Part shown: positions 1 to 64,000 of the stretch, piece after piece
Layout of the letters: each line of letters opens with the position of its first letter
Numbering within the stretch: position 1 is the first letter of the stretch
IMG/VR virus record: IMGVR_UViG_3300042562_003539
Location: 4,912 to 68,911 of that record
Length of the DNA stretch: 64,000 nt
From: a virus
Reading direction: 5' to 3' (one strand)
Translations under genes and position numbers: made by a program
The notes under the pieces: model-generated
Seen by the model: the letters and a program-made list of their open reading frames with translations, nothing else
Told to the model about the DNA's origin: nothing
Databases searched by the model: none

Positions 1-35
1 TGATTATACATGATATTCCTTTTATTTATGTATGA

Positions 36-197
36 TTATTTTTTCTTTTTTTTCTTTTCTACTTCTCTGCCGCCGATAATAATTGGTTCTGGATACATCT
101 TTTGCACAGTGCCGCCAAATAGTCTCGTTGGAACATGAGCAACACCAGACGTGCTTGTTCCAACTTCTCTTAATTTAATCCATTCTCTAAATTTCAT
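36..197 (-). CDS. small hypothetical protein (53 aa) with capsid-targeting-like N-terminus, MKFREWIKLRE...EKKKKKK
   Basis: Hand translation, below the ORF-track cutoff; GAGG RBS 6 nt upstream; co-oriented with 211..657. Confidence 0.7.
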   Translation of the reverse strand: MKFREWIKLREVGTSTSGVAHVPTRLFGGTVQKMYPEPIIIGGREVEKKKKKK

Positions 198-210
198 ATT
201 AGCCTCACAT

Positions 211-657
211 TTATGGAGATCCGCCAGCGGCGCTTTGAATGGCTGGTTGCCAACCGCCTGTCAAAAAGTCTTGCAAATCTTTTCTTTTCACAAAATATTT
301 ACGTCTATCTTTATATTTGCTTTTATTTGCAACATTTCCCTTGAGATAGCTTCTATCTTTATCACCATGAACTAATTCTATATCAGCGCCAGCCTGTGTC
401 ATTGATCCCTTAGAAATTTTCCAAGGTTGCAACTTATAAAGAACTTCTTTGCCTTTGGTTCCTAGAGGAAAATGTGAAGAAACCCATGGTTCGCCAGAAA
501 AAGTATTTTTAATATCACTCCAAGTCATATTTTCTTCATCTTCTAATGAAGCAAAATAATCTTGTTTTTTTGAGTCGCCAGATGCTACGATATCTTTTTC
601 TTGAGATGGGTCCATCTCCTCAAAAAATTTCTTAAATCCTGAAAATGAAGGTCGCAT
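211..657 (-). CDS. hypothetical protein
   Basis: 148-aa ORF with normal composition; N-terminus SFSGFKKFFEE. Confidence 0.75.
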   Translation of the reverse strand: MRPSFSGFKKFFEEMDPSQEKDIVASGDSKKQDYFASLEDEENMTWSDIKNTFSGEPWVSSHFPLGTKGKEVLYKLQPWKISKGSMTQAGADIELVHGDKDRSYLKGNVANKSKYKDRRKYFVKRKDLQDFLTGGWQPAIQSAAGGSP

Positions 658-840
658 AATTTATATATTATCTCTAGGCTTTTTTACAAAATAAAGCAAA
701 ACTGTAAATTTAATGTCTGCTGCTTCTATTTGACTGCTTCGCATCCAAGTTTAGCAAAATTCAAATTATACAAGGCCATTATTATCCTTTTTTGAAATTA
801 TTATTTATATATATGTTGTAAAACATTTACAGGTAAAATT

Positions 841-1233
841 ATGAACTCTCCTTCTTTTTCATCATTTCGTGACTTAATGGATCGCTGGGACATCCAGCTT
901 GAACACATTGATTCAATGAATGATCTTTTAGACAAGCACGAACTAATACTTTTCTTTAAAAAAGGGGACGAGTATTTTGGTGCTCCTGAAGACAGCAGGC
1001 TTATATTTGCCAAACTCAAAACTGATACAGAAGATGATCCAATGATGCCGGGATTTCGTCAAGAAGCACGGTTTCCTGCATTTAATTTAATTAAATTTTT
1101 AAGTAATGATCCTGAAAAATCAACAGAAAGTGTATTTGGCATCAAAGATCTACCGAAGATCACTGTCTGTCCCCGTGAAGAAGCTATCGATAATATGATG
1201 AAATTCTCCAAAAAGAAATCAAAAAAGAAATGA
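841..1233 (+). CDS. hypothetical protein
   Basis: 130-aa ORF, AGGT RBS, ATGA overlap with next gene. Confidence 0.75.
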   Translation: MNSPSFSSFRDLMDRWDIQLEHIDSMNDLLDKHELILFFKKGDEYFGAPEDSRLIFAKLKTDTEDDPMMPGFRQEARFPAFNLIKFLSNDPEKSTESVFGIKDLPKITVCPREEAIDNMMKFSKKKSKKK

Positions 1234-1901
1234 CGCTACCATTTTCAAAAGATAATGGAAAAAGAAAATACACATGTTTTGTGTGCGGAGTTGTTCATGA
1301 AAATTTTGAAGACTATAAAGCGCATATCATCGAATCTCATGAAGAAGGCAGAGAATACATTTTATGTCCTCTTGCTCGTTGTGGCTGTCCCGTTCGTTGT
1401 GTGCGAACTCATTACAAAGCGATACACCCACATGAAAAAAATATACCGAAAAACGGACAGATGAAGGCTATTATATGGAAAGACCAGTCTGCGAAGACTG
1501 GTAAGCTTAAACAACGCAAGCCGAAGTTCAGAGAAGGATACATGATGTCCAACAAGAACGGAGGCAAGGAAATGCATTATCGATCAGGGATGGAATGCGA
1601 TGTTTACGAATGCTTGGAGGCAATGCCAGAAGTTATTGGATATGAAGTGGAGCCACTTAAAGTCCAATATACATTTGAAGGAAACATTCATGAATATAAC
1701 CCTGACTTAAAGGTTATGTTCGATGACGGAAGAATTGAAATTTGGGAAATCAAACCGGCAAATCAAACAACATTGCCAAGGAATAATGCGAAATGGACAG
1801 CGTGCAACCAATATTGCCAGCAGAGAGGATTAGGATTTATGGTCTTGACAGAAGTCGGGATGGGCAAACTAAAACAAAGGATCAAAAATCTCCCTCGATA
1901 A
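1230..1901 (+). CDS. C2H2 zinc-finger / TnsA-like (T4 gp4 head-completion type) PD-(D/E)XK endonuclease
   Basis: CFVC..12..HIIESH and CPLARC..HYKAIH fingers; YRSGME, YEVEP, YNPD, EIKP motifs of the TnsA_N/gp4 family. Confidence 0.8.
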   Translation: MTLPFSKDNGKRKYTCFVCGVVHENFEDYKAHIIESHEEGREYILCPLARCGCPVRCVRTHYKAIHPHEKNIPKNGQMKAIIWKDQSAKTGKLKQRKPKFREGYMMSNKNGGKEMHYRSGMECDVYECLEAMPEVIGYEVEPLKVQYTFEGNIHEYNPDLKVMFDDGRIEIWEIKPANQTTLPRNNAKWTACNQYCQQRGLGFMVLTEVGMGKLKQRIKNLPR

Positions 1902-2030
1902 AAATACTAGATGAACTAGTTACATACAAATGCTCAAACAGAGAAAGCGGAATACGCTGGCTTCAAGGAGCACATCCTGAAATGGGAACGATAATTGAAG
2001 GCAAAAATGGTTATGAAACTGTTCAAAAAT

Positions 2031-2708
2031 TTACTCGATATTGTGATCATATCCGATAAATTCAAGAAAAAAACGACTTTTTAAAATATAAGGAACAACA
2101 GATTCCCTTATCTTCTTATGCAAATCCTCAATGCTTCCATCATTCTTGATGAAATAATCAAAATATCTCAATTCATGTGGAACAGTTATTCCATATCTCA
2201 TTATGTTGCTTGAATAATCAACAGGACCTTCTTTCAAATTTCCAGAAGCCCATTGAAGCAATGGTTTTACTTGTGATTCACTTGGATTGGGGTCATCATT
2301 CAAAAATCCCTGTCGATATATCAAAAAAACAAGTCCATTTTTAGATTTAACGGCTTCTGCTTCTGAGAAGTACCTTGAATCAGAAATAATTAAATTTTTT
2401 GTTTTGTCTCTTAAAGCGATATCAATCCAAATATCTGGACGAATTTGTCTGAATCCATCACCAATAAATTGCAAGGCCTTACGAACAGGCATTGATAAAT
2501 TAGGAGGACACTCATCTTTAGTCTTCCATTCTTCAATAAATTGTCGATCAACTTCAAATGTTTTACAAAAAGTATCTTTTACTGCGTTTGCAAATGCAGT
2601 ACGCTCCCATATAATTTTATTAGGCATACTATTTAATTCTTTTTGCAGATAATCACAAAAAGTATCTTTACCATTTTGAGCTTGGCCTGTAGCTGAAATG
2701 ATTTTCAA
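2031..2708 (-). CDS. deoxynucleoside monophosphate kinase (T4 gp1-like)
   Basis: P-loop GQAQNGKDT, AFANAVK, RKALQFIGDGFR, IISDSRY.SE, IKNDGSIEDL. Confidence 0.85.
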   Translation of the reverse strand: MKIISATGQAQNGKDTFCDYLQKELNSMPNKIIWERTAFANAVKDTFCKTFEVDRQFIEEWKTKDECPPNLSMPVRKALQFIGDGFRQIRPDIWIDIALRDKTKNLIISDSRYFSEAEAVKSKNGLVFLIYRQGFLNDDPNPSESQVKPLLQWASGNLKEGPVDYSSNIMRYGITVPHELRYFDYFIKNDGSIEDLHKKIRESVVPYILKSRFFLEFIGYDHNIE

Positions 2709-2748
2709 TTTATTTCTCCTTAACTAAATTATAAGCGGAGTTTAAGTT

Positions 2749-3018
2749 ATGTTCAAGAAAAAACCTGTAGAAAAAGTATGCGGCAATTGTCTTTTGTACA
2801 ACCATGAAAAAAAAGAATGTAAAGTTGCAGTTCTCGTCGAAGGACAAGAATATCATCTTCCTGTTTTCCATCGTGATAAATGTCATCTAGAACAACTAAA
2901 TATACCAGTCCAACAAGTAAGATGGTGGGTCGAAGATGAAAACGGCAACCAAACTGAAGGCAATGGGACAGTAAAAGTAGAATATCCCACGGGATTTTTC
3001 GGCGAAGAAAGGAAATAA
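2749..3018 (+). CDS. hypothetical protein (CxxC)
   Basis: 89-aa ORF, GGAG RBS, CGNC..C..CH. Confidence 0.7.
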   Translation: MFKKKPVEKVCGNCLLYNHEKKECKVAVLVEGQEYHLPVFHRDKCHLEQLNIPVQQVRWWVEDENGNQTEGNGTVKVEYPTGFFGEERK

Positions 3019-3695
3019 TGGCTGGAAACTGTACTCCTCCTTATGCATGTGGAACAGGTGGGTTTTGCAATTGTAATTGCAAATGCATACGTCCATGTGG
3101 GAATTATTCTTGTTGTGTCGAAAACATAACGTATAAATACACAATATATTTTAATTACGCTGAAAAACCATGCTGTCCAACAGCAACAGTAAATGTTGAC
3201 ATTGAATTTTTACTAGAAACCGATGGATGTTGCTTCACTCCATATGAAAGTCCACTCGGCACCATGATGGAACTTCGTGTAGTAGGAAATGGAGTTCTCA
3301 AAATAACGCCGGGATCACATTATCAAGATTCAGGTTGTTTTTGTGTGCCAACTGATCTATCTTGTGATGTTCCGGGCACTAAACCAATAGTATATGCGAC
3401 AATATTAAATATTACTACAGGATATTCTTGCACACTGTCAGAAGCAGCTGCATTGGCTGGAGAAAATCTAGAATGTGGCGTCAATGATTGTGATTCAATA
3501 CAAATTTTTTTCCAACCAACTGCAAGCTGGCCGGGAACTTGTTGTTGTGCTGGTGGCCCTAGTGGATACATACTTGGCAATGATATTGGAAATACTTGCA
3601 GCAGTGGTATGCCCATGAGAAGAAATAGAACAACTATGCTTGGACTAAAATATCAAATTTTATCACGCATTAAAAAAGTTCGCTACAAGCCTTGA
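3018..3695 (+). CDS. cysteine-rich hypothetical protein
   Basis: 225 aa, more than 20 Cys incl. CNCNCKC, CC, CCC; TAATG coupling to upstream gene. Confidence 0.7.
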   Translation: MAGNCTPPYACGTGGFCNCNCKCIRPCGNYSCCVENITYKYTIYFNYAEKPCCPTATVNVDIEFLLETDGCCFTPYESPLGTMMELRVVGNGVLKITPGSHYQDSGCFCVPTDLSCDVPGTKPIVYATILNITTGYSCTLSEAAALAGENLECGVNDCDSIQIFFQPTASWPGTCCCAGGPSGYILGNDIGNTCSSGMPMRRNRTTMLGLKYQILSRIKKVRYKP

Positions 3696-5704
3696 GCCTG
3701 TTGAATAATTTTTTTAACTGCATCACCTTTCATATTAATTATTTTACCAAGTTTTTCTGCATCAGTATTAGCAATGTCTTTAGCAGTTTTTATTCCTGCA
3801 TCATATAACTTATTGGCTCTAACACGTCCAATATTATCAATCTTACACAAATTAATCAAGTGTGCAGGAACACCATAAGCTATTCTTCCCTCAAGAGTTT
3901 TTAACCACCCAGAACGATTCCAAGAACCTCCCATGCTATCTAAAGCTATCAAAATCTGAGATAATCTATTGAAATCGAACTGTAAATTTCTTTGAAAGCT
4001 AGCCAAAGCTTGTGAGTTAGTGCCATTCAAGAGTGAATAGTAACAGTATCCAGCCTTAATGGCTCCATCGGCTAAGAATTTACCAGTAAACTTCAATCTA
4101 GCCTGATTGGCGTACAAGCTCATTTCGTCTTTCTCTGCTTTGTTAACAATGTTAGACCTTTGACTGTCAATGTTGCCTAGTGCCAATGAAAGAAGATGAT
4201 CATCATTCTCTTTTCCAGAATCAAACAAAGACTTGAAGTTAAAATACAAATCGCTTACATCAAAAGGACTTATGTAAAACATACTGGCAACTTTGCCAAT
4301 TGTTCTGGCATTCCACTTATCATCCTCTAAGCCAATGGCACCGCATTTTCTCAATAATTCAAGAGTAGAATCAACAACGCTATCATCGAATGACTTATTT
4401 TGAAAATAAGCCAATGATCTTTTAAACCACTTGCGAACATCATCTGTGGTTTCAATTCCGCCAAAATAAATTTCACTAACCAAGTGAAACGCCAATGTTT
4501 TATAATTATTGCCATATTTTTCGAGAAGCTGAGATTCTATTCTGTTCGGCTTGTTGAATTTTTGCTTATATAAACTCACTTGGCTTTCTGGAACAAGAAC
4601 ATAAGCATCTCCCATGGGATCGATGCCATATCTTCCTGATCTACCGCACATTTGAATAATTTCATGAGATTCGACTTCGTCAACACCACGATTGACACCT
4701 AAGATAATCACTCTTCTGGCAGGCATATTAAGACCTGCTGCCAAAGTACTTGTTGCAACAACTACTTTGAATTTTGGATCGTTACGGAATTTATCTTCTA
4801 CTTTTGCTCTTTCTGCTGATTCGAGGTCAGAACTATGAAATTGGCAATCAATTCCTGCTGATTGAAGTTCTTTCTTCATCATTTCGCCAGTTCTTTTGGT
4901 ATGAGTAAAGACGATGAACTTATCATCTTTATACCATTCGACAATATCCATTGCCTTATTGATTTTTTCTTGCTCTAGGAGATCATATCTTTTTATGCTG
5001 TCGTCATATGTTTCATAATGGATTGTAAGAGGAACAGGTCTATATTCTGACCTTAGAACAAATGTCTGCTTTTGATTAAGGCTATAACTTACCCATTCTG
5101 CAAGTTGTTCTACGTTTGGCATTGTTGCGGAAAGGAGAACGATTCTGGCAGTTGGATTGATTTGAGTGAATTTCATCAATCCGACTTCTAGGTGATCTCC
5201 ACGATTTTGAACTCCGATTGTGTGGAATTCATCGATGACAAGAGTCCCAATTTTCTTGAGAAATTGACTTTGTTCTGAATTGTGTGATCTGCTTCTATGA
5301 CTAAGCATTTCACTTGTCATGATGATAATATCGGCATCATCAAGCTCTTTGGTTCTTTCTTTGGTGAGTCTGTAATCGCCTGTGCAGATGCTTATTTTTA
5401 GGTCAGAGAGGTGATATTCTGGATTTGTCCAATCGGTCACCTTTTCACGGGCCAAGGCTCTGAGAGGGGCAAGGAACATTCCTTTTCCTCCTCTTTCACG
5501 AATTTCTTGAGAGAGAAACTGTTCTGCAATCACGGTTTTACCAGCACTTGTCCTTGCTGCGACAAGTGTATTGCAGTCTTGATTATAGAAGTCCATGATC
5601 CTGCTTTGGACAGGATTGAATTTTTCAAATTTCCATTTAGCGAATGGAAATTCCGATGTGGCTACGCAAACATCTTGATCTGAAACTTTAATGATGGGCG
5701 GCAT
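3683..5704 (-). CDS. Ski2/Hel308-like superfamily 2 DEAD/H helicase with C-terminal HhH
   Basis: FNPVQ Q-motif, ARTSAGKT, APLRALA, DEFH, LSAT, TSTLAAGLNMPA, QMCGRSGR; C-terminal NIGRVRANKLYDAG. Confidence 0.9.
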   Translation of the reverse strand: MPPIIKVSDQDVCVATSEFPFAKWKFEKFNPVQSRIMDFYNQDCNTLVAARTSAGKTVIAEQFLSQEIRERGGKGMFLAPLRALAREKVTDWTNPEYHLSDLKISICTGDYRLTKERTKELDDADIIIMTSEMLSHRSRSHNSEQSQFLKKIGTLVIDEFHTIGVQNRGDHLEVGLMKFTQINPTARIVLLSATMPNVEQLAEWVSYSLNQKQTFVLRSEYRPVPLTIHYETYDDSIKRYDLLEQEKINKAMDIVEWYKDDKFIVFTHTKRTGEMMKKELQSAGIDCQFHSSDLESAERAKVEDKFRNDPKFKVVVATSTLAAGLNMPARRVIILGVNRGVDEVESHEIIQMCGRSGRYGIDPMGDAYVLVPESQVSLYKQKFNKPNRIESQLLEKYGNNYKTLAFHLVSEIYFGGIETTDDVRKWFKRSLAYFQNKSFDDSVVDSTLELLRKCGAIGLEDDKWNARTIGKVASMFYISPFDVSDLYFNFKSLFDSGKENDDHLLSLALGNIDSQRSNIVNKAEKDEMSLYANQARLKFTGKFLADGAIKAGYCYYSLLNGTNSQALASFQRNLQFDFNRLSQILIALDSMGGSWNRSGWLKTLEGRIAYGVPAHLINLCKIDNIGRVRANKLYDAGIKTAKDIANTDAEKLGKIINMKGDAVKKIIQQAQGL

Positions 5705-5725
5705 GACAACCTCTTGATTTTTTTG

Positions 5726-5753
5726 ATTATAGCAAATTAATCAAGGTTTTCAA
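5726..5753 (-). promoter_or_regulatory. sigma70-type promoter for the helicase
   Basis: TTGAAA-N16-TATAAT with extended TG, 21 nt upstream of ATG. Confidence 0.6.
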
Positions 5754-5971
5754 TATGGAATTTTATCATTGAACATATCGAGGATTTTTTTGTTCTCTTG
5801 GAATCTTCGGCCATCATTTTTATTTGTTGCTCTATCAAAGCTATCAAACATAATAATGGTGTCTGCTGCACCTTCACGATAGCCGTGAGATTGTCCCCAA
5901 TAAAATCCAAGAGCCAAGCAGGTAATACCAGCAAGGCTCATTGGAATTAAATGTAATGCGTACTTAATCAA
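5750..5971 (-). CDS. small membrane protein
   Basis: N-terminal hydrophobic helix then GFYWGQSHGYREG. Confidence 0.6.
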   Translation of the reverse strand: MIKYALHLIPMSLAGITCLALGFYWGQSHGYREGAADTIIMFDSFDRATNKNDGRRFQENKKILDMFNDKIPY

Positions 5972-6222
5972 GCAACTGCACCCAATCTTTTTTCATGTTC
6001 CTTATTAACTGCAAAGTAAACCATATCAATCATATCATACAATTCAAAACATCCATCCGCAGAATCGAACCATTTATCAATTTCTCTGATGTTGCCGAGA
6101 AATTCAACTGATTCACCTAAATCGCCACCCAATCTTTGACTGAGTCTGCCATGTAAAAATCTAACATGGTCGTCAGAAAGTTTCAAGCAGAACTCTCTTA
6201 GATAAACTTCTGGCTTCTTCAT
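5968..6222 (-). CDS. hypothetical protein
   Basis: Start at MKKPEVY with GAGG RBS. Confidence 0.7.
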   Translation of the reverse strand: MKKPEVYLREFCLKLSDDHVRFLHGRLSQRLGGDLGESVEFLGNIREIDKWFDSADGCFELYDMIDMVYFAVNKEHEKRLGAVA

Positions 6223-6245
6223 ATTTAACCTCACGGGAGAAAAGT

Positions 6246-6572
6246 GTGGATATTTTTAATGCTGACAAACTAGAATCTCTTTTAGTCGCCAACTGGACAC
6301 ACTTTATTAACAGTTCCAAGCTGATGGCGTATGTACTGAAAAACGTACAAGAAAACGCTAACTGCCTCGATATTATATCAAGCGAAAAAATAAAAAACAA
6401 AGGTATACGAGTCACCTTATCAAGATTCCATTTAAATAAAAATGGATTCTTGATTTGGGTTGAATTTAATACGCCAGTTGCCAACAGCAAGTATGCTGAA
6501 GGTACAATGGAATTAAATTTAAGTTTTGATGGCACATTAAATTTCATTACCATGAATGGTAATTTAATTTAA
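6246..6572 (+). CDS. hypothetical protein
   Basis: 108-aa ORF with GGAG RBS. Confidence 0.65.
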   Translation: MDIFNADKLESLLVANWTHFINSSKLMAYVLKNVQENANCLDIISSEKIKNKGIRVTLSRFHLNKNGFLIWVEFNTPVANSKYAEGTMELNLSFDGTLNFITMNGNLI

Positions 6573-6868
6573 ACAACATCCAATCTTCTGATATTATCGC
6601 CGTCTCTGTCTATAAATTTATCTTCAAAAACCAAAACTCTCTCATCATCTGAGAATCTTAAGCCCATATTATACGCATCCAAACTTGTTGATCTTCCCTC
6701 TCTGGAGGCAATGACCCAACAATAATCATCTTTTCTTACTAATTCTCCATTTTTATTTTCTTGAGTAGTACCAATTTCCAATTTAACGCTATCTGGCAGA
6801 AGTATCTCTAGTTGTCCGTACTTTAGAAGATGCTCTACAATAAGAGCCTGAATTTTTCTTTTTTTCAT
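6569..6868 (-). CDS. hypothetical protein
   Basis: 99-aa ORF with GAGG RBS. Confidence 0.7.
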   Translation of the reverse strand: MKKRKIQALIVEHLLKYGQLEILLPDSVKLEIGTTQENKNGELVRKDDYCWVIASREGRSTSLDAYNMGLRFSDDERVLVFEDKFIDRDGDNIRRLDVV

Positions 6869-6977
6869 GTTTGGACCCTCGTTAAAGGAAAACGTCAGTA
6901 TATGACGCTGCGAAGTTATATATTGTTTTTTTATTTGATTGTTAAAATCTTCGCACCAAACTTCATGTTTTGAAAAA

Positions 6978-7442
6978 TTAAAAGAAATCTACATTTTTAG
7001 GTTGCATGTATATATACTGGAACCCTTCATACTCGCAAGATTCTGTGTCATATTGATTGGGAATTGGAACTGGTTTTTCAGATCTATCTAAGCAAACAGA
7101 CCAAATATAAATCTTCCTATGATCTTTAAAAATTTCAATTAATGATAAGTGCTTTGACCCAAGAAATCTTTTGCCAATTTTGCAAATTAAATTAAATGGC
7201 AAGAATGGGTGTTTTGTGTTATGAATTTGTAGAGTTTCAATAAGATATTCATTGTAATCTGATTTTTGATAATGTAAAAAAAGATTATAACCATCTATGG
7301 TAACTTCTCTTGCCTTGAAGATTGCCAAATCATCCTCCCAAGTAATCAGTGTTTTGGGATAATTAAAAGGAACAAGTACATTGCCAAGGTTTTTCATTTC
7401 CTTGATTATTTCATCAAGTTTTGATGATTTGCAAAAACTCAT
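6978..7442 (-). CDS. hypothetical protein
   Basis: 154-aa ORF with AAGG RBS. Confidence 0.7.
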   Translation of the reverse strand: MSFCKSSKLDEIIKEMKNLGNVLVPFNYPKTLITWEDDLAIFKAREVTIDGYNLFLHYQKSDYNEYLIETLQIHNTKHPFLPFNLICKIGKRFLGSKHLSLIEIFKDHRKIYIWSVCLDRSEKPVPIPNQYDTESCEYEGFQYIYMQPKNVDFF

Positions 7443-7467
7443 AAAACCTTAAGTTTAATTAACAATG

Positions 7468-8490
7468 TTATATACGAAAATTAGGATTAAATATATCATC
7501 ATAATTTATTGACATTTCGCCATACTCAGAACACATATCTTCAATTTCTTTTTGAGCAAACCTTCTAGCACTACTACCCATTATACCATTTGATTTTTCA
7601 TAATTGCAATTTAAATGCAAACGATCAAGAAACCATTCATATACTTGAGTCAATCCCGGTGAAAGATTGTATTTTGAATTGAATCCAAGAAAATCAAAAA
7701 CATCTCGTGGATCAAGCCAACAATAACCAGACCAAGGATCTCCAGAGTAATAAGAGTTTGGCACGCCAAACTTTAAGGCTCTATCAATAAAATGTAATAA
7801 AAGTCTGATGTAATTCTTTGCCGTCCATGGATCAAGACAGCATTCTCCATCCATGATTCTAAACTCAATCGTTTTTCGTTTGTTGTTGTAATAATGATAA
7901 GTGTTAATTGTATAATACTTGCAGCAACCAAGCTTGCGAATCAAATAATCATTAGAATGAAATCCATCTTCAACTCTTTCAAAAATTTCCGATTGCCCCA
8001 GCAACTGACAATACTGATTGCGCTTGCGGCTTGTTGGCATTGAATCCATAAAAACTGGCTCACATTTAATCCACCAAGTAATAATGTTTGCCAATTCTTG
8101 CTCGCTAAGATCACTCACATCAACATGAACGTGAAAGCTGCATCTTTCATCAGCATTGATTTTATTATCGTTCCCAAGCGCATCAATTACCTTACAAGTT
8201 TCCATAAGTCCAGCCCAGCCCTTAAGCACTGGTGTGCATATTTCGATGCCACAACTACTGTCAGGTTTGATAATCCAATCACTATTGTTGTGGTCATATG
8301 CCCATTTGTGTATTTTAACTATTTTTTCAGAAGATTTTTGTACTAAATTTGCTACATAATATGTGCCTTCTGGCAATATTCCATCATTGTGACCAAGCGG
8401 CCTATTCCTAAAATCAAATGCATTGATTTCAATTTCCGCACCAAATCTTCGGAGGTTGTTTATATCAATATTTTCTTTGATAAATTCCAT
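7468..8490 (-). CDS. putative amidoligase (Amidoligase_2 / COOH-NH2 ligase type)
   Basis: RFGAEIE, KPDSS, EICTPVL, CSFHVHV, TIEFR motifs; start taken at MEFIKE (AGGGGG RBS). Confidence 0.8.
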   Translation of the reverse strand: MEFIKENIDINNLRRFGAEIEINAFDFRNRPLGHNDGILPEGTYYVANLVQKSSEKIVKIHKWAYDHNNSDWIIKPDSSCGIEICTPVLKGWAGLMETCKVIDALGNDNKINADERCSFHVHVDVSDLSEQELANIITWWIKCEPVFMDSMPTSRKRNQYCQLLGQSEIFERVEDGFHSNDYLIRKLGCCKYYTINTYHYYNNKRKTIEFRIMDGECCLDPWTAKNYIRLLLHFIDRALKFGVPNSYYSGDPWSGYCWLDPRDVFDFLGFNSKYNLSPGLTQVYEWFLDRLHLNCNYEKSNGIMGSSARRFAQKEIEDMCSEYGEMSINYDDIFNPNFRI

Positions 8491-8597
8491 CGAAAACCCC
8501 CTGTTCACATTATAAGAATAGCAACTTTGAGTAGCAATTTATTAAATCAAACCTATAATTATTTACAAAGGCGTCGTAAAGACACAAGGAGCAATAC

Positions 8598-9056
8598 ATG
8601 AAATGCCTCTTAATTGAAACTAAAGATAAAAGAAAATTTTTCACTCATAAGAAAAATTTCAGTCAACTTATTGAATTTTGCAAAATTTTTAAAGCAAATT
8701 TATCAATAGTCAACATGAAAGAAGGTGCGATTTTAGATCTAGAAGAATTAGTTCCTGCTCTTTGCAACCCAAAACAAAAAAAACAAAACTATGAATATGT
8801 CGTTATAGAAAATAAAATTTCACCATGTTGTGAAAAACCAAACAAACGTGAAATGGCAAAAAAAATTCAAAACAATATTAAAAATAATTTTTTAAGTAAT
8901 AAAATAATTGTTTTGAAAGAACTTAAAGGAAAATATAACAAATATGGTTTTAGTGACGCAAATCTTTGCAATTATGTAAAGAAAATTAAAAACGAACTTT
9001 CAAAAGAAGGATATACTTTTTCAAAAATAGCAGCAGGAGCATATAAAATTTTATGA
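8598..9056 (+). CDS. hypothetical protein, possible C-terminal winged helix
   Basis: 152 aa, AGGAG RBS, basic C-terminus ending KIAAGAYKI. Confidence 0.65.
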   Translation: MKCLLIETKDKRKFFTHKKNFSQLIEFCKIFKANLSIVNMKEGAILDLEELVPALCNPKQKKQNYEYVVIENKISPCCEKPNKREMAKKIQNNIKNNFLSNKIIVLKELKGKYNKYGFSDANLCNYVKKIKNELSKEGYTFSKIAAGAYKIL

Positions 9057-10105
9057 AATATGATATAGACATTGTTGTTCCTGTAGAAACATCAAATAGA
9101 ACCATCAAAACAAGAATTAATGATTTTAAAAAATATGGGTTTATTAATACAAATAAAATTAAAGCACGATTGAACTTGCTGGCCAGTGAAGACAATAATG
9201 ACGAATTTGAATGGCTAAGTACTGGGTGGCCAGAAAATATTGAAATAAATATAATTCATTGCCCCTACAACCATGTCGCTCAAAAGATTTATTACTTTTA
9301 TCATAAGTATCTAAAAGCCGATATAGCTAAATGGTATATGAGAATAGATGAAGATAGCGTCAATGATCTTGAAGGGTTAATTCAAAATTTAGATCGGTAT
9401 TTTGATTATGAGAGAGAATATCATATTGCAAGTAGATTGCTTTATGACATTTACCCATTAGATCAAAAGCTTTTAACAATACTTGGTTTTGGCTGGTGGT
9501 ATCGTAATAGTACATTATGGCCAAACATTGAATCACCAGCACATGAACAAGAAATCAGCATTACCAGTAATGCCGCAATCAAAAAAGTCACCGAAAACCC
9601 AAAAGCCAATAAGTATTTTCAACTAAGAAAAGAATTTCCCGAAGGATATGGCGATCACGGTCTTTGTCATGCTTTGCGAATGTCGAAAATTTATGGAGTA
9701 GAAGTCAAATTTATAAGTCACGAAAGTGACTTATGGCTTCACAGTTATTTTGGTGGCCACAAAAATCACGTCCACTGGGTTGGTAGAGACAAATGTCCCA
9801 AATATATGGAATGGATGGACTATTACGAAAAAACAACTTTTTCAGAAATTGAAAATAAAGTATTCTTAATTGAAGATAAAGAAAATAAAAATGCAAATAA
9901 ACTTGTAAAGTTTTTCCCAGATCAAAAAATTAAATTATATAATGAAATAACTTCTGATTCAGAAAACAATAACACAGTAGGACTATGGTGTAAAAAAGAA
10001 GACAAAATAATCATTATTCTTGATAGCCTACAAAAAGTTGCACACTTTACAAAAAATAATGACATTTATACTTATGAAAAAATTTCTATGATAGAAATCA
10101 ATTAG
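9053..10105 (+). CDS. glycosyltransferase, GT-A fold (GT31/fringe-like)
   Basis: DIVVPV start, KWYMRIDED DxD motif, YGDHGL. Confidence 0.6.
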   Translation: MKYDIDIVVPVETSNRTIKTRINDFKKYGFINTNKIKARLNLLASEDNNDEFEWLSTGWPENIEINIIHCPYNHVAQKIYYFYHKYLKADIAKWYMRIDEDSVNDLEGLIQNLDRYFDYEREYHIASRLLYDIYPLDQKLLTILGFGWWYRNSTLWPNIESPAHEQEISITSNAAIKKVTENPKANKYFQLRKEFPEGYGDHGLCHALRMSKIYGVEVKFISHESDLWLHSYFGGHKNHVHWVGRDKCPKYMEWMDYYEKTTFSEIENKVFLIEDKENKNANKLVKFFPDQKIKLYNEITSDSENNNTVGLWCKKEDKIIIILDSLQKVAHFTKNNDIYTYEKISMIEIN

Positions 10106-10132
10106 GAGGCAGCAATTTGCTGCCTCCTAATT
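10100..10132. terminator. bidirectional intrinsic terminator
   Basis: Perfect 14-bp inverted repeat AATTAGGAGGCAGC/GCTGCCTCCTAATT between convergent genes. Confidence 0.85.
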
Positions 10133-10138
10133 TTCTCA

Positions 10139-11356
10139 TTATCCTTCCAATTCTTCGTCGATACTTTCATCGTCATAAGAATCAGTTTCGCTTAATTCAA
10201 CATCAGAATCATCTTCTGCCCTACTAGCAATAGCCAGCTTATAAGGCTCAAGATACGCATCGACCTGATCAGATGAATTAGCATCAATGAGTGCTGGACA
10301 CTTCAATAAAATGTCCATGGGTACATCGTTACGATCCATACTTGCACGGAATTTAACTTCTTCGCCATTAGAAAAAGCAGGCTTGACCTTGAATGATCCT
10401 GTTCCTGCAATTTCAATCCTATCAGCATCTAACAAACAAGAAAGAAGACCACTAATTGGATTAATTCCCTTATCAAAAAGAAGCTGAACATTCTCAGACT
10501 CCACAAAAGGTCTGTGAGTCTTGTTTTTAACATTCTTGAGCTTCACATTGATGCCAAGAATCTTCTTCTTCTTAGCACTTATCTTCTTTTCTATTTTCTG
10601 CATTGTCTTGGTTTCAAGACGACAAGACGCATAGAAAGGAAGGGCATTTCCACCACCAGCAGTTGTTTTGGTGGGAATGTAAGTTCCAATTTTATCACGA
10701 GTCTGATTGAGAATCACAACTGTTGCGTTGTGTTTCTCCATGACCGTGTTAAGTTTTCTTAATTCTCTTGAGCAAATTTTAGCTCTTTCTCCGGGTTGTT
10801 CATTTCCGCCTACTATCTTCTTGAACTGTTCTTTCGTGTAGTTTTCTGGCAATGCAACTTCACGAAGTTCACGGGCAGAAGGACTTACCCCAATCGAGTC
10901 ATAAACAATGACGATTGGGACTTCATTGTTCGTTTTTTCACGGGCTTTTTCAATAACCCTATACATTGTTGAAAAAACTGCTTCCAGTGTTTCTGGAGTA
11001 TGTCTTACAATTCGCTTCAGATTACAATGGCTTGCAATCTGAATGAATTCTTTATTGGCGCTATTCTCACAGTCCATAAGAATAGGAATGCCTTTGACTT
11101 TCTGTGTGCCGAACAAAATATTGGCACCGAGCAGAGACTTGGATGAACTGTTTGGACCGTATATTTCAGTCAATTTTCCACCGGGAATTCCTCCCGTGAT
11201 GAATTGACCTGAACAAATATAATTAAGTGCTAGACTTCCTGTGTCAACGAAATACTTAACTGAGTCGATTGCATCAAGAACATCGCCTCCAGTTTCTTCT
11301 GCGAGATTTTCAAAAAAATTATCATCAACGCCTTCACTTGCTTTTTTCTTTGCCAT
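10139..11356 (-). CDS. uvsX: RecA/UvsX-like recombinase
   Basis: TGSLALN, GIPGGKLTEIYGPNSSSKS, IVYDS, ILNQTR, GGNALPFYASCRL, KNK; start MAKKK after AAGGTGG. Confidence 0.9.
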   Translation of the reverse strand: MAKKKASEGVDDNFFENLAEETGGDVLDAIDSVKYFVDTGSLALNYICSGQFITGGIPGGKLTEIYGPNSSSKSLLGANILFGTQKVKGIPILMDCENSANKEFIQIASHCNLKRIVRHTPETLEAVFSTMYRVIEKAREKTNNEVPIVIVYDSIGVSPSARELREVALPENYTKEQFKKIVGGNEQPGERAKICSRELRKLNTVMEKHNATVVILNQTRDKIGTYIPTKTTAGGGNALPFYASCRLETKTMQKIEKKISAKKKKILGINVKLKNVKNKTHRPFVESENVQLLFDKGINPISGLLSCLLDADRIEIAGTGSFKVKPAFSNGEEVKFRASMDRNDVPMDILLKCPALIDANSSDQVDAYLEPYKLAIASRAEDDSDVELSETDSYDDESIDEELEG

Positions 11357-11383
11357 AACACACCACCTTATGTTGAGAGAATG

Positions 11384-11423
11384 AAAAAAAATGGGTGTCC
11401 AGATTATGCTCTGGACACCCATT
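11384..11423 (-). terminator. intrinsic terminator after SSB gene
   Basis: AATGGGTGTCCAG/CTGGACACCCATT 13-bp stem followed by a T-run on the minus strand. Confidence 0.8.
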
Positions 11424-11432
11424 CTGTTTTGA

Positions 11433-12434
11433 TTACATGCCTGAAAGTTCTTTCAGGAAGTCGTCATCGGCTAGATCATCGCTTGGTTTTGATTCTTCTT
11501 TAGCAACAGAAGGAGTGCTGCTGACAACCAATTCTTCTCGAACTGTCTCAACGACTTTAGGCTTGGAAGGAGTAGCAGAGCCTGCGTTCCTGAATTCATC
11601 AAGTTCGCTATCGGTGCCACTTGCATCACCTTCTTTGACCATACCAAGATGAACACGAAGTGCGTGCTTGAGTTCATCTTGCGTTTTAACTACACGAAGA
11701 GCCTGAAGATCATGGATGTTTTCCAACCACGACTTCAATTCATCGAGACTTCCAGCTGGTGTTGGTTCTTCAAACTTACTATTGTCATAGTTGGGGTATT
11801 CAGCGCCACCTCCACCTTTAACAACTTTCTTGACAACTCTAAAGTCACGTCCATCCCTTGGATGAGTAATGTCACCCAATGGTTTTTCTCCAGCGGCTTC
11901 ATCCCCACGCATTGCACGAATAATCTTAGAATGAGTCGTTTTACCACAAGAATAAATCTTAGGGCCAACATTCTTTTTGATGTTGCCATCTTTATCCTTT
12001 TCAGATCGAACAATTACATTGTAATAGTATCGTTCGACAGGCTTGATTGCTCTTGCCTGATTCTGAAGGTCTTCTTGTTCTTTGCCATGTTTTCCTTCAG
12101 ATTTTTGCCACAAATCTGAATAGTACTTGCAAATGATACAGTCGCCCATCCAACGCTCGCCCTTATCCGTTTGCACTAAATTGCGAGGGCAATGATAGGT
12201 TTTCTTTTGGCGAGTAGATGGATTATTCAATGTGTGAACACGAGTTGCACACCATACAACTCCGCCTTTTTTTCGTGGCATAATACGCATAATTACAAAG
12301 CCATCACGATCAGGCATCTTGACAAACTTTTCAAGATAATCACCACTGTTTCCAGCGGCAACACCTTCTTCAGAGACTCTTTTAGCCTCTTTGTTAATCT
12401 CATTCAAATCCAGTGGTTCAAAGTCTAGTGACAT
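11433..12434 (-). CDS. single-stranded DNA-binding protein (T4 gp32-like)
   Basis: RIMP, H..CP..CIIC Zn site, RYYYNVIVR, PKIYSCGKT, GRDF, YPNYDNSKF, acidic tail DDLADDDFLKEL; adjacent to uvsX. Confidence 0.85.
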   Translation of the reverse strand: MSLDFEPLDLNEINKEAKRVSEEGVAAGNSGDYLEKFVKMPDRDGFVIMRIMPRKKGGVVWCATRVHTLNNPSTRQKKTYHCPRNLVQTDKGERWMGDCIICKYYSDLWQKSEGKHGKEQEDLQNQARAIKPVERYYYNVIVRSEKDKDGNIKKNVGPKIYSCGKTTHSKIIRAMRGDEAAGEKPLGDITHPRDGRDFRVVKKVVKGGGGAEYPNYDNSKFEEPTPAGSLDELKSWLENIHDLQALRVVKTQDELKHALRVHLGMVKEGDASGTDSELDEFRNAGSATPSKPKVVETVREELVVSSTPSVAKEESKPSDDLADDDFLKELSGM

Positions 12435-12456
12435 AGTGTCCTCGTTGTAAAAAGTA

Positions 12457-12490
12457 AAAGTGACGGTAGCCTCATCAGCCCCGTCACTTT
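12457..12490 (-). promoter_or_regulatory. hairpin in the SSB leader (terminator or translational operator)
   Basis: AAAGTGACGG/CCGTCACTTT 10-bp stem 22 nt upstream of ATG, followed by a U-rich tract. Confidence 0.5.
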
Positions 12491-12538
12491 ATTATCGACA
12501 AAAATCACTAAGACTTTAATGAATTTTGAAAAATATTT

Positions 12539-12991
12539 TTATTTTTTATTTATATCAAAATTTTCACTAGCTGCTTCTGCAAGATCATTTGCTACTTTTT
12601 CCATGCTTAAAGCCTTTTCGTGAAGGGCGTCCATCTTTTCCTTCATGGTTTTGTAGCCTTCTGATTCTAATTTATCATTGATATTCTTGCGGTTAGACTG
12701 TTCGTTTTCGTACTCTTGCTCTAAATTCTTCAAAATTTCCAAATTATGCTTTAATTTTTCACTTATTTTCTTTTCTCTTTCTGCCTGCCTAATTTTAGCC
12801 AATTCAGCATTTCCCGGCAGGGCAGGTGGTGTGTATCCGTATTCTATCTTGTGCATTTCTCTCTCTTTACTTCTTTCGTTCTCGACCAATTTTCTCTCTC
12901 TTCTTATTTCTTCTCTTTGTTCTAAAACTTTCTTTCTAACAGATTCTTCACGAACCTTACGCTTTTCTATTTGCTTTCTTGATAGTGACAT
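12539..12991 (-). CDS. hypothetical coiled-coil protein
   Basis: 150 aa, E/K/R-rich helical; AGGAG RBS. Confidence 0.75.
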   Translation of the reverse strand: MSLSRKQIEKRKVREESVRKKVLEQREEIRRERKLVENERSKEREMHKIEYGYTPPALPGNAELAKIRQAEREKKISEKLKHNLEILKNLEQEYENEQSNRKNINDKLESEGYKTMKEKMDALHEKALSMEKVANDLAEAASENFDINKK

Positions 12992-12994
12992 ATG

Positions 12995-13771
12995 TCATCT
13001 CCTTCTCAAATCAGGCATACCCGGATCATTGGATGATTTGCCCCAATAAAGATTTCCACCATCTTTTTCTTCTGGGGTTTCAGAAAAATTTAATTCTCTA
13101 TCAGCAACAAGATTAATATTGGCTGGCACAAAATAAATGTCTGAAACAACCTGCTCACGCCCAGTATCATCCTGCACAACAAACATTTCTCCGACACCTG
13201 TTGGCGATGGACGTTTTTCAGTTATTGGATATTTCTTATTGACCGTAAATTTCAAATTCTTCTGTTTTGCTTGATGTAAATGCAATGCTTCTGGCAAAAA
13301 AACCATTACGTCAACAAATCTTTTGACAGATTTATTATTATTGTTTTTCACATTGTGAGGATGGGTAGCAGCGGCTGAAAGCTGCTGTGCTGGCATATTT
13401 GAGCTACTTGGCTGAAATTCCGTTACCGTATATTGCTGTTGTGTTGATGGGGCTGATAGTTGCTGTAATTCTTCAACAGCAATGAATGATGAATCTTCAC
13501 CAGCCCCATCAAAAGAAAACTTTTTATTTTTTATGATAATTCCACTTTTTGATTCTTTGAAACTTATAAATTTTTTGGTTAACTCATAAATCTCAACATC
13601 AATGATAAGAATATCTCTTCTTGCCATCTGTGCCATGATAGAAGCTGCTACTTTTTCAACAGGCACATCGTCAAATGGATCGCCAACCTTTTTCTTAAAA
13701 GTTTTTGTTTCTTCCTTATTATATTCACCATCAATTTTTTCATAATAGTGATAACAGCACTCAAATCCCAC
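12995..13771 (-). CDS. hypothetical protein
   Basis: 258 aa, two domains joined by a Q/S/N linker; AGGAGG RBS with GTG start. Confidence 0.75.
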   Translation of the reverse strand: MGFECCYHYYEKIDGEYNKEETKTFKKKVGDPFDDVPVEKVAASIMAQMARRDILIIDVEIYELTKKFISFKESKSGIIIKNKKFSFDGAGEDSSFIAVEELQQLSAPSTQQQYTVTEFQPSSSNMPAQQLSAAATHPHNVKNNNNKSVKRFVDVMVFLPEALHLHQAKQKNLKFTVNKKYPITEKRPSPTGVGEMFVVQDDTGREQVVSDIYFVPANINLVADRELNFSETPEEKDGGNLYWGKSSNDPGMPDLRRR

Positions 13772-13814
13772 AAATACCTCCTGTCCACTCCATTAAATTA
13801 GTCTAAAATTTTAT

Positions 13815-14444
13815 TTATTTTTGTAAAATTCCAGTTCCATTGCGAGTTGAAAAAATGATTGGCTCTCTATTTTTACTAAAAGCAAATGCATTAAAAGCTT
13901 CTTTTGTTGGTTCGTGATAAATAATATTTTCACAAACCATTATACCATTTTCACTTAGGTGCGGCCAGAAAAATTCCATATATTCAAGTTGCTTATCATA
14001 TGCTTGCTCCATCGTGATTATAATCATATCATAAGGTTTTGATAAATTTTTATCAAGTAAATCATCATAAATCGTACCAAAATGAAAAACTATTGGACCC
14101 TTGAAGTATTTTTTAATATTCCTTTGACCAATTTTTGAAGAAAAATAATAATCTTTTTTATTTTCACGAAAAGCTAAAAATTTTTCTACAGTTTTACAAG
14201 AAATCATAAAGCATCCAGAAAACAGACCCAAATCAAAACCAACTTCCAACAAAGATTTAGGCTCTAAGTACTTACCAAGATGATAATAAAAAGCAGTAAA
14301 TTTTGGATCAGAATAAGATGGTGATTTTCTAGAATCCTCATTAATCATACAGAATCGATCAAGCAATAACTTACCACTAATTAATTCTTTTTTCAAATGA
14401 ACATCTACATCCAACTTAAGTTTTTTCAAATCAATTTGTTTCAT
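13815..14444 (-). CDS. class I SAM-dependent methyltransferase-like protein (Methyltransf_24 type, divergent)
   Basis: PKSLLEVGFDLGLFS motif I; YDMIII; LSENGIMVCEN. Confidence 0.65.
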   Translation of the reverse strand: MKQIDLKKLKLDVDVHLKKELISGKLLLDRFCMINEDSRKSPSYSDPKFTAFYYHLGKYLEPKSLLEVGFDLGLFSGCFMISCKTVEKFLAFRENKKDYYFSSKIGQRNIKKYFKGPIVFHFGTIYDDLLDKNLSKPYDMIIITMEQAYDKQLEYMEFFWPHLSENGIMVCENIIYHEPTKEAFNAFAFSKNREPIIFSTRNGTGILQK

Positions 14445-14470
14445 AAAATTTCACTCTTATATTAGAATAG

Positions 14471-15298
14471 ATGTCAGACTTACATATTTATTTTGAAACA
14501 GGAGCCATTGGAGACACAGGACTAAATCTGTGCAGGGCTAATATTGCCATGTGTGCCATTGGTCACGATGCATCAATAATCCATACATCACCAATTTTTA
14601 AATCACATGGAAAAGAAACAAAAACAAATCCTAATGTAAAAGTTATACTTGAAAGATGCAAATTTATCAAAAAAATTGAATATGATGTTGATTATAATGA
14701 AAAAAATTCATTTTATTTCAGCAAAAAATATAATTGTCAAATTTATCAACCAATGCTCACACGAGACGAACACGACATAAAAGAATGGATTGATTTAAAA
14801 GACTTTACACCAGAAATTAATACAAAAAATAAAATAGCAGTTCTTCAACCAGTAAGTATCGATCTAAAGCCACAGCAATTTATAGATTGGTATATACCAA
14901 TATGGGACAGATGCATAGGATTATTACATGAAAAAGGCTATGATATTTACATGGTTGGTGGGCAAAATGATCCGATAGAAAAAACAATGAAAAAAGAAAG
15001 TATTGAAAAAACAAAAAATAAAATTGGATCTTGGTCGATATTAGAAGCATTGGCATTTACAATTTATCGTGCTGATATTGTTCTTGCTTGTGACAGTTGG
15101 GCTGCTATCTGGGGACCAGCAGCGAAAATTCCAACATTCACCGCATGGGGCTATAGAATGGAAAACAATATTGATTTTTGGGTTACTGGATTTCTTGGAA
15201 ATAGAAATTATTACAAATACGGTTGGAGTTCACAAAAAGAATACTGTGACGCATACTTAGCGGGATGTTTGAGTGATCATCTAGCTGGGGGTAAATAA
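14471..15298 (+). CDS. glycosyltransferase, GT9-like
   Basis: GAIGD, KIAVLQP, YMVGG, ADIVLACDSWAA..AAKIPT. Confidence 0.7.
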   Translation: MSDLHIYFETGAIGDTGLNLCRANIAMCAIGHDASIIHTSPIFKSHGKETKTNPNVKVILERCKFIKKIEYDVDYNEKNSFYFSKKYNCQIYQPMLTRDEHDIKEWIDLKDFTPEINTKNKIAVLQPVSIDLKPQQFIDWYIPIWDRCIGLLHEKGYDIYMVGGQNDPIEKTMKKESIEKTKNKIGSWSILEALAFTIYRADIVLACDSWAAIWGPAAKIPTFTAWGYRMENNIDFWVTGFLGNRNYYKYGWSSQKEYCDAYLAGCLSDHLAGGK

Positions 15299-15299
15299 A

Positions 15300-16424
15300 A
15301 TGCCTGAATTTGACTTTATGATTGTGGGATCAGGATTCTTTGGTGCCACTTTTGCAAGAAAAGCAACAGATGCTGGCAAAAAGTGCCTTGTAATTGATAA
15401 AAACAATCACATTGCTGGCGCAACATATGATCGAAAATGGGACAATGGCATTATTGTAAGTGAATATGGAGCGCACATATTCCACACTCAAAGCGAAGAA
15501 GTCTGGGACTTCATTAATAAATTCACAACAATTATGCCTTTCACAAACAAACCAAAAGTTTTATCTAAAGGAAATGTTTATTCATTCCCAATTAACATGA
15601 TGACTCTTCATCAATTATGGGGAGTTATCAATCCAGAAGAAGCATACCGTAAACTGCAAGATGTGCGGATACCATGCGAAAATCCTAGAAACTTTGAAGA
15701 ATGGGCTTTAGACAGAGTTGGCAAGGAAATCTATGAATTATTCTTTTATGGATACACTAAAAAACAATGGATGAAAGAACCTAGAGATCTTCCAGCCTCA
15801 ATAATTCAGAGACTGCCAATAAGACTTACTTATGAAGAAAATTATTTCACAACAAAATATCAAGGCATTCCAAATGAAGGATATTCAGCAACAATAAAAA
15901 ATATGCTTGATGGAATTAAAACAGAACTCAATACTGATTTTTTTACAATTAGAAACAAATGGCGTGATTATGCCAAACATCTGATCTACACAGGACCAAT
16001 AGATAAGTTTTACGACTATGAGTTTGGATCTTTGGAATACAACACTTTAAGATTTGAACACAAAAAAATGCATGGCGACTATCAAGGGAATGCTGTGTTT
16101 AATCATGTAGACATGTCTGTGCCACATATCAGGACAATAGAGCATAAGCATTTTTACAAAAACAATCCAAAACATTATGAAGTCAAGCTGCAATCGAAAG
16201 AAGAAACTGTTGTCTCATATGACATTCCAGTTGCATTTAAAGATCATCCCGAACCTTACTATCCAATCAGAGATGATAAAAACAGCGAACTATACAATAA
16301 GTACGCAGATCTTAAAACAAACCACAAAGAAATCACTTTTGGAGGAAGGCTTGGTGAATATAAATATCTGGACATTGACCAGACAATTGCTTCAGCATTA
16401 ACTAAGTTTAAAACATTTGTGTAG
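15300..16424 (+). CDS. glf: UDP-galactopyranose mutase
   Basis: IVGSGFFGA, YGAHIFHT, YTKKQW, RLPIR, YQGIP, YTGPID, EPYYP, GRLGEYKYLD. Confidence 0.95.
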   Translation: MPEFDFMIVGSGFFGATFARKATDAGKKCLVIDKNNHIAGATYDRKWDNGIIVSEYGAHIFHTQSEEVWDFINKFTTIMPFTNKPKVLSKGNVYSFPINMMTLHQLWGVINPEEAYRKLQDVRIPCENPRNFEEWALDRVGKEIYELFFYGYTKKQWMKEPRDLPASIIQRLPIRLTYEENYFTTKYQGIPNEGYSATIKNMLDGIKTELNTDFFTIRNKWRDYAKHLIYTGPIDKFYDYEFGSLEYNTLRFEHKKMHGDYQGNAVFNHVDMSVPHIRTIEHKHFYKNNPKHYEVKLQSKEETVVSYDIPVAFKDHPEPYYPIRDDKNSELYNKYADLKTNHKEITFGGRLGEYKYLDIDQTIASALTKFKTFV

Positions 16425-16619
16425 AGAGGCTAAACCAACAAGGTTAACCTCTCTGTCTCGATTTCAAGTTTTTAATTAAACTTATTTGAATTGCCTTTGA
16501 AAAGTGCCTCAAAGCATCCTTTTCCTGCATTAAGGTTTCAGGTATTACATAATGATCCGACATCCATACAGACAGCCTGAACTTTTATAATTGTAATACC
16601 GAGGTAGTAAAAAGAGACA
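16423..16619. ncRNA. candidate structured RNA or cis-regulatory leader
   Basis: Six short helices within 200 nt of non-coding DNA (see findings). Confidence 0.4.
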
Positions 16620-16627
16620 ATATATAT

Positions 16628-17578
16628 ATGTTTCCTTATGTTAAGAAAAAACAAATTGAACCAATAAGTCTAAAAGAACACTTTCTGAGAAGAAATAAGG
16701 TTTTAATTAAAAGAAAGTATGGTGGTCATGGTGATATCATCATGCAAAGAATGATGTTTGAAGATTTTCAAAAACACATGCCAGAAATAGAATTAACCTA
16801 CACATGTCCTAAATTATATAAAGATTTTGCAAATAATCACCCATTTGCAAAATGGGTGCCTATAGAAGAAATCAATGAAAGAGATTATGGCATTATTTTT
16901 GACATAAGCACAGCTTGTCGTGTTCATGAAAGTAAAATGGGCGGGAGAAATACTGACCATCGCAGTGACATATGGGCGAAAAGTTGTGGTGTAGAACTTA
17001 CGAATCACAACTGTCACATGGAAATTAATGATGTAGATCTTTATAAAAAATTTATTGAAGAACTTAATCCACAAAAACTGCCAACTGTTTTATTCGCAAC
17101 TCAATCAACAAAAGACAATTTCGGCCAAGCTAAAAGTCTGCCAGAAAAAACTACCTACCAAACAATAAGCAAACTCAAAGAGCTTGGGTTCTTTGTTTTT
17201 ACAATTCACAAAGAGCCAATTGAAATATTCACACTAACAAATACTGTTCAATTTATTAATATAGAACTTTCTGCTTGGGCAGGATTGACAGCAGCAGCAG
17301 ATTATGTCATATCGATTGACACAGGAACATTTCATCTTGCTGGAGCTTTAAAAAAACCATTAGTAGGAATTTTTTCATTTACCGATGGAAAAGTATACGG
17401 TAAATATTACAAATTCACATTGGTTCAAAGACATCGTGACAATGGCAATTGGGATTGTGGTCCATGCTATAATTGCACAATCTGTCCAAAATCAAAAGAA
17501 ATTATAAAACCTTGTATGAGCGATATTAGATTTGAAGAAATAATCGATGCTTTTCAAAAAGAATGTAAAGCTAATTGA
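16628..17578 (+). CDS. glycosyltransferase family 9 (heptosyltransferase-like)
   Basis: GGHGDIIM, ADYVISIDTGTFHLAGALKKPLVGIF, C-terminal CGPCYNC..C..C. Confidence 0.85.
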   Translation: MFPYVKKKQIEPISLKEHFLRRNKVLIKRKYGGHGDIIMQRMMFEDFQKHMPEIELTYTCPKLYKDFANNHPFAKWVPIEEINERDYGIIFDISTACRVHESKMGGRNTDHRSDIWAKSCGVELTNHNCHMEINDVDLYKKFIEELNPQKLPTVLFATQSTKDNFGQAKSLPEKTTYQTISKLKELGFFVFTIHKEPIEIFTLTNTVQFINIELSAWAGLTAAADYVISIDTGTFHLAGALKKPLVGIFSFTDGKVYGKYYKFTLVQRHRDNGNWDCGPCYNCTICPKSKEIIKPCMSDIRFEEIIDAFQKECKAN

Positions 17579-18467
17579 CATCTACCGCTTTCTTTAACCA
17601 AACATTATCTAAATCAAATTCACGAATTTTAATTCCAGACATTAAAATTATATCTTGTCTCATTTTATTTGTTTCATCGTTTTCCGTAATAGAACCAACT
17701 CTCTTGGCATAAATTATTTCATTTATGCCAAAATTGATAATTCTCTGCAAGCAATTAACGCATGGAGTTCCTGTTATGTATATTTTAGATCCACCTATGG
17801 TAAGTGGATTTGTGGTACAGTTCAAAATGGCATTCTCTTCTGCGTGAATCATCCATAATCTTTTTTTATCTCTTATTTTATAAGGAATTTTGCTCTTATC
17901 CGATCCACGAATTGTCGCATTATATCCAGTTCCAATAATATGATTTTGACTGGTAACGATCACAGATCCATGTCTAATATCAGGATCATCTGATCTTAAA
18001 GAAACATCAAATGCTATGTTTAGAAAGTATTCATCAAAAGTAGGCCTTTCAATTTTCCCAATAGAATAATTATTTAAAAAGCATCTTCTGCAATATTCAA
18101 GAAAAACATCATCTGTGAAACTACCTCGCATAATACTTAAATTTTTATGTATCCAACGAACATTCCCTTCAATATATCCAAGGGAACGATCTATCATGTC
18201 TAAAAAGACAGAAGAAAAATCACCTTCTAAATCAAATGAATTAAATTCTAATGGCATTCCAGACAGGCTACATTTTCCGTTTTGATTCAGAAATAAATTC
18301 CACAAATATTGCGGTGACAAATCAAAAGGTATTTTTTTGCCTATCGTATTTTTCTTCAAGTTGTCAACATAAACAAGTGGCAAATCTCCACATTGTCTTT
18401 TTTCATCATTGCCAAGAACAGGAATATCATTGCTGATAAATCCTGTCAAATCATTATTTTCTACCAT
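17571..18467 (-). CDS. dCMP deaminase with N-terminal degenerate HNH-like endonuclease domain
   Basis: RPTFDEYF, GTGYN, HAEENAI, PCVNC; N-terminal QNGKCSLSG...LDMID.SLGYIEGNVRW. Confidence 0.85.
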   Translation of the reverse strand: MVENNDLTGFISNDIPVLGNDEKRQCGDLPLVYVDNLKKNTIGKKIPFDLSPQYLWNLFLNQNGKCSLSGMPLEFNSFDLEGDFSSVFLDMIDRSLGYIEGNVRWIHKNLSIMRGSFTDDVFLEYCRRCFLNNYSIGKIERPTFDEYFLNIAFDVSLRSDDPDIRHGSVIVTSQNHIIGTGYNATIRGSDKSKIPYKIRDKKRLWMIHAEENAILNCTTNPLTIGGSKIYITGTPCVNCLQRIINFGINEIIYAKRVGSITENDETNKMRQDIILMSGIKIREFDLDNVWLKKAVDVN

Positions 18468-18484
18468 TAGATCCTCAACATGTC

Positions 18485-18988
18485 CTATGCATTCTTCTTA
18501 GCCTTATAGTTTCTTTTCACAATATTTTTTTTGACTTCATTCATATCAAGAACGAATTCATAAGCATCGTGAAGTGGACCAAAATAATTTTTACGAACCT
18601 TTATTGCAGTAAAACTAATTGCCTTTAAAAATTGATGACAATTTAAGTTTTGATCACTGACAATCACATTTATTTTATTTCTCGGACCTTGTGTTGAAGA
18701 TCTAATTTTTGTTATCAAATATTGGATCATGCGATTCCCATAGCCCTTACGACACATTTTGGGATCAACAGCCAAACTTATAACATTATAACAATTTTTA
18801 CCCAAACTGAAAATAAGATACCCAATTATATTATGATCTTTTTCAATAACAAGACCAACATTGTCTTTATTTTTAAGACAAATATCAAAATCCCTTTCAT
18901 CCCAAGGAAAAGGAAAACATTGATTTTCTATCTCAATGATTGAAGAAATGTCGCTTTGCAGTATCCATCGCATCGTCGGTTCTGACAT
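18485..18988 (-). CDS. rimI: RimI-like GNAT N-acetyltransferase
   Basis: IENQCFPFPW, LAVDPKMCRKGYG acetyl-CoA motif, V...N, RKNYF..DAY. Confidence 0.75.
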   Translation of the reverse strand: MSEPTMRWILQSDISSIIEIENQCFPFPWDERDFDICLKNKDNVGLVIEKDHNIIGYLIFSLGKNCYNVISLAVDPKMCRKGYGNRMIQYLITKIRSSTQGPRNKINVIVSDQNLNCHQFLKAISFTAIKVRKNYFGPLHDAYEFVLDMNEVKKNIVKRNYKAKKNA

Positions 18989-19010
18989 GTTATGTCCCCT
19001 TCCTAGAGAC

Positions 19011-19038
19011 AATATACAAAATAAATAATTTAAGTCAA
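19011..19038 (-). promoter_or_regulatory. sigma70-type promoter
   Basis: TTGACT-N16-TATATT upstream of the rimI-like gene. Confidence 0.55.
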
Positions 19039-19040
19039 TC

Positions 19041-19544
19041 TTATTTTAAATAATCTTCAAATGTGCAAGAATTTTTATTAGCATCGGTTTTATTAGCATC
19101 GGTATCGTAAATATCACGATTAAGAACTTTCATTTCTTGTCTTAAAGAATGACCTCTATTTTGTACATTTTCATGATTCTTGTCCCATGCTTTCAAATGA
19201 GCCTTAATATGCCCGACAACTTCTTTCCTATCAATAACATGTCTTTTTGCAGCAACAACATCAACATTTGCTGTTGAATAAGCCTTGGCATAATTATCTG
19301 AATTTCCAGCGTCTTTTGATTCAATGAATCTCAAACTATAAATCGCTTCCGAATCAACTTCTGCAATCAATAATTCTTTCTGAGCATATTCCAGTTGTTT
19401 ACCCAAATAATCAACCCATCCATATTCTTTGCTCATATATTCTGGGAGATTATTTTCATTATATTTCATGTTATCAGGGTCGAGAATAATCTCTTTGCCC
19501 TGAACTGTTACTCGAACTTTTTCCAAAGGTGCATCAATGGCCAT
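19041..19544 (-). CDS. UvsY-like recombination mediator (helical)
   Basis: 167-aa helical protein (start MAIDAP, GGAG RBS) downstream of the helicase; size and pattern fit UvsY-like proteins. Confidence 0.55.
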   Translation of the reverse strand: MAIDAPLEKVRVTVQGKEIILDPDNMKYNENNLPEYMSKEYGWVDYLGKQLEYAQKELLIAEVDSEAIYSLRFIESKDAGNSDNYAKAYSTANVDVVAAKRHVIDRKEVVGHIKAHLKAWDKNHENVQNRGHSLRQEMKVLNRDIYDTDANKTDANKNSCTFEDYLK

Positions 19545-19695
19545 ATAATGACTCTCCAATAAAAAAACAAGCCTTATCAGCAGTAAAATAACTACGATCA
19601 AATTGATCTGGAGGATGACCTCCATCAGGACCAAGTCCATATTTAGGACTATTATAGATTTTAGCAACATCATTTATGTTTTCAAACTGTCTCAC
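19534..19695 (-). CDS. small hypothetical protein (53 aa)
   Basis: Hand translation MRQFENIND...SLYGH; GAGGG RBS and GTG start; fills operon gap. Confidence 0.45.
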   Translation of the reverse strand: MRQFENINDVAKIYNSPKYGLGPDGGHPPDQFDRSYFTADKACFFIGESLYGH

Positions 19696-19697
19696 AA

Positions 19698-19871
19698 TTA
19701 TCCCTCAAATTGCTGACCATTAATTGTCAAACTTACCTTGTTGGGATGGATAGTACGAATAATATTGGCGGCTTCTTGCGGAGAATTAGCCTCAACTTCG
19801 TCAACCAAAACTTGAGTTGGATGATTGACATATTCATTCAGAACATTTTCAAAAACTTTATATTTAGCCAT
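19698..19871 (-). CDS. small hypothetical protein (57 aa)
   Basis: Hand translation MAKYKVFEN...EVEANSPQEA...; GAGG RBS; starts 2 nt after the helicase stop. Confidence 0.65.
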   Translation of the reverse strand: MAKYKVFENVLNEYVNHPTQVLVDEVEANSPQEAANIIRTIHPNKVSLTINGQQFEG

Positions 19872-19873
19872 TT

Positions 19874-21406
19874 TTATGCCTCGTAGGTGTCTTCTTCTGG
19901 AACAAATCCCTTTTTACTGCGCTGCTTCTTGCCCGAAGGAGCATCGCCTACATTGTCCATAGTAACTTCTCCAGCTTTCTTTTCCTGAATCAAGTTCATT
20001 CTTTCACGATATGTATCCTTCGATATTTCAAACATGTCAAGAGTACCAATCTTATAATCAAAGCCAATCTTAAATGCAAACCTTGACCGACCATTCCTGT
20101 GCTTAATGACAAAAACCCTTCCAACTTCAGCATCTTTTTCAAGAACTTGCTGATTAATTGACCAGAAAGCATCAAGAGGTTTGAACTGATCAAAGCTAGT
20201 GCCAATATTAGATTCATCAATATATTGACCAACTTCAAGTTTTGCAGCACTTTGGTTTGGCTGAACACATGTAAATGTACAATGACCTTTTTCAACTCCA
20301 TAACCACGAAGATCACGCAAAATACGATAAGCACTTTCATATTTTTTAACTGATGGATCGTCTTTCATTTCACCAACATAGTCAACAATTAAAACATTAG
20401 GCTTCCATCCTCTTAATTCTAATTGCGCCATATATGCTCTAATTCCATTGACATCAATCTGACCGCCGGGAAACTGTTTGACGTGCAATAGATTTGGATC
20501 TTCTTTTTCCTTTTTGAATTCTTCAATAGTTGCTTTAATTTCATCCTTCATATCACGAAGATTATTGATGTCCATCTTGGCAAACTGACTTGTAAATCTC
20601 TGAACAATACCAAGCTCATCCATTTCCAATGTAATATAAAGAACCTTATGGCCAAGTAAAACATTCTGAACAGCAGTTTTTACTAGAGCTAGAGACTTAC
20701 CAGTTCCCGGCAAGCCAATCCAACTTCCAATCTGACCAGCAAACAATCCGCCGCCCGTCAAGGCATTGTCAATCGCTGGGAAACCCGATGTGAATCTATC
20801 TTTACCAATGAATACATCATCCATACGACGAAACATTTCGTCAATATTCATGAAGTATTCAAGACCCGGTTCGTAAGACCTATCCACGAGCATGGCTTCA
20901 CGCATTTTTTCGTAAACAAAACTCCATGTTTTTTCATCTTCAGGAGCCTCTTGCATTTTTTCCAAACTAGAATGGAAAGCAAGCTTTACAGCTTGAACTT
21001 TAGCAAAATATGTTACCTTGTCTATCAGGTATTCACGAGAATCAACTCCCGGGACATAATAGTCATAAACACTTTTCAATTCAGCTTGATAATGCAACTG
21101 AATTGTACGATCACGATCTTTAAGGGCATTAGATAATTCTTGCTGAAGTATCCAATCCTTTGGTATAGACTTTTTGGTGCTAAAATATTCAAGAAGAATA
21201 CGACAAATAATTACATGAGCCTCATTGCTAAAATATTCAGGTTTAATTTTATCCATCGACTGAACAAGCATATAATCATCAGTCAAAATCATCGCCAACA
21301 ATCTGCGCTGAAAAGTATCATCCCATGCAAATTTAGGCCTAATGACTTCTGGGTCAGTCATTGATTCAAGCTTGGCTTGTTCTTCTGGTGTGAGTTCACG
21401 CATCAA
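19874..21406 (-). CDS. replicative DnaB-like helicase (T4 gp41-like)
   Basis: TSGFPAIDNALTGGG, GLPGTGKS, YITLEM, LIVDY, Q.N, KHRNG. Confidence 0.92.
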   Translation of the reverse strand: MMRELTPEEQAKLESMTDPEVIRPKFAWDDTFQRRLLAMILTDDYMLVQSMDKIKPEYFSNEAHVIICRILLEYFSTKKSIPKDWILQQELSNALKDRDRTIQLHYQAELKSVYDYYVPGVDSREYLIDKVTYFAKVQAVKLAFHSSLEKMQEAPEDEKTWSFVYEKMREAMLVDRSYEPGLEYFMNIDEMFRRMDDVFIGKDRFTSGFPAIDNALTGGGLFAGQIGSWIGLPGTGKSLALVKTAVQNVLLGHKVLYITLEMDELGIVQRFTSQFAKMDINNLRDMKDEIKATIEEFKKEKEDPNLLHVKQFPGGQIDVNGIRAYMAQLELRGWKPNVLIVDYVGEMKDDPSVKKYESAYRILRDLRGYGVEKGHCTFTCVQPNQSAAKLEVGQYIDESNIGTSFDQFKPLDAFWSINQQVLEKDAEVGRVFVIKHRNGRSRFAFKIGFDYKIGTLDMFEISKDTYRERMNLIQEKKAGEVTMDNVGDAPSGKKQRSKKGFVPEEDTYEA

Positions 21407-21466
21407 TTATTCCTGTAGGCTCACACCAGAATAACACAAAAATATGAAATCATCTAGATTAATTTG

Positions 21467-21569
21467 AAAAAAATGAGCAGCACGCCGTTAAACTCAGCCA
21501 TTGCGAACTATGTAAATTAATTAAATGTATTTTATAAAATATGGTCAGGACGGCGAACTATACTGCTCA
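21467..21569 (-). other. ~100-nt interrupted hairpin with U-tail (terminator-like or small RNA)
   Basis: TGAGCAG/CTGCTCA and CGCCGT/ACGGCG arms around an AT-rich core. Confidence 0.5.
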
Positions 21570-21585
21570 AAATATTATATTGATC

Positions 21586-22137
21586 TCAATGCAGGAAATC
21601 AAACTCGCTTAATGAAACCATACCACTACGAATTGATTTTTCACGGGTAATTCTTTTACCCATGCTCTTCTGACCATTCCAAACAATTGCCTTGCAATAT
21701 GTCGTGAACTTAGTGTCAATCTTCAAAGGAGCATCTTTTTTAGGCTGCTGATCCTTTGGAACAAATCTATTGATAATGTTTTCAAGTAAATTTTCTTGAA
21801 AGCAACCATATTTCTGTCGGTTGGCTCCGTGACGAGTTCTATTCTCCCAAAGATTTTGAAGCTCTTCCAAAACTTTTTGAATAAAATTATCACTCACATA
21901 CTTCTTAGCTACATCAAGACATCTCTCGATATAAACTTGCCTCTTGTAATAGCTTCCTGCCCTAAGCATACTCATCTGAAGCTCTTGCTTTATATCTTCT
22001 GCGTCATCAATAAAATTATTATTGCTATTCTTCTTTTTCAATTCATGCGCTGCGTGCCAACAAAGCTTGGAAAACTTTTTATCAAGATCAAAAAATTCAA
22101 TTTCAGTAATTGGAAAATTGTGAACAATCTCAATCAT
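21586..22137 (-). CDS. sigma-70 region-2-only factor (gp55-like late sigma candidate) with internal insertion
   Basis: DAEDIKQELQMSMLRA (region 2.2-like) and TKFTTYCKAIVWN (region 2.3-like); no region 4. Confidence 0.6.
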   Translation of the reverse strand: MIEIVHNFPITEIEFFDLDKKFSKLCWHAAHELKKKNSNNNFIDDAEDIKQELQMSMLRAGSYYKRQVYIERCLDVAKKYVSDNFIQKVLEELQNLWENRTRHGANRQKYGCFQENLLENIINRFVPKDQQPKKDAPLKIDTKFTTYCKAIVWNGQKSMGKRITREKSIRSGMVSLSEFDFLH

Positions 22138-22147
22138 TTCTTCTCCT

Positions 22148-23461
22148 TTAAGACGTTTTTATCACTTTCAAATCGTTAAGATTGCGTCCACCACGACATG
22201 AAACCTTCAGTCGAAGTTTAGGACAAAGTTCAGATTCGCTTGTAAGCGCATCCATGCTTTTCTTGAAAATTTGTTTCCAGTTATCTTTAGTTACATAAAT
22301 AACGTAACCGTCATGTACAGTATAAGCAATTTGAGCTTTGCCTTCCAACGCAAAATATAATTTAATCAACTTTTCTAGGCATATCGTTGCAGCAGGAGAC
22401 TGCACAGCAAAATTTCTAGCAAGATATTCCTTGCCAACCTCAAAGTTTGTTCTTCGCTTACCGAAGATATCCTTTGCGTATCCATCTTTTTTAACTTTGC
22501 TTTCGCAATCGGCAACAAATGAAATAGCAGTGGGAAACAAAGAACTAATTCGCTCCACCACTTTCTCAGCCACATCAGCCGCCAAACCACATCTCAAAGA
22601 AAGTGATCGGGCCGACTGTCCATATATAACAGGCAAGAAGCATTTTTTTGCCAATTCCCTATCATTTTTTTCTGGATCACTTGACATCAAGACCTGAAAC
22701 AGTGCCGAATAAATATCATCACACTCACACAAACGCAATAGTTTAGAGTCTTGACTAGAGTTGGCTAACACAAAAACTTCCATACCCTTAAAATCAAAAC
22801 TCATAAATAAATTATCACAACCAATCGGCTTCAAAACATCTTTCAAATCAGATCCCATTGTATGCGGAACAAATGATTTTTTGTAAGCCCCATGACAACG
22901 TAATCGACCGTTTTCCTGACCATCAATCTCGTAGTAAGCGTGTACTTTGGCAGCACGTTCTACATCCAATATTCCTACACTCTCAAGATGAGGCAGAACT
23001 GTCGTCATTAACGGTAAATGAATCTTACGATAAATGTTTTCACTTTCTTTCCACAAACCCGACGAAACCAAATGCTTAATCCTATTCATCGCCTCAACAA
23101 ACGAAACAGGAGCAACTTTTTTAATACCACTAAATGATTCTAATATCTTTATATCAATTATAGAAGCCTTTATATCAAGACTCTTGCCAGTCTTACACAA
23201 AACATAGCTTGAAAAGTTCTTCCAATTCCAAGTAAAAACCTTTTTATCTTTTGAAAACAATGATAATTGCAACATACTCAAAATTAAAGGCAATGTATCA
23301 TCACGAATCATTACTTGAAACGAAACACCATCAGAAAGCATGAACTGAAGCTCATTCTCCAAGTCTTTTTCAGCAATGTCCATGATCTCTGGATTAAACC
23401 GCAAGAAAACGGCTTTCTGATCAATTCCAGATAACAACTTGGCCAGAGATTCAAAATTCAT
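22148..23461 (-). CDS. minimal family A DNA polymerase (thumb deleted, exonuclease degenerate)
   Basis: NGRL, motif A DFKGME, motif B RELAKKCFLPVIYG, FGKRR, NFAVQS, motif C TVHDG; AGGAGG RBS. Confidence 0.85.
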   Translation of the reverse strand: MNFESLAKLLSGIDQKAVFLRFNPEIMDIAEKDLENELQFMLSDGVSFQVMIRDDTLPLILSMLQLSLFSKDKKVFTWNWKNFSSYVLCKTGKSLDIKASIIDIKILESFSGIKKVAPVSFVEAMNRIKHLVSSGLWKESENIYRKIHLPLMTTVLPHLESVGILDVERAAKVHAYYEIDGQENGRLRCHGAYKKSFVPHTMGSDLKDVLKPIGCDNLFMSFDFKGMEVFVLANSSQDSKLLRLCECDDIYSALFQVLMSSDPEKNDRELAKKCFLPVIYGQSARSLSLRCGLAADVAEKVVERISSLFPTAISFVADCESKVKKDGYAKDIFGKRRTNFEVGKEYLARNFAVQSPAATICLEKLIKLYFALEGKAQIAYTVHDGYVIYVTKDNWKQIFKKSMDALTSESELCPKLRLKVSCRGGRNLNDLKVIKTS

Positions 23462-23566
23462 AGATCGTTCCTCCTAGGCCCAATTCTGCAAAACTTTTCC
23501 AGTTAAAACAAGACCAATTTATTTTTGAAATTTTTATTTACAATCAAACTTTGGAACGGGATGCTG

Positions 23567-23975
23567 ACCTAAATGGTAATTGCTGTATAAGTCAGTAAGA
23601 ATAATGACTTATTAGGTAAACAAGATTAGTAGAGCAAAAATTTAGCGTTTAAGCTTATTCTTTTTGTTACTGTCTTATTCACTTCAGCTTTTACCTTTTG
23701 GTTGGTGAAGACTTGCGTACTTTTTTTTGCAGTAAACCTAAGATCGAATAGTCCATGGCATTGTGTTTGTTTGGGAGACACAGGAGCCATGAAAGTCAGC
23801 ATAAATTCTATTCGACTTTACCTCTACTGCCGTGAGAACAATGCTACCCGTAATAGCATTTGTTGTAGAACAACTACAAAGACCTGCCCATGGTATGGGC
23901 CTCACAGGTTAGGCACCTTCATCAACTCAGGTAGTACGAAACCATTGTTGAATCCAGTTGGGGGATTGCCAACCA
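23567..23975 (-). ncRNA. candidate large structured ncRNA upstream of the PolA-like gene
   Basis: At least 10 helices incl. nested multibranch and a possible pseudoknot; strand inferred from the promoter at 23977-24004. Confidence 0.6.
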
Positions 23976-23976
23976 T

Positions 23977-24004
23977 ATTCTACAGATTAAAGCATGAATG
24001 TCAA
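23977..24004 (-). promoter_or_regulatory. sigma70-type promoter firing into the structured element
   Basis: TTGACA (23999-24004)-N16-TAGAAT (23977-23982). Confidence 0.7.
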
Positions 24005-24024
24005 ATATTATTTGCCCCAAAATG

Positions 24025-24912
24025 TCAAAAAACTTGCTTCAACCATTCAATTTTTTGATCATAATTAAAAATAATTTCTGGAAACTCTACTGGCAATTCA
24101 TTAAAAGAACTTCTATCCTCAGGCAATATTTCCCTTACTTTTTCAATCAGCCTTTCATAACAAACACTACCGAAACTACTATTTTTAGTTTTTTGTATGC
24201 TTTCTTGATTAGTTCTATCTAACATCTGTACATCACTAGCAAAACTTAACCAAAATGATATTTTACTTTCTTGATGAAGTTTAAGAAGATTGAATTCAAG
24301 AAGTAGGTCTTCTCCCAATAATTGTTCTTCATCGTACCTTATCATGTTGCTTAATTTTTTACTATAAAATACATGTCCACCTAAATTTCTTGCTGCCTTA
24401 TGACCTAATGTAAATATATCATGCTTTTCGGGTCCATACTTATATCCAAGATTAATAATATTCATGCCCCAACATACTGCATATTTATTTTCTCCAATCT
24501 GATTAGAGCCGTTTGTTTGTTCATTTAAAACTTGATCTGAAGGCTTGACAATTAAAACATCAGTTCCCGGGTGATGCCTCATGTGTTTTTCAATTTGAAT
24601 TGCGCCTGTTGGGTAAAATAGGTCGTCTCCATCAGTGAGACTCAGACCATCATATTCTGAGTTTTGCAAAAAATCTAATACAGAGTTTTTACCCTTACTC
24701 GGAGTGCCATTTGATTCTGTAACTTTATATTTGACATTCTCTTTTTCGCACCATTCTGAAAAATGAGAAACAAATTCTTGATTTTGAGAATTGATAATTG
24801 CAACTGTTTCTATTTCAATGGATTCGGTTGAAAATTGATTGCGACAAGAATTTGTGGCACGAATTGCCTTGTCCATATCACGACTAACTAATGGGCAAAA
24901 TGCTATTTTCAT
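24025..24912 (-). CDS. glycosyltransferase, GT-A fold (GT2-like)
   Basis: SNGTPSKGKN, LTDGDD DxD motif, GEDLL. Confidence 0.7.
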   Translation of the reverse strand: MKIAFCPLVSRDMDKAIRATNSCRNQFSTESIEIETVAIINSQNQEFVSHFSEWCEKENVKYKVTESNGTPSKGKNSVLDFLQNSEYDGLSLTDGDDLFYPTGAIQIEKHMRHHPGTDVLIVKPSDQVLNEQTNGSNQIGENKYAVCWGMNIINLGYKYGPEKHDIFTLGHKAARNLGGHVFYSKKLSNMIRYDEEQLLGEDLLLEFNLLKLHQESKISFWLSFASDVQMLDRTNQESIQKTKNSSFGSVCYERLIEKVREILPEDRSSFNELPVEFPEIIFNYDQKIEWLKQVF

Positions 24913-24951
24913 TTAATACATACCTTGCTTTTCCAAATTTAAAGGAGTAAC

Positions 24952-25665
24952 ATGAAGTCTGAAAAAAAAGAGGATGACTACATGTGGCTCTTAGATGCAG
25001 TTGAAAAGTATAATATGGACGATCTTGAGGCAAAAGCTTGCAATCTTTCTGCAATGTGGCTTGAACAGAGCAGAAAAACATTTCCTGATTATCGTCACTC
25101 AACAATGAAAAAGGGCGACCCTAGAAAGTCTCTCATATTTAAAATAGCATATAAGCTTGCAAGAGAAACTCAGGGAATTCTTGAGAACAATGAATATTCA
25201 CTTTATATCCGTGCTCAGTTAGAAGTTCTTAAATATATAAATTCTGGAAAAGATCATCCTCTTATTGATCCAAACTGCTTAGTTGGCGAAAGAGCTTGGA
25301 AAAGATGGAAGCTTTGGAAGAAAAGGTACGACTCAGTCAAAAATAAACCAGCAGAATCTGTTGCTAATGGAATTGGATTCCAAAAAGCAATTGATGGAAT
25401 TGAAAAAACAAAAGAATTTTTTGCTAAAATATTCGGCTCTGAACACACATTAAACAAAATGCAAGAATGTTATATTAACAATAATATTTTCCGATGGATT
25501 AATCTTGGAAAAATTTCTCCTTATTATCTTGCTATTTCTTCATTTGTTAAAAAAATATTTACAGAAGATGATTATAAGAAAATTAATTTTGAACTTGATG
25601 TTTATATGTCTTGCATTAATGACAATGTCAGAGAAAAATTTAAAGAATTATTTCCTTACGAATAA
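24952..25665 (+). CDS. hypothetical protein
   Basis: 237-aa ORF, AAGGAG RBS. Confidence 0.75.
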   Translation: MKSEKKEDDYMWLLDAVEKYNMDDLEAKACNLSAMWLEQSRKTFPDYRHSTMKKGDPRKSLIFKIAYKLARETQGILENNEYSLYIRAQLEVLKYINSGKDHPLIDPNCLVGERAWKRWKLWKKRYDSVKNKPAESVANGIGFQKAIDGIEKTKEFFAKIFGSEHTLNKMQECYINNNIFRWINLGKISPYYLAISSFVKKIFTEDDYKKINFELDVYMSCINDNVREKFKELFPYE

Positions 25666-26300
25666 TTTTTAAGCCATAAGGCCATAAATCCTCTTGATAA
25701 ACAAGAATCATAATATCCTGTACAATTTGGATGTCGTGCTAGTTCAAAAATATCACTTCTATACTTTTGTTGAATGTGTTGAGGTGTAATTACATCGAGA
25801 CGATATGGTGAAGTATCATGAAATATAGCAACATTATTTAAAATATTACGATCTAAACAAATTTCACATTCTTTTGCACGAATAGTTGTCTCACTATCAA
25901 AAAATCCTATTTCAAATTTATAATTTGTTATATTTAGAAATTCAATGCTATCTGAGCAAATAACTTCTGCATATTTTTTTAAATTATTTTCTTCTAATAT
26001 TTCTTCGACTTTGACACATTGTTTGGAATCATTTTCAATACTGATAACTTTTCCAAATCCATTTAGTTTGCAGGCATGAGCTAAAGCTAAAGTTCCGATT
26101 CCCTCATACGCTCCTGTTTCCAAAACTAATTTTGGTTTTAGGACACGAATTGTAGAATGAATCCAATTTAATACTTCATATTCAGTTGAACCAATATCAA
26201 GAGCATGAAAAAGATGTGATTTTTCTTCTTCTTGATGTGGATGTACCTGATCTTCTCTATTGTACGATGCCCAAGAAGGCATCCATGTTATATCTTTCAT
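25656..26300 (-). CDS. class I SAM-dependent O-methyltransferase
   Basis: KPKLVLETGAYEGIGT, ISIE, DSIEFL, FFDS, FHD. Confidence 0.8.
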   Translation of the reverse strand: MKDITWMPSWASYNREDQVHPHQEEEKSHLFHALDIGSTEYEVLNWIHSTIRVLKPKLVLETGAYEGIGTLALAHACKLNGFGKVISIENDSKQCVKVEEILEENNLKKYAEVICSDSIEFLNITNYKFEIGFFDSETTIRAKECEICLDRNILNNVAIFHDTSPYRLDVITPQHIQQKYRSDIFELARHPNCTGYYDSCLSRGFMALWLKNYS

Positions 26301-26305
26301 AAAAT

Positions 26306-27241
26306 TTATATTTCTCTGTAATATTTGTGTAAGGGACTTGTATAGAGGGTGTAATCTAAAAGAGCAGTTCTTATATAAAGACCATTCCTGACTTGTCTTT
26401 CATGATAGTCAGCACGAGAATCATCATCTATGTCTTCACTAATTTCTTCATTTCTAGGGAGAGGATGAAGAATTGCAGCGTTTTCTTTGATTTTATTGAT
26501 ATTGGTTTTGTCAATCTTAAAGAAATCTAGAGAACCACTGACACCTTTGAATCTTTCTTTTTGGATTCTGGTCATATAAATGACATCGATTTCTGGAAGA
26601 ATGTCATTTGCGTCACATATTTCAACATTTTTACAAGGAATATTTGCAAGGTATTTTTCAGGTATGCTCAAATCACAATCTGCATGATCAGTGGCAGCGC
26701 AATAATATATTTTGCAACCATAAATGTGAAGAAGTTCAATAAGACTGTGTATTGTTCTTCCGTTTTTAAGATCTCCACACAACATAACCTTAAGATTACT
26801 GACATCTTTCCATTTTTGTTTAATTGTGTGAAGGTCAAGAAGTGCCTGTGTTGGATGTTCCCCAGATCCACTTCCTGCATTAATTACTGGAACACGAGAA
26901 TATGCTCTTGCTATTTCTGGCCAGCTTGAATCACCATGACGCATAATTATAGCATCAGAATACTGGCCAAGGGTGCGAAATGTATCCTTGAGGCTTTCAC
27001 CTTTGATTAAACTGCTACTTGAAGATGCATCAGCAGCCGTAACACATCTTCCTCCAAGCCAATGCATTGCTCGCTCAAAGGAAAATCTGGTTCTAGTAGA
27101 AGGTTCTGCAAAAAACGAAGAAATACATTTGTTGTTCATTTGGCGACAAAATTCCCAATTCTTTTCAATGTCTGTCGCAATTTCTAAAACAGTTTCAATT
27201 TGATCTTTAGTGAAGTCGGAAATGGACAAAAAATGACGCAT
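26306..27241 (-). CDS. pyrB: aspartate carbamoyltransferase catalytic subunit
   Basis: FAEPSTRTRFSF, KGESLKDT, INAGSGSGEHPTQALLD, GDLKNGRT, YMTRIQKER, HPLPR; start may extend to 27271. Confidence 0.95.
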   Translation of the reverse strand: MRHFLSISDFTKDQIETVLEIATDIEKNWEFCRQMNNKCISSFFAEPSTRTRFSFERAMHWLGGRCVTAADASSSSSLIKGESLKDTFRTLGQYSDAIIMRHGDSSWPEIARAYSRVPVINAGSGSGEHPTQALLDLHTIKQKWKDVSNLKVMLCGDLKNGRTIHSLIELLHIYGCKIYYCAATDHADCDLSIPEKYLANIPCKNVEICDANDILPEIDVIYMTRIQKERFKGVSGSLDFFKIDKTNINKIKENAAILHPLPRNEEISEDIDDDSRADYHERQVRNGLYIRTALLDYTLYTSPLHKYYREI

Positions 27242-27290
27242 TTGTTCATCTCGTAATTTTTTGCTTGACAATTAATTATATGTTGAGAAC

Positions 27291-28106
27291 TTAGTACTGC
27301 AAGAAAATTTTAATGATATTTTCAACTATTTCATGATCATCTTGCTTTGGGGAAAACATTTCATCCCACTGAGAAGGCTGAACATAAAACTTTCTTTCTC
27401 TTGAACTACTGTCAATATCGTAGCCAAAACATCTAATCATGCCTTTTTTTGGATAGTAGATCAAATCAATGTTGAACTGTTCAGCCCTCCCAGTTTTTCC
27501 GTTATATGGAGTTCCAACACCTTGGCCTCTGAATTCATAGACAAGCTTGTAATAATTTTCATCCTGTTTCCTTAACTGTGTTGGAAACATAATATAAGAA
27601 GGATGTTGCTTTTTAGTTGCATACCACAATTTTTGTGCAAGTCGTTCTAATTCTGTGTACCCTTTCTCTGGACCATCAATTTCTTTTTGATTTATTTCAT
27701 TCATTTTTTCATAAACATCATTCGCAATATTAGATTCATTGCTTTGATCATCAAAATCACTTATTGTATGAATGCTTTTACAGATCCAACTATCATTTCC
27801 TTCTAAGTCTTTTGTTAATCTGCGAGTCACAACTCTCATAGAGCCAAGAGGCGTCAATTCAATTTTAAAGGCACCAGCTTGATCGCCATATTGTATCACA
27901 TCATTAAAAGTTTGCTTTGCTTCAGTAGCAGGTATAATAGATGGCATTTTTATAAGCTCAGAAATAATTAAATTTGGATTTATTCTTTTAAATAAGTCAT
28001 CACCTTTCATTACATCTGTGCCACCTAGAATTTGATCCAGTGGATCGCCAAAACCATAATTGGCCATTTCTTTTACAAGCCAATATTTGAAAGACAATCT
28101 GTTCAT
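27291..28106 (-). CDS. hypothetical protein with capsid-targeting-like N-terminus
   Basis: 271 aa, begins MNRLSFKYWLVKE. Confidence 0.75.
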   Translation of the reverse strand: MNRLSFKYWLVKEMANYGFGDPLDQILGGTDVMKGDDLFKRINPNLIISELIKMPSIIPATEAKQTFNDVIQYGDQAGAFKIELTPLGSMRVVTRRLTKDLEGNDSWICKSIHTISDFDDQSNESNIANDVYEKMNEINQKEIDGPEKGYTELERLAQKLWYATKKQHPSYIMFPTQLRKQDENYYKLVYEFRGQGVGTPYNGKTGRAEQFNIDLIYYPKKGMIRCFGYDIDSSSRERKFYVQPSQWDEMFSPKQDDHEIVENIIKIFLQY

Positions 28107-28155
28107 GCAATATATACCAATCGCATAAACAGTATTTATTATTGGAATAAATAAA

Positions 28156-28449
28156 ATGAAAAATTTTTCTTTTCAAACTTGGTTAGAAGATAAGCAAGAT
28201 GATTATAATTTTTACAAAGATTTAATTTTAGGAAAATTGAATTATAATAAAAAGAATAAAATTAATAGTGTTTCAACTTCTTTAAAATTATGGAATCCGC
28301 CTGATAATTTAATAAGCCTACTTGACAATTTAGGCGAATTCAAGAATTTAGATGACAAAATTCAAAAACAGGTTAAAGATAAAATATTAAGCCAAGAAGG
28401 AACATTAGGAGACATTATTGATTTGATGTCCAAAGATAGAAAAAAATAG
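28156..28449 (+). CDS. hypothetical protein with capsid-targeting-like N-terminus
   Basis: 97 aa, begins MKNFSFQTWLED. Confidence 0.7.
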   Translation: MKNFSFQTWLEDKQDDYNFYKDLILGKLNYNKKNKINSVSTSLKLWNPPDNLISLLDNLGEFKNLDDKIQKQVKDKILSQEGTLGDIIDLMSKDRKK

Positions 28450-28473
28450 ATGGGTTCGCACGATAAATAAGAC

Positions 28474-28725
28474 ATGGCAACAAAAAAAACAACTTGTAAT
28501 TTACCAGCTGGATTGAGCGAGTGTTGCATCAATCCATCTATTGTTTTTAAATGTCCTCCACATAAATCTTCAGAAGTATGTGTAGACAATCAAAGCGATG
28601 GAGCTTATGTTCCTCGCACTGTTTCTTATGAAGAAGCATATCGTCAATGTAAGTATATCAAGCAAACAAGTTATCAAGGACAATATAAGCAATTTGGCAG
28701 CGCCTTCTCAAATAGCTTCAAATAG
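28474..28725 (+). CDS. small Cys-containing hypothetical protein
   Basis: 83-aa ORF upstream of the collagen genes. Confidence 0.55.
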   Translation: MATKKTTCNLPAGLSECCINPSIVFKCPPHKSSEVCVDNQSDGAYVPRTVSYEEAYRQCKYIKQTSYQGQYKQFGSAFSNSFK

Positions 28726-28732
28726 GAAAAAA

Positions 28733-30217
28733 ATGATAAATCAAGGTAATCAAGAAAATTTTGATAACAAAGAAGAATTATTAATCAATAATTCCGCCTA
28801 CGTCAAAGCTTTACAGCTTGGAGAACAAGGATATCAAGGATATCAAGGAACTAAAGGAACTCAAGGAACTCAAGGTTATCAAGGACCCGGAATAGGATCT
28901 CAAGGAAGACAAGGACATCAAGGAAGACAAGGAGAGCAAGGAGAGCAAGGATATCAAGGAAGACAAGGAAGACAAGGTCTGCAAGGAGAAAAAGGACTAA
29001 CGGGACCACAAGGAGGATTAGGATTAACAGGAGTAAAAGGGGATAAAGGGAATCAGGGTCAACAAGGAGAAAAAGGATCTGTAGGCATAGGAAACCAAGG
29101 ACAACAAGGAAATCTAGGACTTCAAGGACGACAAGGAAATAAAGGACTTCAAGGAGACTTTGGAAATCAAGGAGAAAGAGGAAATCAAGGTTTACAAGGA
29201 AGAGACGGTTTTCAAGGCACTATTGGATTTCAAGGTCGTCAGGGATTTCAAGGAAATCAAGGAAATCAAGGTTTTCAAGGATTTCAAGGTCGCCAAGGAT
29301 TTCAAGGCCGTCAAGGAGAAAAGGGCTATCAAGGCAGTCAAGGTTTTCAGGGATATCAAGGTCATCAAGGTCGTCAAGGATTTCAAGGTCGCCAAGGATA
29401 TCAAGGTCATCAAGGATATCAAGGATATCAAGGTCATCAAGGACGCCAAGGATTTCAAGGTCGCCAAGGATTTCAAGGTCATCAAGGATTTCAAGGTCGC
29501 CAAGGATTTCAAGGTCACCAAGGATTTCAAGGTCGCCAAGGAGAAAAAGGATTAATTGGAGTTCAAGGAGCAATAGGATTAACTGGGGCAATAGGCCCAC
29601 AAGGAAAACAAGGAATAAACGGCTTAGGAGGAGTTGTTGGTCCGAAAGGGTCTCAAGGCGCTCAAGGCGCAATAGGGCCGAAAGGATCAACAGGATCAAC
29701 AGGCCCCAAAGGAGCAACAGGTGCGACAGGCCCCACAGGAGCAACAGGTGCGACAGGAGCAAAAGGATCAACAGGAGCAAAAGGAGCACAAGGTTCAGCA
29801 GGAGCTAAAAATGCAATTGTTCCAATTATACAAGAATATTCTGAAAAATATGTTGGCTTGTCTTGCGTAGAAATGCCTGAAGTTCGGTTTGAAGATTTAG
29901 TTTTTACAGTTATTGGCAATCAAGGCACTAACAATCATAAAGATTTTATTAAATTAAATGATAGTTTTGTGCAAGTTTGCGATCCTCAGTCAATTGTCGT
30001 CGTCAGTGTAGTTCCATCAGCTCCAATTAACATTGGAGCATACATAGAAGGTGAATTTTTGTTTATCGAAGCAGAAAGCGAAAAGTTAATTGAAAATGAA
30101 ATAAAATTAACAATTAGACTATCAGGAATTAGATTGGGCTTTAGCGGCAGAAGATTTGTTGAATACACATACAAAGAAATGATTAAAAACAATCAATTTT
30201 GGAATAGTTGGGAATAA
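28733..30217 (+). CDS. collagen-like fibre protein 1 (Gly-X-Gln)
   Basis: Long G-X-Q / G-X-K / G-X-T triplet run; C-terminal [11 protein letters not shown] domain; start MINQG after AGGA. Confidence 0.85.
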   Translation: MINQGNQENFDNKEELLINNSAYVKALQLGEQGYQGYQGTKGTQGTQGYQGPGIGSQGRQGHQGRQGEQGEQGYQGRQGRQGLQGEKGLTGPQGGLGLTGVKGDKGNQGQQGEKGSVGIGNQGQQGNLGLQGRQGNKGLQGDFGNQGERGNQGLQGRDGFQGTIGFQGRQGFQGNQGNQGFQGFQGRQGFQGRQGEKGYQGSQGFQGYQGHQGRQGFQGRQGYQGHQGYQGYQGHQGRQGFQGRQGFQGHQGFQGRQGFQGHQGFQGRQGEKGLIGVQGAIGLTGAIGPQGKQGINGLGGVVGPKGSQGAQGAIGPKGSTGSTGPKGATGATGPTGATGATGAKGSTGAKGAQGSAGAKNAIVPIIQEYSEKYVGLSCVEMPEVRFEDLVFTVIGNQGTNNHKDFIKLNDSFVQVCDPQSIVVVSVVPSAPINIGAYIEGEFLFIEAESEKLIENEIKLTIRLSGIRLGFSGRRFVEYTYKEMIKNNQFWNSWE

Positions 30218-30255
30218 GCTATTTTATAATAAATCAAAAAAAGTATAGGAATAAA

Positions 30256-33200
30256 ATGGCAAATCAATGCAATCAATCAGCAACGCAAAGAACAGAAGAA
30301 GAATTATTGTGTGTTTTTGCAGACAATAACCAAGGTGGAATTACCGCACAAGATCTGCGAGATTTTGTTGTTTCGACTCAAATTGGACAGTCAAAACAAG
30401 GACCACAAGGAAACCAAGGGCAATCTGGCTCACAAGGCAACCAAGGCTCACAAGGAAGAGCAGGGTCTCAAGGCGCTCAAGGTGGTCCTAGTATTGTTGC
30501 GGGTCCACAAGGCGCACAAGGTACAAAAGGAAATCAAGGAAATCAAGGATTACAAGGAAATCAAGGAACTATTGGCCTTCAAGGCAGTCCTGATGGATTC
30601 CAAGGAATTCAAGGTCTTCAGGGCGAACAAGGAATCAAAGGTGAACAAGGTCTTCAAGGCGAACAAGGAATCCAAGGTGCTGGATTTCAAGGAGATATTG
30701 GCCTACAAGGCTATCAAGGGTTCCAAGGTCAAGGATATCAAGGACAAAAGGGAAGTCAAGGAATTGATGGAGCACAAGGACAACAAGGCGTTCAAGGTTT
30801 TCAAGGACCGCAAGGTGGAAAAGGCGCACAAGGAACAACAGGCGCAACAGGGATTGGAACACAAGGCGTTCAAGGGCTTCAAGGACTACAAGGCAATCAG
30901 GGAATTCAAGGCGCTGGATATCAAGGCGCTCAAGGATATCAAGGAAGACAAGGAACTATTGGATTACAAGGAACTATTGGATTACAAGGACAACAAGGAC
31001 AACAAGGCCAACAAGGATTTCAAGGACATCAAGGAAGACAAGGTTTAATAGGAAATCAAGGCGAAAAAGGGTTCCAAGGAGAACAAGGGCGACAAGGATT
31101 TCAAGGACATCAAGGAAGACAAGGTTTAATAGGAAATCAAGGCGAAAAAGGGTTCCAAGGAGAACAAGGGCGACAAGGATTTCAAGGCCGTCAAGGGTTA
31201 ACTGGAAATCAAGGATCAACTGGAAATCAAGGCGAAAAAGGGTTCCAAGGAAATCAAGGAAACCAAGGACAAGGATTCCAAGGAAATCAAGGATTCCAAG
31301 GATTCCAAGGAAATCAAGGATTCCAAGGATTCCAAGGATTCCAAGGATTCCAAGGATATCAAGGATTAGGATATCAAGGATACCAAAGCAACCAAGGATT
31401 CCAAGGGCTTCAAGGTTTCCAAGGAAATCAAGGCGAACAAGGGCTTCAAGGTTTCCAAGGAAATCAAGGCGAACAAGGCTATCAAAGTGAACAAGGATTT
31501 CAAGGTGAACAAGGAAGACAAGGAAGACAAGGCGAACAAGGATATCAAGGAGATAAAGGCGAACAAGGATATCAAGGATTTCAAGGAATACTAGGAAGTC
31601 AAGGATTTCAAGGAATACTAGGAAGTCAAGGAAATAAAGGAGATACTGGAAATCAAGGCGAACAAGGATATCAAGGAAATCAAGGCTATCAAGGTCATCA
31701 AGGATTTACTGGAATTCAAGGAGATAGAGGATATCAAGGATATCAAGGTAGACAAGGAAGACAAGGCGAACAAGGCGATGTTGGATTAACTGGCAATCAA
31801 GGAAGCCTAGGATATCAAGGAGAACAAGGATATCAAGGATTAGGATATCAAGGAGAAACAGGATATCAAGGATATCAAAGCAATCAAGGATACCAAGGAT
31901 ACCAAGGATATCAAGGAATACAAGGATATCAAGGACTAGGATATCAAGGAGAAACAGGATATCAAGGATATCAAAGCAATCAAGGATACCAAGGAAATCA
32001 AGGTGAACAAGGATATCAAGGACTAGGATATCAAGGAGAAACTGGAAATATAGGAGATGTAGGATATCAAGGATATCAAGGAAATCAAGGTGAACAAGGA
32101 TATGTAGGACAACAAGGAAGCGAAGGTGAGCGAGGATACCAAGGATATCAAGGAATCCAAGGATTTCAAGGTCGTCAAGGATACCAAGGAAATCAAGGAG
32201 ATAGAGGATATCAAGGATTTCAAGGAACTCAAGGAGCACAAGGAGATCTTGGATTAACTGGTTACCAAGGACAAATAGGCTATCAAGGTCTGCAAGGTGA
32301 ACAAGGATATCAAGGTTTTCAAGGGTTCCAAGGATATCAAGGACTAGGATATCAAGGGTTCCAAGGATATCAAGGGTTCCAAGGATATCAAGGGTTCCAA
32401 GGATATCAAGGATTTCAGGGATATCAAGGATTTCAGGGATTCCAAGGTACTATTGGAATTACTGGCGCTCAAGGCATAACTGGCGCTCAAGGATCTCAAG
32501 GATTCCAAGGCTATCAGGGAAATCAAGGATTCCAAGGGTTTCAAGGATTCCAAGGTTACCAAGGAAATCAAGGTCATCAAGGTTATCAAGGGCTACAAGG
32601 CTATCAAGGTTATCAAGGGCTGCAAGGATTTCAGGGAAATCAAGGAAATCAAGGGCTGCAAGGTAGTCCCGATGGATTTCAAGGAGGCCAAGGTTATCAA
32701 GGGTTCCAAGGTCATCAGGGAGAACAAGGCTATCAAGGAAATCAAGGATTCCAAGGGTTCCAAGGTCATCAAGGAAATCAAGGATTCCAAGGGTTTCAAG
32801 GTCATCAAGGAAATCAAGGATTCCAAGGGTTCCAAGGAAATCAGGGAGAACAAGGCTATCAGGGAAACCAAGGATTCCAAGGGTTCCAAGGATTTCAGGG
32901 AAACCAAGGCTATCAAGGGTTCCAAGGAAATCAAGGCAATCAGGGAGAACAAGGATTCCAAGGGTTCCAAGGATTTCAGGGAAACCAAGGCTATCAAGGG
33001 TTCCAAGGAAATCAAGGCAATCAGGGAGAACAAGGATTTCAAGGATTCCAAGGATTTCAGGGAAATCAAGGTAATCAGGGAGAACAAGGGGCTGGTTATC
33101 AAGGAAATCAAGGTTACCAAGGAAATCAAGGGCTGCAAGGTAGTCCCGATGGATTCCAAGGAGGCCAAGGCTATCAAGGGTTCCAAGGGTTACAAGGAAA

Positions 33201-35331
33201 TCAAGGCTATCAAGGGAACCAAGGCTATCAAGGGTTCCAAGGTCATCAGGGAGAACAAGGCTATCAGGGAAATCAAGGATTCCAAGGATTCCAAGGCCAT
33301 CAAGGAAATCAAGGATTCCAAGGGTTCCAAGGAAATCAGGGAGAACAAGGCTATCAGGGAAACCAAGGATTCCAAGGGTTCCAAGGTCATCAGGGAGAAC
33401 AAGGCTATCAGGGAAATCAAGGATTCCAAGGATTCCAAGGCCATCAAGGAAATCAAGGATTCCAAGGGTTCCAAGGTCATCAGGGAGAACAAGGCTATCA
33501 GGGAAATCAAGGATTCCAAGGGTTCCAAGGTCATCAAGGAGAACAAGGTTATCAGGGAAATCAAGGTTTTCAAGGATTCCAAGGTCATCAGGGAGAACAA
33601 GGCTATCAAGGAAATCAAGGATTCCAAGGATTCCAAGGTTATCAAGGAAATCAAGGGTTCCAAGGGTTTCAAGGAAATCAAGGATTCCAAGGATATCAAG
33701 GAAACTTGGGATATCAAGGAGATGCTGGTGAATCTGGTGTTCAAGGACCGCAAGGCATTACAGGCACTGGACTACAAGGCAATCAGGGATTACAAGGTCC
33801 TGCTGATGGATTTCAAGGATATCAAGGATATCAAGGATATCAAGGATCAATAGGGAGTCAAGGTGTTGCTGGAACAGGTGGTCAAGGCTATCAAGGAAAC
33901 CAAGGAACTCAGGGATATCAAGCATATCCTTTTGGATTTCAAGGCAGTCAAGGCAACGTAGGAAGCCAAGGATTCCAAGGACCAGCTAATGGTTTTCAAG
34001 GAAGACAAGGCGCACAAGGAAGACAAGGATTCCAAGGAAACCAAGGAAATCAAGGAGAACAAGGAAATCAAGGCAATCAAGGAGCAGGATTCCAAGGCAA
34101 TCAGGGATTGCAAGGCCCTGCCGATGGATTTCAAGGATATCAAGGTAACCAAGGATATCAAGGTAACCAAGGATATCAAGGTAACCAAGGAAGACAAGGA
34201 TATCAAGGAAGACAAGGATATCAAGGCAACCAAGGAAATCAAGGTTTTCAAGGTCCTGCCGATGGATTTCAAGGCATTCAAGGAAATCAAGGATCTTTAT
34301 TTGGTCCAAAATATAAGTATGAGTCGGTATATGGTAATCAAGCTCCATCTGCTGGTTATATTCACTTTAATAATGCAACAATAAGTAATGTAACTCAGAT
34401 TTACATCAAAAAAGTTGATTATAACGGTATAGATGAAGGAAATTACATCGAAGATTTTATTGTAAATAATTACATTTACATTGAATCCGACAATACAACA
34501 AATTTAGCAATATTTAATTCAAATGGAAGTCCCATTGGCTACCAGTCTGGGGGATATTCTGGATTTCCAATAGATTATTATTCAGTTCCAGTCAATTTTG
34601 TTTCTGGAAACGCATTAGTAAATCAAGAAATTTATAGCTTACTTACAGGAATAACAGGGAATCAAGGTTATCAAGGTTATCAAGGTTATCAAGGAAATCA
34701 GGGTACAATTGGGGCACAAGGAAATCAAGGTGGACCAGCTGGATTTCAAGGCCAAACAGGAGCACAAGGGCCTAAAGGCGATCAAGGCGATCAAGGTGAT
34801 CAAGGTGAGCCGGGTCCTCTAGGAGAACAAGGTCCTCCCGGCGAAAATGGTTCTGGATTGCAAGGTTCAGCCGGAGCACAAGGCGCACAAGGCGCAGAAG
34901 GTCCACAAGGTGATAAGTATGCGATCCTTCCTGTTGTTACTTCTCAAGGAACTGAATATGTTGAGCTTATATGTGTAGAAATGCCAGAAGTTAGATTTGA
35001 AGATATCGTCATATTCAAGGTTGGTGGACTTGGACATAAAACAGAAAATGTTTCAAAATTTATTGATGATCGGTTGTTACAAGTTTGTGCCTTTAACACA
35101 ATAAAACCTGTAAGTGTTGTTCCATCAATGCCAGTTATTGTTGGAGCTTATGTGAGAGACAATCTTATTATTATTGATGTGGAAAGCGATAAGCTTATCA
35201 ATAATCAAATTGAAGTGGTAGTGAGACTTTCTGGAATAAGGGCTGGCGCTGCACATAAGAGATTCGCAACCCATACCTACGAAGAAATGGTTAGGAATAA
35301 TACATTCTGGAGTAGATGGAGAGAAGGTTAA
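30256..35331 (+). CDS. giant collagen-like fibre protein 2 (Gly-X-Gln)
   Basis: ~1300 aa of G-X-Q triplets, one globular insert, same C-terminal [11 protein letters not shown] domain; start MANQC after AGGA. Confidence 0.88.
30400..34295 (+). repeat. 9-bp-period coding repeat (CAAGGNNNN)n
   Basis: caagga/caaggt recurring every 9 nt; higher-order duplications of 27-81 nt visible. Confidence 0.9.
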
Positions 35332-35334
35332 ATT

Positions 35335-35874
35335 TTACAGAATATAACCAAGTATGGTTCCTTCAAAGTCACAACCAACAGAAGCTTCATGAGTTACTTT
35401 CAAAACGATTGTAACTCCTTCTGGGACTTTGATCGGAGAATAACTGTAAGTTAAATTGAGTGTTAAATTTGCCACTGAACTACGACCAGCTAGAACTGGA
35501 TCGCCATCAACATAAAGCTTAAAAAGCGCATTAGCGTTTCCGCTAACATTAACCCCAATAAAATAAAATGTTTTATCTGCTGGAACAGTATAAGTAACAA
35601 CTGTTGTTTCGGTTGATGTTAAAACAAGAGCTACATCTCCAAACGTATTTGCTTCAGTCCCGGGATAACTAGGAACTATTGGCCGAGTTACTAAACCGAA
35701 CTCATCTCCAATAGGATTAGTCACTTGCGCTGGGACTATGTCATCAATACCTTCCCCTGTAATGACAACACGGGGTCTTTTACGATTGGTCGGAGACGAT
35801 GGATAAACCACAAGTGATTCATCCATGACATCCCCGCCAACGCCGGGATTAAGTATTGTGTAATCATCAGCCAT
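35335..35874 (-). CDS. hypothetical beta-rich protein, probably virion-associated
   Basis: 179 aa, AAGGAG RBS, YTVPADKTFY-type beta pattern. Confidence 0.7.
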   Translation of the reverse strand: MADDYTILNPGVGGDVMDESLVVYPSSPTNRKRPRVVITGEGIDDIVPAQVTNPIGDEFGLVTRPIVPSYPGTEANTFGDVALVLTSTETTVVTYTVPADKTFYFIGVNVSGNANALFKLYVDGDPVLAGRSSVANLTLNLTYSYSPIKVPEGVTIVLKVTHEASVGCDFEGTILGYIL

Positions 35875-35992
35875 ATTTGACTTTTCTCCTTATATATTTA
35901 GCACTTGATGCCACAAAACTTATTCTTCTTGAATTTTCTCAAAAACTCCTGTACAATAAGCACTTGGAGACCGTTCTAATGAGGCCAAAATC

Positions 35993-36622
35993 GTGAAATT
36001 CGCCAGCATTGACATTGAAACAACAGGTCTTTCTCAGGAAAACTGTGACATATTACAGTTTGCTGTTGTTTTGGATGATTTGAAAAACCCAAAACCACTT
36101 GAAGAACTTCCTCGATTCCAAGCTATATTTATGCAGGATAACTATAAGGGTAATCCATTCGCTTTGAGTATGCATTCAGAAATATTCAAAAAAATTGATA
36201 TGGCTAAAAAGAAAAATCTGGAATATTGCCCAGACCAAGACATTTATTTCATGCCCATAGATCACTTGCCAACCGCTCTTACCGCCTTTTTTCTCAAAAA
36301 TGGTTATAATCAAAATGATAAAAATGGCAATATTTATATAAATCCAGCAGGTAAGAATTTATCTTCTTTCGACATTCCTTTCCTTAAATCAAAAATCAAG
36401 GATTGGGGAAGCATTTACTTTCTTAATCGCTCTATAGATCCTGCTATATTGTATTTTGATTTGGAAAATGATCATTCTCTTCCTGACATGAAAAAATGCA
36501 TGGAAAGAGCAGGCATCGCAGGAGAAGTTGCCCATACTGCTCTTGAAGACGCTTTAGTTGTGATTAAACTTTTGAGACACAAGTTGATAAATAAAGAATG
36601 TGTTGCGGAAGAAAAAAGGTGA
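35993..36622 (+). CDS. DEDDh 3'-5' exonuclease (DnaQ/oligoribonuclease-like)
   Basis: IDIETTG, N.SSFDIPFL, SID, HTALEDA; upstream TTGAAT-N17-TACAAT (35929-35957). Confidence 0.88.
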   Translation: MKFASIDIETTGLSQENCDILQFAVVLDDLKNPKPLEELPRFQAIFMQDNYKGNPFALSMHSEIFKKIDMAKKKNLEYCPDQDIYFMPIDHLPTALTAFFLKNGYNQNDKNGNIYINPAGKNLSSFDIPFLKSKIKDWGSIYFLNRSIDPAILYFDLENDHSLPDMKKCMERAGIAGEVAHTALEDALVVIKLLRHKLINKECVAEEKR

Positions 36623-36703
36623 AAAAGAGGAAGACTACAGGACCAAGATCTGGTCTGACTAAGTCTCGTGCAAAAGTGCAATCTCAGGAGAAGTTAAAAA
36701 AAG

Positions 36704-38149
36704 ATGACCAACATCCTCCGAATCAACAATGATTATTCTTTTTTCTTGTCTGATGATATGAAAATCAGAACTGAGTTGTGGGACAGATTACGTTTCCGTG
36801 ATAAGAATTACTTTCACAACCGTGCCTACAAGATGAAAAAGTGGGACGGCTTCATCAATTTTTTTGCATTAGAAACAGGTAAATTTTTGACTGGTTTGCT
36901 TCCTGAAGTTAGTGCTGTCTTGAATCATTTCAAAACAGAATATACAGTTGAAGACTTGAGAACTAAGAGTCTATTCGCTTATCAAGAAGTTGACAAACTT
37001 TTTCTTAATCAATGGCTTCCAGAAACGAACAGTATTGGCGACAAGATCAAGTCTCTTGAGCTTTATGATTACCAAGTTGAAATGATTAATCAAGTTGTCA
37101 AACATCGCAGAGGTGTTATCTATGCTCCTACTTCTGCTGGAAAATCATTGGTAATGCTCGGTATCCTTAAAACTATTGCTCCTAATACACCTACATTGGT
37201 TTTGCAGAATAGGGCTAGTTTGGCTCAACAAAATTACGATGAGTTTGTTAAGTGGGGTCTTCCTAATGTTGGATCATTATGGGGTGGAAGTGTAAATCCA
37301 AGTATGATAACAGTTGCAACAGTTCAATCTGTTGCCAAAATGGAAAAAGTATTGCCTAAAATCAAAGTTCTTATTGTTGATGAAATTCATGATATGATGA
37401 GTACTTTGCCAAAAGCTGTTTATCGTCGTCTCAAGTCTGCTGATATTCGTGTTGCAGTAAGTGCAACTCCTTTCAAATTTGGTGGTAAAGACCAAGTTCA
37501 AAAATTTTATGTTCGTGGTTTTTTCGGGCCAATCTTGAAGATTAAGTCGGCAGAAGGTGGAGTTCTAACTACTTCTGAATTGCAAGACCGTGGAATTTTG
37601 GCAAAGAGCAAGTGTATATTCTATCCAATTCGTGAGCCTAAGATTCCACATGACATTTACATTGATGCAGTAACTCGTGGAATTGCCGAAAGCTTTCATT
37701 TTCATGATGTTGTAACTCGTCTTGCCAAGAGTTTAAGAGGTAGAACTCTTATTCTAGTTGATCGTATTGCTCATGGAGATGCTTTGAACAAGCTTCTTCC
37801 CAACAGTCTTTGGGTTCAAGGCAAAGACAATGCTGTTACCAGAAAGTCAGTAATTAAAGAATTGCAGAAGGCTAAGGGCGATTTAATTGCGATTGCAACT
37901 CAGCAGATTTTTAATACGGGAATCAATGTTCACCCAAACAATTTAATTAATGCTGCTGGTGGTCAGGCTGATCACATGATTATTCAGCGTATGGGTCGTG
38001 GATTAAGAACAGCCGATGACAAAGAAAGATTGAATTATTTTGACTTTGTTTTTGAAATTAATGATTATCTGGAAGATCACAGCAACAAAAGAATTGAAAT
38101 TTTGAAGAAAGAAGGTCATAATGTTGAAATCAAGGAGATAGACTTTTAA
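36704..38149 (+). CDS. uvsW: UvsW-like SF2 DNA helicase
   Basis: WDGFINFF, LYDYQ, APTSAGKS, VDEIH, SATP, TGIN, QRMGRGLR. Confidence 0.85.
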   Translation: MTNILRINNDYSFFLSDDMKIRTELWDRLRFRDKNYFHNRAYKMKKWDGFINFFALETGKFLTGLLPEVSAVLNHFKTEYTVEDLRTKSLFAYQEVDKLFLNQWLPETNSIGDKIKSLELYDYQVEMINQVVKHRRGVIYAPTSAGKSLVMLGILKTIAPNTPTLVLQNRASLAQQNYDEFVKWGLPNVGSLWGGSVNPSMITVATVQSVAKMEKVLPKIKVLIVDEIHDMMSTLPKAVYRRLKSADIRVAVSATPFKFGGKDQVQKFYVRGFFGPILKIKSAEGGVLTTSELQDRGILAKSKCIFYPIREPKIPHDIYIDAVTRGIAESFHFHDVVTRLAKSLRGRTLILVDRIAHGDALNKLLPNSLWVQGKDNAVTRKSVIKELQKAKGDLIAIATQQIFNTGINVHPNNLINAAGGQADHMIIQRMGRGLRTADDKERLNYFDFVFEINDYLEDHSNKRIEILKKEGHNVEIKEIDF

Positions 38150-38454
38150 TGTTGGATTCTCCTGATTTTGAACTTGAATTTTACGATGAGCAGAATCGTA
38201 TGATGATGGAGAGGTATGTAGTTGTTTTCAAAAAATGGAAAATTCCTTGGAAGACATATGTCAAAGATGTTGAAAAAAGGCTTAGAAATAGAAAATATTG
38301 GCTATGGTCTTACTTAGTTGGAATAGAGAAGTTCATTCAAGATATGGGTGAAAATGTTCCATCCAAAGAGTTAGTGGAAAAAGATAAAGATTCCCGTATC
38401 AGTAGAATTGTAGGGGACTTCTACAAAGTCGAACAATACATCAGGAACCTATGA
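38149..38454 (+). CDS. hypothetical protein
   Basis: 101 aa, translationally coupled on both sides. Confidence 0.7.
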   Translation: MLDSPDFELEFYDEQNRMMMERYVVVFKKWKIPWKTYVKDVEKRLRNRKYWLWSYLVGIEKFIQDMGENVPSKELVEKDKDSRISRIVGDFYKVEQYIRNL

Positions 38455-39851
38455 GCCAAGAACCACAAGGCATAAGCGATCTAGAGCCTTTTATTATTGC
38501 TCTTCAAAAAATTGGATATAAAGATCTTGCAATTAAATGTCTTGATGCTTTTTCCGAATCAGCTTCACTATTTGGTCAACATGACAATTTATCTAAATGT
38601 TATTTTAAGATAAAAGAATATAAGAAATCAATAAAGCATGGTAAGGCATCTTTAACCGTTGCTCCAAGCGCACAACATGTATTTGTAACAAGAAACAATC
38701 TTATAAATGTTTACAACAGTGCCAATATGCCAGAAGAGGCGATGACTTATATCGGTTTTAATGAAGGAGCAGGATCATCTGGAGAGATTGAACTTCATAA
38801 GTCTTATGCTCTTTATTTGTTAAACAGAAAACCTGAAGCTCAAAAAATACTTGAAAACGCATTGTTGAGTGATAATATTCCTGAAGAAATTCGTGATAAG
38901 ATTAAATTCAATCTAGGAACATATTATTTATATGAAGATAAATTCCAAAAAGGGATGAGGCAATTTCTCTTGGGTGGAGCCAAGATGAAACTTTGGAATA
39001 CAGAAGTAATATTCACAAAAAATAATGCTTTGAATCTGCCATTTTGGCAAGGCTCTCCAGATGTAAAAAATCTTGTTGTTTATGCCGAAGCAGGAATCGG
39101 CGATGAGATCATCAATATTCGATTTATGAATCATTTGAAAGAACGTGGCATTAATGCCTATTGGTATGAAGCTACACAGAAAAATAAAAAAAATGATAGA
39201 CAAGGAATAACTAATCTTTTTGTAAAAAATGGCTATCCTGTCATTCAAGATTTGGAAGAAGTATTGCATATGCCTGATGTCATGTGGACATATTCAATGC
39301 AATTACCAATTTATTTGAATCTTGGCTATGCCGATTTATGGAAAGAACCATATCTAAAACCTTGTCCAGAATTTCAGAACAAATGGAAAATTGACACAGA
39401 TAAGCCGAAAATCGGTATTCGTTGGAAGGGAAGTAAGAATTACGAACAAGATCTACATCGATCCTATCCTGTCTCTCAGCTTTATTCAAATATTGGTCAT
39501 ATTGATGCTCATTTCATTAGTCTACAAAGAGATGATGGAGTAGAAGAAACTGTTGATTTCCCTAATGTTGTTGATTATAGTGATAAGCTAGAAACAATTG
39601 AAGATACTTTTGCATTGATCAGTAATCTTGACATTGTTATTACGTCATGCACAAGCATTGCTCATATGGCAGCATCACAAGGCAAGAAGGTTTATGTTTT
39701 TGTACCAATTTCAGCATATTACACTTGGTGCCACTCAGCAGAGAAAAGCCCTTGGTATGGTGAAAATGTAACATTGCTAAGGCAAACAAAACCAAGAAAT
39801 TGGGATGAACCCATGGCAAAACTTAAAGATTTGTTAGGGTATTTGAATTGA
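38451..39851 (+). CDS. TPR-containing GT9-like glycosyltransferase
   Basis: Helical TPR-like N-terminus; EAGIGDEI, KIGIRWKGS, FISLQ, LDIVITSCTSIAHMAAS.GK, SPWY. Confidence 0.8.
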   Translation: MSQEPQGISDLEPFIIALQKIGYKDLAIKCLDAFSESASLFGQHDNLSKCYFKIKEYKKSIKHGKASLTVAPSAQHVFVTRNNLINVYNSANMPEEAMTYIGFNEGAGSSGEIELHKSYALYLLNRKPEAQKILENALLSDNIPEEIRDKIKFNLGTYYLYEDKFQKGMRQFLLGGAKMKLWNTEVIFTKNNALNLPFWQGSPDVKNLVVYAEAGIGDEIINIRFMNHLKERGINAYWYEATQKNKKNDRQGITNLFVKNGYPVIQDLEEVLHMPDVMWTYSMQLPIYLNLGYADLWKEPYLKPCPEFQNKWKIDTDKPKIGIRWKGSKNYEQDLHRSYPVSQLYSNIGHIDAHFISLQRDDGVEETVDFPNVVDYSDKLETIEDTFALISNLDIVITSCTSIAHMAASQGKKVYVFVPISAYYTWCHSAEKSPWYGENVTLLRQTKPRNWDEPMAKLKDLLGYLN

Positions 39852-40639
39852 AAACAATATTTTTCTTATCTGGTCTTCCAAGATCTGGATCGACACTTTT
39901 AGGTTCGATCATAGGTCAAAATCCAGATTTTCATGTTACTCCAACTAGTCCTCTTTTAGATTTACTTTGTTTTGCCAATCAGAATTTTAACTTGTTGGAA
40001 CAAAAATATACCTATGACAAAGATGTAGTTTCTGCTAATGTTTACAAAGGAATTATCGAAGGCTTTTACAAGCATATAGACAAGAAATATATTTTAGATA
40101 AACATCGTGGTCATCCACGAAACTTGGTTCCTTTGAAAAAATTTGTAACAGATGAACCTAAAATAATTTGTACTGTTCGTCCAGTTTCAGAAATAATTGC
40201 TTCTTATATTAAATTAATTGAAAAAAACAAACAATCTGATAATTTTATTGACAATCATTTGAAATCAAAAAAAATACCAATTAACATTGGCAATCGTGCC
40301 AAGTGCTTATGGGAAGAATACATTATATCTCCATATGAAAGCATGAAGTTTGGACTGAAAAATTATAGAGATAATTTGCATATTGTTGAGTATGAAAACT
40401 TGATAAACAAGCCTGACATTGTGTTGAAACAAATTTATGACTTTTTAGGTTTGCCTCATTATTTGGGTCATCTTTATGAAAACATTCATAATTTTTGTGC
40501 TGAAGAAAAGGATGCTGCTTGGGGATTAGAAAATTTACATTTAATTAGAACAATCTTAAAGAAGACAAGCACTCCTCCTGATGAGATACTTGGGCCATAT
40601 TTGACTGAATATTATAATCAATTTAATCTGGTGTACTAA
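39848..40639 (+). CDS. PAPS-dependent sulfotransferase
   Basis: 5'-PSB loop SGLPRSGSTLL; VRP...IAS 3'-PB; VEYENL..P..VLKQIYDFLG. Confidence 0.88.
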   Translation: MKTIFFLSGLPRSGSTLLGSIIGQNPDFHVTPTSPLLDLLCFANQNFNLLEQKYTYDKDVVSANVYKGIIEGFYKHIDKKYILDKHRGHPRNLVPLKKFVTDEPKIICTVRPVSEIIASYIKLIEKNKQSDNFIDNHLKSKKIPINIGNRAKCLWEEYIISPYESMKFGLKNYRDNLHIVEYENLINKPDIVLKQIYDFLGLPHYLGHLYENIHNFCAEEKDAAWGLENLHLIRTILKKTSTPPDEILGPYLTEYYNQFNLVY

Positions 40640-41319
40640 TGCAAATATTAAATGAAACTCTACACGCAAAATACGATCTAGTAGTAGACAAAGCCTACAT
40701 CATCACCATTCGTGGTCATGAAACATCAGAGAAATTAGCTTCTCGATGCCTTGAATCATGTAAAAGAGTAGGACAAAAAGCCGAAATTTACGATGCTTTT
40801 GATGGTACTGATCCTAATGTTGAAGGAATTAAAGTCCCAGAACATTGCCAAGACGCTACATGGCTTAAATGGCTTCGTCTTGTAAATCACGAATTGACAA
40901 AACCAGAAGTATGTTGCTTGTTAAGTCATTTTTCCTTGTGGTGCAAATGCATTGAACAAAATAAACCTTTAATTGCATTGGAGCATGACGCTGTAATGCT
41001 TCAGCCTTTTACAGAACATCAAGCAGTAAATGCAATTATTTATTTAGGATGTAATGAACAAGTAAGAAATAATTTTTGGAGTATCATTCCTCCTCACGCA
41101 CAACTTAATCCAGATTATAGGCACATACTCAGAACACATGCTTATAGCATTGATCCTTTTATGGCAAAAAACTTAGTTAGCCATGTATTGGAAAAAGGAA
41201 TATTTTCTTCTGCTGATGTGACAATAAGTCTAAATCGCTTCGCAATGTTGTGCTTCGGGATATATGCCATGGATGTTCCCGGCGAATCAACAATTCCAGA
41301 GAAAGGAAAAGAAAAGTGA
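40639..41319 (+). CDS. glycosyltransferase family 25-like (paralog 1)
   Basis: AYII, AFDG, EVCCLLSHFSLW, LEHDA, THAYSI. Confidence 0.8.
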   Translation: MQILNETLHAKYDLVVDKAYIITIRGHETSEKLASRCLESCKRVGQKAEIYDAFDGTDPNVEGIKVPEHCQDATWLKWLRLVNHELTKPEVCCLLSHFSLWCKCIEQNKPLIALEHDAVMLQPFTEHQAVNAIIYLGCNEQVRNNFWSIIPPHAQLNPDYRHILRTHAYSIDPFMAKNLVSHVLEKGIFSSADVTISLNRFAMLCFGIYAMDVPGESTIPEKGKEK

Positions 41320-42002
41320 ATTTACATTACAAATATGAAATTGGAGTTGATTCAGCTTATATCATCTATTTGCCCGACAATGAAAAATCATGTCAGTACG
41401 CAAATGAATGTGCTAAATCATGTGAAGATGTTGGAATGCCTTGCAAATTATGGCCAGCTTTTGATGGTACTGGTGATGAAATAAAAGTACCTGAACATTT
41501 GAATAATAAGGATTGGTTGAAATGGATTAAATGCTCAAATCCAACCTTAGATAAAACAGAAATTTCAATTTTTTTAGCTCACATAAGTCTCTGGGCAGAA
41601 TGTACTGAACAAGACAAGCCAATTGTTATTCTTGAACATGATGCGATAGTTTTACAAAAAATCACACAACATTTCGCAATGAATGCAATCATATACTTAG
41701 GAAGTCATGAGCAAGTGGGAAATAACTTCATCTCTAATGCTGTTCCAATTATGATGCAATGGCAAGGACTACGCTGTTTGTGTAGGGCACACGCTTATAG
41801 TATTGATCCTTTTATCGCAAGAAGGCTTTTATCAAGCGTTATGGTAACAGGAATAAACAAAAGCGTAGATGTTTATATGAGGTCAGATATATTCACTCAA
41901 ATTCAAAATGGTATTTTTGCATATGACAAAAAGAATAGTGAATCAGTGATAAAGAGAAATAAGTCTCCTGAAGATAAAAGAATTTGTGGCAAAATATTAT
42001 AA
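41316..42002 (+). CDS. glycosyltransferase family 25-like (paralog 2)
   Basis: Tandem paralog: AYII, AFDG, AHISLW, LEHDA, AHAYSIDPF; GTGA overlap start. Confidence 0.8.
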   Translation: MNLHYKYEIGVDSAYIIYLPDNEKSCQYANECAKSCEDVGMPCKLWPAFDGTGDEIKVPEHLNNKDWLKWIKCSNPTLDKTEISIFLAHISLWAECTEQDKPIVILEHDAIVLQKITQHFAMNAIIYLGSHEQVGNNFISNAVPIMMQWQGLRCLCRAHAYSIDPFIARRLLSSVMVTGINKSVDVYMRSDIFTQIQNGIFAYDKKNSESVIKRNKSPEDKRICGKIL

Positions 42003-42005
42003 ATA
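41998..42005 (+). promoter_or_regulatory. T4-type late promoter-like TATAAATA
   Basis: Exact TATAAATA 4 nt before an ATG; weak evidence in AT-rich DNA. Confidence 0.35.
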
Positions 42006-42009
42006 GGTT

Positions 42010-42159
42010 ATGATGTCATTCTTAAAAAAAATACCTTATTTCATCATGCTTTTAATTTTAAGCATGATTTATTTATCGTGTGGCTATCTAATAGGTTATT
42101 ATAATGGATACAATCAAGCCCAAAAAGAATGCGTCGAAACAGGTGAATCCCTTAAGTAA
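42010..42159 (+). CDS. small membrane protein (49 aa)
   Basis: Hand translation MMSFLKKIPYFIMLLILSMIYLSCGYLIGYYNGYNQA... Confidence 0.6.
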   Translation: MMSFLKKIPYFIMLLILSMIYLSCGYLIGYYNGYNQAQKECVETGESLK

Positions 42160-42174
42160 CGCACAGGAGAAAAA

Positions 42175-42489
42175 ATGGCTTTAATCACAAAAGACAGTCC
42201 GATCATAGAACCCGCAACAATTGAAAAAATCTATAATGTATGGTGGGTTGAAAACCTTACTCTTGACGCAACACTTACTGCTAGCCCAGAACCAATTCTA
42301 GTTGTTGACTACAGATTATGCTACCTAGATGAAAATGGAAAACCAAACTTTCATCCAACAGAAAGAAGAAGACTTCATATGAGAGATCTTTTTTCTTATA
42401 CTGCTACAGACACAACAGTCTATGATGCTGTTTGGAATGCAGTTGATGTTCTTGGTAATATTGGTAAAAGCCAAGGTGTTCTTGACTAA
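42175..42489 (+). CDS. hypothetical protein
   Basis: 104 aa, AGGAG RBS. Confidence 0.75.
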   Translation: MALITKDSPIIEPATIEKIYNVWWVENLTLDATLTASPEPILVVDYRLCYLDENGKPNFHPTERRRLHMRDLFSYTATDTTVYDAVWNAVDVLGNIGKSQGVLD

Positions 42490-42656
42490 TGTTCAAAAAA
42501 TTCTGGTCAATTTGGCGTAAAGCCATGGGTGACGACTTAATGTGTGATGACATTGAATGTCACATAGGAGCCGTCATTCGCACATTCTTTTGGATAATAA
42601 ACATTATCACATGCGGATTCATCATGGCAAATTGTATTAGACATTGGAATTCTTAG
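42489..42656 (+). CDS. small membrane protein (55 aa) resembling a conserved T4-like phage hypothetical
   Basis: Hand translation MFKKFWSIWRKAMG...AVIRTFFWIINIITCGFIMANCIRHWNS; TAATG coupling. Confidence 0.65.
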   Translation: MFKKFWSIWRKAMGDDLMCDDIECHIGAVIRTFFWIINIITCGFIMANCIRHWNS

Positions 42657-44211
42657 TCATTTCAACATATATGCTAATCTCAGGGAGATAATCCATTGTC
42701 TCCCTTATTATCTGTAAATTACCTTCATTGAAATTCTTTCTCTCAACACGGAATCCAGCTTCCATACCAATCTGCTCTAAACTACTAAAATCATATGCAA
42801 TCTTGTGACCATCAAATAAGAATGACCACAATTTGAATGTTTGTGCTTTGTTTTGAGAAGCAGTGACATTCATCTGATCCAAAAATTCAAGATTGTTATC
42901 CTTATAATAACTAACTAATTTTTCTGCATCTGGAACAGCAATCCTTATGGTCGCATTTGGTTTCATAATGCGATTACATTCTTTAAGAAAATTCAATCCT
43001 TCATTCCAATCCAGATGCTCAAGCATATGACTGGAAACAATCAAATCAATAGTATTATTTTCAAATGGAAGAGTATGCCTACAATCCATCTGAAGGAATT
43101 TGTATTGATTTTGAGCGGCATAATCATTCAAATTAACAATGTCTGTGTTGATCCAGCCATTATGCAACATTACCGTAAAACTACCAATATTGAGTTTAAG
43201 CTTACCATCTCCAGCAGGTATGTTAAGAGCAAGAGATCCTTCTGTTAAATGCTTATTGTCGATAAATTCCTGATTACTCCAAGAAAGATTTAGGCTATTT
43301 GTGTTTACTCCATGCATTCCTCTGGAAGAAACACGATTTATTTCTTTGAGAATAACAGGAATATATTCTGCTTCAATAAAATCAAAAAATCCATGTGATA
43401 CACATAAATCAAACTGATTGTCTTCAAATGGCCAAGGTGTTTGCCTCACATCAAATTCAGCAACAGAATCACTCACTCTTGTTAAAATACAATGCTTGGA
43501 TATTTCCAGTCCTTTGCAAATTATTTCTTTAGATTCAAACCTTTTAAGCAAATATCCTCTTCCACAGCCAATTTCCAAAACAGAAGTTGGATTCTTCTTC
43601 ATGATGTTATTGAAAACAATCCAATTGCTTGGATGGTCACGATAGAATCCAGTGTTCTCACCATAAAAATGAGGATTATCAAAATACTCTCTATTGAATT
43701 CAATTTTATTGGTGGTTTTAGTGGCTTCAATAATCATATCTGTCTCTAATTCCCCAAAAGGCAAGACAACAACATTGGTGAATCCAGCATCAGTCATTAA
43801 CTTAATTGCATATTTTGGACTGAAGCTGTTGCGATGAGTGTTTTCTGGATAATCTTGATCGCCGAAAATAATACAAGAACAGTTATCGTCCCACTCATCG
43901 TGATCAAGAACATATTGCATTTGCTTTTCAGTGTTGGCTGTAATGAAAACAACTTTACCATTGTTCTTGAGAATACGATAAACTTCACTGATGAATAGTT
44001 TTACTTTACGCCAAGAAAGATGTTCAATGCAAAATTGACTGAATACACCATTGTATTCATTGTCTGGTATTGGTAATGGTTCATTAAAATCAGCAACTAT
44101 GTCAATGCTTGTTCCTGAGCGGACATCGAGATTTGGACGGAAATATGGTCTATCTCCTCCTCCTAATTCAATTACCTTGTCGGTTTGAATAAATGGAAAT
44201 GAATAACTCAT
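42637..44211 (-). CDS. triple-domain SAM-dependent methyltransferase
   Basis: Three motif-I copies (IELGGG, LEIGCGRG, LNIGS), each with LP/PF..N..D and EH / E..R.L motifs; start MSYSF. Confidence 0.8.
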   Translation of the reverse strand: MSYSFPFIQTDKVIELGGGDRPYFRPNLDVRSGTSIDIVADFNEPLPIPDNEYNGVFSQFCIEHLSWRKVKLFISEVYRILKNNGKVVFITANTEKQMQYVLDHDEWDDNCSCIIFGDQDYPENTHRNSFSPKYAIKLMTDAGFTNVVVLPFGELETDMIIEATKTTNKIEFNREYFDNPHFYGENTGFYRDHPSNWIVFNNIMKKNPTSVLEIGCGRGYLLKRFESKEIICKGLEISKHCILTRVSDSVAEFDVRQTPWPFEDNQFDLCVSHGFFDFIEAEYIPVILKEINRVSSRGMHGVNTNSLNLSWSNQEFIDNKHLTEGSLALNIPAGDGKLKLNIGSFTVMLHNGWINTDIVNLNDYAAQNQYKFLQMDCRHTLPFENNTIDLIVSSHMLEHLDWNEGLNFLKECNRIMKPNATIRIAVPDAEKLVSYYKDNNLEFLDQMNVTASQNKAQTFKLWSFLFDGHKIAYDFSSLEQIGMEAGFRVERKNFNEGNLQIIRETMDYLPEISIYVEMTKNSNV

Positions 44212-45215
44212 ATCATGCCTCGCCACAATTGGATGTATTGTTCTTTGACCTTGTCCCAAGTGTAATTTTTCGCTTTTGCTTCTGCTTTTCTGCCAAATTC
44301 TTCACAAAGATTTGGATTGTTTTTTAAGTTGTCGATCATTTGTGCAAGCTTTTTGGTGTTTTTCTTCTCAAATACAAAACCACAATCTTCAACGCAGTCA
44401 GATGCTCCAGCACCATCAGAAACAACAACAGGTCTGCCAGAACTCATAGCTTCAAGAACTTCAATCCCAAATCCTTCTGTTGCGCTTGGCTGAACATAAA
44501 TAGAGCAACTATTGTAAAAATCTTCCGTAGATTTAACCCAGCCTTGAATGTTAATGTTGCCTTTGCCGAAATGCCTAATCAATGGCAATAAACCGGGAGT
44601 CTGACTTCCAGCAAGATTCAATATTGCATCTTTGTAGTTTAGAATAGACCAAGCTTCTAACAAATATCGCAATCCCTTATCAGGTCCACACTGACCAAGA
44701 TATCCAACTGTAAACCTCTTTGGATGTTTCTTGTTTCTAACAGGGATATGACCGTGCGGAATTATTTTTGTATTGTTTATTCCATATTTATTATTGGTTT
44801 TTTTTGCAACTGATGATGGACATATTACAACATCAGCATTCTTGTAGCAGCTTATGTATTTTTGAAATAAATTTGGATCATTTAAGTGTGGAAAGTCAAA
44901 AGAAGCACCTAAACCTAAAAATTCTTCCCTGCTGATGTCAACATCGTGAGCAGCTACAGTATAAGTTATTTTTACGCCATTTGCTTTTAACTTGGTGGTT
45001 AGTTCTGGGAATGTGCCAGCATAGAAGTGTGCAAGTTTATACTTGCTGAAATCAATTTCTTGGATTGCCTTTTCTGAATCAAAAGGATTATTGGTTGGCT
45101 CAGGATTGATAACATCAACTGGACCAAGTTGATTTAACGCTTCAAATTCATGTGCGGTTACTTGACCTCCTCCTGTTTCTGACCCGATTTTATCATTTGT
45201 TACAAATAAAAACAT
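44208..45215 (-). CDS. glycosyltransferase family 4
   Basis: GYLGQ..PDKG, VQPSATEGFGIEVLEAMSSGRPVV. Confidence 0.9.
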   Translation of the reverse strand: MFLFVTNDKIGSETGGGQVTAHEFEALNQLGPVDVINPEPTNNPFDSEKAIQEIDFSKYKLAHFYAGTFPELTTKLKANGVKITYTVAAHDVDISREEFLGLGASFDFPHLNDPNLFQKYISCYKNADVVICPSSVAKKTNNKYGINNTKIIPHGHIPVRNKKHPKRFTVGYLGQCGPDKGLRYLLEAWSILNYKDAILNLAGSQTPGLLPLIRHFGKGNINIQGWVKSTEDFYNSCSIYVQPSATEGFGIEVLEAMSSGRPVVVSDGAGASDCVEDCGFVFEKKNTKKLAQMIDNLKNNPNLCEEFGRKAEAKAKNYTWDKVKEQYIQLWRGMI

Positions 45216-45218
45216 GAT

Positions 45219-45878
45219 TTAATCCAATGGTTTTCTTAATCTTACATAGCAAGAAACATGAGGCAATCCAATTGTATTCAGTATAGCCTCATTCATTGAT
45301 ATTGGGCTTCCAACAGAAAAAACCTTACCGTTGATTGTTATTTCTTCGCAAACACCAAGATTGAATACTTCTGTGCTAAAATCTTGAACAATTCTTTCCA
45401 GTAGATTTGCCCAATCATAAACACGCCAATGAGGTTTGTGTTCAACAAATTTACCACCGAAAGGTGTTGTTAAATAACAAGTTCCACCCGGTTTCAATAA
45501 ATCATAAATGTATCGCATGGCAATAACATCGTAATATTCATGCTTCCTGCCTTCTCCATAAGTATTCAAACCAAAATGTTCAATGGCAGAGACAATAACA
45601 GCAGCATCGAAAGTTCCTATGTTTTCACGAATGAAGTAAGATGGTAACCGACAGAAATCAGCAGTAATGTGATTATAGTTTAATTCTTGATCAGAATCTC
45701 TTAGATCAATGCCTGTAACGTGAAACCCACATTTAGCCATCATACTGGCAAGAGGACTGTGTTGAGATCCAATTTCAAGTATTTTCGAGCCTTTTGGTTC
45801 ATCAAAATCAGCAAAAAATAATCCTACTTCTGGATCAAAAGTTTTATATTCTTGAATAATATGGTCAGGTATTTTCAC
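45219..45878 (-). CDS. class I SAM-dependent methyltransferase
   Basis: ILEIGS, TGIDLR, SAIEHFG, LLKPGG; GTGA-overlap start. Confidence 0.8.
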   Translation of the reverse strand: MKIPDHIIQEYKTFDPEVGLFFADFDEPKGSKILEIGSQHSPLASMMAKCGFHVTGIDLRDSDQELNYNHITADFCRLPSYFIRENIGTFDAAVIVSAIEHFGLNTYGEGRKHEYYDVIAMRYIYDLLKPGGTCYLTTPFGGKFVEHKPHWRVYDWANLLERIVQDFSTEVFNLGVCEEITINGKVFSVGSPISMNEAILNTIGLPHVSCYVRLRKPLD

Positions 45879-46579
45879 AAATCCCACACTTTCAAACATA
45901 TTGTGGCAAGAACACAACCGCCGGGAAAACTTGCAGAATAATATTTTTCGTTATTATATTCAGGCACACCAAAATAATTTAATATTTCTGCTGCCTCATT
46001 TTTTCTCATGTAAAAATCAAACTGATTTTCACCTTCTTCTATGATAAAATCAAAAGTTAAATAAAGCTCTCCGTCCTTCTTCAACATTCCTATCATGTTT
46101 TCAATACATTCAATTCTTTCACTACTACTCTGTATGTGTTCTAGAACAGATATGCAATAGATCTTATCAAATTTTTCTTCACTTCTATAATCTTGAATTT
46201 TAGAATTATAAAACTCAATGTTTTTGAAGCCAAGTCTTTCTGCTGATCTTATAGATTTGTCAAGATAGTCTTGATTCATGTCAATCGTGACTACTTTGGC
46301 GCATCTTTTGGCAACTGCATATTTGAAAACAGCATATGCTCCTCCAGCATCAAGGCAAACATCGCTTGGCTTCAAATTACTATGCATAATTGCCCAAGGA
46401 TATTCGTATTGTCTGCTCCAGTGCAAACTTGTAAAGCTAGTTGGAACCTCAAAGTTTAGTGGAGCATTTTCATGTGGCTCTAAAATTGTGCATTCTGGGC
46501 ATTGAATGTCATAGCTCATCAATTCACGAAGAATTGTTTCGTCAGGACAGCCATAAGTATAAGAAATATGTATTTTCAC
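45875..46579 (-). CDS. class I SAM-dependent methyltransferase
   Basis: SRQYEYPW, LDAGGA, FDKIYCISVLEH, LKKDG. Confidence 0.82.
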   Translation of the reverse strand: MKIHISYTYGCPDETILRELMSYDIQCPECTILEPHENAPLNFEVPTSFTSLHWSRQYEYPWAIMHSNLKPSDVCLDAGGAYAVFKYAVAKRCAKVVTIDMNQDYLDKSIRSAERLGFKNIEFYNSKIQDYRSEEKFDKIYCISVLEHIQSSSERIECIENMIGMLKKDGELYLTFDFIIEEGENQFDFYMRKNEAAEILNYFGVPEYNNEKYYSASFPGGCVLATICLKVWDL

Positions 46580-47634
46580 CAGCCACCTGTGTCTATTGAT
46601 TCAAAACAAAGATCTTCATATCTTTTAATCATGTTGTCATAAGAAAACTGATTTGCCCATTCAATGCAGTTACTTGATTTAATTGTTGAAACAGCATCAT
46701 CTTTGATAAGTTTTTCCATTTCTTCTTGACTGTTCACAAGGAATCCTGTTTCGCCATGCTTGATTGTTTCCTTGCAAGCACCATGATTCCATGCGATTAC
46801 AGGCATACCGCATAGTTGAGCTTCAACTGGAGCAAGTCCAAATGGCTCACGGAAGTGTTTATTGGGGTGTAGGAGGGCTTTATTCGTATTGAACCATACG
46901 CTGCACTCATCACGGTTTTGATGCCCTACATACCTAAGATTGGGCGATACAGAGCATTTGGTCTTAATGCTGTTGAGAAGATCGGGTTCTCCTGTGATTC
47001 TGTCATCTCCGACTAGATCCAATCCAATTTTGCAAGTATTGGCCACATCAACAGCAATATGTGGACCCTTGATTGTGCTTATTCTGGCGAGGAAGAGATA
47101 ACGGTCGTTTCTTGTTAATCCTGTGTTTTTATAAAAATTAACATCAACTCCGTTATAAGCGACACGGGATGCGACTTTCAGGTGTGCGGAGCAACCATCT
47201 GATTGGTCCTTGCTGATGCACACGAAGCATGGGAATGGGACGGATGGCGCTGTGCTGTACATAGTGTCTACAGGAGCGTGTAGAACTCCAAGGATTGGTT
47301 GTGGAAGCTTACCTTCCATTTTCAGGATGTAGCTCCATTTTTCCCAACTATGATCGATGATCACATCAAAGCTTGGTAGTTTGTTCCAATAACCGCTGTA
47401 GGCTTGTCCTTCTGGTTCATATTGTGTTGTTTCATGAATTTCGCAACTACTTGTTGATCCTCTTGGGGCAACAAGCATTACTTCATGACCTTTGGCTTTA
47501 AGACCTTCAGCTATCTGCCAAGCCAGCATTTCTAGTCCAGAATAGCCCTTTGGGGGGCAATGTAGGACTGTGCTGGATATGACACAGATTTTTAACTTTT
47601 TCATTGGAGTCGTTGGCAAGTATGTAAGTTTCAT
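46576..47634 (-). CDS. glycosyltransferase family 4
   Basis: PPKGYSGLE, YNGVD, FLARI..IKG, EPFGLAPVEAQLCGMPVI. Confidence 0.9.
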   Translation of the reverse strand: MKLTYLPTTPMKKLKICVISSTVLHCPPKGYSGLEMLAWQIAEGLKAKGHEVMLVAPRGSTSSCEIHETTQYEPEGQAYSGYWNKLPSFDVIIDHSWEKWSYILKMEGKLPQPILGVLHAPVDTMYSTAPSVPFPCFVCISKDQSDGCSAHLKVASRVAYNGVDVNFYKNTGLTRNDRYLFLARISTIKGPHIAVDVANTCKIGLDLVGDDRITGEPDLLNSIKTKCSVSPNLRYVGHQNRDECSVWFNTNKALLHPNKHFREPFGLAPVEAQLCGMPVIAWNHGACKETIKHGETGFLVNSQEEMEKLIKDDAVSTIKSSNCIEWANQFSYDNMIKRYEDLCFESIDTGGW

Positions 47635-48287
47635 TAGGCTCTGATCTCCAATGGTTTGAATCCGCCAATTTCACTTTGTCCCAGTCCTGCATGTCGGCAT
47701 TGCACACTGGTATCAACATAAATTTTGAATCCATGATTTCTGGCATGTTTGCAGAAAGTAAAGTCTTCGCTTGTTTTTTCAAGATGAGGAAGATCAGTTC
47801 TATCGCATCGCCATTCAAACCATTGGCAACGATTACTGAGTGGAGGTAATTGTTTGATAACATCACGATGTATGAGAAGGCATCCTGCTCCTACATAATC
47901 GACTTCCAGAAGGTCAGGAGCATTAAATTCTTGAATCCATTGAGGACCATTTTCTGATTCTCTCAACATTACAGGGGCAAGTGGTTCGTATCTTCTGTAG
48001 TACAAGCCACTTACGATTGGCTTCTTGTGTGACATTAGTTTTATGATTGCATCAGGAGGAGGAATAACATCATCGTCAAGGAAGAATAGCCATTCCCAGC
48101 CGAGTTCGAGTAGTTTTAGGCATCCTGTATTGCGAGCATGGTCATATGGCATTCCTTGGAGTGCTGTGACTGCACCGGGAATTTGAAGGTTTCTGAGTCC
48201 GAAAGCCCATGCAACTGGTGCATATTCTCTTGTTAAAATACAGCACAGGACACGATTCTGGTTGATAAGTTCCCATGATCCCGGCAT
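47634..48287 (-). CDS. glycosyltransferase, GT-A fold (GT2-like)
   Basis: ARN, FFLDDD, VSGLY, GAGCLLI, SEDFTFC, VDTSVQCRH. Confidence 0.85.
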   Translation of the reverse strand: MPGSWELINQNRVLCCILTREYAPVAWAFGLRNLQIPGAVTALQGMPYDHARNTGCLKLLELGWEWLFFLDDDVIPPPDAIIKLMSHKKPIVSGLYYRRYEPLAPVMLRESENGPQWIQEFNAPDLLEVDYVGAGCLLIHRDVIKQLPPLSNRCQWFEWRCDRTDLPHLEKTSEDFTFCKHARNHGFKIYVDTSVQCRHAGLGQSEIGGFKPLEIRA

Positions 48288-48305
48288 AATTGATTCTCAT
48301 TTGTT

Positions 48306-48354
48306 TTGACAATGGTGTCATTGACATTATAATGTAATAGATTTATTTTTTCAA
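48306..48354. promoter_or_regulatory. overlapping divergent sigma70-type promoters
   Basis: + strand TTGACA(48306)-N16-TATAAT(48328); - strand TTGAAA(48354)-N17-TATAAT(48331). Confidence 0.7.
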
Positions 48355-48367
48355 ATGAGGCTTAAAA

Positions 48368-49537
48368 ATGAACGAGATTCAGTTGATGGATGAGCGTGTT
48401 GATAATGTCATGAAGCTTGTCAAGGAAATGGAATCTGCTTTTCTTGAAATTCAAATGCCTAGAACAGAATTTGTTCTAAATAAGTTTGTGGTTGGTCAAC
48501 ACGATCATGATACTCTTGCATATTCTCAATGCGTTTTGGAAATGCAAATCAAATATGATAATTTAAGGAGAGCAAAACTAGGTCGTCGCAGAATTGAAAT
48601 TCAAATAAAAGAACTCGAAGACAAGGGAACCGAAATTGATCAAATTGATGCTGATCTGAAAAGAATCGATTTAGAAGAGCAAGACAGGGCAGTACTAGGC
48701 GCTTTAAGAGAATTTGAGGCTCTTTATAAGATTTGGCAAAGATTTCCCAAAAAGTACACACGAGAAGAAATTGATGCAGCACAACCAGACTATTGGCAAC
48801 TTCGTTTGGAACGACAAGCGCAGCAGGATCTTCAGGCAACTGGCAGGGTTGGCGTTGGCAACAGTGAAGCACTTAGACAGATCAATCTTGCAGCAACTCC
48901 AAAGTTGGACCACATCAGGGAAGTTGAAAAGAAGTATTTAGAGGTCGGCGATGTCAAGATTTTGATTGTTGTTCCAACTCGTGAAAAGGCAGAGAGATTG
49001 CCTGTTTTGGAAAATCTAGCAATTCCATCAGGAGTCCAAGTTAAGTTCCTGAATGTATTTGGAAGGACAACCGCAGATGCATATAACGAAGCGATTCAAA
49101 CTGCGCTGAATGATGGTTGTGATATGCTTTTGACGGTGGAAGATGATACCTTCCCGCCTACTGATGGATTCCAAAGGCTTTTGGCTCGTTACCGTGAAAT
49201 TGGTGATCCTAAAGCTGTTTTGGGTGGTTATTATGTGAAGAAAGTGCCATATCCAGAAGGTGTTCACATTCAGGTTATTGCTGGCAAGCGTCAGGCATTG
49301 ACTTTGAATAAGAATGATGTCGGCGTACATGAAGTTTACACTATTGCTCAAGGTTTCACTCTTTTCCCCATTGAATGTTTTCTTCAGACAGAATATCCTT
49401 GGACAGTGACAACTGCTCATCTCACGCAAGATAGCTTCTTGTCTCAGAAGTTGCGTGAGAAGGGATTTAAGTTGTTGGTTGATGCGAGTGTTCGTTGTCG
49501 TCATGTTGATTTTGCTACTGGCAATTCATACGAATGA
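48368..49537 (+). CDS. coiled-coil domain fused to GT-A glycosyltransferase
   Basis: N-terminal ~190 aa helical; C-terminal LTVEDD, GFTLF, TQDSFL, VDASVRCRH paralogous to 47634..48287. Confidence 0.75.
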   Translation: MNEIQLMDERVDNVMKLVKEMESAFLEIQMPRTEFVLNKFVVGQHDHDTLAYSQCVLEMQIKYDNLRRAKLGRRRIEIQIKELEDKGTEIDQIDADLKRIDLEEQDRAVLGALREFEALYKIWQRFPKKYTREEIDAAQPDYWQLRLERQAQQDLQATGRVGVGNSEALRQINLAATPKLDHIREVEKKYLEVGDVKILIVVPTREKAERLPVLENLAIPSGVQVKFLNVFGRTTADAYNEAIQTALNDGCDMLLTVEDDTFPPTDGFQRLLARYREIGDPKAVLGGYYVKKVPYPEGVHIQVIAGKRQALTLNKNDVGVHEVYTIAQGFTLFPIECFLQTEYPWTVTTAHLTQDSFLSQKLREKGFKLLVDASVRCRHVDFATGNSYE

Positions 49538-49544
49538 GGCGATT

Positions 49545-49916
49545 ATGTTTAGAATTTTAGTTCTTGTTTTATTGTTTTTGTCATTGAGTTTTGTTTGTGC
49601 GGAGGAAGCCTCATCATATGATGAGGCTGTTAAGATTGCGAAGAAAGATAAAAAGAAAATTTTCCTTTATTTCGGTGCATCTTGGTGTGCGCCTTGTCAG
49701 GCGATGAAGAAAATGTTTAAGGAAAAAGAGATAAAGGAAAAGCTTGATAAGTTTGTTGTATTGATTGTTGATGTGGATGAGAATCTGACTTTGAAGAAAA
49801 AGTATAAGGTTAAGAGTATTCCAGATTATCGCATTTTGAATTCAGATCTTGAGGTTGAAAAGAAATTTGTTGGTGGACAGACGAGATATAAGTTTTCAAA
49901 GTGGTTGGATGATTGA
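49545..49916 (+). CDS. thioredoxin-family protein with signal peptide
   Basis: MFRILVLVLLFLSLSFVCA leader; FGASWCAPC; VKSIP. Confidence 0.85.
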   Translation: MFRILVLVLLFLSLSFVCAEEASSYDEAVKIAKKDKKKIFLYFGASWCAPCQAMKKMFKEKEIKEKLDKFVVLIVDVDENLTLKKKYKVKSIPDYRILNSDLEVEKKFVGGQTRYKFSKWLDD

Positions 49917-50503
49917 TGATTAAGTGTGAGTTAGCATTTCCTTCGACGATATATGTTTGTGATTTGAATGATCGTGATTACAGGCAGAATTTAATTGATT
50001 ATACGAGATACCGACAGGCTTCTGATCCTGTCGGTGTTGATAAGACTAATATGGGTGGTGGTTGGCAGAGCCAAGACAATTTTCTTGATAATCGTGTATG
50101 TTCTGAGTTAAAGCGTGATTTATCTGGTTTTGTTCAAAATATTCGTGAATCTTTGACTATTGTTGAAGAAATAAAAATTTACAATTCTTGGGTTAATGTT
50201 AATCCTTCTGGCGCATATAATGCCAGTCATACACATCCACGAAACATATTTTCTGGTTGTTATTATTTACAGGCACCTGAAAATTCTGGAAATATTATTT
50301 TTCATTCTCCTTTGATTGCGAAGGGGATGCTTGATGCTACTTATAAGGATTTTAGTATAGTTACTGCGAATAATTTAATTTATCCTGCAATAGCGGGAAG
50401 ATGTTATATATTTCCTTCTTGGCTTGTGCATAGTGTTCAGATGAATAGATCTTCTGAAGACAGAATCAGCATGAGTTTCAATATATTTTTTGATAAGTTT
50501 TAG
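49913..50503 (+). CDS. 2OG-Fe(II) oxygenase (TIGR02466-like)
   Basis: GGWQS, WVNVN, HTH, SGCYY, FPSWLVHSV, RISMSFN. Confidence 0.85.
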   Translation: MMIKCELAFPSTIYVCDLNDRDYRQNLIDYTRYRQASDPVGVDKTNMGGGWQSQDNFLDNRVCSELKRDLSGFVQNIRESLTIVEEIKIYNSWVNVNPSGAYNASHTHPRNIFSGCYYLQAPENSGNIIFHSPLIAKGMLDATYKDFSIVTANNLIYPAIAGRCYIFPSWLVHSVQMNRSSEDRISMSFNIFFDKF

Positions 50504-50504
50504 A

Positions 50505-53500
50505 TTAGGCAGGATGATCATAAGGCAATTTGCCTTGAAATCCCGATCTTACAATTCTTGGGCTTGGCATAACAAATAGTCCTCCGCTCATAGCGATGCC
50601 TATTTGTTGTTGCATATTTCCTGATATGAATGGTGCGCCAGAGGATGCTCCACGCATTCCGCTTTGATTAACGATATTTCCGCCCGATCCGACATATAAT
50701 GGTTGTCCTTGGAACCCAGAAATTCCATTATATAGTCCAGAGTTTGCGGCAAATGATCCGACTCTTCCGACATATCCGTAATAATATACTCTTCCTGTTG
50801 ATCCGCTGTTAACAGTTCCGCTTGTTACGCCAATTGCTGGTAATCTCATTCCACTTGCTCTTTGCGCTCTTACCACTCTGCTTCCTGATGCTATGCATAC
50901 TGCTTTGATGCCTGAACATAGTTCCTGAAAAACAAAATAATCAAACATTGGTTGATTTGTATTTATTTCTGCTGTTTCTGCAAGATTGTATGGGAATGCT
51001 GCATTCTGTCCACTTGCTGTTGTAAGACCAATTGTTCCAGATGAAAGCTTGCTGCTGGTCATGAATTGAGAATAAGTTACTGTATATAATGTTCCACCAT
51101 CAATTCCAGCTAGTAAATTTCTTGCTTGGCTTAGATTTGCACTTGTTTGAGCAGCAGTTGTGTCTGTTGAATATGTCAATTTATCTGCTGTTGCAACAAT
51201 TGCGCCAGTATTTCCACCTGCAAAATAACCTTTTGTTCCTTCTGAAATTCCAGCAAGGTAATTTCTTGCTTGACTCAAATTTGCTGTTGTTTGAGCAGCA
51301 GTTGTGTCTGTTGAATATGTTAACTTGTCTGCTGTATTCAAACTGTTTGGTTGATTAACATCAGTAGTTCCACCAGCAAAATAACCTTTTGTTGTTCCTT
51401 CTGAAACTCCCGCCAAGCCGTATCTTGCTTGACTTAAATTTGCGCTTGTTTGTGCAACAGTAATATCTGTTGAATATGTTAACTTTTCTGCTGTTGAAAC
51501 AGCAGCTACTCCAGTACTACTTCCACCAGCAAAATAACCTTTTGTTCCTTCTCCAGAACATCCAGCTAATCCATACTTTGCTTGACTTAAATTTGCGCTT
51601 GTTTGTGCAACAGTAATATCTGTTGAATATGTGATTTTATCTGCTGTTGCAACTTCTATGATATTATTAGTTCCGCCAACAAAATAACCTTTTGTTAAAC
51701 CTTCTGATGCACCAGCCAAGTTTCCCCTTGCTTGACTCAAATTTGCAGTTGCTTGAGCAACAGTTGTGTCACTAGAATATGTTAATTTGTATGCTGTTGA
51801 AACAACACCACCACTACTATCACCACCAGCAAAATAACCTTTTGTTCCTTCTCCAGAACATCCCGCCAATGCATACCTTGCTTGACTTAAATTTGCAGTA
51901 GCTTGAGCAGCAGTTGTATCTGTCGAATATGTTAATTTATCTGCTGTTGCAACAACAACAATTCCATTAAATCCTCCAGCAAAATAACCTTGTTTTACTG
52001 GATTTGATAATATTTTTTCTCCAATATGCACATTATCTATTTGTCCGCTTCCAATATTTACATATTGTGTAGTATCACCAAAGAATGTTGGGAATCTTAT
52101 GACACCGCTTCCTATATTTCCAGATCTTATTGTTTCGTTTGCAAGATGAACAGAAATAGAAACTTGTCCAGAAGCAATATTTCCGCTTCTTACTCCTGCG
52201 TTTGAGAAGTTATTTGTTGTGGCATCGCTGAATACAACACCAGAAACTATATTTCCACTTACAACTGAACCAGAAGCCATATTTGTAAATCTAATTTCAT
52301 TAGCTTCTGTTGTTGTTAGTTTGCCTGATATGACTAGGTAAGGTATAATTAAATAATTTTGTGCGCCATCAATTCCTGCTAAACTATTTCTTGCTTGGCT
52401 CAAATTAGCGGTTGTTTGTGCAGCAGTTGTATCAGTAGAAAATAATAGCTTATCCGTTGTTGTGACAGGACCGTTACCGCCAGCAAAATAACCTTCAGTT
52501 GATCCTTCTGAAATTCCTGCTAATTCTCTTCTTGCTTGACTTAAATTTGCAGTAGTTTGAGCGGCAGTTGTATCTGTTGTGTATGTTAATTTATATGCAT
52601 TAAATGTTATGGCAAATGTACCACCACCAGCAAAATAACCTTTAGTTCCTTCACCAGAACATCCAGAAATATAGGCTGTTGCCGTGCTAAGATCCGCTGT
52701 TGTTTGAGCAGCAGTTGTATCATTTGAAAATGTTAATTTGTCTGCCGTTACTAAAACGGTGCTACTCTGTCCACCAGCAAAGTAACCTTTTGTTGTTCCT
52801 TCTGAAATTCCAGCAAGATAATATCTTGCTTGACTTAAATTTGCAGTTGTTTGAGCAACAGTTGTATCATTTGAATATGTTAATTTATCTGCTGTTGATA
52901 AACTGTTTGCACCATCAGTAGTTCCACCAGCAAAATAACCTTTTGTTCTTTCTCCTGAACATCCAGCCAATCCTTGTCTTGCTTGACTTAAATTTGCAGT
53001 TGTTTGAGCAGTAGTTGTATTTGTTGAATATACAATCTTGTCTGTTGTTGCAACATGTCCAGAAAACGAGGTTGTTGCTCCACCAGCAAAATAGCCATTA
53101 GTTGTATAATCAGAAATTCCCGTTAATTCATTTCTTGATTGACTTAGATTGGCAGATGTTTGAGCGGCAGTTGTGTCTGTTGAATATAATATTTTGTCTG
53201 TTGTTGAAACATTTGCTCCTGTAGATCCACCTGCAAAATAACCTTGACTAATTAAAGTGGTTGTTGTTGATATTGATCCACTAACAATTGAGTTGTTATC
53301 GAACATGAAAGCGGTAATACCGCCAGACACATAAAATGCAGTAGGAATTGGCCAAACTCCATTTGCAAGGTTTTGACCTGTTACAGACTGGAGTGCAAAG
53401 TTTCCTGAAGCTAATGCAACATCTGCAAAGTTATAAGCAACAGTTGCATTCGCACCAACCATATTGAAAATAACTGTTCCGCTAGGGACTGCACCACTTG

Positions 53501-56500
53501 TTACTGATGCATTACCAAAATGTATATTTCCAATTGCACCACTTGCTATGTTTCCGCTTCTAATTGAATTGTTTGAAAAGTCAAATGTATAAGCAGTTCC
53601 AGAGCTTATAATACCGCTTACTATGGAGTTGTTATAAACAGATATAACAGAACCGCTTCCAAGAAGAACTGTGTTTATTTGGCCAGAAGATATTGTATCA
53701 TTGGTTATTTGACCGCTATTTATTTGTGACCCACCAATTGCTCCACTTGTTATTGAACCACTATGAACAGAAAATTCAGATAAATTTCCACTTATGACAC
53801 ATCCAGAACTTATTGGTTGTTGGAAAATAGCATTGCTTGATATGTTGCCGCTGAAAATTGCATTGTTTCCAAATGCTCCCAATCCGCCTAATACTCCACT
53901 GCTGATTGCTCCACTGTAAATAGATTGATCTTGAAAAGCAGGATAAACAATTCTTCCTGAAGCGATAGATCCGCTAACAACTGAATTATTGGCAAAATAC
54001 CCACTTGTAACAGTACCAGAAATTGGCAAAAGTCCACCACTAGTGAAATGAAATCTTCCTATTTCGTTGCTAGAAATATTTCCACTGAATATTGCTGCAT
54101 TGCCAATATTTCCACTTCTTACTTGTCCAGAAAAAAGTACAATTTCTTGAGAAACCAAATGGAAATTATTTATTTGACCAGAAGCTATGCTGCCGCTGAC
54201 TACAGTTATGCTGTTAAAGCTTCCACTCGTTGCCATGCCAGAAACGAAATAAGAACCGCTTGAAAAGTGAAATTGTCCGATTTGTCCTGATGCGATGTTT
54301 CCACTGAATATCGATGCTGCATTAGCAAGGTTTCCGCTTCTTACTTGTCCAGAATAAAGTAAAATACCTTCGATAGAAATTTGGAATCTTCCAATGTTTC
54401 CAGAAGCTATACTACCGCTTACTACTGAATTATCGTCGAAGCTTCCACTCATGGCTAAACCAGAAATGAAATAAGCACCGCTTGCAAAATGAAATTGTCC
54501 TATTTCGCTTGAAGAAATATTACCACTAAATATTGAGTTATTTCCAAAACTTCCACTTTGCGTTAGTCCAGAAACTAAATAAGCGCCACTTGTAAAATGA
54601 AATTGTCCAACTTGTCCAGAAGCGATACTTCCACTTCTTGTAGAATTATCTCCGAAACTTCCGCTTTGAGCAAACCCAGAAAATAAATAAGCACCACTTG
54701 CAAAATGAAATCTTCCTATTCGTCCAGATGCTATGCTTCCGCTTACTACTGAGTTATTTCCAAAACTTCCGCTTTTTGTTAATCCAGAAACTAAATAAGC
54801 ACCACTTGTGAAGTTGAATTGTCCAACTTGTCCAGATGCTATGTTTCCACTTACGACTGAATTGTTTCCAAAATTTCCACTCATGGCTAAACCAGAAATG
54901 AAATAAGCACCGTTTGCAAAATGAAATTGTCCTACTTGTCCAGATGCTATATTGCCGCTAAATATTGAGCTATTTCCAAAATCACCACTTGTTGCTAATC
55001 CAGAAATTAAATAAGAACCGCTTGAGAAATGAAATTGTCCAACTTGTCCAGATGCAATATTACCGCTGAAAACATTAGAATAAAACGATGTTGTCCCATC
55101 AACTCCAGCCAAACCAATCCTTGCTTGACTCAGATTTGCAGTAGTTTGAGCAACAGTTGTGTCTGTTGAATATGTCAATTTATCTGCTGTAGCAACACCA
55201 CCACCTGCACTTCCACCAGCAAAATAACCTTTTGTCGATCCTTCTGAAATACCAGTTAATGATTGTCTTTCTTGGCTTAAATTAGCTGTTGTTTGTGCGG
55301 CAGTTATGTCTGTTGAATATGTTAATTTGTCTGCTCTTGCTGTGTTGGAACCAGTACTACCACCAGCAAAGTAACCTTTTGTGCCTTCTCCAGAACATCC
55401 TGCTAATAAAAATCTTGCTAGACTAAGATTTGCGCTTGCTTGTGCAGCAGTTGTGTCTGTTGAATATGTTAATTTGTATGCTGTGACAACAACACCACCT
55501 GCGTTTCCACCAGCAAAATAACCTTTTGTTCCTTCCCCTGAACATCCAGCAAGATAAGATGTTGCTTGACTAAGATTTGCACTTGCTTGAGCAACGGTTG
55601 TGTCTGTTGAATATGTAATTTTATCTGCTGTTGCCTGCGTTGTTGGAGTTCCGCCACCAACAAAATAACCTTTTGTAGATCCTTCAGAAACACCAGCTAA
55701 ACCATCCCTTGCTTGACTTAAATTAGCTGTCGTTTGAGCAGCAGTTGTGTCTGTTGAATATGTTAATTTATCTGCTGTTGTGACCTTGGTATCAGTATCT
55801 CCACCAGCAAAATAACCTTTGGTTCTTTCTCCAGAAACTCCTGCCAAATCTCTTCTTGCTTGACTGATATTTGCAGTAGTTTGCGCCGCAGTTGTGTCTG
55901 TAGGATATGTCAATTTATCTGCTGTTGAAACATAAATACCATTAAATCCACCAGCAAAATAACCTGCACCGAATTGGGTTAAAGAAACACCTATTATTCC
56001 GCTTGTTATTTGACCAGATGTAGGAAGAAGTGTTCCGCTTTGAAAATGTATTTTTCCTATTTGACCAGATGCTATATTTCCACTTGTTACTGAATTATTC
56101 CCAAATTTACCACTTGTTACTAATCCAGAAATTAAATAAGAACCGCTTGAGAAATTAAATTGCCCAATTTGTCCAGATGCAATATTACCGCTGAAAATAG
56201 AGGAACCGCCCATCATTCCACTTGTTATTTGACCAGATGTTGGAAGAAGTGATCCACTTTGAAAATGTATTTTTCCTATTTGACCAGATGTTATATTTCC
56301 AGATAAAACTGCATTATTGGCAATATTTCCGCTTTGAACTTGACCCGACGAAAGAATAATATTTTCAATAGAAATTTGATACTGTCCAATTTGACCAGAT
56401 GCAATATTGCCGCTTGTTATGGAGTTGTTTCCAAAGTCTCCACTTGTTAATAAACCAGAAATTAAATAAGCACCGCTCGCAAAATGAAATTGTCCTATTT

Positions 56501-59372
56501 GACCAGATGTTATATTACCACTGAATATCGATGCTACATCGGCAAGGTTGCCGCTTTGCACCTGTCCAGAATAAAGTAAAATACCTTCAATGGAAATTTG
56601 ATATTGTCCAATCTGGCCAGATGCAATATTACCACTTCTTACCGCATTATCACCTAATTCTCCACTTGTAACCAAACCAGAAACTAAATAAGCACCGCTC
56701 GCAAAATGAAATTGTCCAATTTGACCAGATGCTATATTGCCAGAATTTATAGAATTGTTGCCAAAAACTTTAGTTAATTCTTGTCCAACTCCAGCCAATA
56801 TATCCCTTGCTTGGCTTAAATTTGCACTTGTCTGAGCAATAGTTGCATCGGTTGAATATGTTAATTTATCTGCTGTTGAAACTAATGATGGACCAAATCC
56901 ACCTGCAAAATAACCTTTATTTAATCCTTCTGAAATTCCAGCTAATCCTGTCCTTGCTTGACTTAAATTTGCTGTTGTTTGAGCAGCAGTTGTGTCTGTT
57001 GAATATGTAGTTTTATCTGCTGTTGCAAAACTTCCGCCAGCAAAATAACCTTTTATTCCGTCTCCTGAAATTCCCGACAAATCTCTTCTTGCTTGACTTA
57101 AATTTGCAGTAGTTTGTGCGGTAGTTGTATCGTTTGAATATGTTAATTTTTCTGCTGTTGCCAAATAAGTAGATTCATTTGTAGCACCGCCAGCAAAATA
57201 ACCTTTTGTTGATCCTTCTGAAATTCCTGCCAAACTTCCCCTTGCTTGACTGAGATTTGCTGTTGTTTGCGATATACTTGTATCAGTTGAGTATGTTAAT
57301 TTATCTGCTGTTGAAACACCATTGGCTGCTCCCAAAGCTGTGGTTCCGCCAGCAAAATAACCTTTTGTTAGATAATGAGAAATTCCCGTTAAAATCCATC
57401 TTGATTGACTAAGATTTGCAGTTGTTTGCGATATACTTGTATCAGTTGAATATGTTAATTTTTCTGCTGTTGATACAATAACACCACCAGCCACAATTCT
57501 ACCGCCAGCAAAATAACCTTTTGTTGATCCTTCTGAAACTCCAGCCAAACCTCCTTTTGCGGTAATTAGATTAGCAGATGCTTGGGCAGCAGTTGTGTCT
57601 GTTACATATGTTAATTTATCTGTCGTTGCGACATAACTATTTGTATTTCCACCAGCAAAATAACCTTTATCTCCTCCTCTGGTTGTTCCAATATTTATTC
57701 CAGCATTGAAATCATTTATTTGAAATCTTCCAATTTGACCAGATGCAATATTTCCACTGAATATTGCGTTATCTCCAACACTTCCACTTGTTACTAATCC
57801 AGAAATTAAATAAGTACCACTTGAAAAATGAAAGTTGTTTATTTGACCTGATGCAATATTGCCGCTTGTTATTGAATTATTGCCAAAAGCAAGCGTGTAT
57901 TCTTGTCCAATTCCAACTACTTTGAATCTAGCTTGACTTAAATTAGCTGTTGTTTGAGCAGAAGTTGTGTCATTTGAATATGTTGTTTTATCTGCTGTTG
58001 CAACACGATTAGAAGAATTTGTATCGCCTCCTGCAAAATAACCTTTTGAAGATCCTTCTGAAACTCCAGCTAGATCATATCTTGCTTGGCTCAAGTTTGC
58101 ACTTGTTTGAGCAGCGGTTGTGTCAGTCGAAAAAATTATTTTGTCAGCGGTTGTCCTAATTCCGCTTGAAATTCCACCCGCAAAATACCCTCTATCTTGT
58201 CCCGCTATTGCACTTAATGATGTTCTTTTTACACTTAATTTTGCTGTTGTTTGAGTGGCAATTGTATCTGTTGAAAATGTTATTTTTTCAGCGGTATCAA
58301 CAATACCTCCTCCAAAAACACTTGAAGTTTGTCCACCAACAAAATATCCTTTGCTAGAACCATCGCTCATTCCTGCAAGATTTCCTCTTGCTTGCGTCAA
58401 ATCTGTACTTGTTTGAGCAACAGTTAAATCTGTTGAATATGTTATTTTATCTGTTGTTGAAACATAAGTTAAGGTGCCTGTATCACCTCCAGCAAAATAA
58501 CCTTTTGTTCTTTCTCCAGAACAACCAAATAAACTTCTTCTGGCTTGTGTTAAATTCGCACTTGTTTGAGCTGAAGTTGTATCACTAGAATATGTTGTCA
58601 CATCTGTTGTAGAAGATGGACTTGAACTATATCCTCCAGCAAAATAACCTTTGATTGTACCTTCTGAAACTGAAGCCAAACCATGTCTAGCTTCACTTAA
58701 ATTTGCCGATGTTTTAGCGGCAGTTGTATCATTTGAATAATTTATTTTATCTGCCGTTGAAACATTACTATTAGTATATCCACCAGCAAAGTATCCTTGG
58801 TTTCCGCCTCTGGATGTAACCAGATTGATCCCAAGACTAAAGCTGGTAATATTACTTATTTGACCAGAAGCAATATTGCCACTTACAACTGAATTATTAC
58901 TAAGATTTCCACTTGTAACAAATCCAGAAATTAAATAAGCACCACTCGCAAAATGAAATTTTCCAACTTGTCCTGATGCTATATTTCCACTGAAAACAAC
59001 ATTATCACCTATGTTTCCACTTCTGACTTGCCCAGATTTAAGAACAATGGCATCAGCAGATAAATTATATTGTCCTATTTGACCTGATGCGATATTTCCA
59101 CTTGTTACTGCATTGTTTCCAATATAACCAGAAGTTATTGTTCCACTCTGCAATGAAATACTTCCACCGCCAACCCCACTGGCCAAAGAAAATTGACCAA
59201 TTGATCCACTGGAAATATTGCCACTAAGTATAACACCATCACTAATTGATCCACTTGTTATATTGCCAGAAGATCCTGTTGAACGCCAAAAAACACCATT
59301 ATAAATCCAAGCATTAAAGCTGAATTCATAACGCTGTCCTGAAGTTGGTGATGAAGGAAAAGTAATTGGCAT
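50505..59372 (-). CDS. giant virion fibre with Ser-Gly repeats and five Kelch-like propellers (2955 aa)
   Basis: 30 GYF(A/V)GG repeats in five blocks of six, separated by SGNIASGQIG repeats. Confidence 0.85.
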   Translation of the reverse strand: MPITFPSSPTSGQRYEFSFNAWIYNGVFWRSTGSSGNITSGSISDGVILSGNISSGSIGQFSLASGVGGGSISLQSGTITSGYIGNNAVTSGNIASGQIGQYNLSADAIVLKSGQVRSGNIGDNVVFSGNIASGQVGKFHFASGAYLISGFVTSGNLSNNSVVSGNIASGQISNITSFSLGINLVTSRGGNQGYFAGGYTNSNVSTADKINYSNDTTAAKTSANLSEARHGLASVSEGTIKGYFAGGYSSSPSSTTDVTTYSSDTTSAQTSANLTQARRSLFGCSGERTKGYFAGGDTGTLTYVSTTDKITYSTDLTVAQTSTDLTQARGNLAGMSDGSSKGYFVGGQTSSVFGGGIVDTAEKITFSTDTIATQTTAKLSVKRTSLSAIAGQDRGYFAGGISSGIRTTADKIIFSTDTTAAQTSANLSQARYDLAGVSEGSSKGYFAGGDTNSSNRVATADKTTYSNDTTSAQTTANLSQARFKVVGIGQEYTLAFGNNSITSGNIASGQINNFHFSSGTYLISGLVTSGSVGDNAIFSGNIASGQIGRFQINDFNAGINIGTTRGGDKGYFAGGNTNSYVATTDKLTYVTDTTAAQASANLITAKGGLAGVSEGSTKGYFAGGRIVAGGVIVSTAEKLTYSTDTSISQTTANLSQSRWILTGISHYLTKGYFAGGTTALGAANGVSTADKLTYSTDTSISQTTANLSQARGSLAGISEGSTKGYFAGGATNESTYLATAEKLTYSNDTTTAQTTANLSQARRDLSGISGDGIKGYFAGGSFATADKTTYSTDTTAAQTTANLSQARTGLAGISEGLNKGYFAGGFGPSLVSTADKLTYSTDATIAQTSANLSQARDILAGVGQELTKVFGNNSINSGNIASGQIGQFHFASGAYLVSGLVTSGELGDNAVRSGNIASGQIGQYQISIEGILLYSGQVQSGNLADVASIFSGNITSGQIGQFHFASGAYLISGLLTSGDFGNNSITSGNIASGQIGQYQISIENIILSSGQVQSGNIANNAVLSGNITSGQIGKIHFQSGSLLPTSGQITSGMMGGSSIFSGNIASGQIGQFNFSSGSYLISGLVTSGKFGNNSVTSGNIASGQIGKIHFQSGTLLPTSGQITSGIIGVSLTQFGAGYFAGGFNGIYVSTADKLTYPTDTTAAQTTANISQARRDLAGVSGERTKGYFAGGDTDTKVTTADKLTYSTDTTAAQTTANLSQARDGLAGVSEGSTKGYFVGGGTPTTQATADKITYSTDTTVAQASANLSQATSYLAGCSGEGTKGYFAGGNAGGVVVTAYKLTYSTDTTAAQASANLSLARFLLAGCSGEGTKGYFAGGSTGSNTARADKLTYSTDITAAQTTANLSQERQSLTGISEGSTKGYFAGGSAGGGVATADKLTYSTDTTVAQTTANLSQARIGLAGVDGTTSFYSNVFSGNIASGQVGQFHFSSGSYLISGLATSGDFGNSSIFSGNIASGQVGQFHFANGAYFISGLAMSGNFGNNSVVSGNIASGQVGQFNFTSGAYLVSGLTKSGSFGNNSVVSGSIASGRIGRFHFASGAYLFSGFAQSGSFGDNSTRSGSIASGQVGQFHFTSGAYLVSGLTQSGSFGNNSIFSGNISSSEIGQFHFASGAYFISGLAMSGSFDDNSVVSGSIASGNIGRFQISIEGILLYSGQVRSGNLANAASIFSGNIASGQIGQFHFSSGSYFVSGMATSGSFNSITVVSGSIASGQINNFHLVSQEIVLFSGQVRSGNIGNAAIFSGNISSNEIGRFHFTSGGLLPISGTVTSGYFANNSVVSGSIASGRIVYPAFQDQSIYSGAISSGVLGGLGAFGNNAIFSGNISSNAIFQQPISSGCVISGNLSEFSVHSGSITSGAIGGSQINSGQITNDTISSGQINTVLLGSGSVISVYNNSIVSGIISSGTAYTFDFSNNSIRSGNIASGAIGNIHFGNASVTSGAVPSGTVIFNMVGANATVAYNFADVALASGNFALQSVTGQNLANGVWPIPTAFYVSGGITAFMFDNNSIVSGSISTTTTLISQGYFAGGSTGANVSTTDKILYSTDTTAAQTSANLSQSRNELTGISDYTTNGYFAGGATTSFSGHVATTDKIVYSTNTTTAQTTANLSQARQGLAGCSGERTKGYFAGGTTDGANSLSTADKLTYSNDTTVAQTTANLSQARYYLAGISEGTTKGYFAGGQSSTVLVTADKLTFSNDTTAAQTTADLSTATAYISGCSGEGTKGYFAGGGTFAITFNAYKLTYTTDTTAAQTTANLSQARRELAGISEGSTEGYFAGGNGPVTTTDKLLFSTDTTAAQTTANLSQARNSLAGIDGAQNYLIIPYLVISGKLTTTEANEIRFTNMASGSVVSGNIVSGVVFSDATTNNFSNAGVRSGNIASGQVSISVHLANETIRSGNIGSGVIRFPTFFGDTTQYVNIGSGQIDNVHIGEKILSNPVKQGYFAGGFNGIVVVATADKLTYSTDTTAAQATANLSQARYALAGCSGEGTKGYFAGGDSSGGVVSTAYKLTYSSDTTVAQATANLSQARGNLAGASEGLTKGYFVGGTNNIIEVATADKITYSTDITVAQTSANLSQAKYGLAGCSGEGTKGYFAGGSSTGVAAVSTAEKLTYSTDITVAQTSANLSQARYGLAGVSEGTTKGYFAGGTTDVNQPNSLNTADKLTYSTDTTAAQTTANLSQARNYLAGISEGTKGYFAGGNTGAIVATADKLTYSTDTTAAQTSANLSQARNLLAGIDGGTLYTVTYSQFMTSSKLSSGTIGLTTASGQNAAFPYNLAETAEINTNQPMFDYFVFQELCSGIKAVCIASGSRVVRAQRASGMRLPAIGVTSGTVNSGSTGRVYYYGYVGRVGSFAANSGLYNGISGFQGQPLYVGSGGNIVNQSGMRGASSGAPFISGNMQQQIGIAMSGGLFVMPSPRIVRSGFQGKLPYDHPA

Positions 59373-59385
59373 AAATTAAACTCGA

Positions 59386-62300
59386 TTAAACATCATAAGG
59401 TAAGTTATTTGCAAATCCACTTCTACTGACGCACAAGTTTGGCATCACAAACATTCCGCCACTAACATATACGCCTATCGACTGCTGCATGTCACCAGAA
59501 AGACCCGGTGCTGATAAAACACCGCCAATAGTAAATCCACTTCTGTTAACAACAATTCCACCAGAACCAACATAAAGTAAGTTGCCTTCAAATCCACTTG
59601 CAATCATGCCAGAAGCAGCACTAAATATTCTTCCGTAAGAAACAACAGAACATGCAGTTCCGCTTAAAGCTCCACTCATAGTGACACCTATTGCTGGCAA
59701 TCTCAGACCACTACCGCATTGAGCCAGTAGAATTACACCACCTGATCCCATGCAAACAGCCTTAATCCCAGAGATAAATTCACCAGCGTTGAATGCTGTT
59801 GTCATAATTCGATAAGCATTCAAAGAAGTCGCATTCGGCGTTAAGTGAATAGTATCAATTTGACCAGAACCAATGTTTGCGCCAATAATAGAGGAACTCG
59901 CAAGATGGAATGTACCGATCTGCCCACTTCCAATTTGACCACTCGCCAAGGCTCCTGAACTTAGGTGAACCGACCCTATAATTCCACTTGCAATTACACC
60001 GCTTATAAAAGTTCCTGATGAAATATGAAACCCACCAACTTGACCACTGGCAATATTTCCACTTCTAACAGAGTTGTTGGCAAGATGAAATTGTCCAATT
60101 TGACCTGATGCTATGGCACCACTTGTTACAGAACCTGATCCCAAGTTTGTATTGAAGATAACGCCTGATGCAATGTTATTATTGAATATTTGACCTGAGG
60201 CAATGTTAAAATTAAATACAGCGCCGTCTCCAACCATACCTGATGTAATATTGCCTGATCTTATATTAGGACTAAGAATGACAGTTGCCGCCAAGTGACC
60301 GCTACCGATTTGACCACTGGCAATGTTACCGCTAAGGATAGAACCTGAACTGATTTTACCGCTTGATATTGCTCCAGAGGATATGTGAAATTGTCCAATT
60401 TGACCTGATGCTATGGCTCCACTTCTCACCGCACCGCTTGCCACATGAGGAACGCCAATTTGACCGCTGGCTATGTTTCCGCTTCGTATTCCAGCGTTGG
60501 CGACATGAAATCCATCTATTTGTCCCGAAGCAATGCTTCCACTTACTACCGCTCCAAGTCCTAATTTACCACTTAATACCGCACCTGATAATATGTGAAA
60601 ATTCAAAATTGCATTTGCAGCAATGTTAAAACTGTTTACGGCACCAGAGTTGATGTGTAATGTTCCTACTTGACCGCTAGCAATGTTTCCACTTACGACT
60701 GCTGCGTTTCCAATTTTACCAGAACTGACTGCTCCTGATGATATGTGACCACCAACGATTTGACCGCTACCTATATGTCCACTTAATATAGCACCTGAAG
60801 ATATATGAAATGGTCCAATTTGTCCGCTTGCTATGTTTCCACTTAGTACTGCTCCACTTCCAAAATGAAATTGACCAATTTGACCAGAGGCGATTGAACC
60901 ACTTACTATTGATGCGTTGCCAATCATTCCGCTAGTTATCTGTCCAGACAAAGGAAGTGTGGTTCCACTCAATAAATGATTTATTCCTATTTGGCCAGAT
61001 GCAATGCTTCCACTTACAACTGCTGCGTTTCCTATCATACCACTTTGAACTTGACCTGAAACAAGAACAACTGCCCCGCTTGCTAAGTGAAAATTGCTAA
61101 CTTGACCAGATGCAATATTACCGCTTGTTACTGCTGCGTTTCCAATATTACCGCTTCTTATCGTTCCTGAAAAAAGAACGATTGCTCCGCTTGAAATATG
61201 GAAGTTGCTTATTTGACCAGATGCAATGCTTCCGCTTACAACTGCTGCGTTTCCTATCATGCCACTTTGAACTTGACCTGAAACAAGAACAATCGCTCCG
61301 CTCGACAAGTGGAAGTTGCTAACCTGACCAGATGCAATGTTACCGCTTGTTACTGCTGCGTTTCCAATATTGCCGCTTCTTATCGTTCCTGAAAAAAGAA
61401 CGATTGCTCCACTTGAAATATGAAAATTACTTATCTGACCAGATGCAATATTGCCACTTAAAATTGCTGCATTACCAACCATGCCACTTTGTATTTGTCC
61501 AGAAAGAATAATTATTGCGCCGCTTGAAATGTGAAAGTTACTTATTTGACCAGATGCAATATTTCCGCTGACTACTGCTGCGTTGCCAATCATGCCACTT
61601 GTTAATTGACCTGAAAGTGGCAGTGTGGCTCCACTTGAAATATGGAGGTTGCTTATTTGACCAGATGCAATGTTTCCGCTGACTATTGCTGCGTTTCCAA
61701 TTAGTCCACTTTGTATTTGTCCAGAAAGAATAACGATTGCGCCGCTTGATATATGAAAATTGCTAATTTGACCAGATGCAATGCTTCCACTTACAACTGC
61801 TGCGTTTCCTATATTTCCGCTTCTTATTTGACCAGAACCAAGAACAATTGCTCCGCTTGAAATGTGAAAGTTACTTATCTGGCCAGAAGCAATATTTCCG
61901 CTTGTTACTGCTGCATCACCAATTAGTCCACTGGTTATTTGACCAGAAAGAATAACGATTGCACCGCTTGAAATGTGAAAGTTACTTATTTGACCTGATG
62001 CTATATTTCCACTAACTACAGCATTGTTTCCAAGCATTCCACTTGTTATTTGTCCAGATAATTGTGTTGTCGTTCCACTAATTAAATGATTAATTCCTAT
62101 TTGGCCAGATGCAATATTTCCGCTTGTTACCGCTGCGTTTCCAATTAGTCCACTAGTTATTTGACCAGAAAGAATAACAATTGCACCGCTTGAAATATGA
62201 AAGTTACTTATTTGACCTGATGCTATATTTCCACTAACTACAGCATTATTTCCAAGCATTCCACTTGTTATTTGACCAGATAAAGGAGTTGTTGTTCCAC

Positions 62301-63612
62301 TTATTAAATGATTTGTTCCAATTTGGCCAGATGCAATGCTTCCGCTTACAACTGCTGCGTTTCCTATCATACCACTTTGAACTTGACCTGAAACAAGAAC
62401 AATTGCGCCGCTAGCTAAGTGAAAATTGCTAACCTGACCAGATGCAATATTTCCGCTTGTTACTGCTGCGTTTCCAATTAGTCCACTGGTTATTTGACCA
62501 GAAAGAATAACAATTGCGCCGCTAGAAATATGAAAGTTACTTATCTGACCAGACGCAATGCTTCCGCTAACTACAGCATTGTTTCCTATCATGCCACTTT
62601 GTATTTGACCAGATCCAAGAACAATTGCTCCGCTTGCTAAGTGAAAATTGCTAACCTGACCAGAAGCAATATTTCCGCTTGTTACTGCTGCGTTTCCAAT
62701 GGCTCCACTTCTTACATTTCCTGAAAGTAATATAATTGCGCCGCTTGAAATGTGAAAATTGCTTATTTGACCAGATGAAATATTGCCACTTAAAATTGCT
62801 GCATCGCCAACCATGCCACTTTGAACTTGACCAGAAGAAAGAACAATTGCTCCACTTGCGATGTGATACTGTCCGATTTGACCAGAAGCGATTGATCCAC
62901 TCACAACAGCATTGTCGCCAATCATTCCACTTGTTATTTGACCAGAAAGAGGTGTTACAGCACCACTTGCCAAGTGAAAACTACTTATTTGACCAGACGC
63001 TATACTTCCGCTTAAAACAGTGTTATTGCCAATATTACCACTTTGCACTTGACCAGAAGAAAGAGCAACTGCTCCGCTTGAAAGGTGATATTGACCAACT
63101 TGACCAGAAGCGATGCTGCCACTGACAACAGCATTATTGCCAATCATTCCGCTAGTTATTTGACCAGAAAGAGGTGTTGTTGCCCCACTGGAAAAATGAA
63201 ATTGACCAACCTGTCCAGAAGCTATATTGCCGCTTGTTACTGAATTGTTGCCAATCATTCCACTAGTTATCTGACCAGAAGAAAGAACAATTGCGCCGCT
63301 GGCAAGGTGAAATTGTCCTACCTGCCCTGATGCAATGTTTCCACTAGTTACAGCAGCGTTTCCAATATTTCCTGATTGAACACTTCCACTCGATAAAGTT
63401 CCGCCACCACCTACTCCGCTTGCTAAATGATATTGTCCTATTTGACCAGAGGCAATATTACCGCTGAATATAACATTGTCGCCCAACTGACCGCTTGTAA
63501 TGCTGCCAGAGGCGTTGGTAGAACGCCAAAATGTACCATTATAAATCCAAGCATTGAAGCTGAATTCATAACGCTGTCCTGAAGTTGGTGATGATGGAAA
63601 ACTAATTGGCAT
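59386..63612 (-). CDS. Ser-Gly repeat virion fibre (1408 aa), paralog of the downstream gene
   Basis: 35-aa SG repeats; N- and C-terminal domains shared with 50505..59372. Confidence 0.85.
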   Translation of the reverse strand: MPISFPSSPTSGQRYEFSFNAWIYNGTFWRSTNASGSITSGQLGDNVIFSGNIASGQIGQYHLASGVGGGGTLSSGSVQSGNIGNAAVTSGNIASGQVGQFHLASGAIVLSSGQITSGMIGNNSVTSGNIASGQVGQFHFSSGATTPLSGQITSGMIGNNAVVSGSIASGQVGQYHLSSGAVALSSGQVQSGNIGNNTVLSGSIASGQISSFHLASGAVTPLSGQITSGMIGDNAVVSGSIASGQIGQYHIASGAIVLSSGQVQSGMVGDAAILSGNISSGQISNFHISSGAIILLSGNVRSGAIGNAAVTSGNIASGQVSNFHLASGAIVLGSGQIQSGMIGNNAVVSGSIASGQISNFHISSGAIVILSGQITSGLIGNAAVTSGNIASGQVSNFHLASGAIVLVSGQVQSGMIGNAAVVSGSIASGQIGTNHLISGTTTPLSGQITSGMLGNNAVVSGNIASGQISNFHISSGAIVILSGQITSGLIGNAAVTSGNIASGQIGINHLISGTTTQLSGQITSGMLGNNAVVSGNIASGQISNFHISSGAIVILSGQITSGLIGDAAVTSGNIASGQISNFHISSGAIVLGSGQIRSGNIGNAAVVSGSIASGQISNFHISSGAIVILSGQIQSGLIGNAAIVSGNIASGQISNLHISSGATLPLSGQLTSGMIGNAAVVSGNIASGQISNFHISSGAIIILSGQIQSGMVGNAAILSGNIASGQISNFHISSGAIVLFSGTIRSGNIGNAAVTSGNIASGQVSNFHLSSGAIVLVSGQVQSGMIGNAAVVSGSIASGQISNFHISSGAIVLFSGTIRSGNIGNAAVTSGNIASGQVSNFHLASGAVVLVSGQVQSGMIGNAAVVSGSIASGQIGINHLLSGTTLPLSGQITSGMIGNASIVSGSIASGQIGQFHFGSGAVLSGNIASGQIGPFHISSGAILSGHIGSGQIVGGHISSGAVSSGKIGNAAVVSGNIASGQVGTLHINSGAVNSFNIAANAILNFHILSGAVLSGKLGLGAVVSGSIASGQIDGFHVANAGIRSGNIASGQIGVPHVASGAVRSGAIASGQIGQFHISSGAISSGKISSGSILSGNIASGQIGSGHLAATVILSPNIRSGNITSGMVGDGAVFNFNIASGQIFNNNIASGVIFNTNLGSGSVTSGAIASGQIGQFHLANNSVRSGNIASGQVGGFHISSGTFISGVIASGIIGSVHLSSGALASGQIGSGQIGTFHLASSSIIGANIGSGQIDTIHLTPNATSLNAYRIMTTAFNAGEFISGIKAVCMGSGGVILLAQCGSGLRLPAIGVTMSGALSGTACSVVSYGRIFSAASGMIASGFEGNLLYVGSGGIVVNRSGFTIGGVLSAPGLSGDMQQSIGVYVSGGMFVMPNLCVSRSGFANNLPYDV

Positions 63613-63628
63613 TTTTTATCCTAAATTT

Positions 63629-64000
63629 TTACTGGACCCATTGTGCTGTAGCACCATCATAAATATAAGTGAGTAATGTTCCTGTATTTGTGTCGAACCA
63701 TCTGTCACCATAAAGTGGGCTAGATGGGGTACTTTCATTGATTGTAAAAGATGGGACAAGACCACTTGTTAAACTGTATTTTCCAATTTGTCCGCTTGCT
63801 ATACTTCCGCTAACTACAGCACCAGCACCAATCATTCCAGAGGTTATAACTCCAGAAGTCAAAAAGCCAACAACAACTCCAGAAGCTAAGTGATTGGTGC
63901 CAATGCTTCCACTGGCGATACTACCAGAAACTACAGCAGAGTCACCTATAAATCCGCTGACTACTGCCCCTGAAAATAATGGTGGTTGATTTATTCGCAT
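63629..64000 (-). CDS. Ser-Gly repeat protein (may continue beyond the window edge)
   Basis: Same SG repeat; C-terminal PSSPLYGDRWFDT..G.L..Y..W fibre motif. Confidence 0.7.
   Translation of the reverse strand: MRINQPPLFSGAVVSGFIGDSAVVSGSIASGSIGTNHLASGVVVGFLTSGVITSGMIGAGAVVSGSIASGQIGKYSLTSGLVPSFTINESTPSSPLYGDRWFDTNTGTLLTYIYDGATAQWVQ

What the first reader, a model, noticed from the sequence alone, without database searches (positions are those of the whole stretch)
22148..24004. Candidate new system: thumb-less family A polymerase preceded by its own large structured RNA
Seen: a near-consensus promoter (TTGACA-N16-TAGAAT, 23977-24004, minus strand) points into ~510 nt with no credible ORF. 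This is the largest gap in an otherwise tightly packed window and it is full of helices. Directly downstream and co-oriented is a 437-aa PolA with intact catalytic residues but no thumb. Established: retrons and several defence-associated reverse transcriptases (e.g. DRT2, DRT9) use the layout ncRNA-then-polymerase, with the RNA as template or scaffold; I know of no such partnership for family A polymerases. Inference: the RNA may replace the missing thumb, or supply primer or template, making a ribonucleoprotein polymerase. An unpaired-looking 8-nt homopolymer (T8 at 23721-23728 on +, A8 on -) between helices is a candidate template. The surrounding T4-like replisome implies this enzyme is probably not the main replicase. 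An alternative is a structured replication origin served by a dedicated priming polymerase.
Basis: partly seen in the sequence, partly recalled or inferred. Interest (0 to 1): 0.88.

Follow-up and report, generated by a model that had tools for sequence, protein, structure and literature searches.

The report
New large RNA before phage polymerase
The gap in front of a shortened DNA polymerase gene in this uncultured giant lake phage encodes a previously undescribed, intricately folded RNA of about 440 bases that has travelled with that gene block through a whole clade of phages, but it is not needed to make up for the polymerase's missing thumb.

Summary
The 563-nt gap (23462-24024) is the largest in the window. 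It starts with an 11/12 sigma-70-type promoter. Its sense (-) strand folds far better than shuffles (z -4.26).

What is there is a new family of about 440-nt RNA with 15 nested helices and three long-range pseudoknots. Covariation is strong on an unfitted MAFFT alignment and stronger on model-fitted ones. No Rfam 15 family matches. A covariance model finds the core in 37 of 52 polymerase-bearing loci, always just upstream and co-oriented, and once per genome.

The 437-aa PolA truly lacks the thumb. Motif C reads HDG, not HDE. Large relatives also encode a split DnaE-type polymerase, a DnaG-like primase and a Prim-Pol. PolA is therefore an auxiliary enzyme.

- Equally thumb-less PolA genes occur with no upstream gap in seven loci.
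- The A8 run is a variable linker, not a conserved template.

The RNA is probably co-transcribed with the PolA / 183-aa protein / DnaB operon, since no terminator lies between them. Its function is unknown. My best guess, at low confidence, is a replication-linked stable RNA, possibly an origin or primer transcript. No expression data could be obtained.

The parts
23977..24004 (-). P1: sigma-70-type promoter (TTGACA-N16-TAGAAT) that would start the RNA at about 23970
   Evidence: Scores 11/12. A comparable site lies upstream of the RNA core in 21 of 26 relatives, against 34% of shuffled regions, at distances that are constant within subgroups.
23528..23973 (-). Structured RNA, about 440 nt (new family). 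The 5' end is inferred from P1. The 3' boundary is set at the end of the conserved GAUUGUAAAUAAAAAUUU motif (23545-23528).
   Evidence: nhmmer hit at 23528-23947 with E 1e-83. Covariation. No Rfam match.
23922..23951 (-). Hairpin Pb: outer stem 23951-23947/23926-23922, inner stem 23943-23941/23932-23930. Its loop CGUAC (23938-23934) is the 5' strand of pseudoknot PK1.
   Evidence: Coordinates. The PK1 pairs are 89.7% paired and 4 of 5 pairs change on both sides, on the unfitted alignment (helix 5). The Pb stems themselves are only 52-69% paired on the MAFFT alignment.
23831..23906 (-). C domain: closing helix C (23906-23901/23836-23831) around hairpins C1, C2 and C3. The C3 loop ACGGG (23851-23847) is the 5' strand of PK3.
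   Evidence: Helices C, C1, C2 and C3 are 82-94% paired on MAFFT alignment A4. They are 87-100% paired on model-fitted A7.
23729..23830 (-). Central domain: helix Z (23830-23825/23734-23729), helix X (23815-23808/23751-23744) and hairpin D (23791-23786/23759-23754). An internal loop carries AUGCUGAC (23802-23795), the 5' strand of PK2.
   Evidence: the repeat finder independently reports the Z+X arms (I1) and PK2 (I2). In A7, Z is 89.8% paired, D 98% and X 66.8%, and every pair changes on both sides.
23721..23728 (-). A8 linker between the helix Z 3' strand and the PK1 3' strand (GUACG, 23720-23716)
   Evidence: Present as described. The aligned segment in relatives is A-rich, varies in length and sequence, and is not a homopolymer.
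23575..23695 (-). 3' domain: helix I (23695-23691, 23688-23685 / 23585-23582, 23579-23575) encloses helix H (23682-23673/23625-23616), which holds hairpin E (loop UUAAAC), and hairpin F (23610-23589).
   Evidence: Model R3 alignment A11: 70.2% paired, covariation score 0.379 against 0.202 shuffled and at most 0.139 slid. Hairpin E is 90% paired. This is the least certain part of the structure.
23556..23568 (-). 3' tail clamp: GUCAGCAU (23568-23561, PK2 3' strand) is followed directly by CCCGU (23560-23556, PK3 3' strand).
   Evidence: PK2 is 81.2% paired with 4 of 8 pairs changed on both sides. PK3 is 84.2% paired with 2 of 5 so changed (helices 13 and 10).
22148..23461 (-). Thumb-less family A DNA polymerase, 437 aa (exo-like N domain, palm, fingers)
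   Evidence: Pfam PF00476 at 96.8 bits. PDB profile alignment. AF2 pLDDT 93.7. Foldseek finds Pol nu, Bst, Klenow and Klentaq large fragments with TMq about 0.7. Family of 214 clusters.
21586..22137 (-). Conserved 183-aa all-alpha protein directly downstream of PolA, function unknown
   Evidence: 51-86% identical to the window's copy across 17 relatives, including RNA-less ones. AF2 all-helical, pLDDT 81.7. No PDB fold match. Weak Sigma70_r2 hits in 5 of 18 members, best E 0.042. An Atlas lead.
19874..21406 (-). DnaB-like replicative helicase, 510 aa, same operon direction
   Evidence: Pfam DnaB_C and PHROG 19 at E 2e-50.
24025..24912 (-). Upstream 295-aa ORF of unknown function. It is not part of the unit.
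   Evidence: No Pfam or PHROG hit. It is replaced by divergently oriented genes in the L009-L012 group, while the RNA stays with PolA.

Best explanation
The gap encodes a new class of large (about 440 nt), compactly folded, pseudoknotted RNA.

Shown:
- The RNA has its own near-consensus sigma-70-type promoter.
- It lies on the same strand as, and directly in front of, an operon of thumb-less PolA, a conserved 183-aa helical protein and a DnaB-like helicase.
- There is one copy per genome.
- It has been inherited with that operon through a clade of uncultured freshwater jumbo phages.

Shown at sequence level: the fold is closed by a 13-nt 3' tail. That tail pairs with two distant loops (PK2 plus PK3). 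A third pseudoknot (PK1) ties the 5' hairpin to the end of the central domain.

Inferred:
- No terminator lies between the RNA and PolA, and the promoter-like site just before PolA is weak. The RNA is therefore made as the 5' part of the replication-operon transcript and persists as a stable folded module.
- It works with the phage's replication machinery at the nearby strand-switch (origin-like) region.
- My most specific guess is an origin or primer-type transcript that the Pol I-like auxiliary polymerase extends. That would be functionally analogous to ColE1 RNA II.

It is not a thumb substitute and not an A8 template.

Confidence that it is a real, new structured RNA tied to this operon is about 0.9. 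The confidence given in this field (0.35) is for the replication-linked functional reading as a whole. For the primer/origin version alone it is about 0.2.
For: Conservation:
- All 12 first relatives have a gap upstream of PolA, about 410 nt or more in the locus cut short and about 530-740 nt in the rest, with conserved blocks.
- The nhmmer core profile hits only directly upstream of PolA among 212 stored records.

Covariation on unfitted MAFFT alignment A4 (24 sequences, 101 pairs, including the 3 pseudoknots):
- 72.0% of cells paired, against 60.0% shuffled.
- Covariation score 0.330, against 0.171 (0 of 500 shuffles reach it) and at most 0.143 when slid.

Covariation on model-fitted core A7 (30 sequences, 40 pairs):
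- 87.6% paired.
- 38 of 40 pairs change on both sides.
- Score 0.628, against 0.205 shuffled and at most 0.122 slid.

Strand: G.U outnumbers A.C 199:102 in A4 and 80:38 in A7. The fold z-score is better on the sense strand.

Linkage to PolA:
- Model R1 hits 37 of 52 loci, all on the + strand just upstream of PolA.
- Five of 5 genomes have exactly one strong hit.
- An untrained MAG contig, L240, scores 129.5 bits at the same place.
- L242, whose PolA is only 32% identical, has a weak hit at the right place.
- The upstream neighbour changes while the RNA stays.
- On the PolA tree, gap-bearing loci form one side of a branch.

Transcription: P1 scores 11/12. P1-like sites occur in 21 of 26 relatives, against 34% of shuffles. 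No terminator-like site lies between the RNA and PolA; the only one scanned is the internal C1 hairpin.

Replication context:
- DnaE in 4 of 5 large relatives, PolB in 0 of 4, and exactly one PolA in each of 4 of 4.
- The operon head lies 0.9-5 kb (14 kb in G003) from a local cumulative GC-skew minimum in 7 of 7 records.
Against: - No transcript evidence. No RNA run holding the sequence was listed.
- Function is inferred from position only.
- The GC-skew switch near the operon head is also present in the 2 RNA-less records, and it is confounded with gene orientation. It does not single out the RNA.
- No direct repeats or iterons were found.
- A fold with three or four covarying pseudoknots is more elaborate than any known primer transcript.
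- Seven thumb-less PolA operons do without the RNA: six loci and LR756511.1. L241 carries a small membrane ORF instead.
- L024-type phages carry a different, unrecognised 800-nt noncoding region at the same place.
- Relatives encode DnaG-like and Prim-Pol primases, so an RNA primer route is not required.
- The model-fitted alignments lean towards the structure.
- The Pb, Z, X, I, H and F helices are only 52-69% paired on the unfitted alignment.
Confidence: 0.35

Rival explanations
1. Autonomous 'ornate' phage RNA. It would be a stable trans-acting RNA of the same general kind as GOLLD or ROOL. It is merely co-expressed early with the replication genes, and its job (for example host takeover, anti-defence or RNA scaffolding) has nothing to do with PolA.
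For: - Size, multiple pseudoknots and phage origin fit that kind of RNA.
- The RNA has its own strong promoter.
- PolA operons function without it in seven loci.
- The spacer between the RNA 3' end and the PolA start varies in length and sequence.
- L024-type phages have another large noncoding region at the same site.
Against: - Position and orientation are strictly fixed directly upstream of PolA in all 37 model hits and in L240, although the upstream neighbours change.
- There is one copy per genome and none elsewhere.
- No terminator of its own was found.
- The comparison with known ornate phage RNAs, which are not tied to one protein gene, is recalled knowledge and was not tested here.
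Confidence: 0.3
2. Cis-regulatory 5' leader. It would be a very large riboswitch-like or protein-binding operator that controls transcription elongation, stability or translation of the PolA operon mRNA. T4 gene 43 and gene 32 autoregulation would be the analogue, on a far larger scale.
For: - It is the 5' untranslated part of the operon if P1 is the main promoter. A P2-like site occurs in only 10 of 26 relatives, against 21% of shuffles.
- No terminator lies between the RNA and PolA.
- Closure of the fold by the 3' tail (PK2 plus PK3) could act as a switch.
Against: - No conserved expression platform exists. There is no terminator or anti-terminator.
- The 70-140-nt spacer and the ribosome-binding region are not conserved, and no conserved pairing to the start region was seen.
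- At about 440 nt with three or more pseudoknots it exceeds known cis-regulators.
- RNA-less relatives keep the same operon.
Confidence: 0.15
3. The RNA would be a subunit of a ribonucleoprotein polymerase. It would replace the missing thumb, or supply a primer or template (the A8 run), for the thumb-less PolA.
For: - The RNA and the thumb-less PolA are adjacent, co-oriented and co-inherited.
- The thumb is absent.
- Family A polymerases can use RNA templates. I saw this only in the search listing and abstracts of PMC12776460 and PMC13646829.
Against: - Thumb-less PolA of the same length and with the same motifs exists without the RNA in seven loci, and no model hit occurs elsewhere in three of those records.
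- A8 is not conserved.
- The steric-gate Glu228 is invariant, as in DNA-dependent dNTP polymerases.
- L024, nested among RNA-bearing relatives on the PolA tree, has lost the recognisable RNA while keeping the same PolA.
Confidence: 0.08
4. Not a functional RNA. The region would be a DNA-level element (for example protein-binding sites), a missed protein-coding gene or a degenerate intron.
For: No expression data are available. The region is conserved, which a DNA element would also be.
Against: - Compensatory base changes occur in 78 of 101 pairs.
- The excess of G.U over A.C is specific to the sense strand.
- Many indels are not multiples of three, and no ORF is conserved.
- An intron is excluded. 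PolA has its own conserved start (Met1 is invariant in the 12-sequence alignment). The upstream gene is on the other strand in the L009-L012 group.
- No group I or group II Rfam hit appears even at E up to 10.
Confidence: 0.03

Closest known systems
Large 'ornate' bacterial and phage noncoding RNAs (GOLLD, ROOL, also OLE, HEARO, raiA)
   Same: It is several hundred nucleotides long, multi-domain, with long-range pseudoknots. It is found in phage DNA from lakes, has no known function, and was recognised by covariation.
   Different: There is no sequence or structure match. Rfam 15 gives 0 hits at gathering score in the window and in 10 relatives' loci, and only noise at E up to 10 in the gap. 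Unlike those RNAs (recalled knowledge), this one keeps a fixed position and orientation in front of one protein operon.
ColE1 RNA II primer transcript (Pol I-dependent theta replication)
   Same: A sigma-70 promoter drives a structured RNA of roughly 500 nt. Downstream of it, DNA synthesis would be started by a Pol I-type enzyme and handed to DnaB and Pol III-type enzymes. Here a Pol I-like gene, a DnaB gene and, in relatives, DnaE are present. The parallel itself is recalled knowledge.
   Different: - Nothing here shows an R-loop, an RNase H site, an antisense regulator or an origin.
- This RNA has covarying pseudoknots, which RNA II lacks.
- The polymerase is phage-encoded and adjacent.
- The GC-skew evidence is not specific to the RNA.
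CcPol-MP / PolA-SSB primases of mobile elements (PMC7581432, passages; PMC10061031, abstract and introduction)
   Same: The gene order is a truncated family A polymerase, then a small protein, then a helicase, on a mobile genome.
   Different: - The small protein here is all-alpha, not an OB fold.
- The truncation removes the thumb rather than the N-terminal domains.
- Relatives already encode DnaG-like and Prim-Pol primases.
- No RNA is described for CcPol-MP in the parts I read.
Retron and DRT-type ncRNA plus reverse transcriptase systems
   Same: The layout is a structured ncRNA immediately upstream of, and co-oriented with, a polymerase gene.
   Different: - The enzyme is a family A DNA polymerase with the dNTP steric gate, not an RT.
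- No conserved template segment exists.
- The locus is a phage replication operon, not a host defence locus.
T4 gene 43 and gene 32 translational operators (autoregulated replication genes)
   Same: It is a structured RNA in the 5' leader of a phage replication gene. The gp32 pseudoknot is mentioned in PMC10690425 (passage read).
   Different: Those operators are a few tens of nucleotides and overlap the ribosome-binding site. This RNA is about 440 nt and is separated from the start codon by a non-conserved spacer.

Membership tests
Family A DNA polymerase (Pol I-like) | Pfam DNA_pol_A match above the curated cut-off | tested here: met
   PF00476 scores 96.8 bits against a cut-off of 34.3, E 1.7e-27, but only over profile positions 103-379 of 381.
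Family A DNA polymerase (Pol I-like) | Catalytic motifs A, B and C | tested here: met
   Invariant in 33 sequences: D223 and E228 (motif A), K272 and G281 (motif B), and H383, D384 and G385 (motif C). R268 and Y280 are nearly invariant. L276 occupies the Phe/Tyr 'B3' position. Motif C reads HDG instead of HDE (alignment to Klentaq). Motif names and Pol I numbering are recalled.
Family A DNA polymerase (Pol I-like) | Thumb subdomain between the palm start and the fingers | tested here: not met
   The profile-to-Klentaq alignment begins right after the thumb (query 172 to chain position 267). About 5 residues stand where Klentaq has about 100 (sequence reading). The model is 437 residues against about 540-580 for large fragments, with TMq about 0.7 and TMt about 0.55.
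Family A DNA polymerase (Pol I-like) | Active 3'-5' exonuclease (DEDD residues) in the N-terminal domain | tested here: inconclusive
   Residues 1-110 have the beta-alpha pattern of an exo-like domain, and the whole model aligns to exo-plus-pol large fragments. Pfam DNA_pol_A_exo1 gives 0 hits in 5 relatives' records. The canonical motifs are not evident by eye: invariant D28, K81, D103 and E108 do not line up with DxE/NxxxD/YxxxD. Not tested in 3D.
CcPol-MP / PolA-SSB primase | Adjacent small OB-fold ssDNA-binding partner | tested here: not met
   The 183-aa neighbour is predicted all-helical (pLDDT 81.7), with no OB-fold or any other PDB match at E of 0.001 or below.
CcPol-MP / PolA-SSB primase | Stands in for a missing conventional primase | tested here: not met
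   In 5 large relatives, Toprim_2 is found in 3, the DnaG zinc ribbon in 2 and Prim-Pol in 4.
Known structured RNA families (Rfam 15: GOLLD, ROOL, HEARO, OLE, RNase P, tmRNA, group I/II introns, riboswitches) | Covariance-model match at the family's gathering score | tested here: not met
   There are 0 matches in the window and 0 in 10 relatives' loci. At E up to 10 in 23300-24200 there are only three chance-level hits: two snoRNA models and one intron fragment. ARAGORN finds no tRNA or tmRNA.
Group I intron in the polymerase gene | Flanking exons that join into one reading frame | tested here: not met
   PolA starts at a Met1 that is invariant in the 12-sequence alignment, and in the window it has its own AGGAGG ribosome-binding site. 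The upstream gene is on the opposite strand in L009-L012.
Retron / DRT-type ncRNA-templated system | Reverse transcriptase partner and a conserved template segment | tested here: not met
   The partner is PolA, not an RT. The proposed A8 template is not conserved.
ColE1 RNA II-type primer/origin transcript | The origin of DNA synthesis lies at the RNA's 3' end | tested here: inconclusive
   Local GC-skew minima lie 0.9-14 kb from the operon head in 7 of 7 records. This includes the 2 RNA-less records, and the signal is confounded by gene orientation. No iterons were found. R-loop or RNA-DNA junctions are not testable with these tools.

The most novel reading that the evidence does not exclude
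The RNA is a working part of phage DNA replication and is physically used by the adjacent thumb-less Pol I-like enzyme. It would act either as a folded origin or primer transcript or as an RNA cofactor that positions the polymerase. That would make it the first family A polymerase with a dedicated structured RNA partner, and a new class of large functional (possibly catalytic) RNA in giant phages.
Probability: 0.25. Interest if true: 0.9.

Novelty: new variant of a known kind. Interest (0 to 1): 0.72.

Why it matters
Very few classes of large (over 400 nt), multi-pseudoknot RNAs are known in bacteria and phages. Each has opened new biology or structural work.

This one is unusually tractable. 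It has a defined promoter and clear covariation for 15 helices and 3 pseudoknots. More than 35 distinct natural variants are available. It keeps a fixed genomic partnership with a replication operon.

The finding also defines a sizeable family (214 clusters) of thumb-less family A polymerases in uncultured jumbo phages that replicate with a bacterial-type DnaE/DnaB/DnaG set. I found no thumb-less group in the passages I read of the two recent PolA surveys (PMC10201439, PMC12926913).

If the RNA acts in replication, it would be a new way of starting or organising DNA synthesis. If it does not, it is still a new ornate RNA class for structural and functional study.

Tried and rejected
Ideas tested and rejected:
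- Group I intron splitting the polymerase gene. Rejected because PolA has its own start, the upstream gene's orientation varies, and there is no Rfam hit.
- tmRNA, RNase P or another known RNA. Rejected.
- PolA-SSB (CcPol-MP) primase pair. The neighbour is all-alpha and primases exist elsewhere.
- Iteron-type origin. No direct-repeat family beyond chance 10-14-nt pairs.
- The 295-aa upstream ORF as a homologue of the 391-aa ORF that abuts PolA in RNA-less phages. BLASTP E 0.76.
- A recurring TTTCATT-loop mini-hairpin seen in L010 and L043 as a window feature. There are 8 matches against 7.9 expected.

Steps that gave no answer:
- Expression. The look-up of sequencing runs listed 20 DNA holders and no RNA holder.
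- Complex prediction of PolA with the 183-aa protein gave no verdict. I draw nothing from it.
- The first IMG/VR pattern scan was too loose. Only 4 were real by nhmmer, and all had the same scores as loci already fetched through PolA. Presence of the RNA away from PolA across the whole of IMG/VR therefore remains untested. Only stored loci and 10 whole records were searched with the models.
- Models R1/R2 and R3 do not recognise the large noncoding regions of L013/L046 and L024/L027/L069. By eye, the 3' tail of L013 resembles that of L010. This was not tested statistically.
- Supplementary files were not opened. Supplementary tables of PMC10690425 (more than 8,000 phage RNA candidates) and of PMC10201439 could already list parts of this RNA or this PolA group.

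Not-in-print statements rest on searches and on passages of the papers named. They are not an exhaustive search.


Full report
**1. What is in the window**

The window is a 64-kb piece of a 68.9-kb IMG/VR virus record. CheckV estimates the record at 16% complete, so it comes from a jumbo phage. Twenty lake-water DNA runs hold the region.

Between the stop of a 295-aa ORF (24025) and the start of a 437-aa ORF (23461) lie 563 nt. This is the largest gap between ORFs of 90 aa or more in the window. The gap opens with TTGACA-N16-TAGAAT at 24004-23977 on the minus strand, which scores 11 of 12.

The 514 nt after the -10 box fold to -139.5 kcal/mol on the sense strand. One hundred dinucleotide shuffles give -114.4 +/- 5.9 (z -4.26). 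The antisense strand gives z -2.89. ARAGORN finds nothing in the window. Rfam 15 finds nothing at gathering score, and only chance-level hits at E up to 10 in the gap.

**2. Relatives and conservation**

Back-translated peptide scans with the PolA sequence, and then with alignments, returned three sets of loci:
- 12 loci from viral contigs;
- 42 from metagenome contigs;
- 42 from viral contigs.

PolA identity to the window's copy ranges from 25% to 100%. After removing identical upstream regions and two loci with under 400 nt of upstream sequence, 48 distinct upstream regions remained. That count includes the window and an identical copy.

All 12 first relatives have a gap in front of PolA. 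It is about 410 nt or more in the locus cut short by the contig end, and about 530-740 nt in the rest. The aligned gaps share blocks of near-invariant sequence separated by variable hairpins.

The upstream neighbour is a co-oriented 294-311-aa ORF in some lineages. In L009-L012 it is a divergently oriented gene. The conserved element stays with PolA in both cases. An nhmmer profile of the core found matches only directly upstream of PolA among all 212 stored records. Those records include the 114 mostly random loci from an over-loose pattern scan.

**3. Secondary and tertiary structure**

I read compensatory changes off the alignments to derive the following model, written here for the window sequence (coordinates).
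- **5' end:** hairpins Pa and Pb.
- **C domain:** helix C closes around three hairpins, C1 to C3.
- **Central domain:** helix Z, an internal loop with conserved AGGU and UUUAGG, helix X, and hairpin D.
- **3' domain:** helix I encloses helix H (which holds hairpin E, loop UUAAAC) and hairpin F.
- **Pseudoknot PK1:** the Pb loop CGUAC pairs with GUACG, just after the A-rich linker.
- **Pseudoknot PK2:** AUGCUGAC, inside helix X, pairs with GUCAGCAU in the 3' tail.
- **Pseudoknot PK3:** the C3 loop ACGGG pairs with CCCGU, which directly follows PK2 in the tail.

The 13-nt tail therefore clamps two domains together.

On an unfitted MAFFT alignment of 24 distinct sequences, the 101 pairs gave:
- 72.0% standard pairs, against 60.0 +/- 0.6 in shuffles;
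- 78 pairs with changes on both sides, against 61.7 in shuffles;
- a covariation score of 0.330, against 0.171 in shuffles (0 of 500 reach it);
- 0.100-0.143 when the 3' partners are slid by 1-3 columns.

The helices differ in how well they hold up on this unfitted alignment.
- The best are C, C1, C2, C3, E and all three pseudoknots, at 81-94% paired.
- Pa, Pb, Z, X, I, H and F are only 52-69% paired. Part of the reason is register shifts that can be seen in the alignment.

Two model-fitted alignments give stronger numbers, with the caveat that such alignments lean towards the model.
- **Core (30 sequences, 40 pairs):** 87.6% paired. Thirty-eight of 40 pairs changed on both sides. The score is 0.628, against 0.205 shuffled and at most 0.122 slid.
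- **3' domain (24 sequences, 28 pairs):** 70.2% paired. The score is 0.379, against 0.202 shuffled and at most 0.139 slid.

The repeat finder independently reports the Z+X arms and PK2. G.U cells outnumber A.C cells 199:102 and 80:38. This, together with the z-scores, assigns the structure to the strand that is sense to PolA.

In the window, the Pa 5' strand (23973-23969) overlaps the expected start site, so Pa is doubtful here. In most other lineages the promoter sits 60-90 nt further upstream, and a conserved ACUGAGAUGG precedes Pa.

**4. Linkage to the polymerase**

- The core covariance model R1 (185 positions) matched 37 of 52 sources at E of 4.3e-4 or below. Every match was on the PolA strand and ended roughly 240-370 nt before the PolA start, except in three loci cut short by a contig end.
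- Three of the 15 misses are loci cut off before the RNA core (L054, L061, L089). One (L055) is an ordinary cellular polA-coaE locus.
- With all filters off, the rebuilt model R2 found nothing below E 0.48 in L013, L046, L024, L027, L069, L049, L095, L052, L055, L090, L093 or L094.

ORF maps sort the real misses into two groups.
- **No room for the RNA.** L049, L095, L052, L090, L093 and L094 (PolA 33-36% identical) have at most about 60 nt, or an overlapping ORF, in front of PolA. So does the only GenBank relative, the 595-kb uncultured phage LR756511.1.
- **A large noncoding region the models do not recognise.** L013/L046 and L024/L027/L069 have noncoding regions of about 600-800 nt. The L024 group is 91% identical among its three members, which is too close for covariation analysis.

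Whole-record searches gave exactly one strong hit in each of 5 RNA-bearing records. They gave none in 5 records of the other two groups.

Three MAG contigs found later served as an untrained test.
- L240 (PolA 51% identical) scored 129.5 bits at the expected place.
- L242 (32%) has a 560-nt gap with a weak hit (18.3 bits; E 1.4e-4 in 701 nt). The hit carries the hallmark motifs.
- L241 (33%) has a small membrane-protein ORF in its 430-nt gap.

On a PolA tree of 33 sequences, the six no-gap loci fall on one side of a weakly supported branch (77/85). All gap-bearing loci fall on the other side. L024 is nested next to the RNA-bearing L023.

The RNA is thus an old, vertically inherited companion of the operon in one large clade. 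It is neither universal nor indispensable to the thumb-less enzyme.

**5. The polymerase and its neighbours**

**PolA.**
- Pfam DNA_pol_A covers only profile positions 103-379.
- A 33-sequence profile aligns residues 172-420 to Klentaq from just after the thumb. About five residues replace the roughly 100-residue thumb.
- The AF2 model (pLDDT 93.7) has an exo-like N domain, a palm and fingers.
- The model matches Pol nu, Bst, Klenow and Klentaq large fragments at TMq about 0.7.
- Conserved residues include the motif A Asp and the steric-gate Glu, and the motif B Lys, Tyr and Gly, with Leu at the Phe/Tyr position. Motif C is HDG rather than HDE.
- The canonical exonuclease motifs are not evident by eye. 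Pfam DNA_pol_A_exo1 finds nothing in 5 relatives' records.
- The family is sizeable. There are 214 clusters at E of 1e-10 or below. The best 120 are 369-487 aa and carry no informative name.

**The 183-aa protein.** It is more conserved than PolA, at 51-86% identity across all lineages. It is predicted all-helical and has no PDB fold match. There are only weak sigma-70 region 2 hints: 5 of 18 members with best E 0.042, plus an Atlas lead. It is therefore not an OB-fold partner of the CcPol-MP kind (PMC10061031, abstract and introduction read; PMC7581432, passages read).

**Replication genes in five large relatives (40-79% complete).**

| Gene family | Records with a match |
|---|---|
| PolB | 0 of 4 |
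| PolA (exactly one each) | 4 of 4 |
| DnaE-type Pol III alpha, as two ORFs | 4 of 5 |
| Toprim_2 | 3 of 5 |
| DnaG zinc ribbon | 2 of 5 |
| Prim-Pol | 4 of 5 |

The window itself adds a DnaB-like helicase, a gp32-like SSB and a RecA-like protein. These phages therefore have a bacterial-style replisome in which the thumb-less PolA is an auxiliary, Pol I-like enzyme. The 'T4-like' label does not.

**6. Transcription**

P1-like sites lie upstream of the RNA core in 21 of 26 relatives, against 34% of shuffled regions. Scores reach 12 of 12, and distances are constant within subgroups. In the window's own subgroup the promoter abuts the structure. This argues that the transcript starts where the fold starts.

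A second promoter-like element just before PolA looked conserved by eye. It passes the same criteria in only 10 of 26 relatives, against 21% of shuffles, and not in the window. No terminator-like site separates the RNA from PolA.

The simplest reading is one transcript that begins with the RNA and continues into the operon. Whether the RNA is then cut free is unknown. No RNA-seq holder was listed.

**7. Function**

The evidence above excludes an intron, any known RNA family, a coding region, and an obligatory thumb substitute or A8 template. The aligned linker is A-rich but varies in length and sequence.

I tested the origin idea with GC skew on seven records. The operon head lies 0.9-5 kb from a local cumulative-skew minimum, and 14 kb from it in G003. 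The left-right contrast there falls in the top 1-15% of positions. The global minimum is within 1.65 kb in G001, 5.1 kb in G009 and 4.25 kb in the window.

The same holds for the two RNA-less records, and skew follows gene orientation. The result therefore places the operon head near a strand switch that could be an origin, but it does not tie the RNA to that switch. No iterons were found.

I weigh the readings as follows:
- replication-linked stable RNA made with the operon: 0.35, of which the ColE1-RNA-II-like primer/origin version is about 0.2;
- autonomous ornate RNA merely co-expressed with the operon: 0.30;
- cis-regulatory leader: 0.15;
- RNP thumb substitute or template: 0.08;
- not a functional RNA: 0.03.

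**8. Comparison with what is known, and novelty**

As an RNA it resembles the large ornate RNAs of bacteria and phages in size and complexity. It matches none of them. Full-text searches turned up no report of it, or of any RNA tied to a family A polymerase.

In the passages I read, two recent PolA surveys describe broken thumbs, thumb insertions and truncated exonuclease domains (PMC10201439). PMC12926913 does not mention the PolA thumb. Neither describes a thumb-less group. Their supplements were not seen.

I rate the finding as a new variant of a known kind. It is a new class of large structured phage RNA with a fixed partnership to a new thumb-less PolA operon. Its function is open.

**9. 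Limits**

- All sequences are metagenomic, and no host is known.
- Covariation controls do not remove phylogenetic signal completely.
- The 3' domain model is approximate.
- The search for the RNA away from PolA covered only stored loci and ten whole records, not the public collections as a whole.

Noticed in passing
L216-L223 (records G001-G004 of relatives): The DnaE-type Pol III alpha of these jumbo phages is encoded as two separate ORFs of about 460-480 aa and about 910-930 aa, except in G002, where the second match lies in an open frame of only 457 aa. They match the first and second halves of Pfam DNA_pol3_alpha and lie about 4-10 kb apart, which suggests a split replicase.
   Followed up: no
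window 21586-22137 (-): The 183-aa protein after PolA is far more conserved than PolA itself (51-86% identity, against 33-76% for PolA). It is all-helical, has no fold match, and shows weak sigma-70 region 2 signals. It could be a phage sigma-like factor or a polymerase accessory protein.
   Followed up: partly
L024:2190-3000, L027:2215-3000, L069:2210-3000: These phages have PolA nested among RNA-bearing relatives, yet carry a different, roughly 800-nt conserved noncoding region at the same place. It has its own hairpins, and neither covariance model recognises it. It is either a replacement or extreme divergence.
   Followed up: partly
L023:2409-2907: The RNA of this relative contains a tandem duplication of about 60 nt in the variable region before hairpin E. 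The segment ending in GGCTTAAATGC occurs twice.
   Followed up: no
L010:4381-5000 and L043:1140-1759: Small hairpins with a TTTCATT-type loop are inserted in variable loops of the RNA and in the spacer before PolA. L043 has up to four copies, so they look like miniature mobile hairpins. The motif is not enriched in the window (8 matches against 7.9 expected).
   Followed up: partly
L095:1829-3004, L049:770-1885, L230:1841-3004: In RNA-less lineages, a 371-391-aa ORF with no Pfam hit overlaps the PolA start codon, at the place where the RNA sits in other lineages. It is not similar to the window's 295-aa upstream ORF.
   Followed up: partly
window 50505-59372 (-), 59386-63612 (-), 30208-35331 (+): Three giant ORFs of 2955, 1408 and 1707 aa. 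The 1408-aa ORF has no Pfam hit. The other two were not searched.
   Followed up: no
window 7468-8508, 15300-18467, 26306-27271, 39848-47634: The window holds many auxiliary metabolic and cell-surface genes. They include an amidoligase, a UDP-galactopyranose mutase, a heptosyltransferase-like protein and GT4 glycosyltransferases. Also present are a sulfotransferase, a triple methyltransferase, a dCMP deaminase and an aspartate/ornithine carbamoyltransferase. A collagen-repeat protein lies at 28598-30217.
   Followed up: no
window 5705-6172: The second-largest gap between ORFs of 90 aa or more (469 nt). It was not examined.
   Followed up: no
L240, L241, L242 (GTDB MAG contigs of 13, 546 and 271 kb): Contigs that carry this phage-type PolA operon are binned in MAGs labelled Neisseriaceae, Bacteriovoracaceae and Acidimicrobiaceae. 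They are probably mis-binned huge-phage contigs, so they are poor evidence of the host.
   Followed up: no

Follow-up and report, generated by a model that had tools for sequence, protein, structure and literature searches.

In phages T4 and RB69, the family B DNA polymerase gene (gene 43) has a leader operator that forms a hairpin, and the gene 32 operator is a leader pseudoknot. Both span tens of nucleotides and overlap or abut the ribosome site. In the Escherichia coli rpmI-rplT (L35-L20) leader, distant sequences pair and form a site bound by the operon's own protein. ColE1 RNA II, a folded sigma-70 transcript of ~500 nt, needs a Pol I-type polymerase. The glmS and lariat-capping ribozymes are pseudoknotted and lie in the 5′ part of the messenger that they process. 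Large RNAs can also adjoin the gene of their partner, as in OLE/oapA, the HEARO/IscB guide RNA, and retron RNA/reverse transcriptase. To our knowledge, natural RNAs that reach several hundred nucleotides and hold multiple conserved pseudoknots are rare outside ribosomal RNA, RNase P, tmRNA, introns, and the "ornate" RNAs, and GOLLD, ROOL, OLE, and HEARO are not tied to a polymerase gene. Each new large RNA has so far brought lessons in RNA architecture or a new mechanism. GOLLD was first seen in lake DNA and phages. GOLLD, ROOL, OLE, and HEARO are noncoding RNAs several hundred nucleotides long, with many helices, conserved junctions, and functions that are unknown or only recently found (PMC12286853). 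Gene 32 is autoregulated through its leader pseudoknot, which is bound by its own product, and the survey that recounts this catalogues 8,495 candidate RNAs from viruses, with a mean length of 67 nt (PMC10690425).

The stretch described here is a real folded RNA of ~450 bases from an uncatalogued family. It lies upstream of a family A DNA polymerase gene in a 64-kb window, the whole stretch of DNA that was analysed. No description of it was found in the literature; the main text of the viral survey (PMC10690425) does not mention DNA polymerase, and its supplementary tables may list pieces. Like the T4/RB69 operators, it is a structured RNA ahead of a phage replication gene, and by this analogy they may be the nearest model for its mode of action. 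However, it has 13 helices and three pseudoknots, its polymerase is family A rather than family B, and no sequence or model relation to those operators was found. Like the rpmI-rplT operator, it pairs across hundreds of nucleotides, whereas the rpmI-rplT pseudoknot includes the ribosome site, the knots here lie well upstream, and genes, organism, and sequence differ. It shares length, a multitude of helices, conserved junctions, and a lack of coding capacity with GOLLD and its kind, and a lake and phage setting with GOLLD itself, but their Rfam models do not match it even at E<=10, and it is strictly single-copy and placed immediately before one gene. The defining features of RNA II are its origin, RNase H processing, and antisense RNA I, and none of them was seen here. 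The glmS and lariat-capping ribozymes have no Rfam match here, and the RNA is two to three times larger than they are. We rate it as a new family of the structured-leader or large ornate kind, with a real chance of something further afield.

Locus and genomic setting

The source virus record is 68.9 kb long, with a completeness of 16% by CheckV. The locus comprises the following features:
22148-23461, minus strand: family A DNA polymerase gene, 437 aa (Pfam DNA_pol_A, E 1.7e-27)
23462-24024 (563 nt): gap between two minus-strand genes, holding the structured RNA
23462..23524, minus strand: unconserved A/T-rich spacer, with a Shine-Dalgarno AGGAGG at 23475-23470
23525..23972, minus strand: whole conserved folded RNA, ~450 nt, delimited by identity to relatives and structure counts
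23977..24004, minus strand: sigma-70-type promoter (11/12), TTGACA (24004-23999), 16-nt spacer, and TAGAAT (23982-23977)
24025-24912, minus strand: 295-aa ORF of unknown family on the far side of the gap

Open reading frames around the gap form a replication and nucleotide-metabolism module, encoding a DnaB-like helicase, a RecA-like protein, a gp32-like protein, DEAD-box helicases, a dCMP deaminase, and an aspartate carbamoyltransferase. Searches of Pfam, PHROG, and PDB sequences gave no match for the 295-aa upstream ORF or the 183-aa downstream ORF. Among named relatives, the closest polymerase is that of a 595-kb uncultured phage (33.6% identity). The predicted structure of the 437-aa polymerase (pLDDT 85.3, pTM 0.87) superposes end to end on polymerases of the Pol I large-fragment type (Pol nu, Bst Pol I, Pol theta, Klenow), at query TM scores of 0.64–0.74, and 0.70–0.74 for most listed chains. 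The superposition revealed no extra domain, RNA-binding or other, and the protein is predicted to be a compact but complete enzyme of this type. Residues 383–385 are H-D-G and invariant across the polymerase family; this site is presumably motif C, where Pol I-type enzymes have H-D-E.

Architecture of the RNA

A sequence-only reading of the window had placed a multibranch element with a possible pseudoknot at 23567-23975, and every complementary segment that it listed is present where it was placed. Conservation reaches ~23525, so the left boundary of 23567 falls ~40 nt short. From 5′ to 3′, the fold runs through a 5′ hairpin region, P2, the AACCTG junction, P3, the P4 arm, a 3′ domain, and a 12-nt 3′ "staple." Percentages below are paired cells in the alignments of homologues:
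23930..23943, minus strand: P2 hairpin, GGT (23943-41) with ACC (23932-30)
23938-23933, minus strand: PK1 5′ strand CGTACT, in the P2 loop
23832..23910, minus strand: P3 three-hairpin domain
23910-23905, minus strand: AACCTG junction
23905-01/23836-32, minus strand: P3, GTGAG/CTCAC, 100% paired
23900-895/23891-886, minus strand: P3a, GCCCAT/ATGGGC, 96% paired
23883-23874, minus strand: nearly invariant GTCTTTGTAG
23874-71/23865-62, minus strand: P3b, GTTG/CAAC, 100% paired
23860-54/23846-40, minus strand: P3c, AATGCTA/TAGCATT, loop TTACGGG
23729..23830, minus strand: P4 arm
23830-25/23734-29, minus strand: P4a, GCAGTA/TACTGC, with 6/6 pairs changing on both sides
23824-16 facing 23743-35, minus strand: conserved P4 internal loop, GAGGTAAAG facing TCTTAGGTT
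23815-08/23751-44, minus strand: P4b, TCGAATAG/CTATTCGA, 67–68% paired in an imperfect alignment
23802-23795, minus strand: PK2 5′ strand ATGCTGAC, inside the P4 arm
23791-86/23759-54, minus strand: variable P4 tip hairpin, CATGGC/GCCATG
23782-76/23768-62, minus strand: variable P4 tip hairpin, TGTGTCT/AAACACA
23716..23721, minus strand: PK1 3′ strand AGTACG, pairing with 23938-23933 from ~215 nt downstream
23587..23710, minus strand: looser 3′ domain with P5, P6, the CTCTACTAA motif, and P7
23710-06/23686-82, minus strand: P5, CTTCA/TGAAG, 60% paired
23655-23644, minus strand: P6, AGC-TTAAAC-GCT, 95–97% paired, 2/3 pairs compensated
23612-05/23594-87, minus strand: P7, ATAAGTCA/TGACTTAT, 74–78% paired, 4–5 pairs compensated
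23557..23568, minus strand: 12-nt 3′ staple, forming PK2 and PK3 side by side
23568-61, minus strand: staple PK2 strand GTCAGCAT, pairing with 23802-795, ~230 nt away
23560-57, minus strand: staple PK3 strand CCCG, pairing with the P3c-loop CGGG at 23850-47, ~290 nt away
23533..23547, minus strand: conserved 3′ motif TTGATTGTAAATAAA, core GATTGTAAA (23545-23537), closing the conserved block

Folding of the minus strand gave −121.5 kcal/mol (z −5.20; 0/100 dinucleotide shuffles as good) and of the plus strand −116.9 kcal/mol (z −3.56; 1/100 as good). Both strands therefore fold better than shuffles, the minus strand more so. GC content is 0.37–0.42 over 23600-24049 versus 0.29–0.36 in the flanks, in agreement with the above-background value noticed earlier. 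The RNA is encoded on the minus strand, because the promoter and both flanking genes are on that strand, its z-score is better, and its model contains more G-U than A-C cells (41 versus 15; the A-C count is comparable to other mismatch classes). The strand had previously been said to depend on the promoter alone.

A small protein gene, such as the 118-aa ORF at 23702-24058 on the plus strand, or an element acting as DNA was also considered in place of an RNA. Although ORFs of 58–118 aa overlap the region and the plus strand also outfolds its shuffles, no conserved reading frame exists on either strand among 16 homologues. Their longest open stretches span 31–118 codons in the RNA sense and 37–114 in antisense, with no fixed frame, and one- and two-base indels interrupt the conserved blocks. 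Substitutions are pairwise compensatory, including across 220–290 nt, and the G-U excess on the minus strand also counts against this explanation, which is very improbable.

Covariation across homologues

The model was written from the helices of the window and then counted on alignments of homologues. On 14 distinct homologues from related uncultured phage contigs it comprises 68 pairs in 13 helices, three pseudoknots included. In this alignment 85.3% of cells are paired versus 33.6–44.7% with slid partners, 43 pairs change on both sides versus 13–19 in slid controls, and the covariation score is 0.402 versus 0.078–0.122. None of 500 shuffles matched any of the five measures. An 11-sequence model of 73 pairs gave 87.0% paired cells (slid, 32.8–45.7%) and 41 pairs changing on both sides (slid, 12–18), and RNAalifold on seven sequences found compensatory change in 29 of 43 pairs. 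Alignments were plain MAFFT output, and local misalignment of rows L026, L197, and L204 depresses the values for P2, PK1, P4b, and PK2. The multibranch element with a pseudoknot is thus borne out by covariation in 14 homologues.

The sequence-only reading had one pseudoknot, CGTACT/AGTACG, and it holds as PK1: 88.8% of its cells are paired, and 4/6 pairs change on both sides in the 14 sequences. Eight compensated versions occur (CGTACT/AGTACG, CGCACTT/AAGTGCG, TGTACT/AGTACA, GTGCT/AGCAC, AAAGTGCT/AGCACTTT, GCGCT/AGCGC, GAAAGTA/TACTTTT, and TGCGT/ACGCA). The P2 closing pair around it covaries as well (UA 6, CG 2, UG 2). Two further pseudoknots were found, at 23802-23795/23568-23561 (PK2) and 23850-23847/23560-23557 (PK3). 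PK2 has six versions (ATGCTGAC/GTCAGCAT, TTGCTGAC/GTCAGCAA, GGCTGA/TCAGCC, TGCAGA/TCTGCA, GCCGAC/GTCGGC, and CCCGA/TCGGG); the counts for all three pseudoknots refer to sequences, not independent events. PK3 is 96–100% paired and is matched in 15/15 sequences, as CGGG/CCCG in nine and CGAG/CTCG in six. A single 12-nt staple thereby ties two distant domains together.

Other helices proposed earlier fared unequally. P3 and P4a stand as proposed, and P4b, P3a, P3c, and the hairpin at 23587-23612 (P7) all show compensatory changes. CATGGC/GCCATG and TGTGTTT/AGACACA (plus-strand letters) form in the window, but these P4 tip hairpins are confined to its closest relatives. TTGTAG/CTACAA is likewise present in the window, but in a register that relatives do not share; they keep GTTG/CAAC (P3b) instead. 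The long-range helix 23700-10/23917-27 and its extension can also form in the window but are not conserved (52% paired; 107/500 shuffles equal), and the RNA-strand copy has an A-C mismatch where the plus strand has G-T. Part of its bases is reused by the local hairpin P5, which covaries; all five P5 pairs show two-sided changes, as in CTTCA/TGAAG versus ACAAT/ATTGT.

About 60 unpaired nucleotides are conserved in the junctions (AACCTG, GTCTTTGTAG, AGGTAAAG, TTTAGG, the TTAAAC loop, and GATTGTAAA). The 3′ motif is kept as GATTGTAAA, GATTGTACA, or GATTTTAAA in 12/14 alignment rows. In the window, GATTGTAAA has 15 matches at <=3 mismatches versus 12.8 expected and one exact copy; it was rejected as a repeated phage promoter because this exact copy is unique. 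The motif is a perfect 14-nt palindrome, TGATTGTACAATCA, in L214, ~90 nt before position 1501, and L007 and L168 carry TTGTACAA. Such a palindrome might be recognised by a protein that binds as a dimer. RNAalifold paired a 5′ ACUGAGA with the 3′ end in one diverged four-sequence subgroup; all pairs were invariant, no counterpart was found by eye in other groups, and the pairing was set aside.

Comparison with known RNA classes

The earlier view that the element belongs to no known RNA class agrees with the searches. Rfam 15 (4,227 models, including RNase P, tmRNA, group I/II introns, riboswitches, GOLLD, ROOL, OLE, and HEARO) gave no match at or above the gathering threshold in the 64-kb window, and ARAGORN found no tRNA or tmRNA gene. 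At E<=10, 23300-24200 gave three weak unrelated matches, two to snoRNAs and one to a plastid intron fragment (E 2.2–9.4). Nine relatives at E<=1 gave one unrelated miRNA match (E 0.1). A group I or II intron was also rejected: a promoter lies at the 5′ edge, the upstream neighbour is variable, the polymerase is predicted to be a complete enzyme whose ORF has a Shine-Dalgarno and ATG of its own, and no intron model, and hence no conserved catalytic core, matches the fold. The sole intron-type match (14 bits) is at 24052-24078 on the plus strand, outside the RNA.

Distribution

A polymerase search of viral contigs recovered 12 loci, each with a 550–650-nt gap before the gene, and gap identity in the closest was 80%, 78%, and 73%. 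The set of distinct RNAs was enlarged by motif scans of viral and metagenome contigs with nhmmer confirmation. Among the matches listed, the loose-pattern viral-contig scan returned mostly chance hits, and only nhmmer-confirmed loci were kept. A second polymerase search, by protein alignment, gave 42 loci. The RNA was detected in 25, comprising 23 by nhmmer and two (L189 and L214, E ~1e-7) by the covariance model of the P3 domain (R1). In the window, R1 has a single match in 64 kb (100.9 bits, E 4.5e-30). The diverged group L009-L012 (= L192, L194-L196) is marginal at E 0.14, with a layout similar by eye and 16/122 predicted pairs compensated among four sequences.

Wherever it was found, the RNA is directly upstream of the polymerase gene and co-oriented with it, and its other neighbour changes from locus to locus, both in gene identity and in strand. 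Five large records (168–381 kb; CheckV completeness 39–79%) were searched for additional copies. Four carry one copy each, adjoining the polymerase gene, and the fifth has none. A second model match in one of them (20.5 bits) was rejected, as it lies inside an ORF, on the other strand, with many non-standard pairs. A strict motif pattern occurred in none of 185,579 bacterial and archaeal genomes, and the gap had no blastn match among 50,697 phage records. Matching DNA is present in 20 listed sequencing runs, from lake or freshwater metagenomes; the listing included no RNA run.

Six loci with polymerases 54–55% identical (L184-L187, L193, and L213) have long gaps in which nhmmer and R1 found no match, as does L201, a 343-kb record with a polymerase 42% identical. 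The gaps of the six span 260–680 nt upstream of position 1501, are conserved among themselves, and share by eye the similar words ACTGGAT, GGTCTTAGG, and TTGTACA. Judged by sequence, they may hold a further diverged form of the RNA. The L206 contig has no sequence upstream of the polymerase. In five loci with polymerases 35–36% identical, the gaps are <=65 nt and leave no room for the RNA; the 595-kb phage also has no gap before its polymerase. Where polymerase relatives lack the RNA, an ORF of ~390 aa is found upstream in L172 (1841-3004) and L212 (320-1504). The ORF's stop overlaps the start of the polymerase gene, the copies share 58% identity, the L212 copy has no Pfam match, and no homologue is encoded in the window.

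Promoter, spacer, and coupling to the polymerase gene

The promoter at 24004-23977 is one of two zero-mismatch TTGACA-N16-TANAAT matches in the window, and its position suggests an RNA start near 23970. In the window and three close relatives (L002, L003, and L004), a promoter of 10–12/12 ends 65–67 nt before AACCTG (4/4 examined), and the spacers of these promoters are unconserved. In other members, candidate promoters lie farther upstream, and some members have weak candidates within the spacer before the polymerase gene. Weak promoter-like sites (9–10/12) are present in the spacers of 7/16 members scanned, at varying positions, so the polymerase might have its own promoter in some phages; the spacer of the window has no strong promoter.

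At its 3′ end, the conserved RNA ends at ~23525, 60–65 nt upstream of the polymerase gene in the window. RNA identity to five relatives (57–79%) is about equal to that of the polymerase coding sequence (56–76%), and spacer identity (40–56%) is roughly alignment noise. The staple lies 89–159 nt from the start codon in 12 members. In the window, the stretch made up of tail, spacer, and start region shows no folding beyond chance (z +1.60; 195/200 shuffles as good). No hairpin-plus-U-run occurs between staple and start codon in any of the 12. Because of this distance and an unconserved, unstructured spacer, there is no conserved terminator and no conserved helix sequestering the ribosome site, such as known leaders use. 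Pairing of the tail with the first codons or the Shine-Dalgarno looked plausible by eye in the window, L002, and L003, failed in L004 and L026, and was dropped. P3a followed by GUCUUUGU (window 23886-23900, minus strand) was flagged as terminator-like in 7/12 members; since the site is internal to the conserved fold, it is taken as structure, not as a stop signal.

The RNA probably controls or assists the polymerase. Our preferred but tentative reading, at a probability of roughly 0.4, is that it forms the first part of the polymerase messenger and acts in cis as a leader setting polymerase output. Host polymerase would start transcription early from the host-type promoter at 24004-23977, and the RNA would fold into its 5′ hairpin region, three-hairpin P3 domain, and long P4 arm. 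PK1 and the staple (PK2, PK3) would then lock the domains into a compact body. Transcription would pass through the unstructured A/U-rich spacer into the polymerase gene, with no terminator on the way. The polymerase or another replication protein would bind the leader and modulate polymerase output, as for T4 genes 43 and 32. A fixed, co-oriented site, conservation, the lack of a terminator in 12/12 members and of a strong promoter in the window's spacer, the replication module, and the gene 32 precedent argue for this reading. It is weakened by the large fold, which in 12/12 members ends well short of the ribosome site that T4-type operators overlap or abut, the lack of a conserved expression platform, a polymerase model with no RNA-binding domain, and the weak spacer promoters. 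At ~450 nt with three pseudoknots, the RNA is several times larger than any protein-binding operator known to us. As a control element, it would exceed in size every replication-gene leader known so far.

Another reading is a riboswitch that senses a metabolite or ion, for example nucleotide supply, and controls the polymerase gene. The RNA lies in the 5′ untranslated region of the gene, its conserved junction nucleotides and pseudoknots could form a pocket, and the window encodes a dCMP deaminase and an aspartate carbamoyltransferase. A riboswitch is nevertheless unlikely, as the conserved expression platform of such elements is missing (no terminator in 12/12 members, no conserved pairing with the ribosome site), the RNA is much larger than known aptamers, no Rfam riboswitch matches, and it heads one gene family only, whereas riboswitches usually serve several pathway genes.

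A strong promoter followed by a long folded RNA and a 58–79% A/T unstructured stretch would also suit a replication-origin transcript, serving as a primer or R-loop in the downstream A/T-rich DNA and extended by the Pol I-like enzyme. ColE1 RNA II and the promoter-dependent origins of T4 and T7 are analogues; the site is within the replication gene module, and the adjoining enzyme is of the same family as the RNA II extender. However, there is no switch in GC skew or gene orientation at the locus, tail A/T is only slightly above the ~65% of the genome, no repeats or iterons were noticed, and nothing links the fold to DNA synthesis. An origin transcript is quite unlikely.

Size and knotting, which weaken the leader reading, instead suit the main rival, a stand-alone functional RNA, either a ribozyme or an RNA that works with a protein (possibly the polymerase), that is co-transcribed and acts separately or is cut out. 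Three covarying pseudoknots in ~450 nt and ~60 conserved unpaired junction nucleotides are more typical of catalytic or scaffold RNAs than of simple operators. Conservation stops sharply well before the start codon, and OLE, HEARO, and retrons are precedents for an RNA adjoining its partner gene. Against it, no terminator or other 3′-end signal follows the fold, no further copy turned up elsewhere in the five large records, the polymerase has no added domain, and no known ribozyme family matches. We consider it less probable than the leader, though more probable than the riboswitch or origin readings. A partner or ribozyme of this kind would be a new RNA-polymerase relationship. The boldest form of this reading, a large catalytic or scaffold RNA of a new class that cooperates with a replicative phage polymerase, either as its processed partner or primer or as a self-processing ribozyme shaping the messenger, is possible but doubtful; if so, a structured RNA cofactor would for the first time be linked to a family A DNA polymerase.

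With at least 14 distinct sequences, 68 supported pairs, and three knots, the family is defined well enough to build, probe, and image. Strict coupling to the polymerase in very large lake phages points to a further layer in how they run DNA replication.

Other features of the window

Host-like metabolic genes are present in the phage at window 15300-18467, 26306-27271, and 42637-47634. They encode a UDP-galactopyranose mutase, a heptosyltransferase-like protein, the dCMP deaminase, the aspartate carbamoyltransferase, a triple methyltransferase, and two group 1 glycosyltransferases. Two giant ORFs of 2,955 and 1,408 aa occupy window 50505-63612 (minus strand), and the 1,408-aa ORF has no Pfam match. 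Two neighbouring collagen-repeat proteins of 539 and 1,707 aa are encoded at window 28598-35331 (plus strand), and the Pfam Collagen repeat matches the larger one in 10 stretches (E 1.6e-181).
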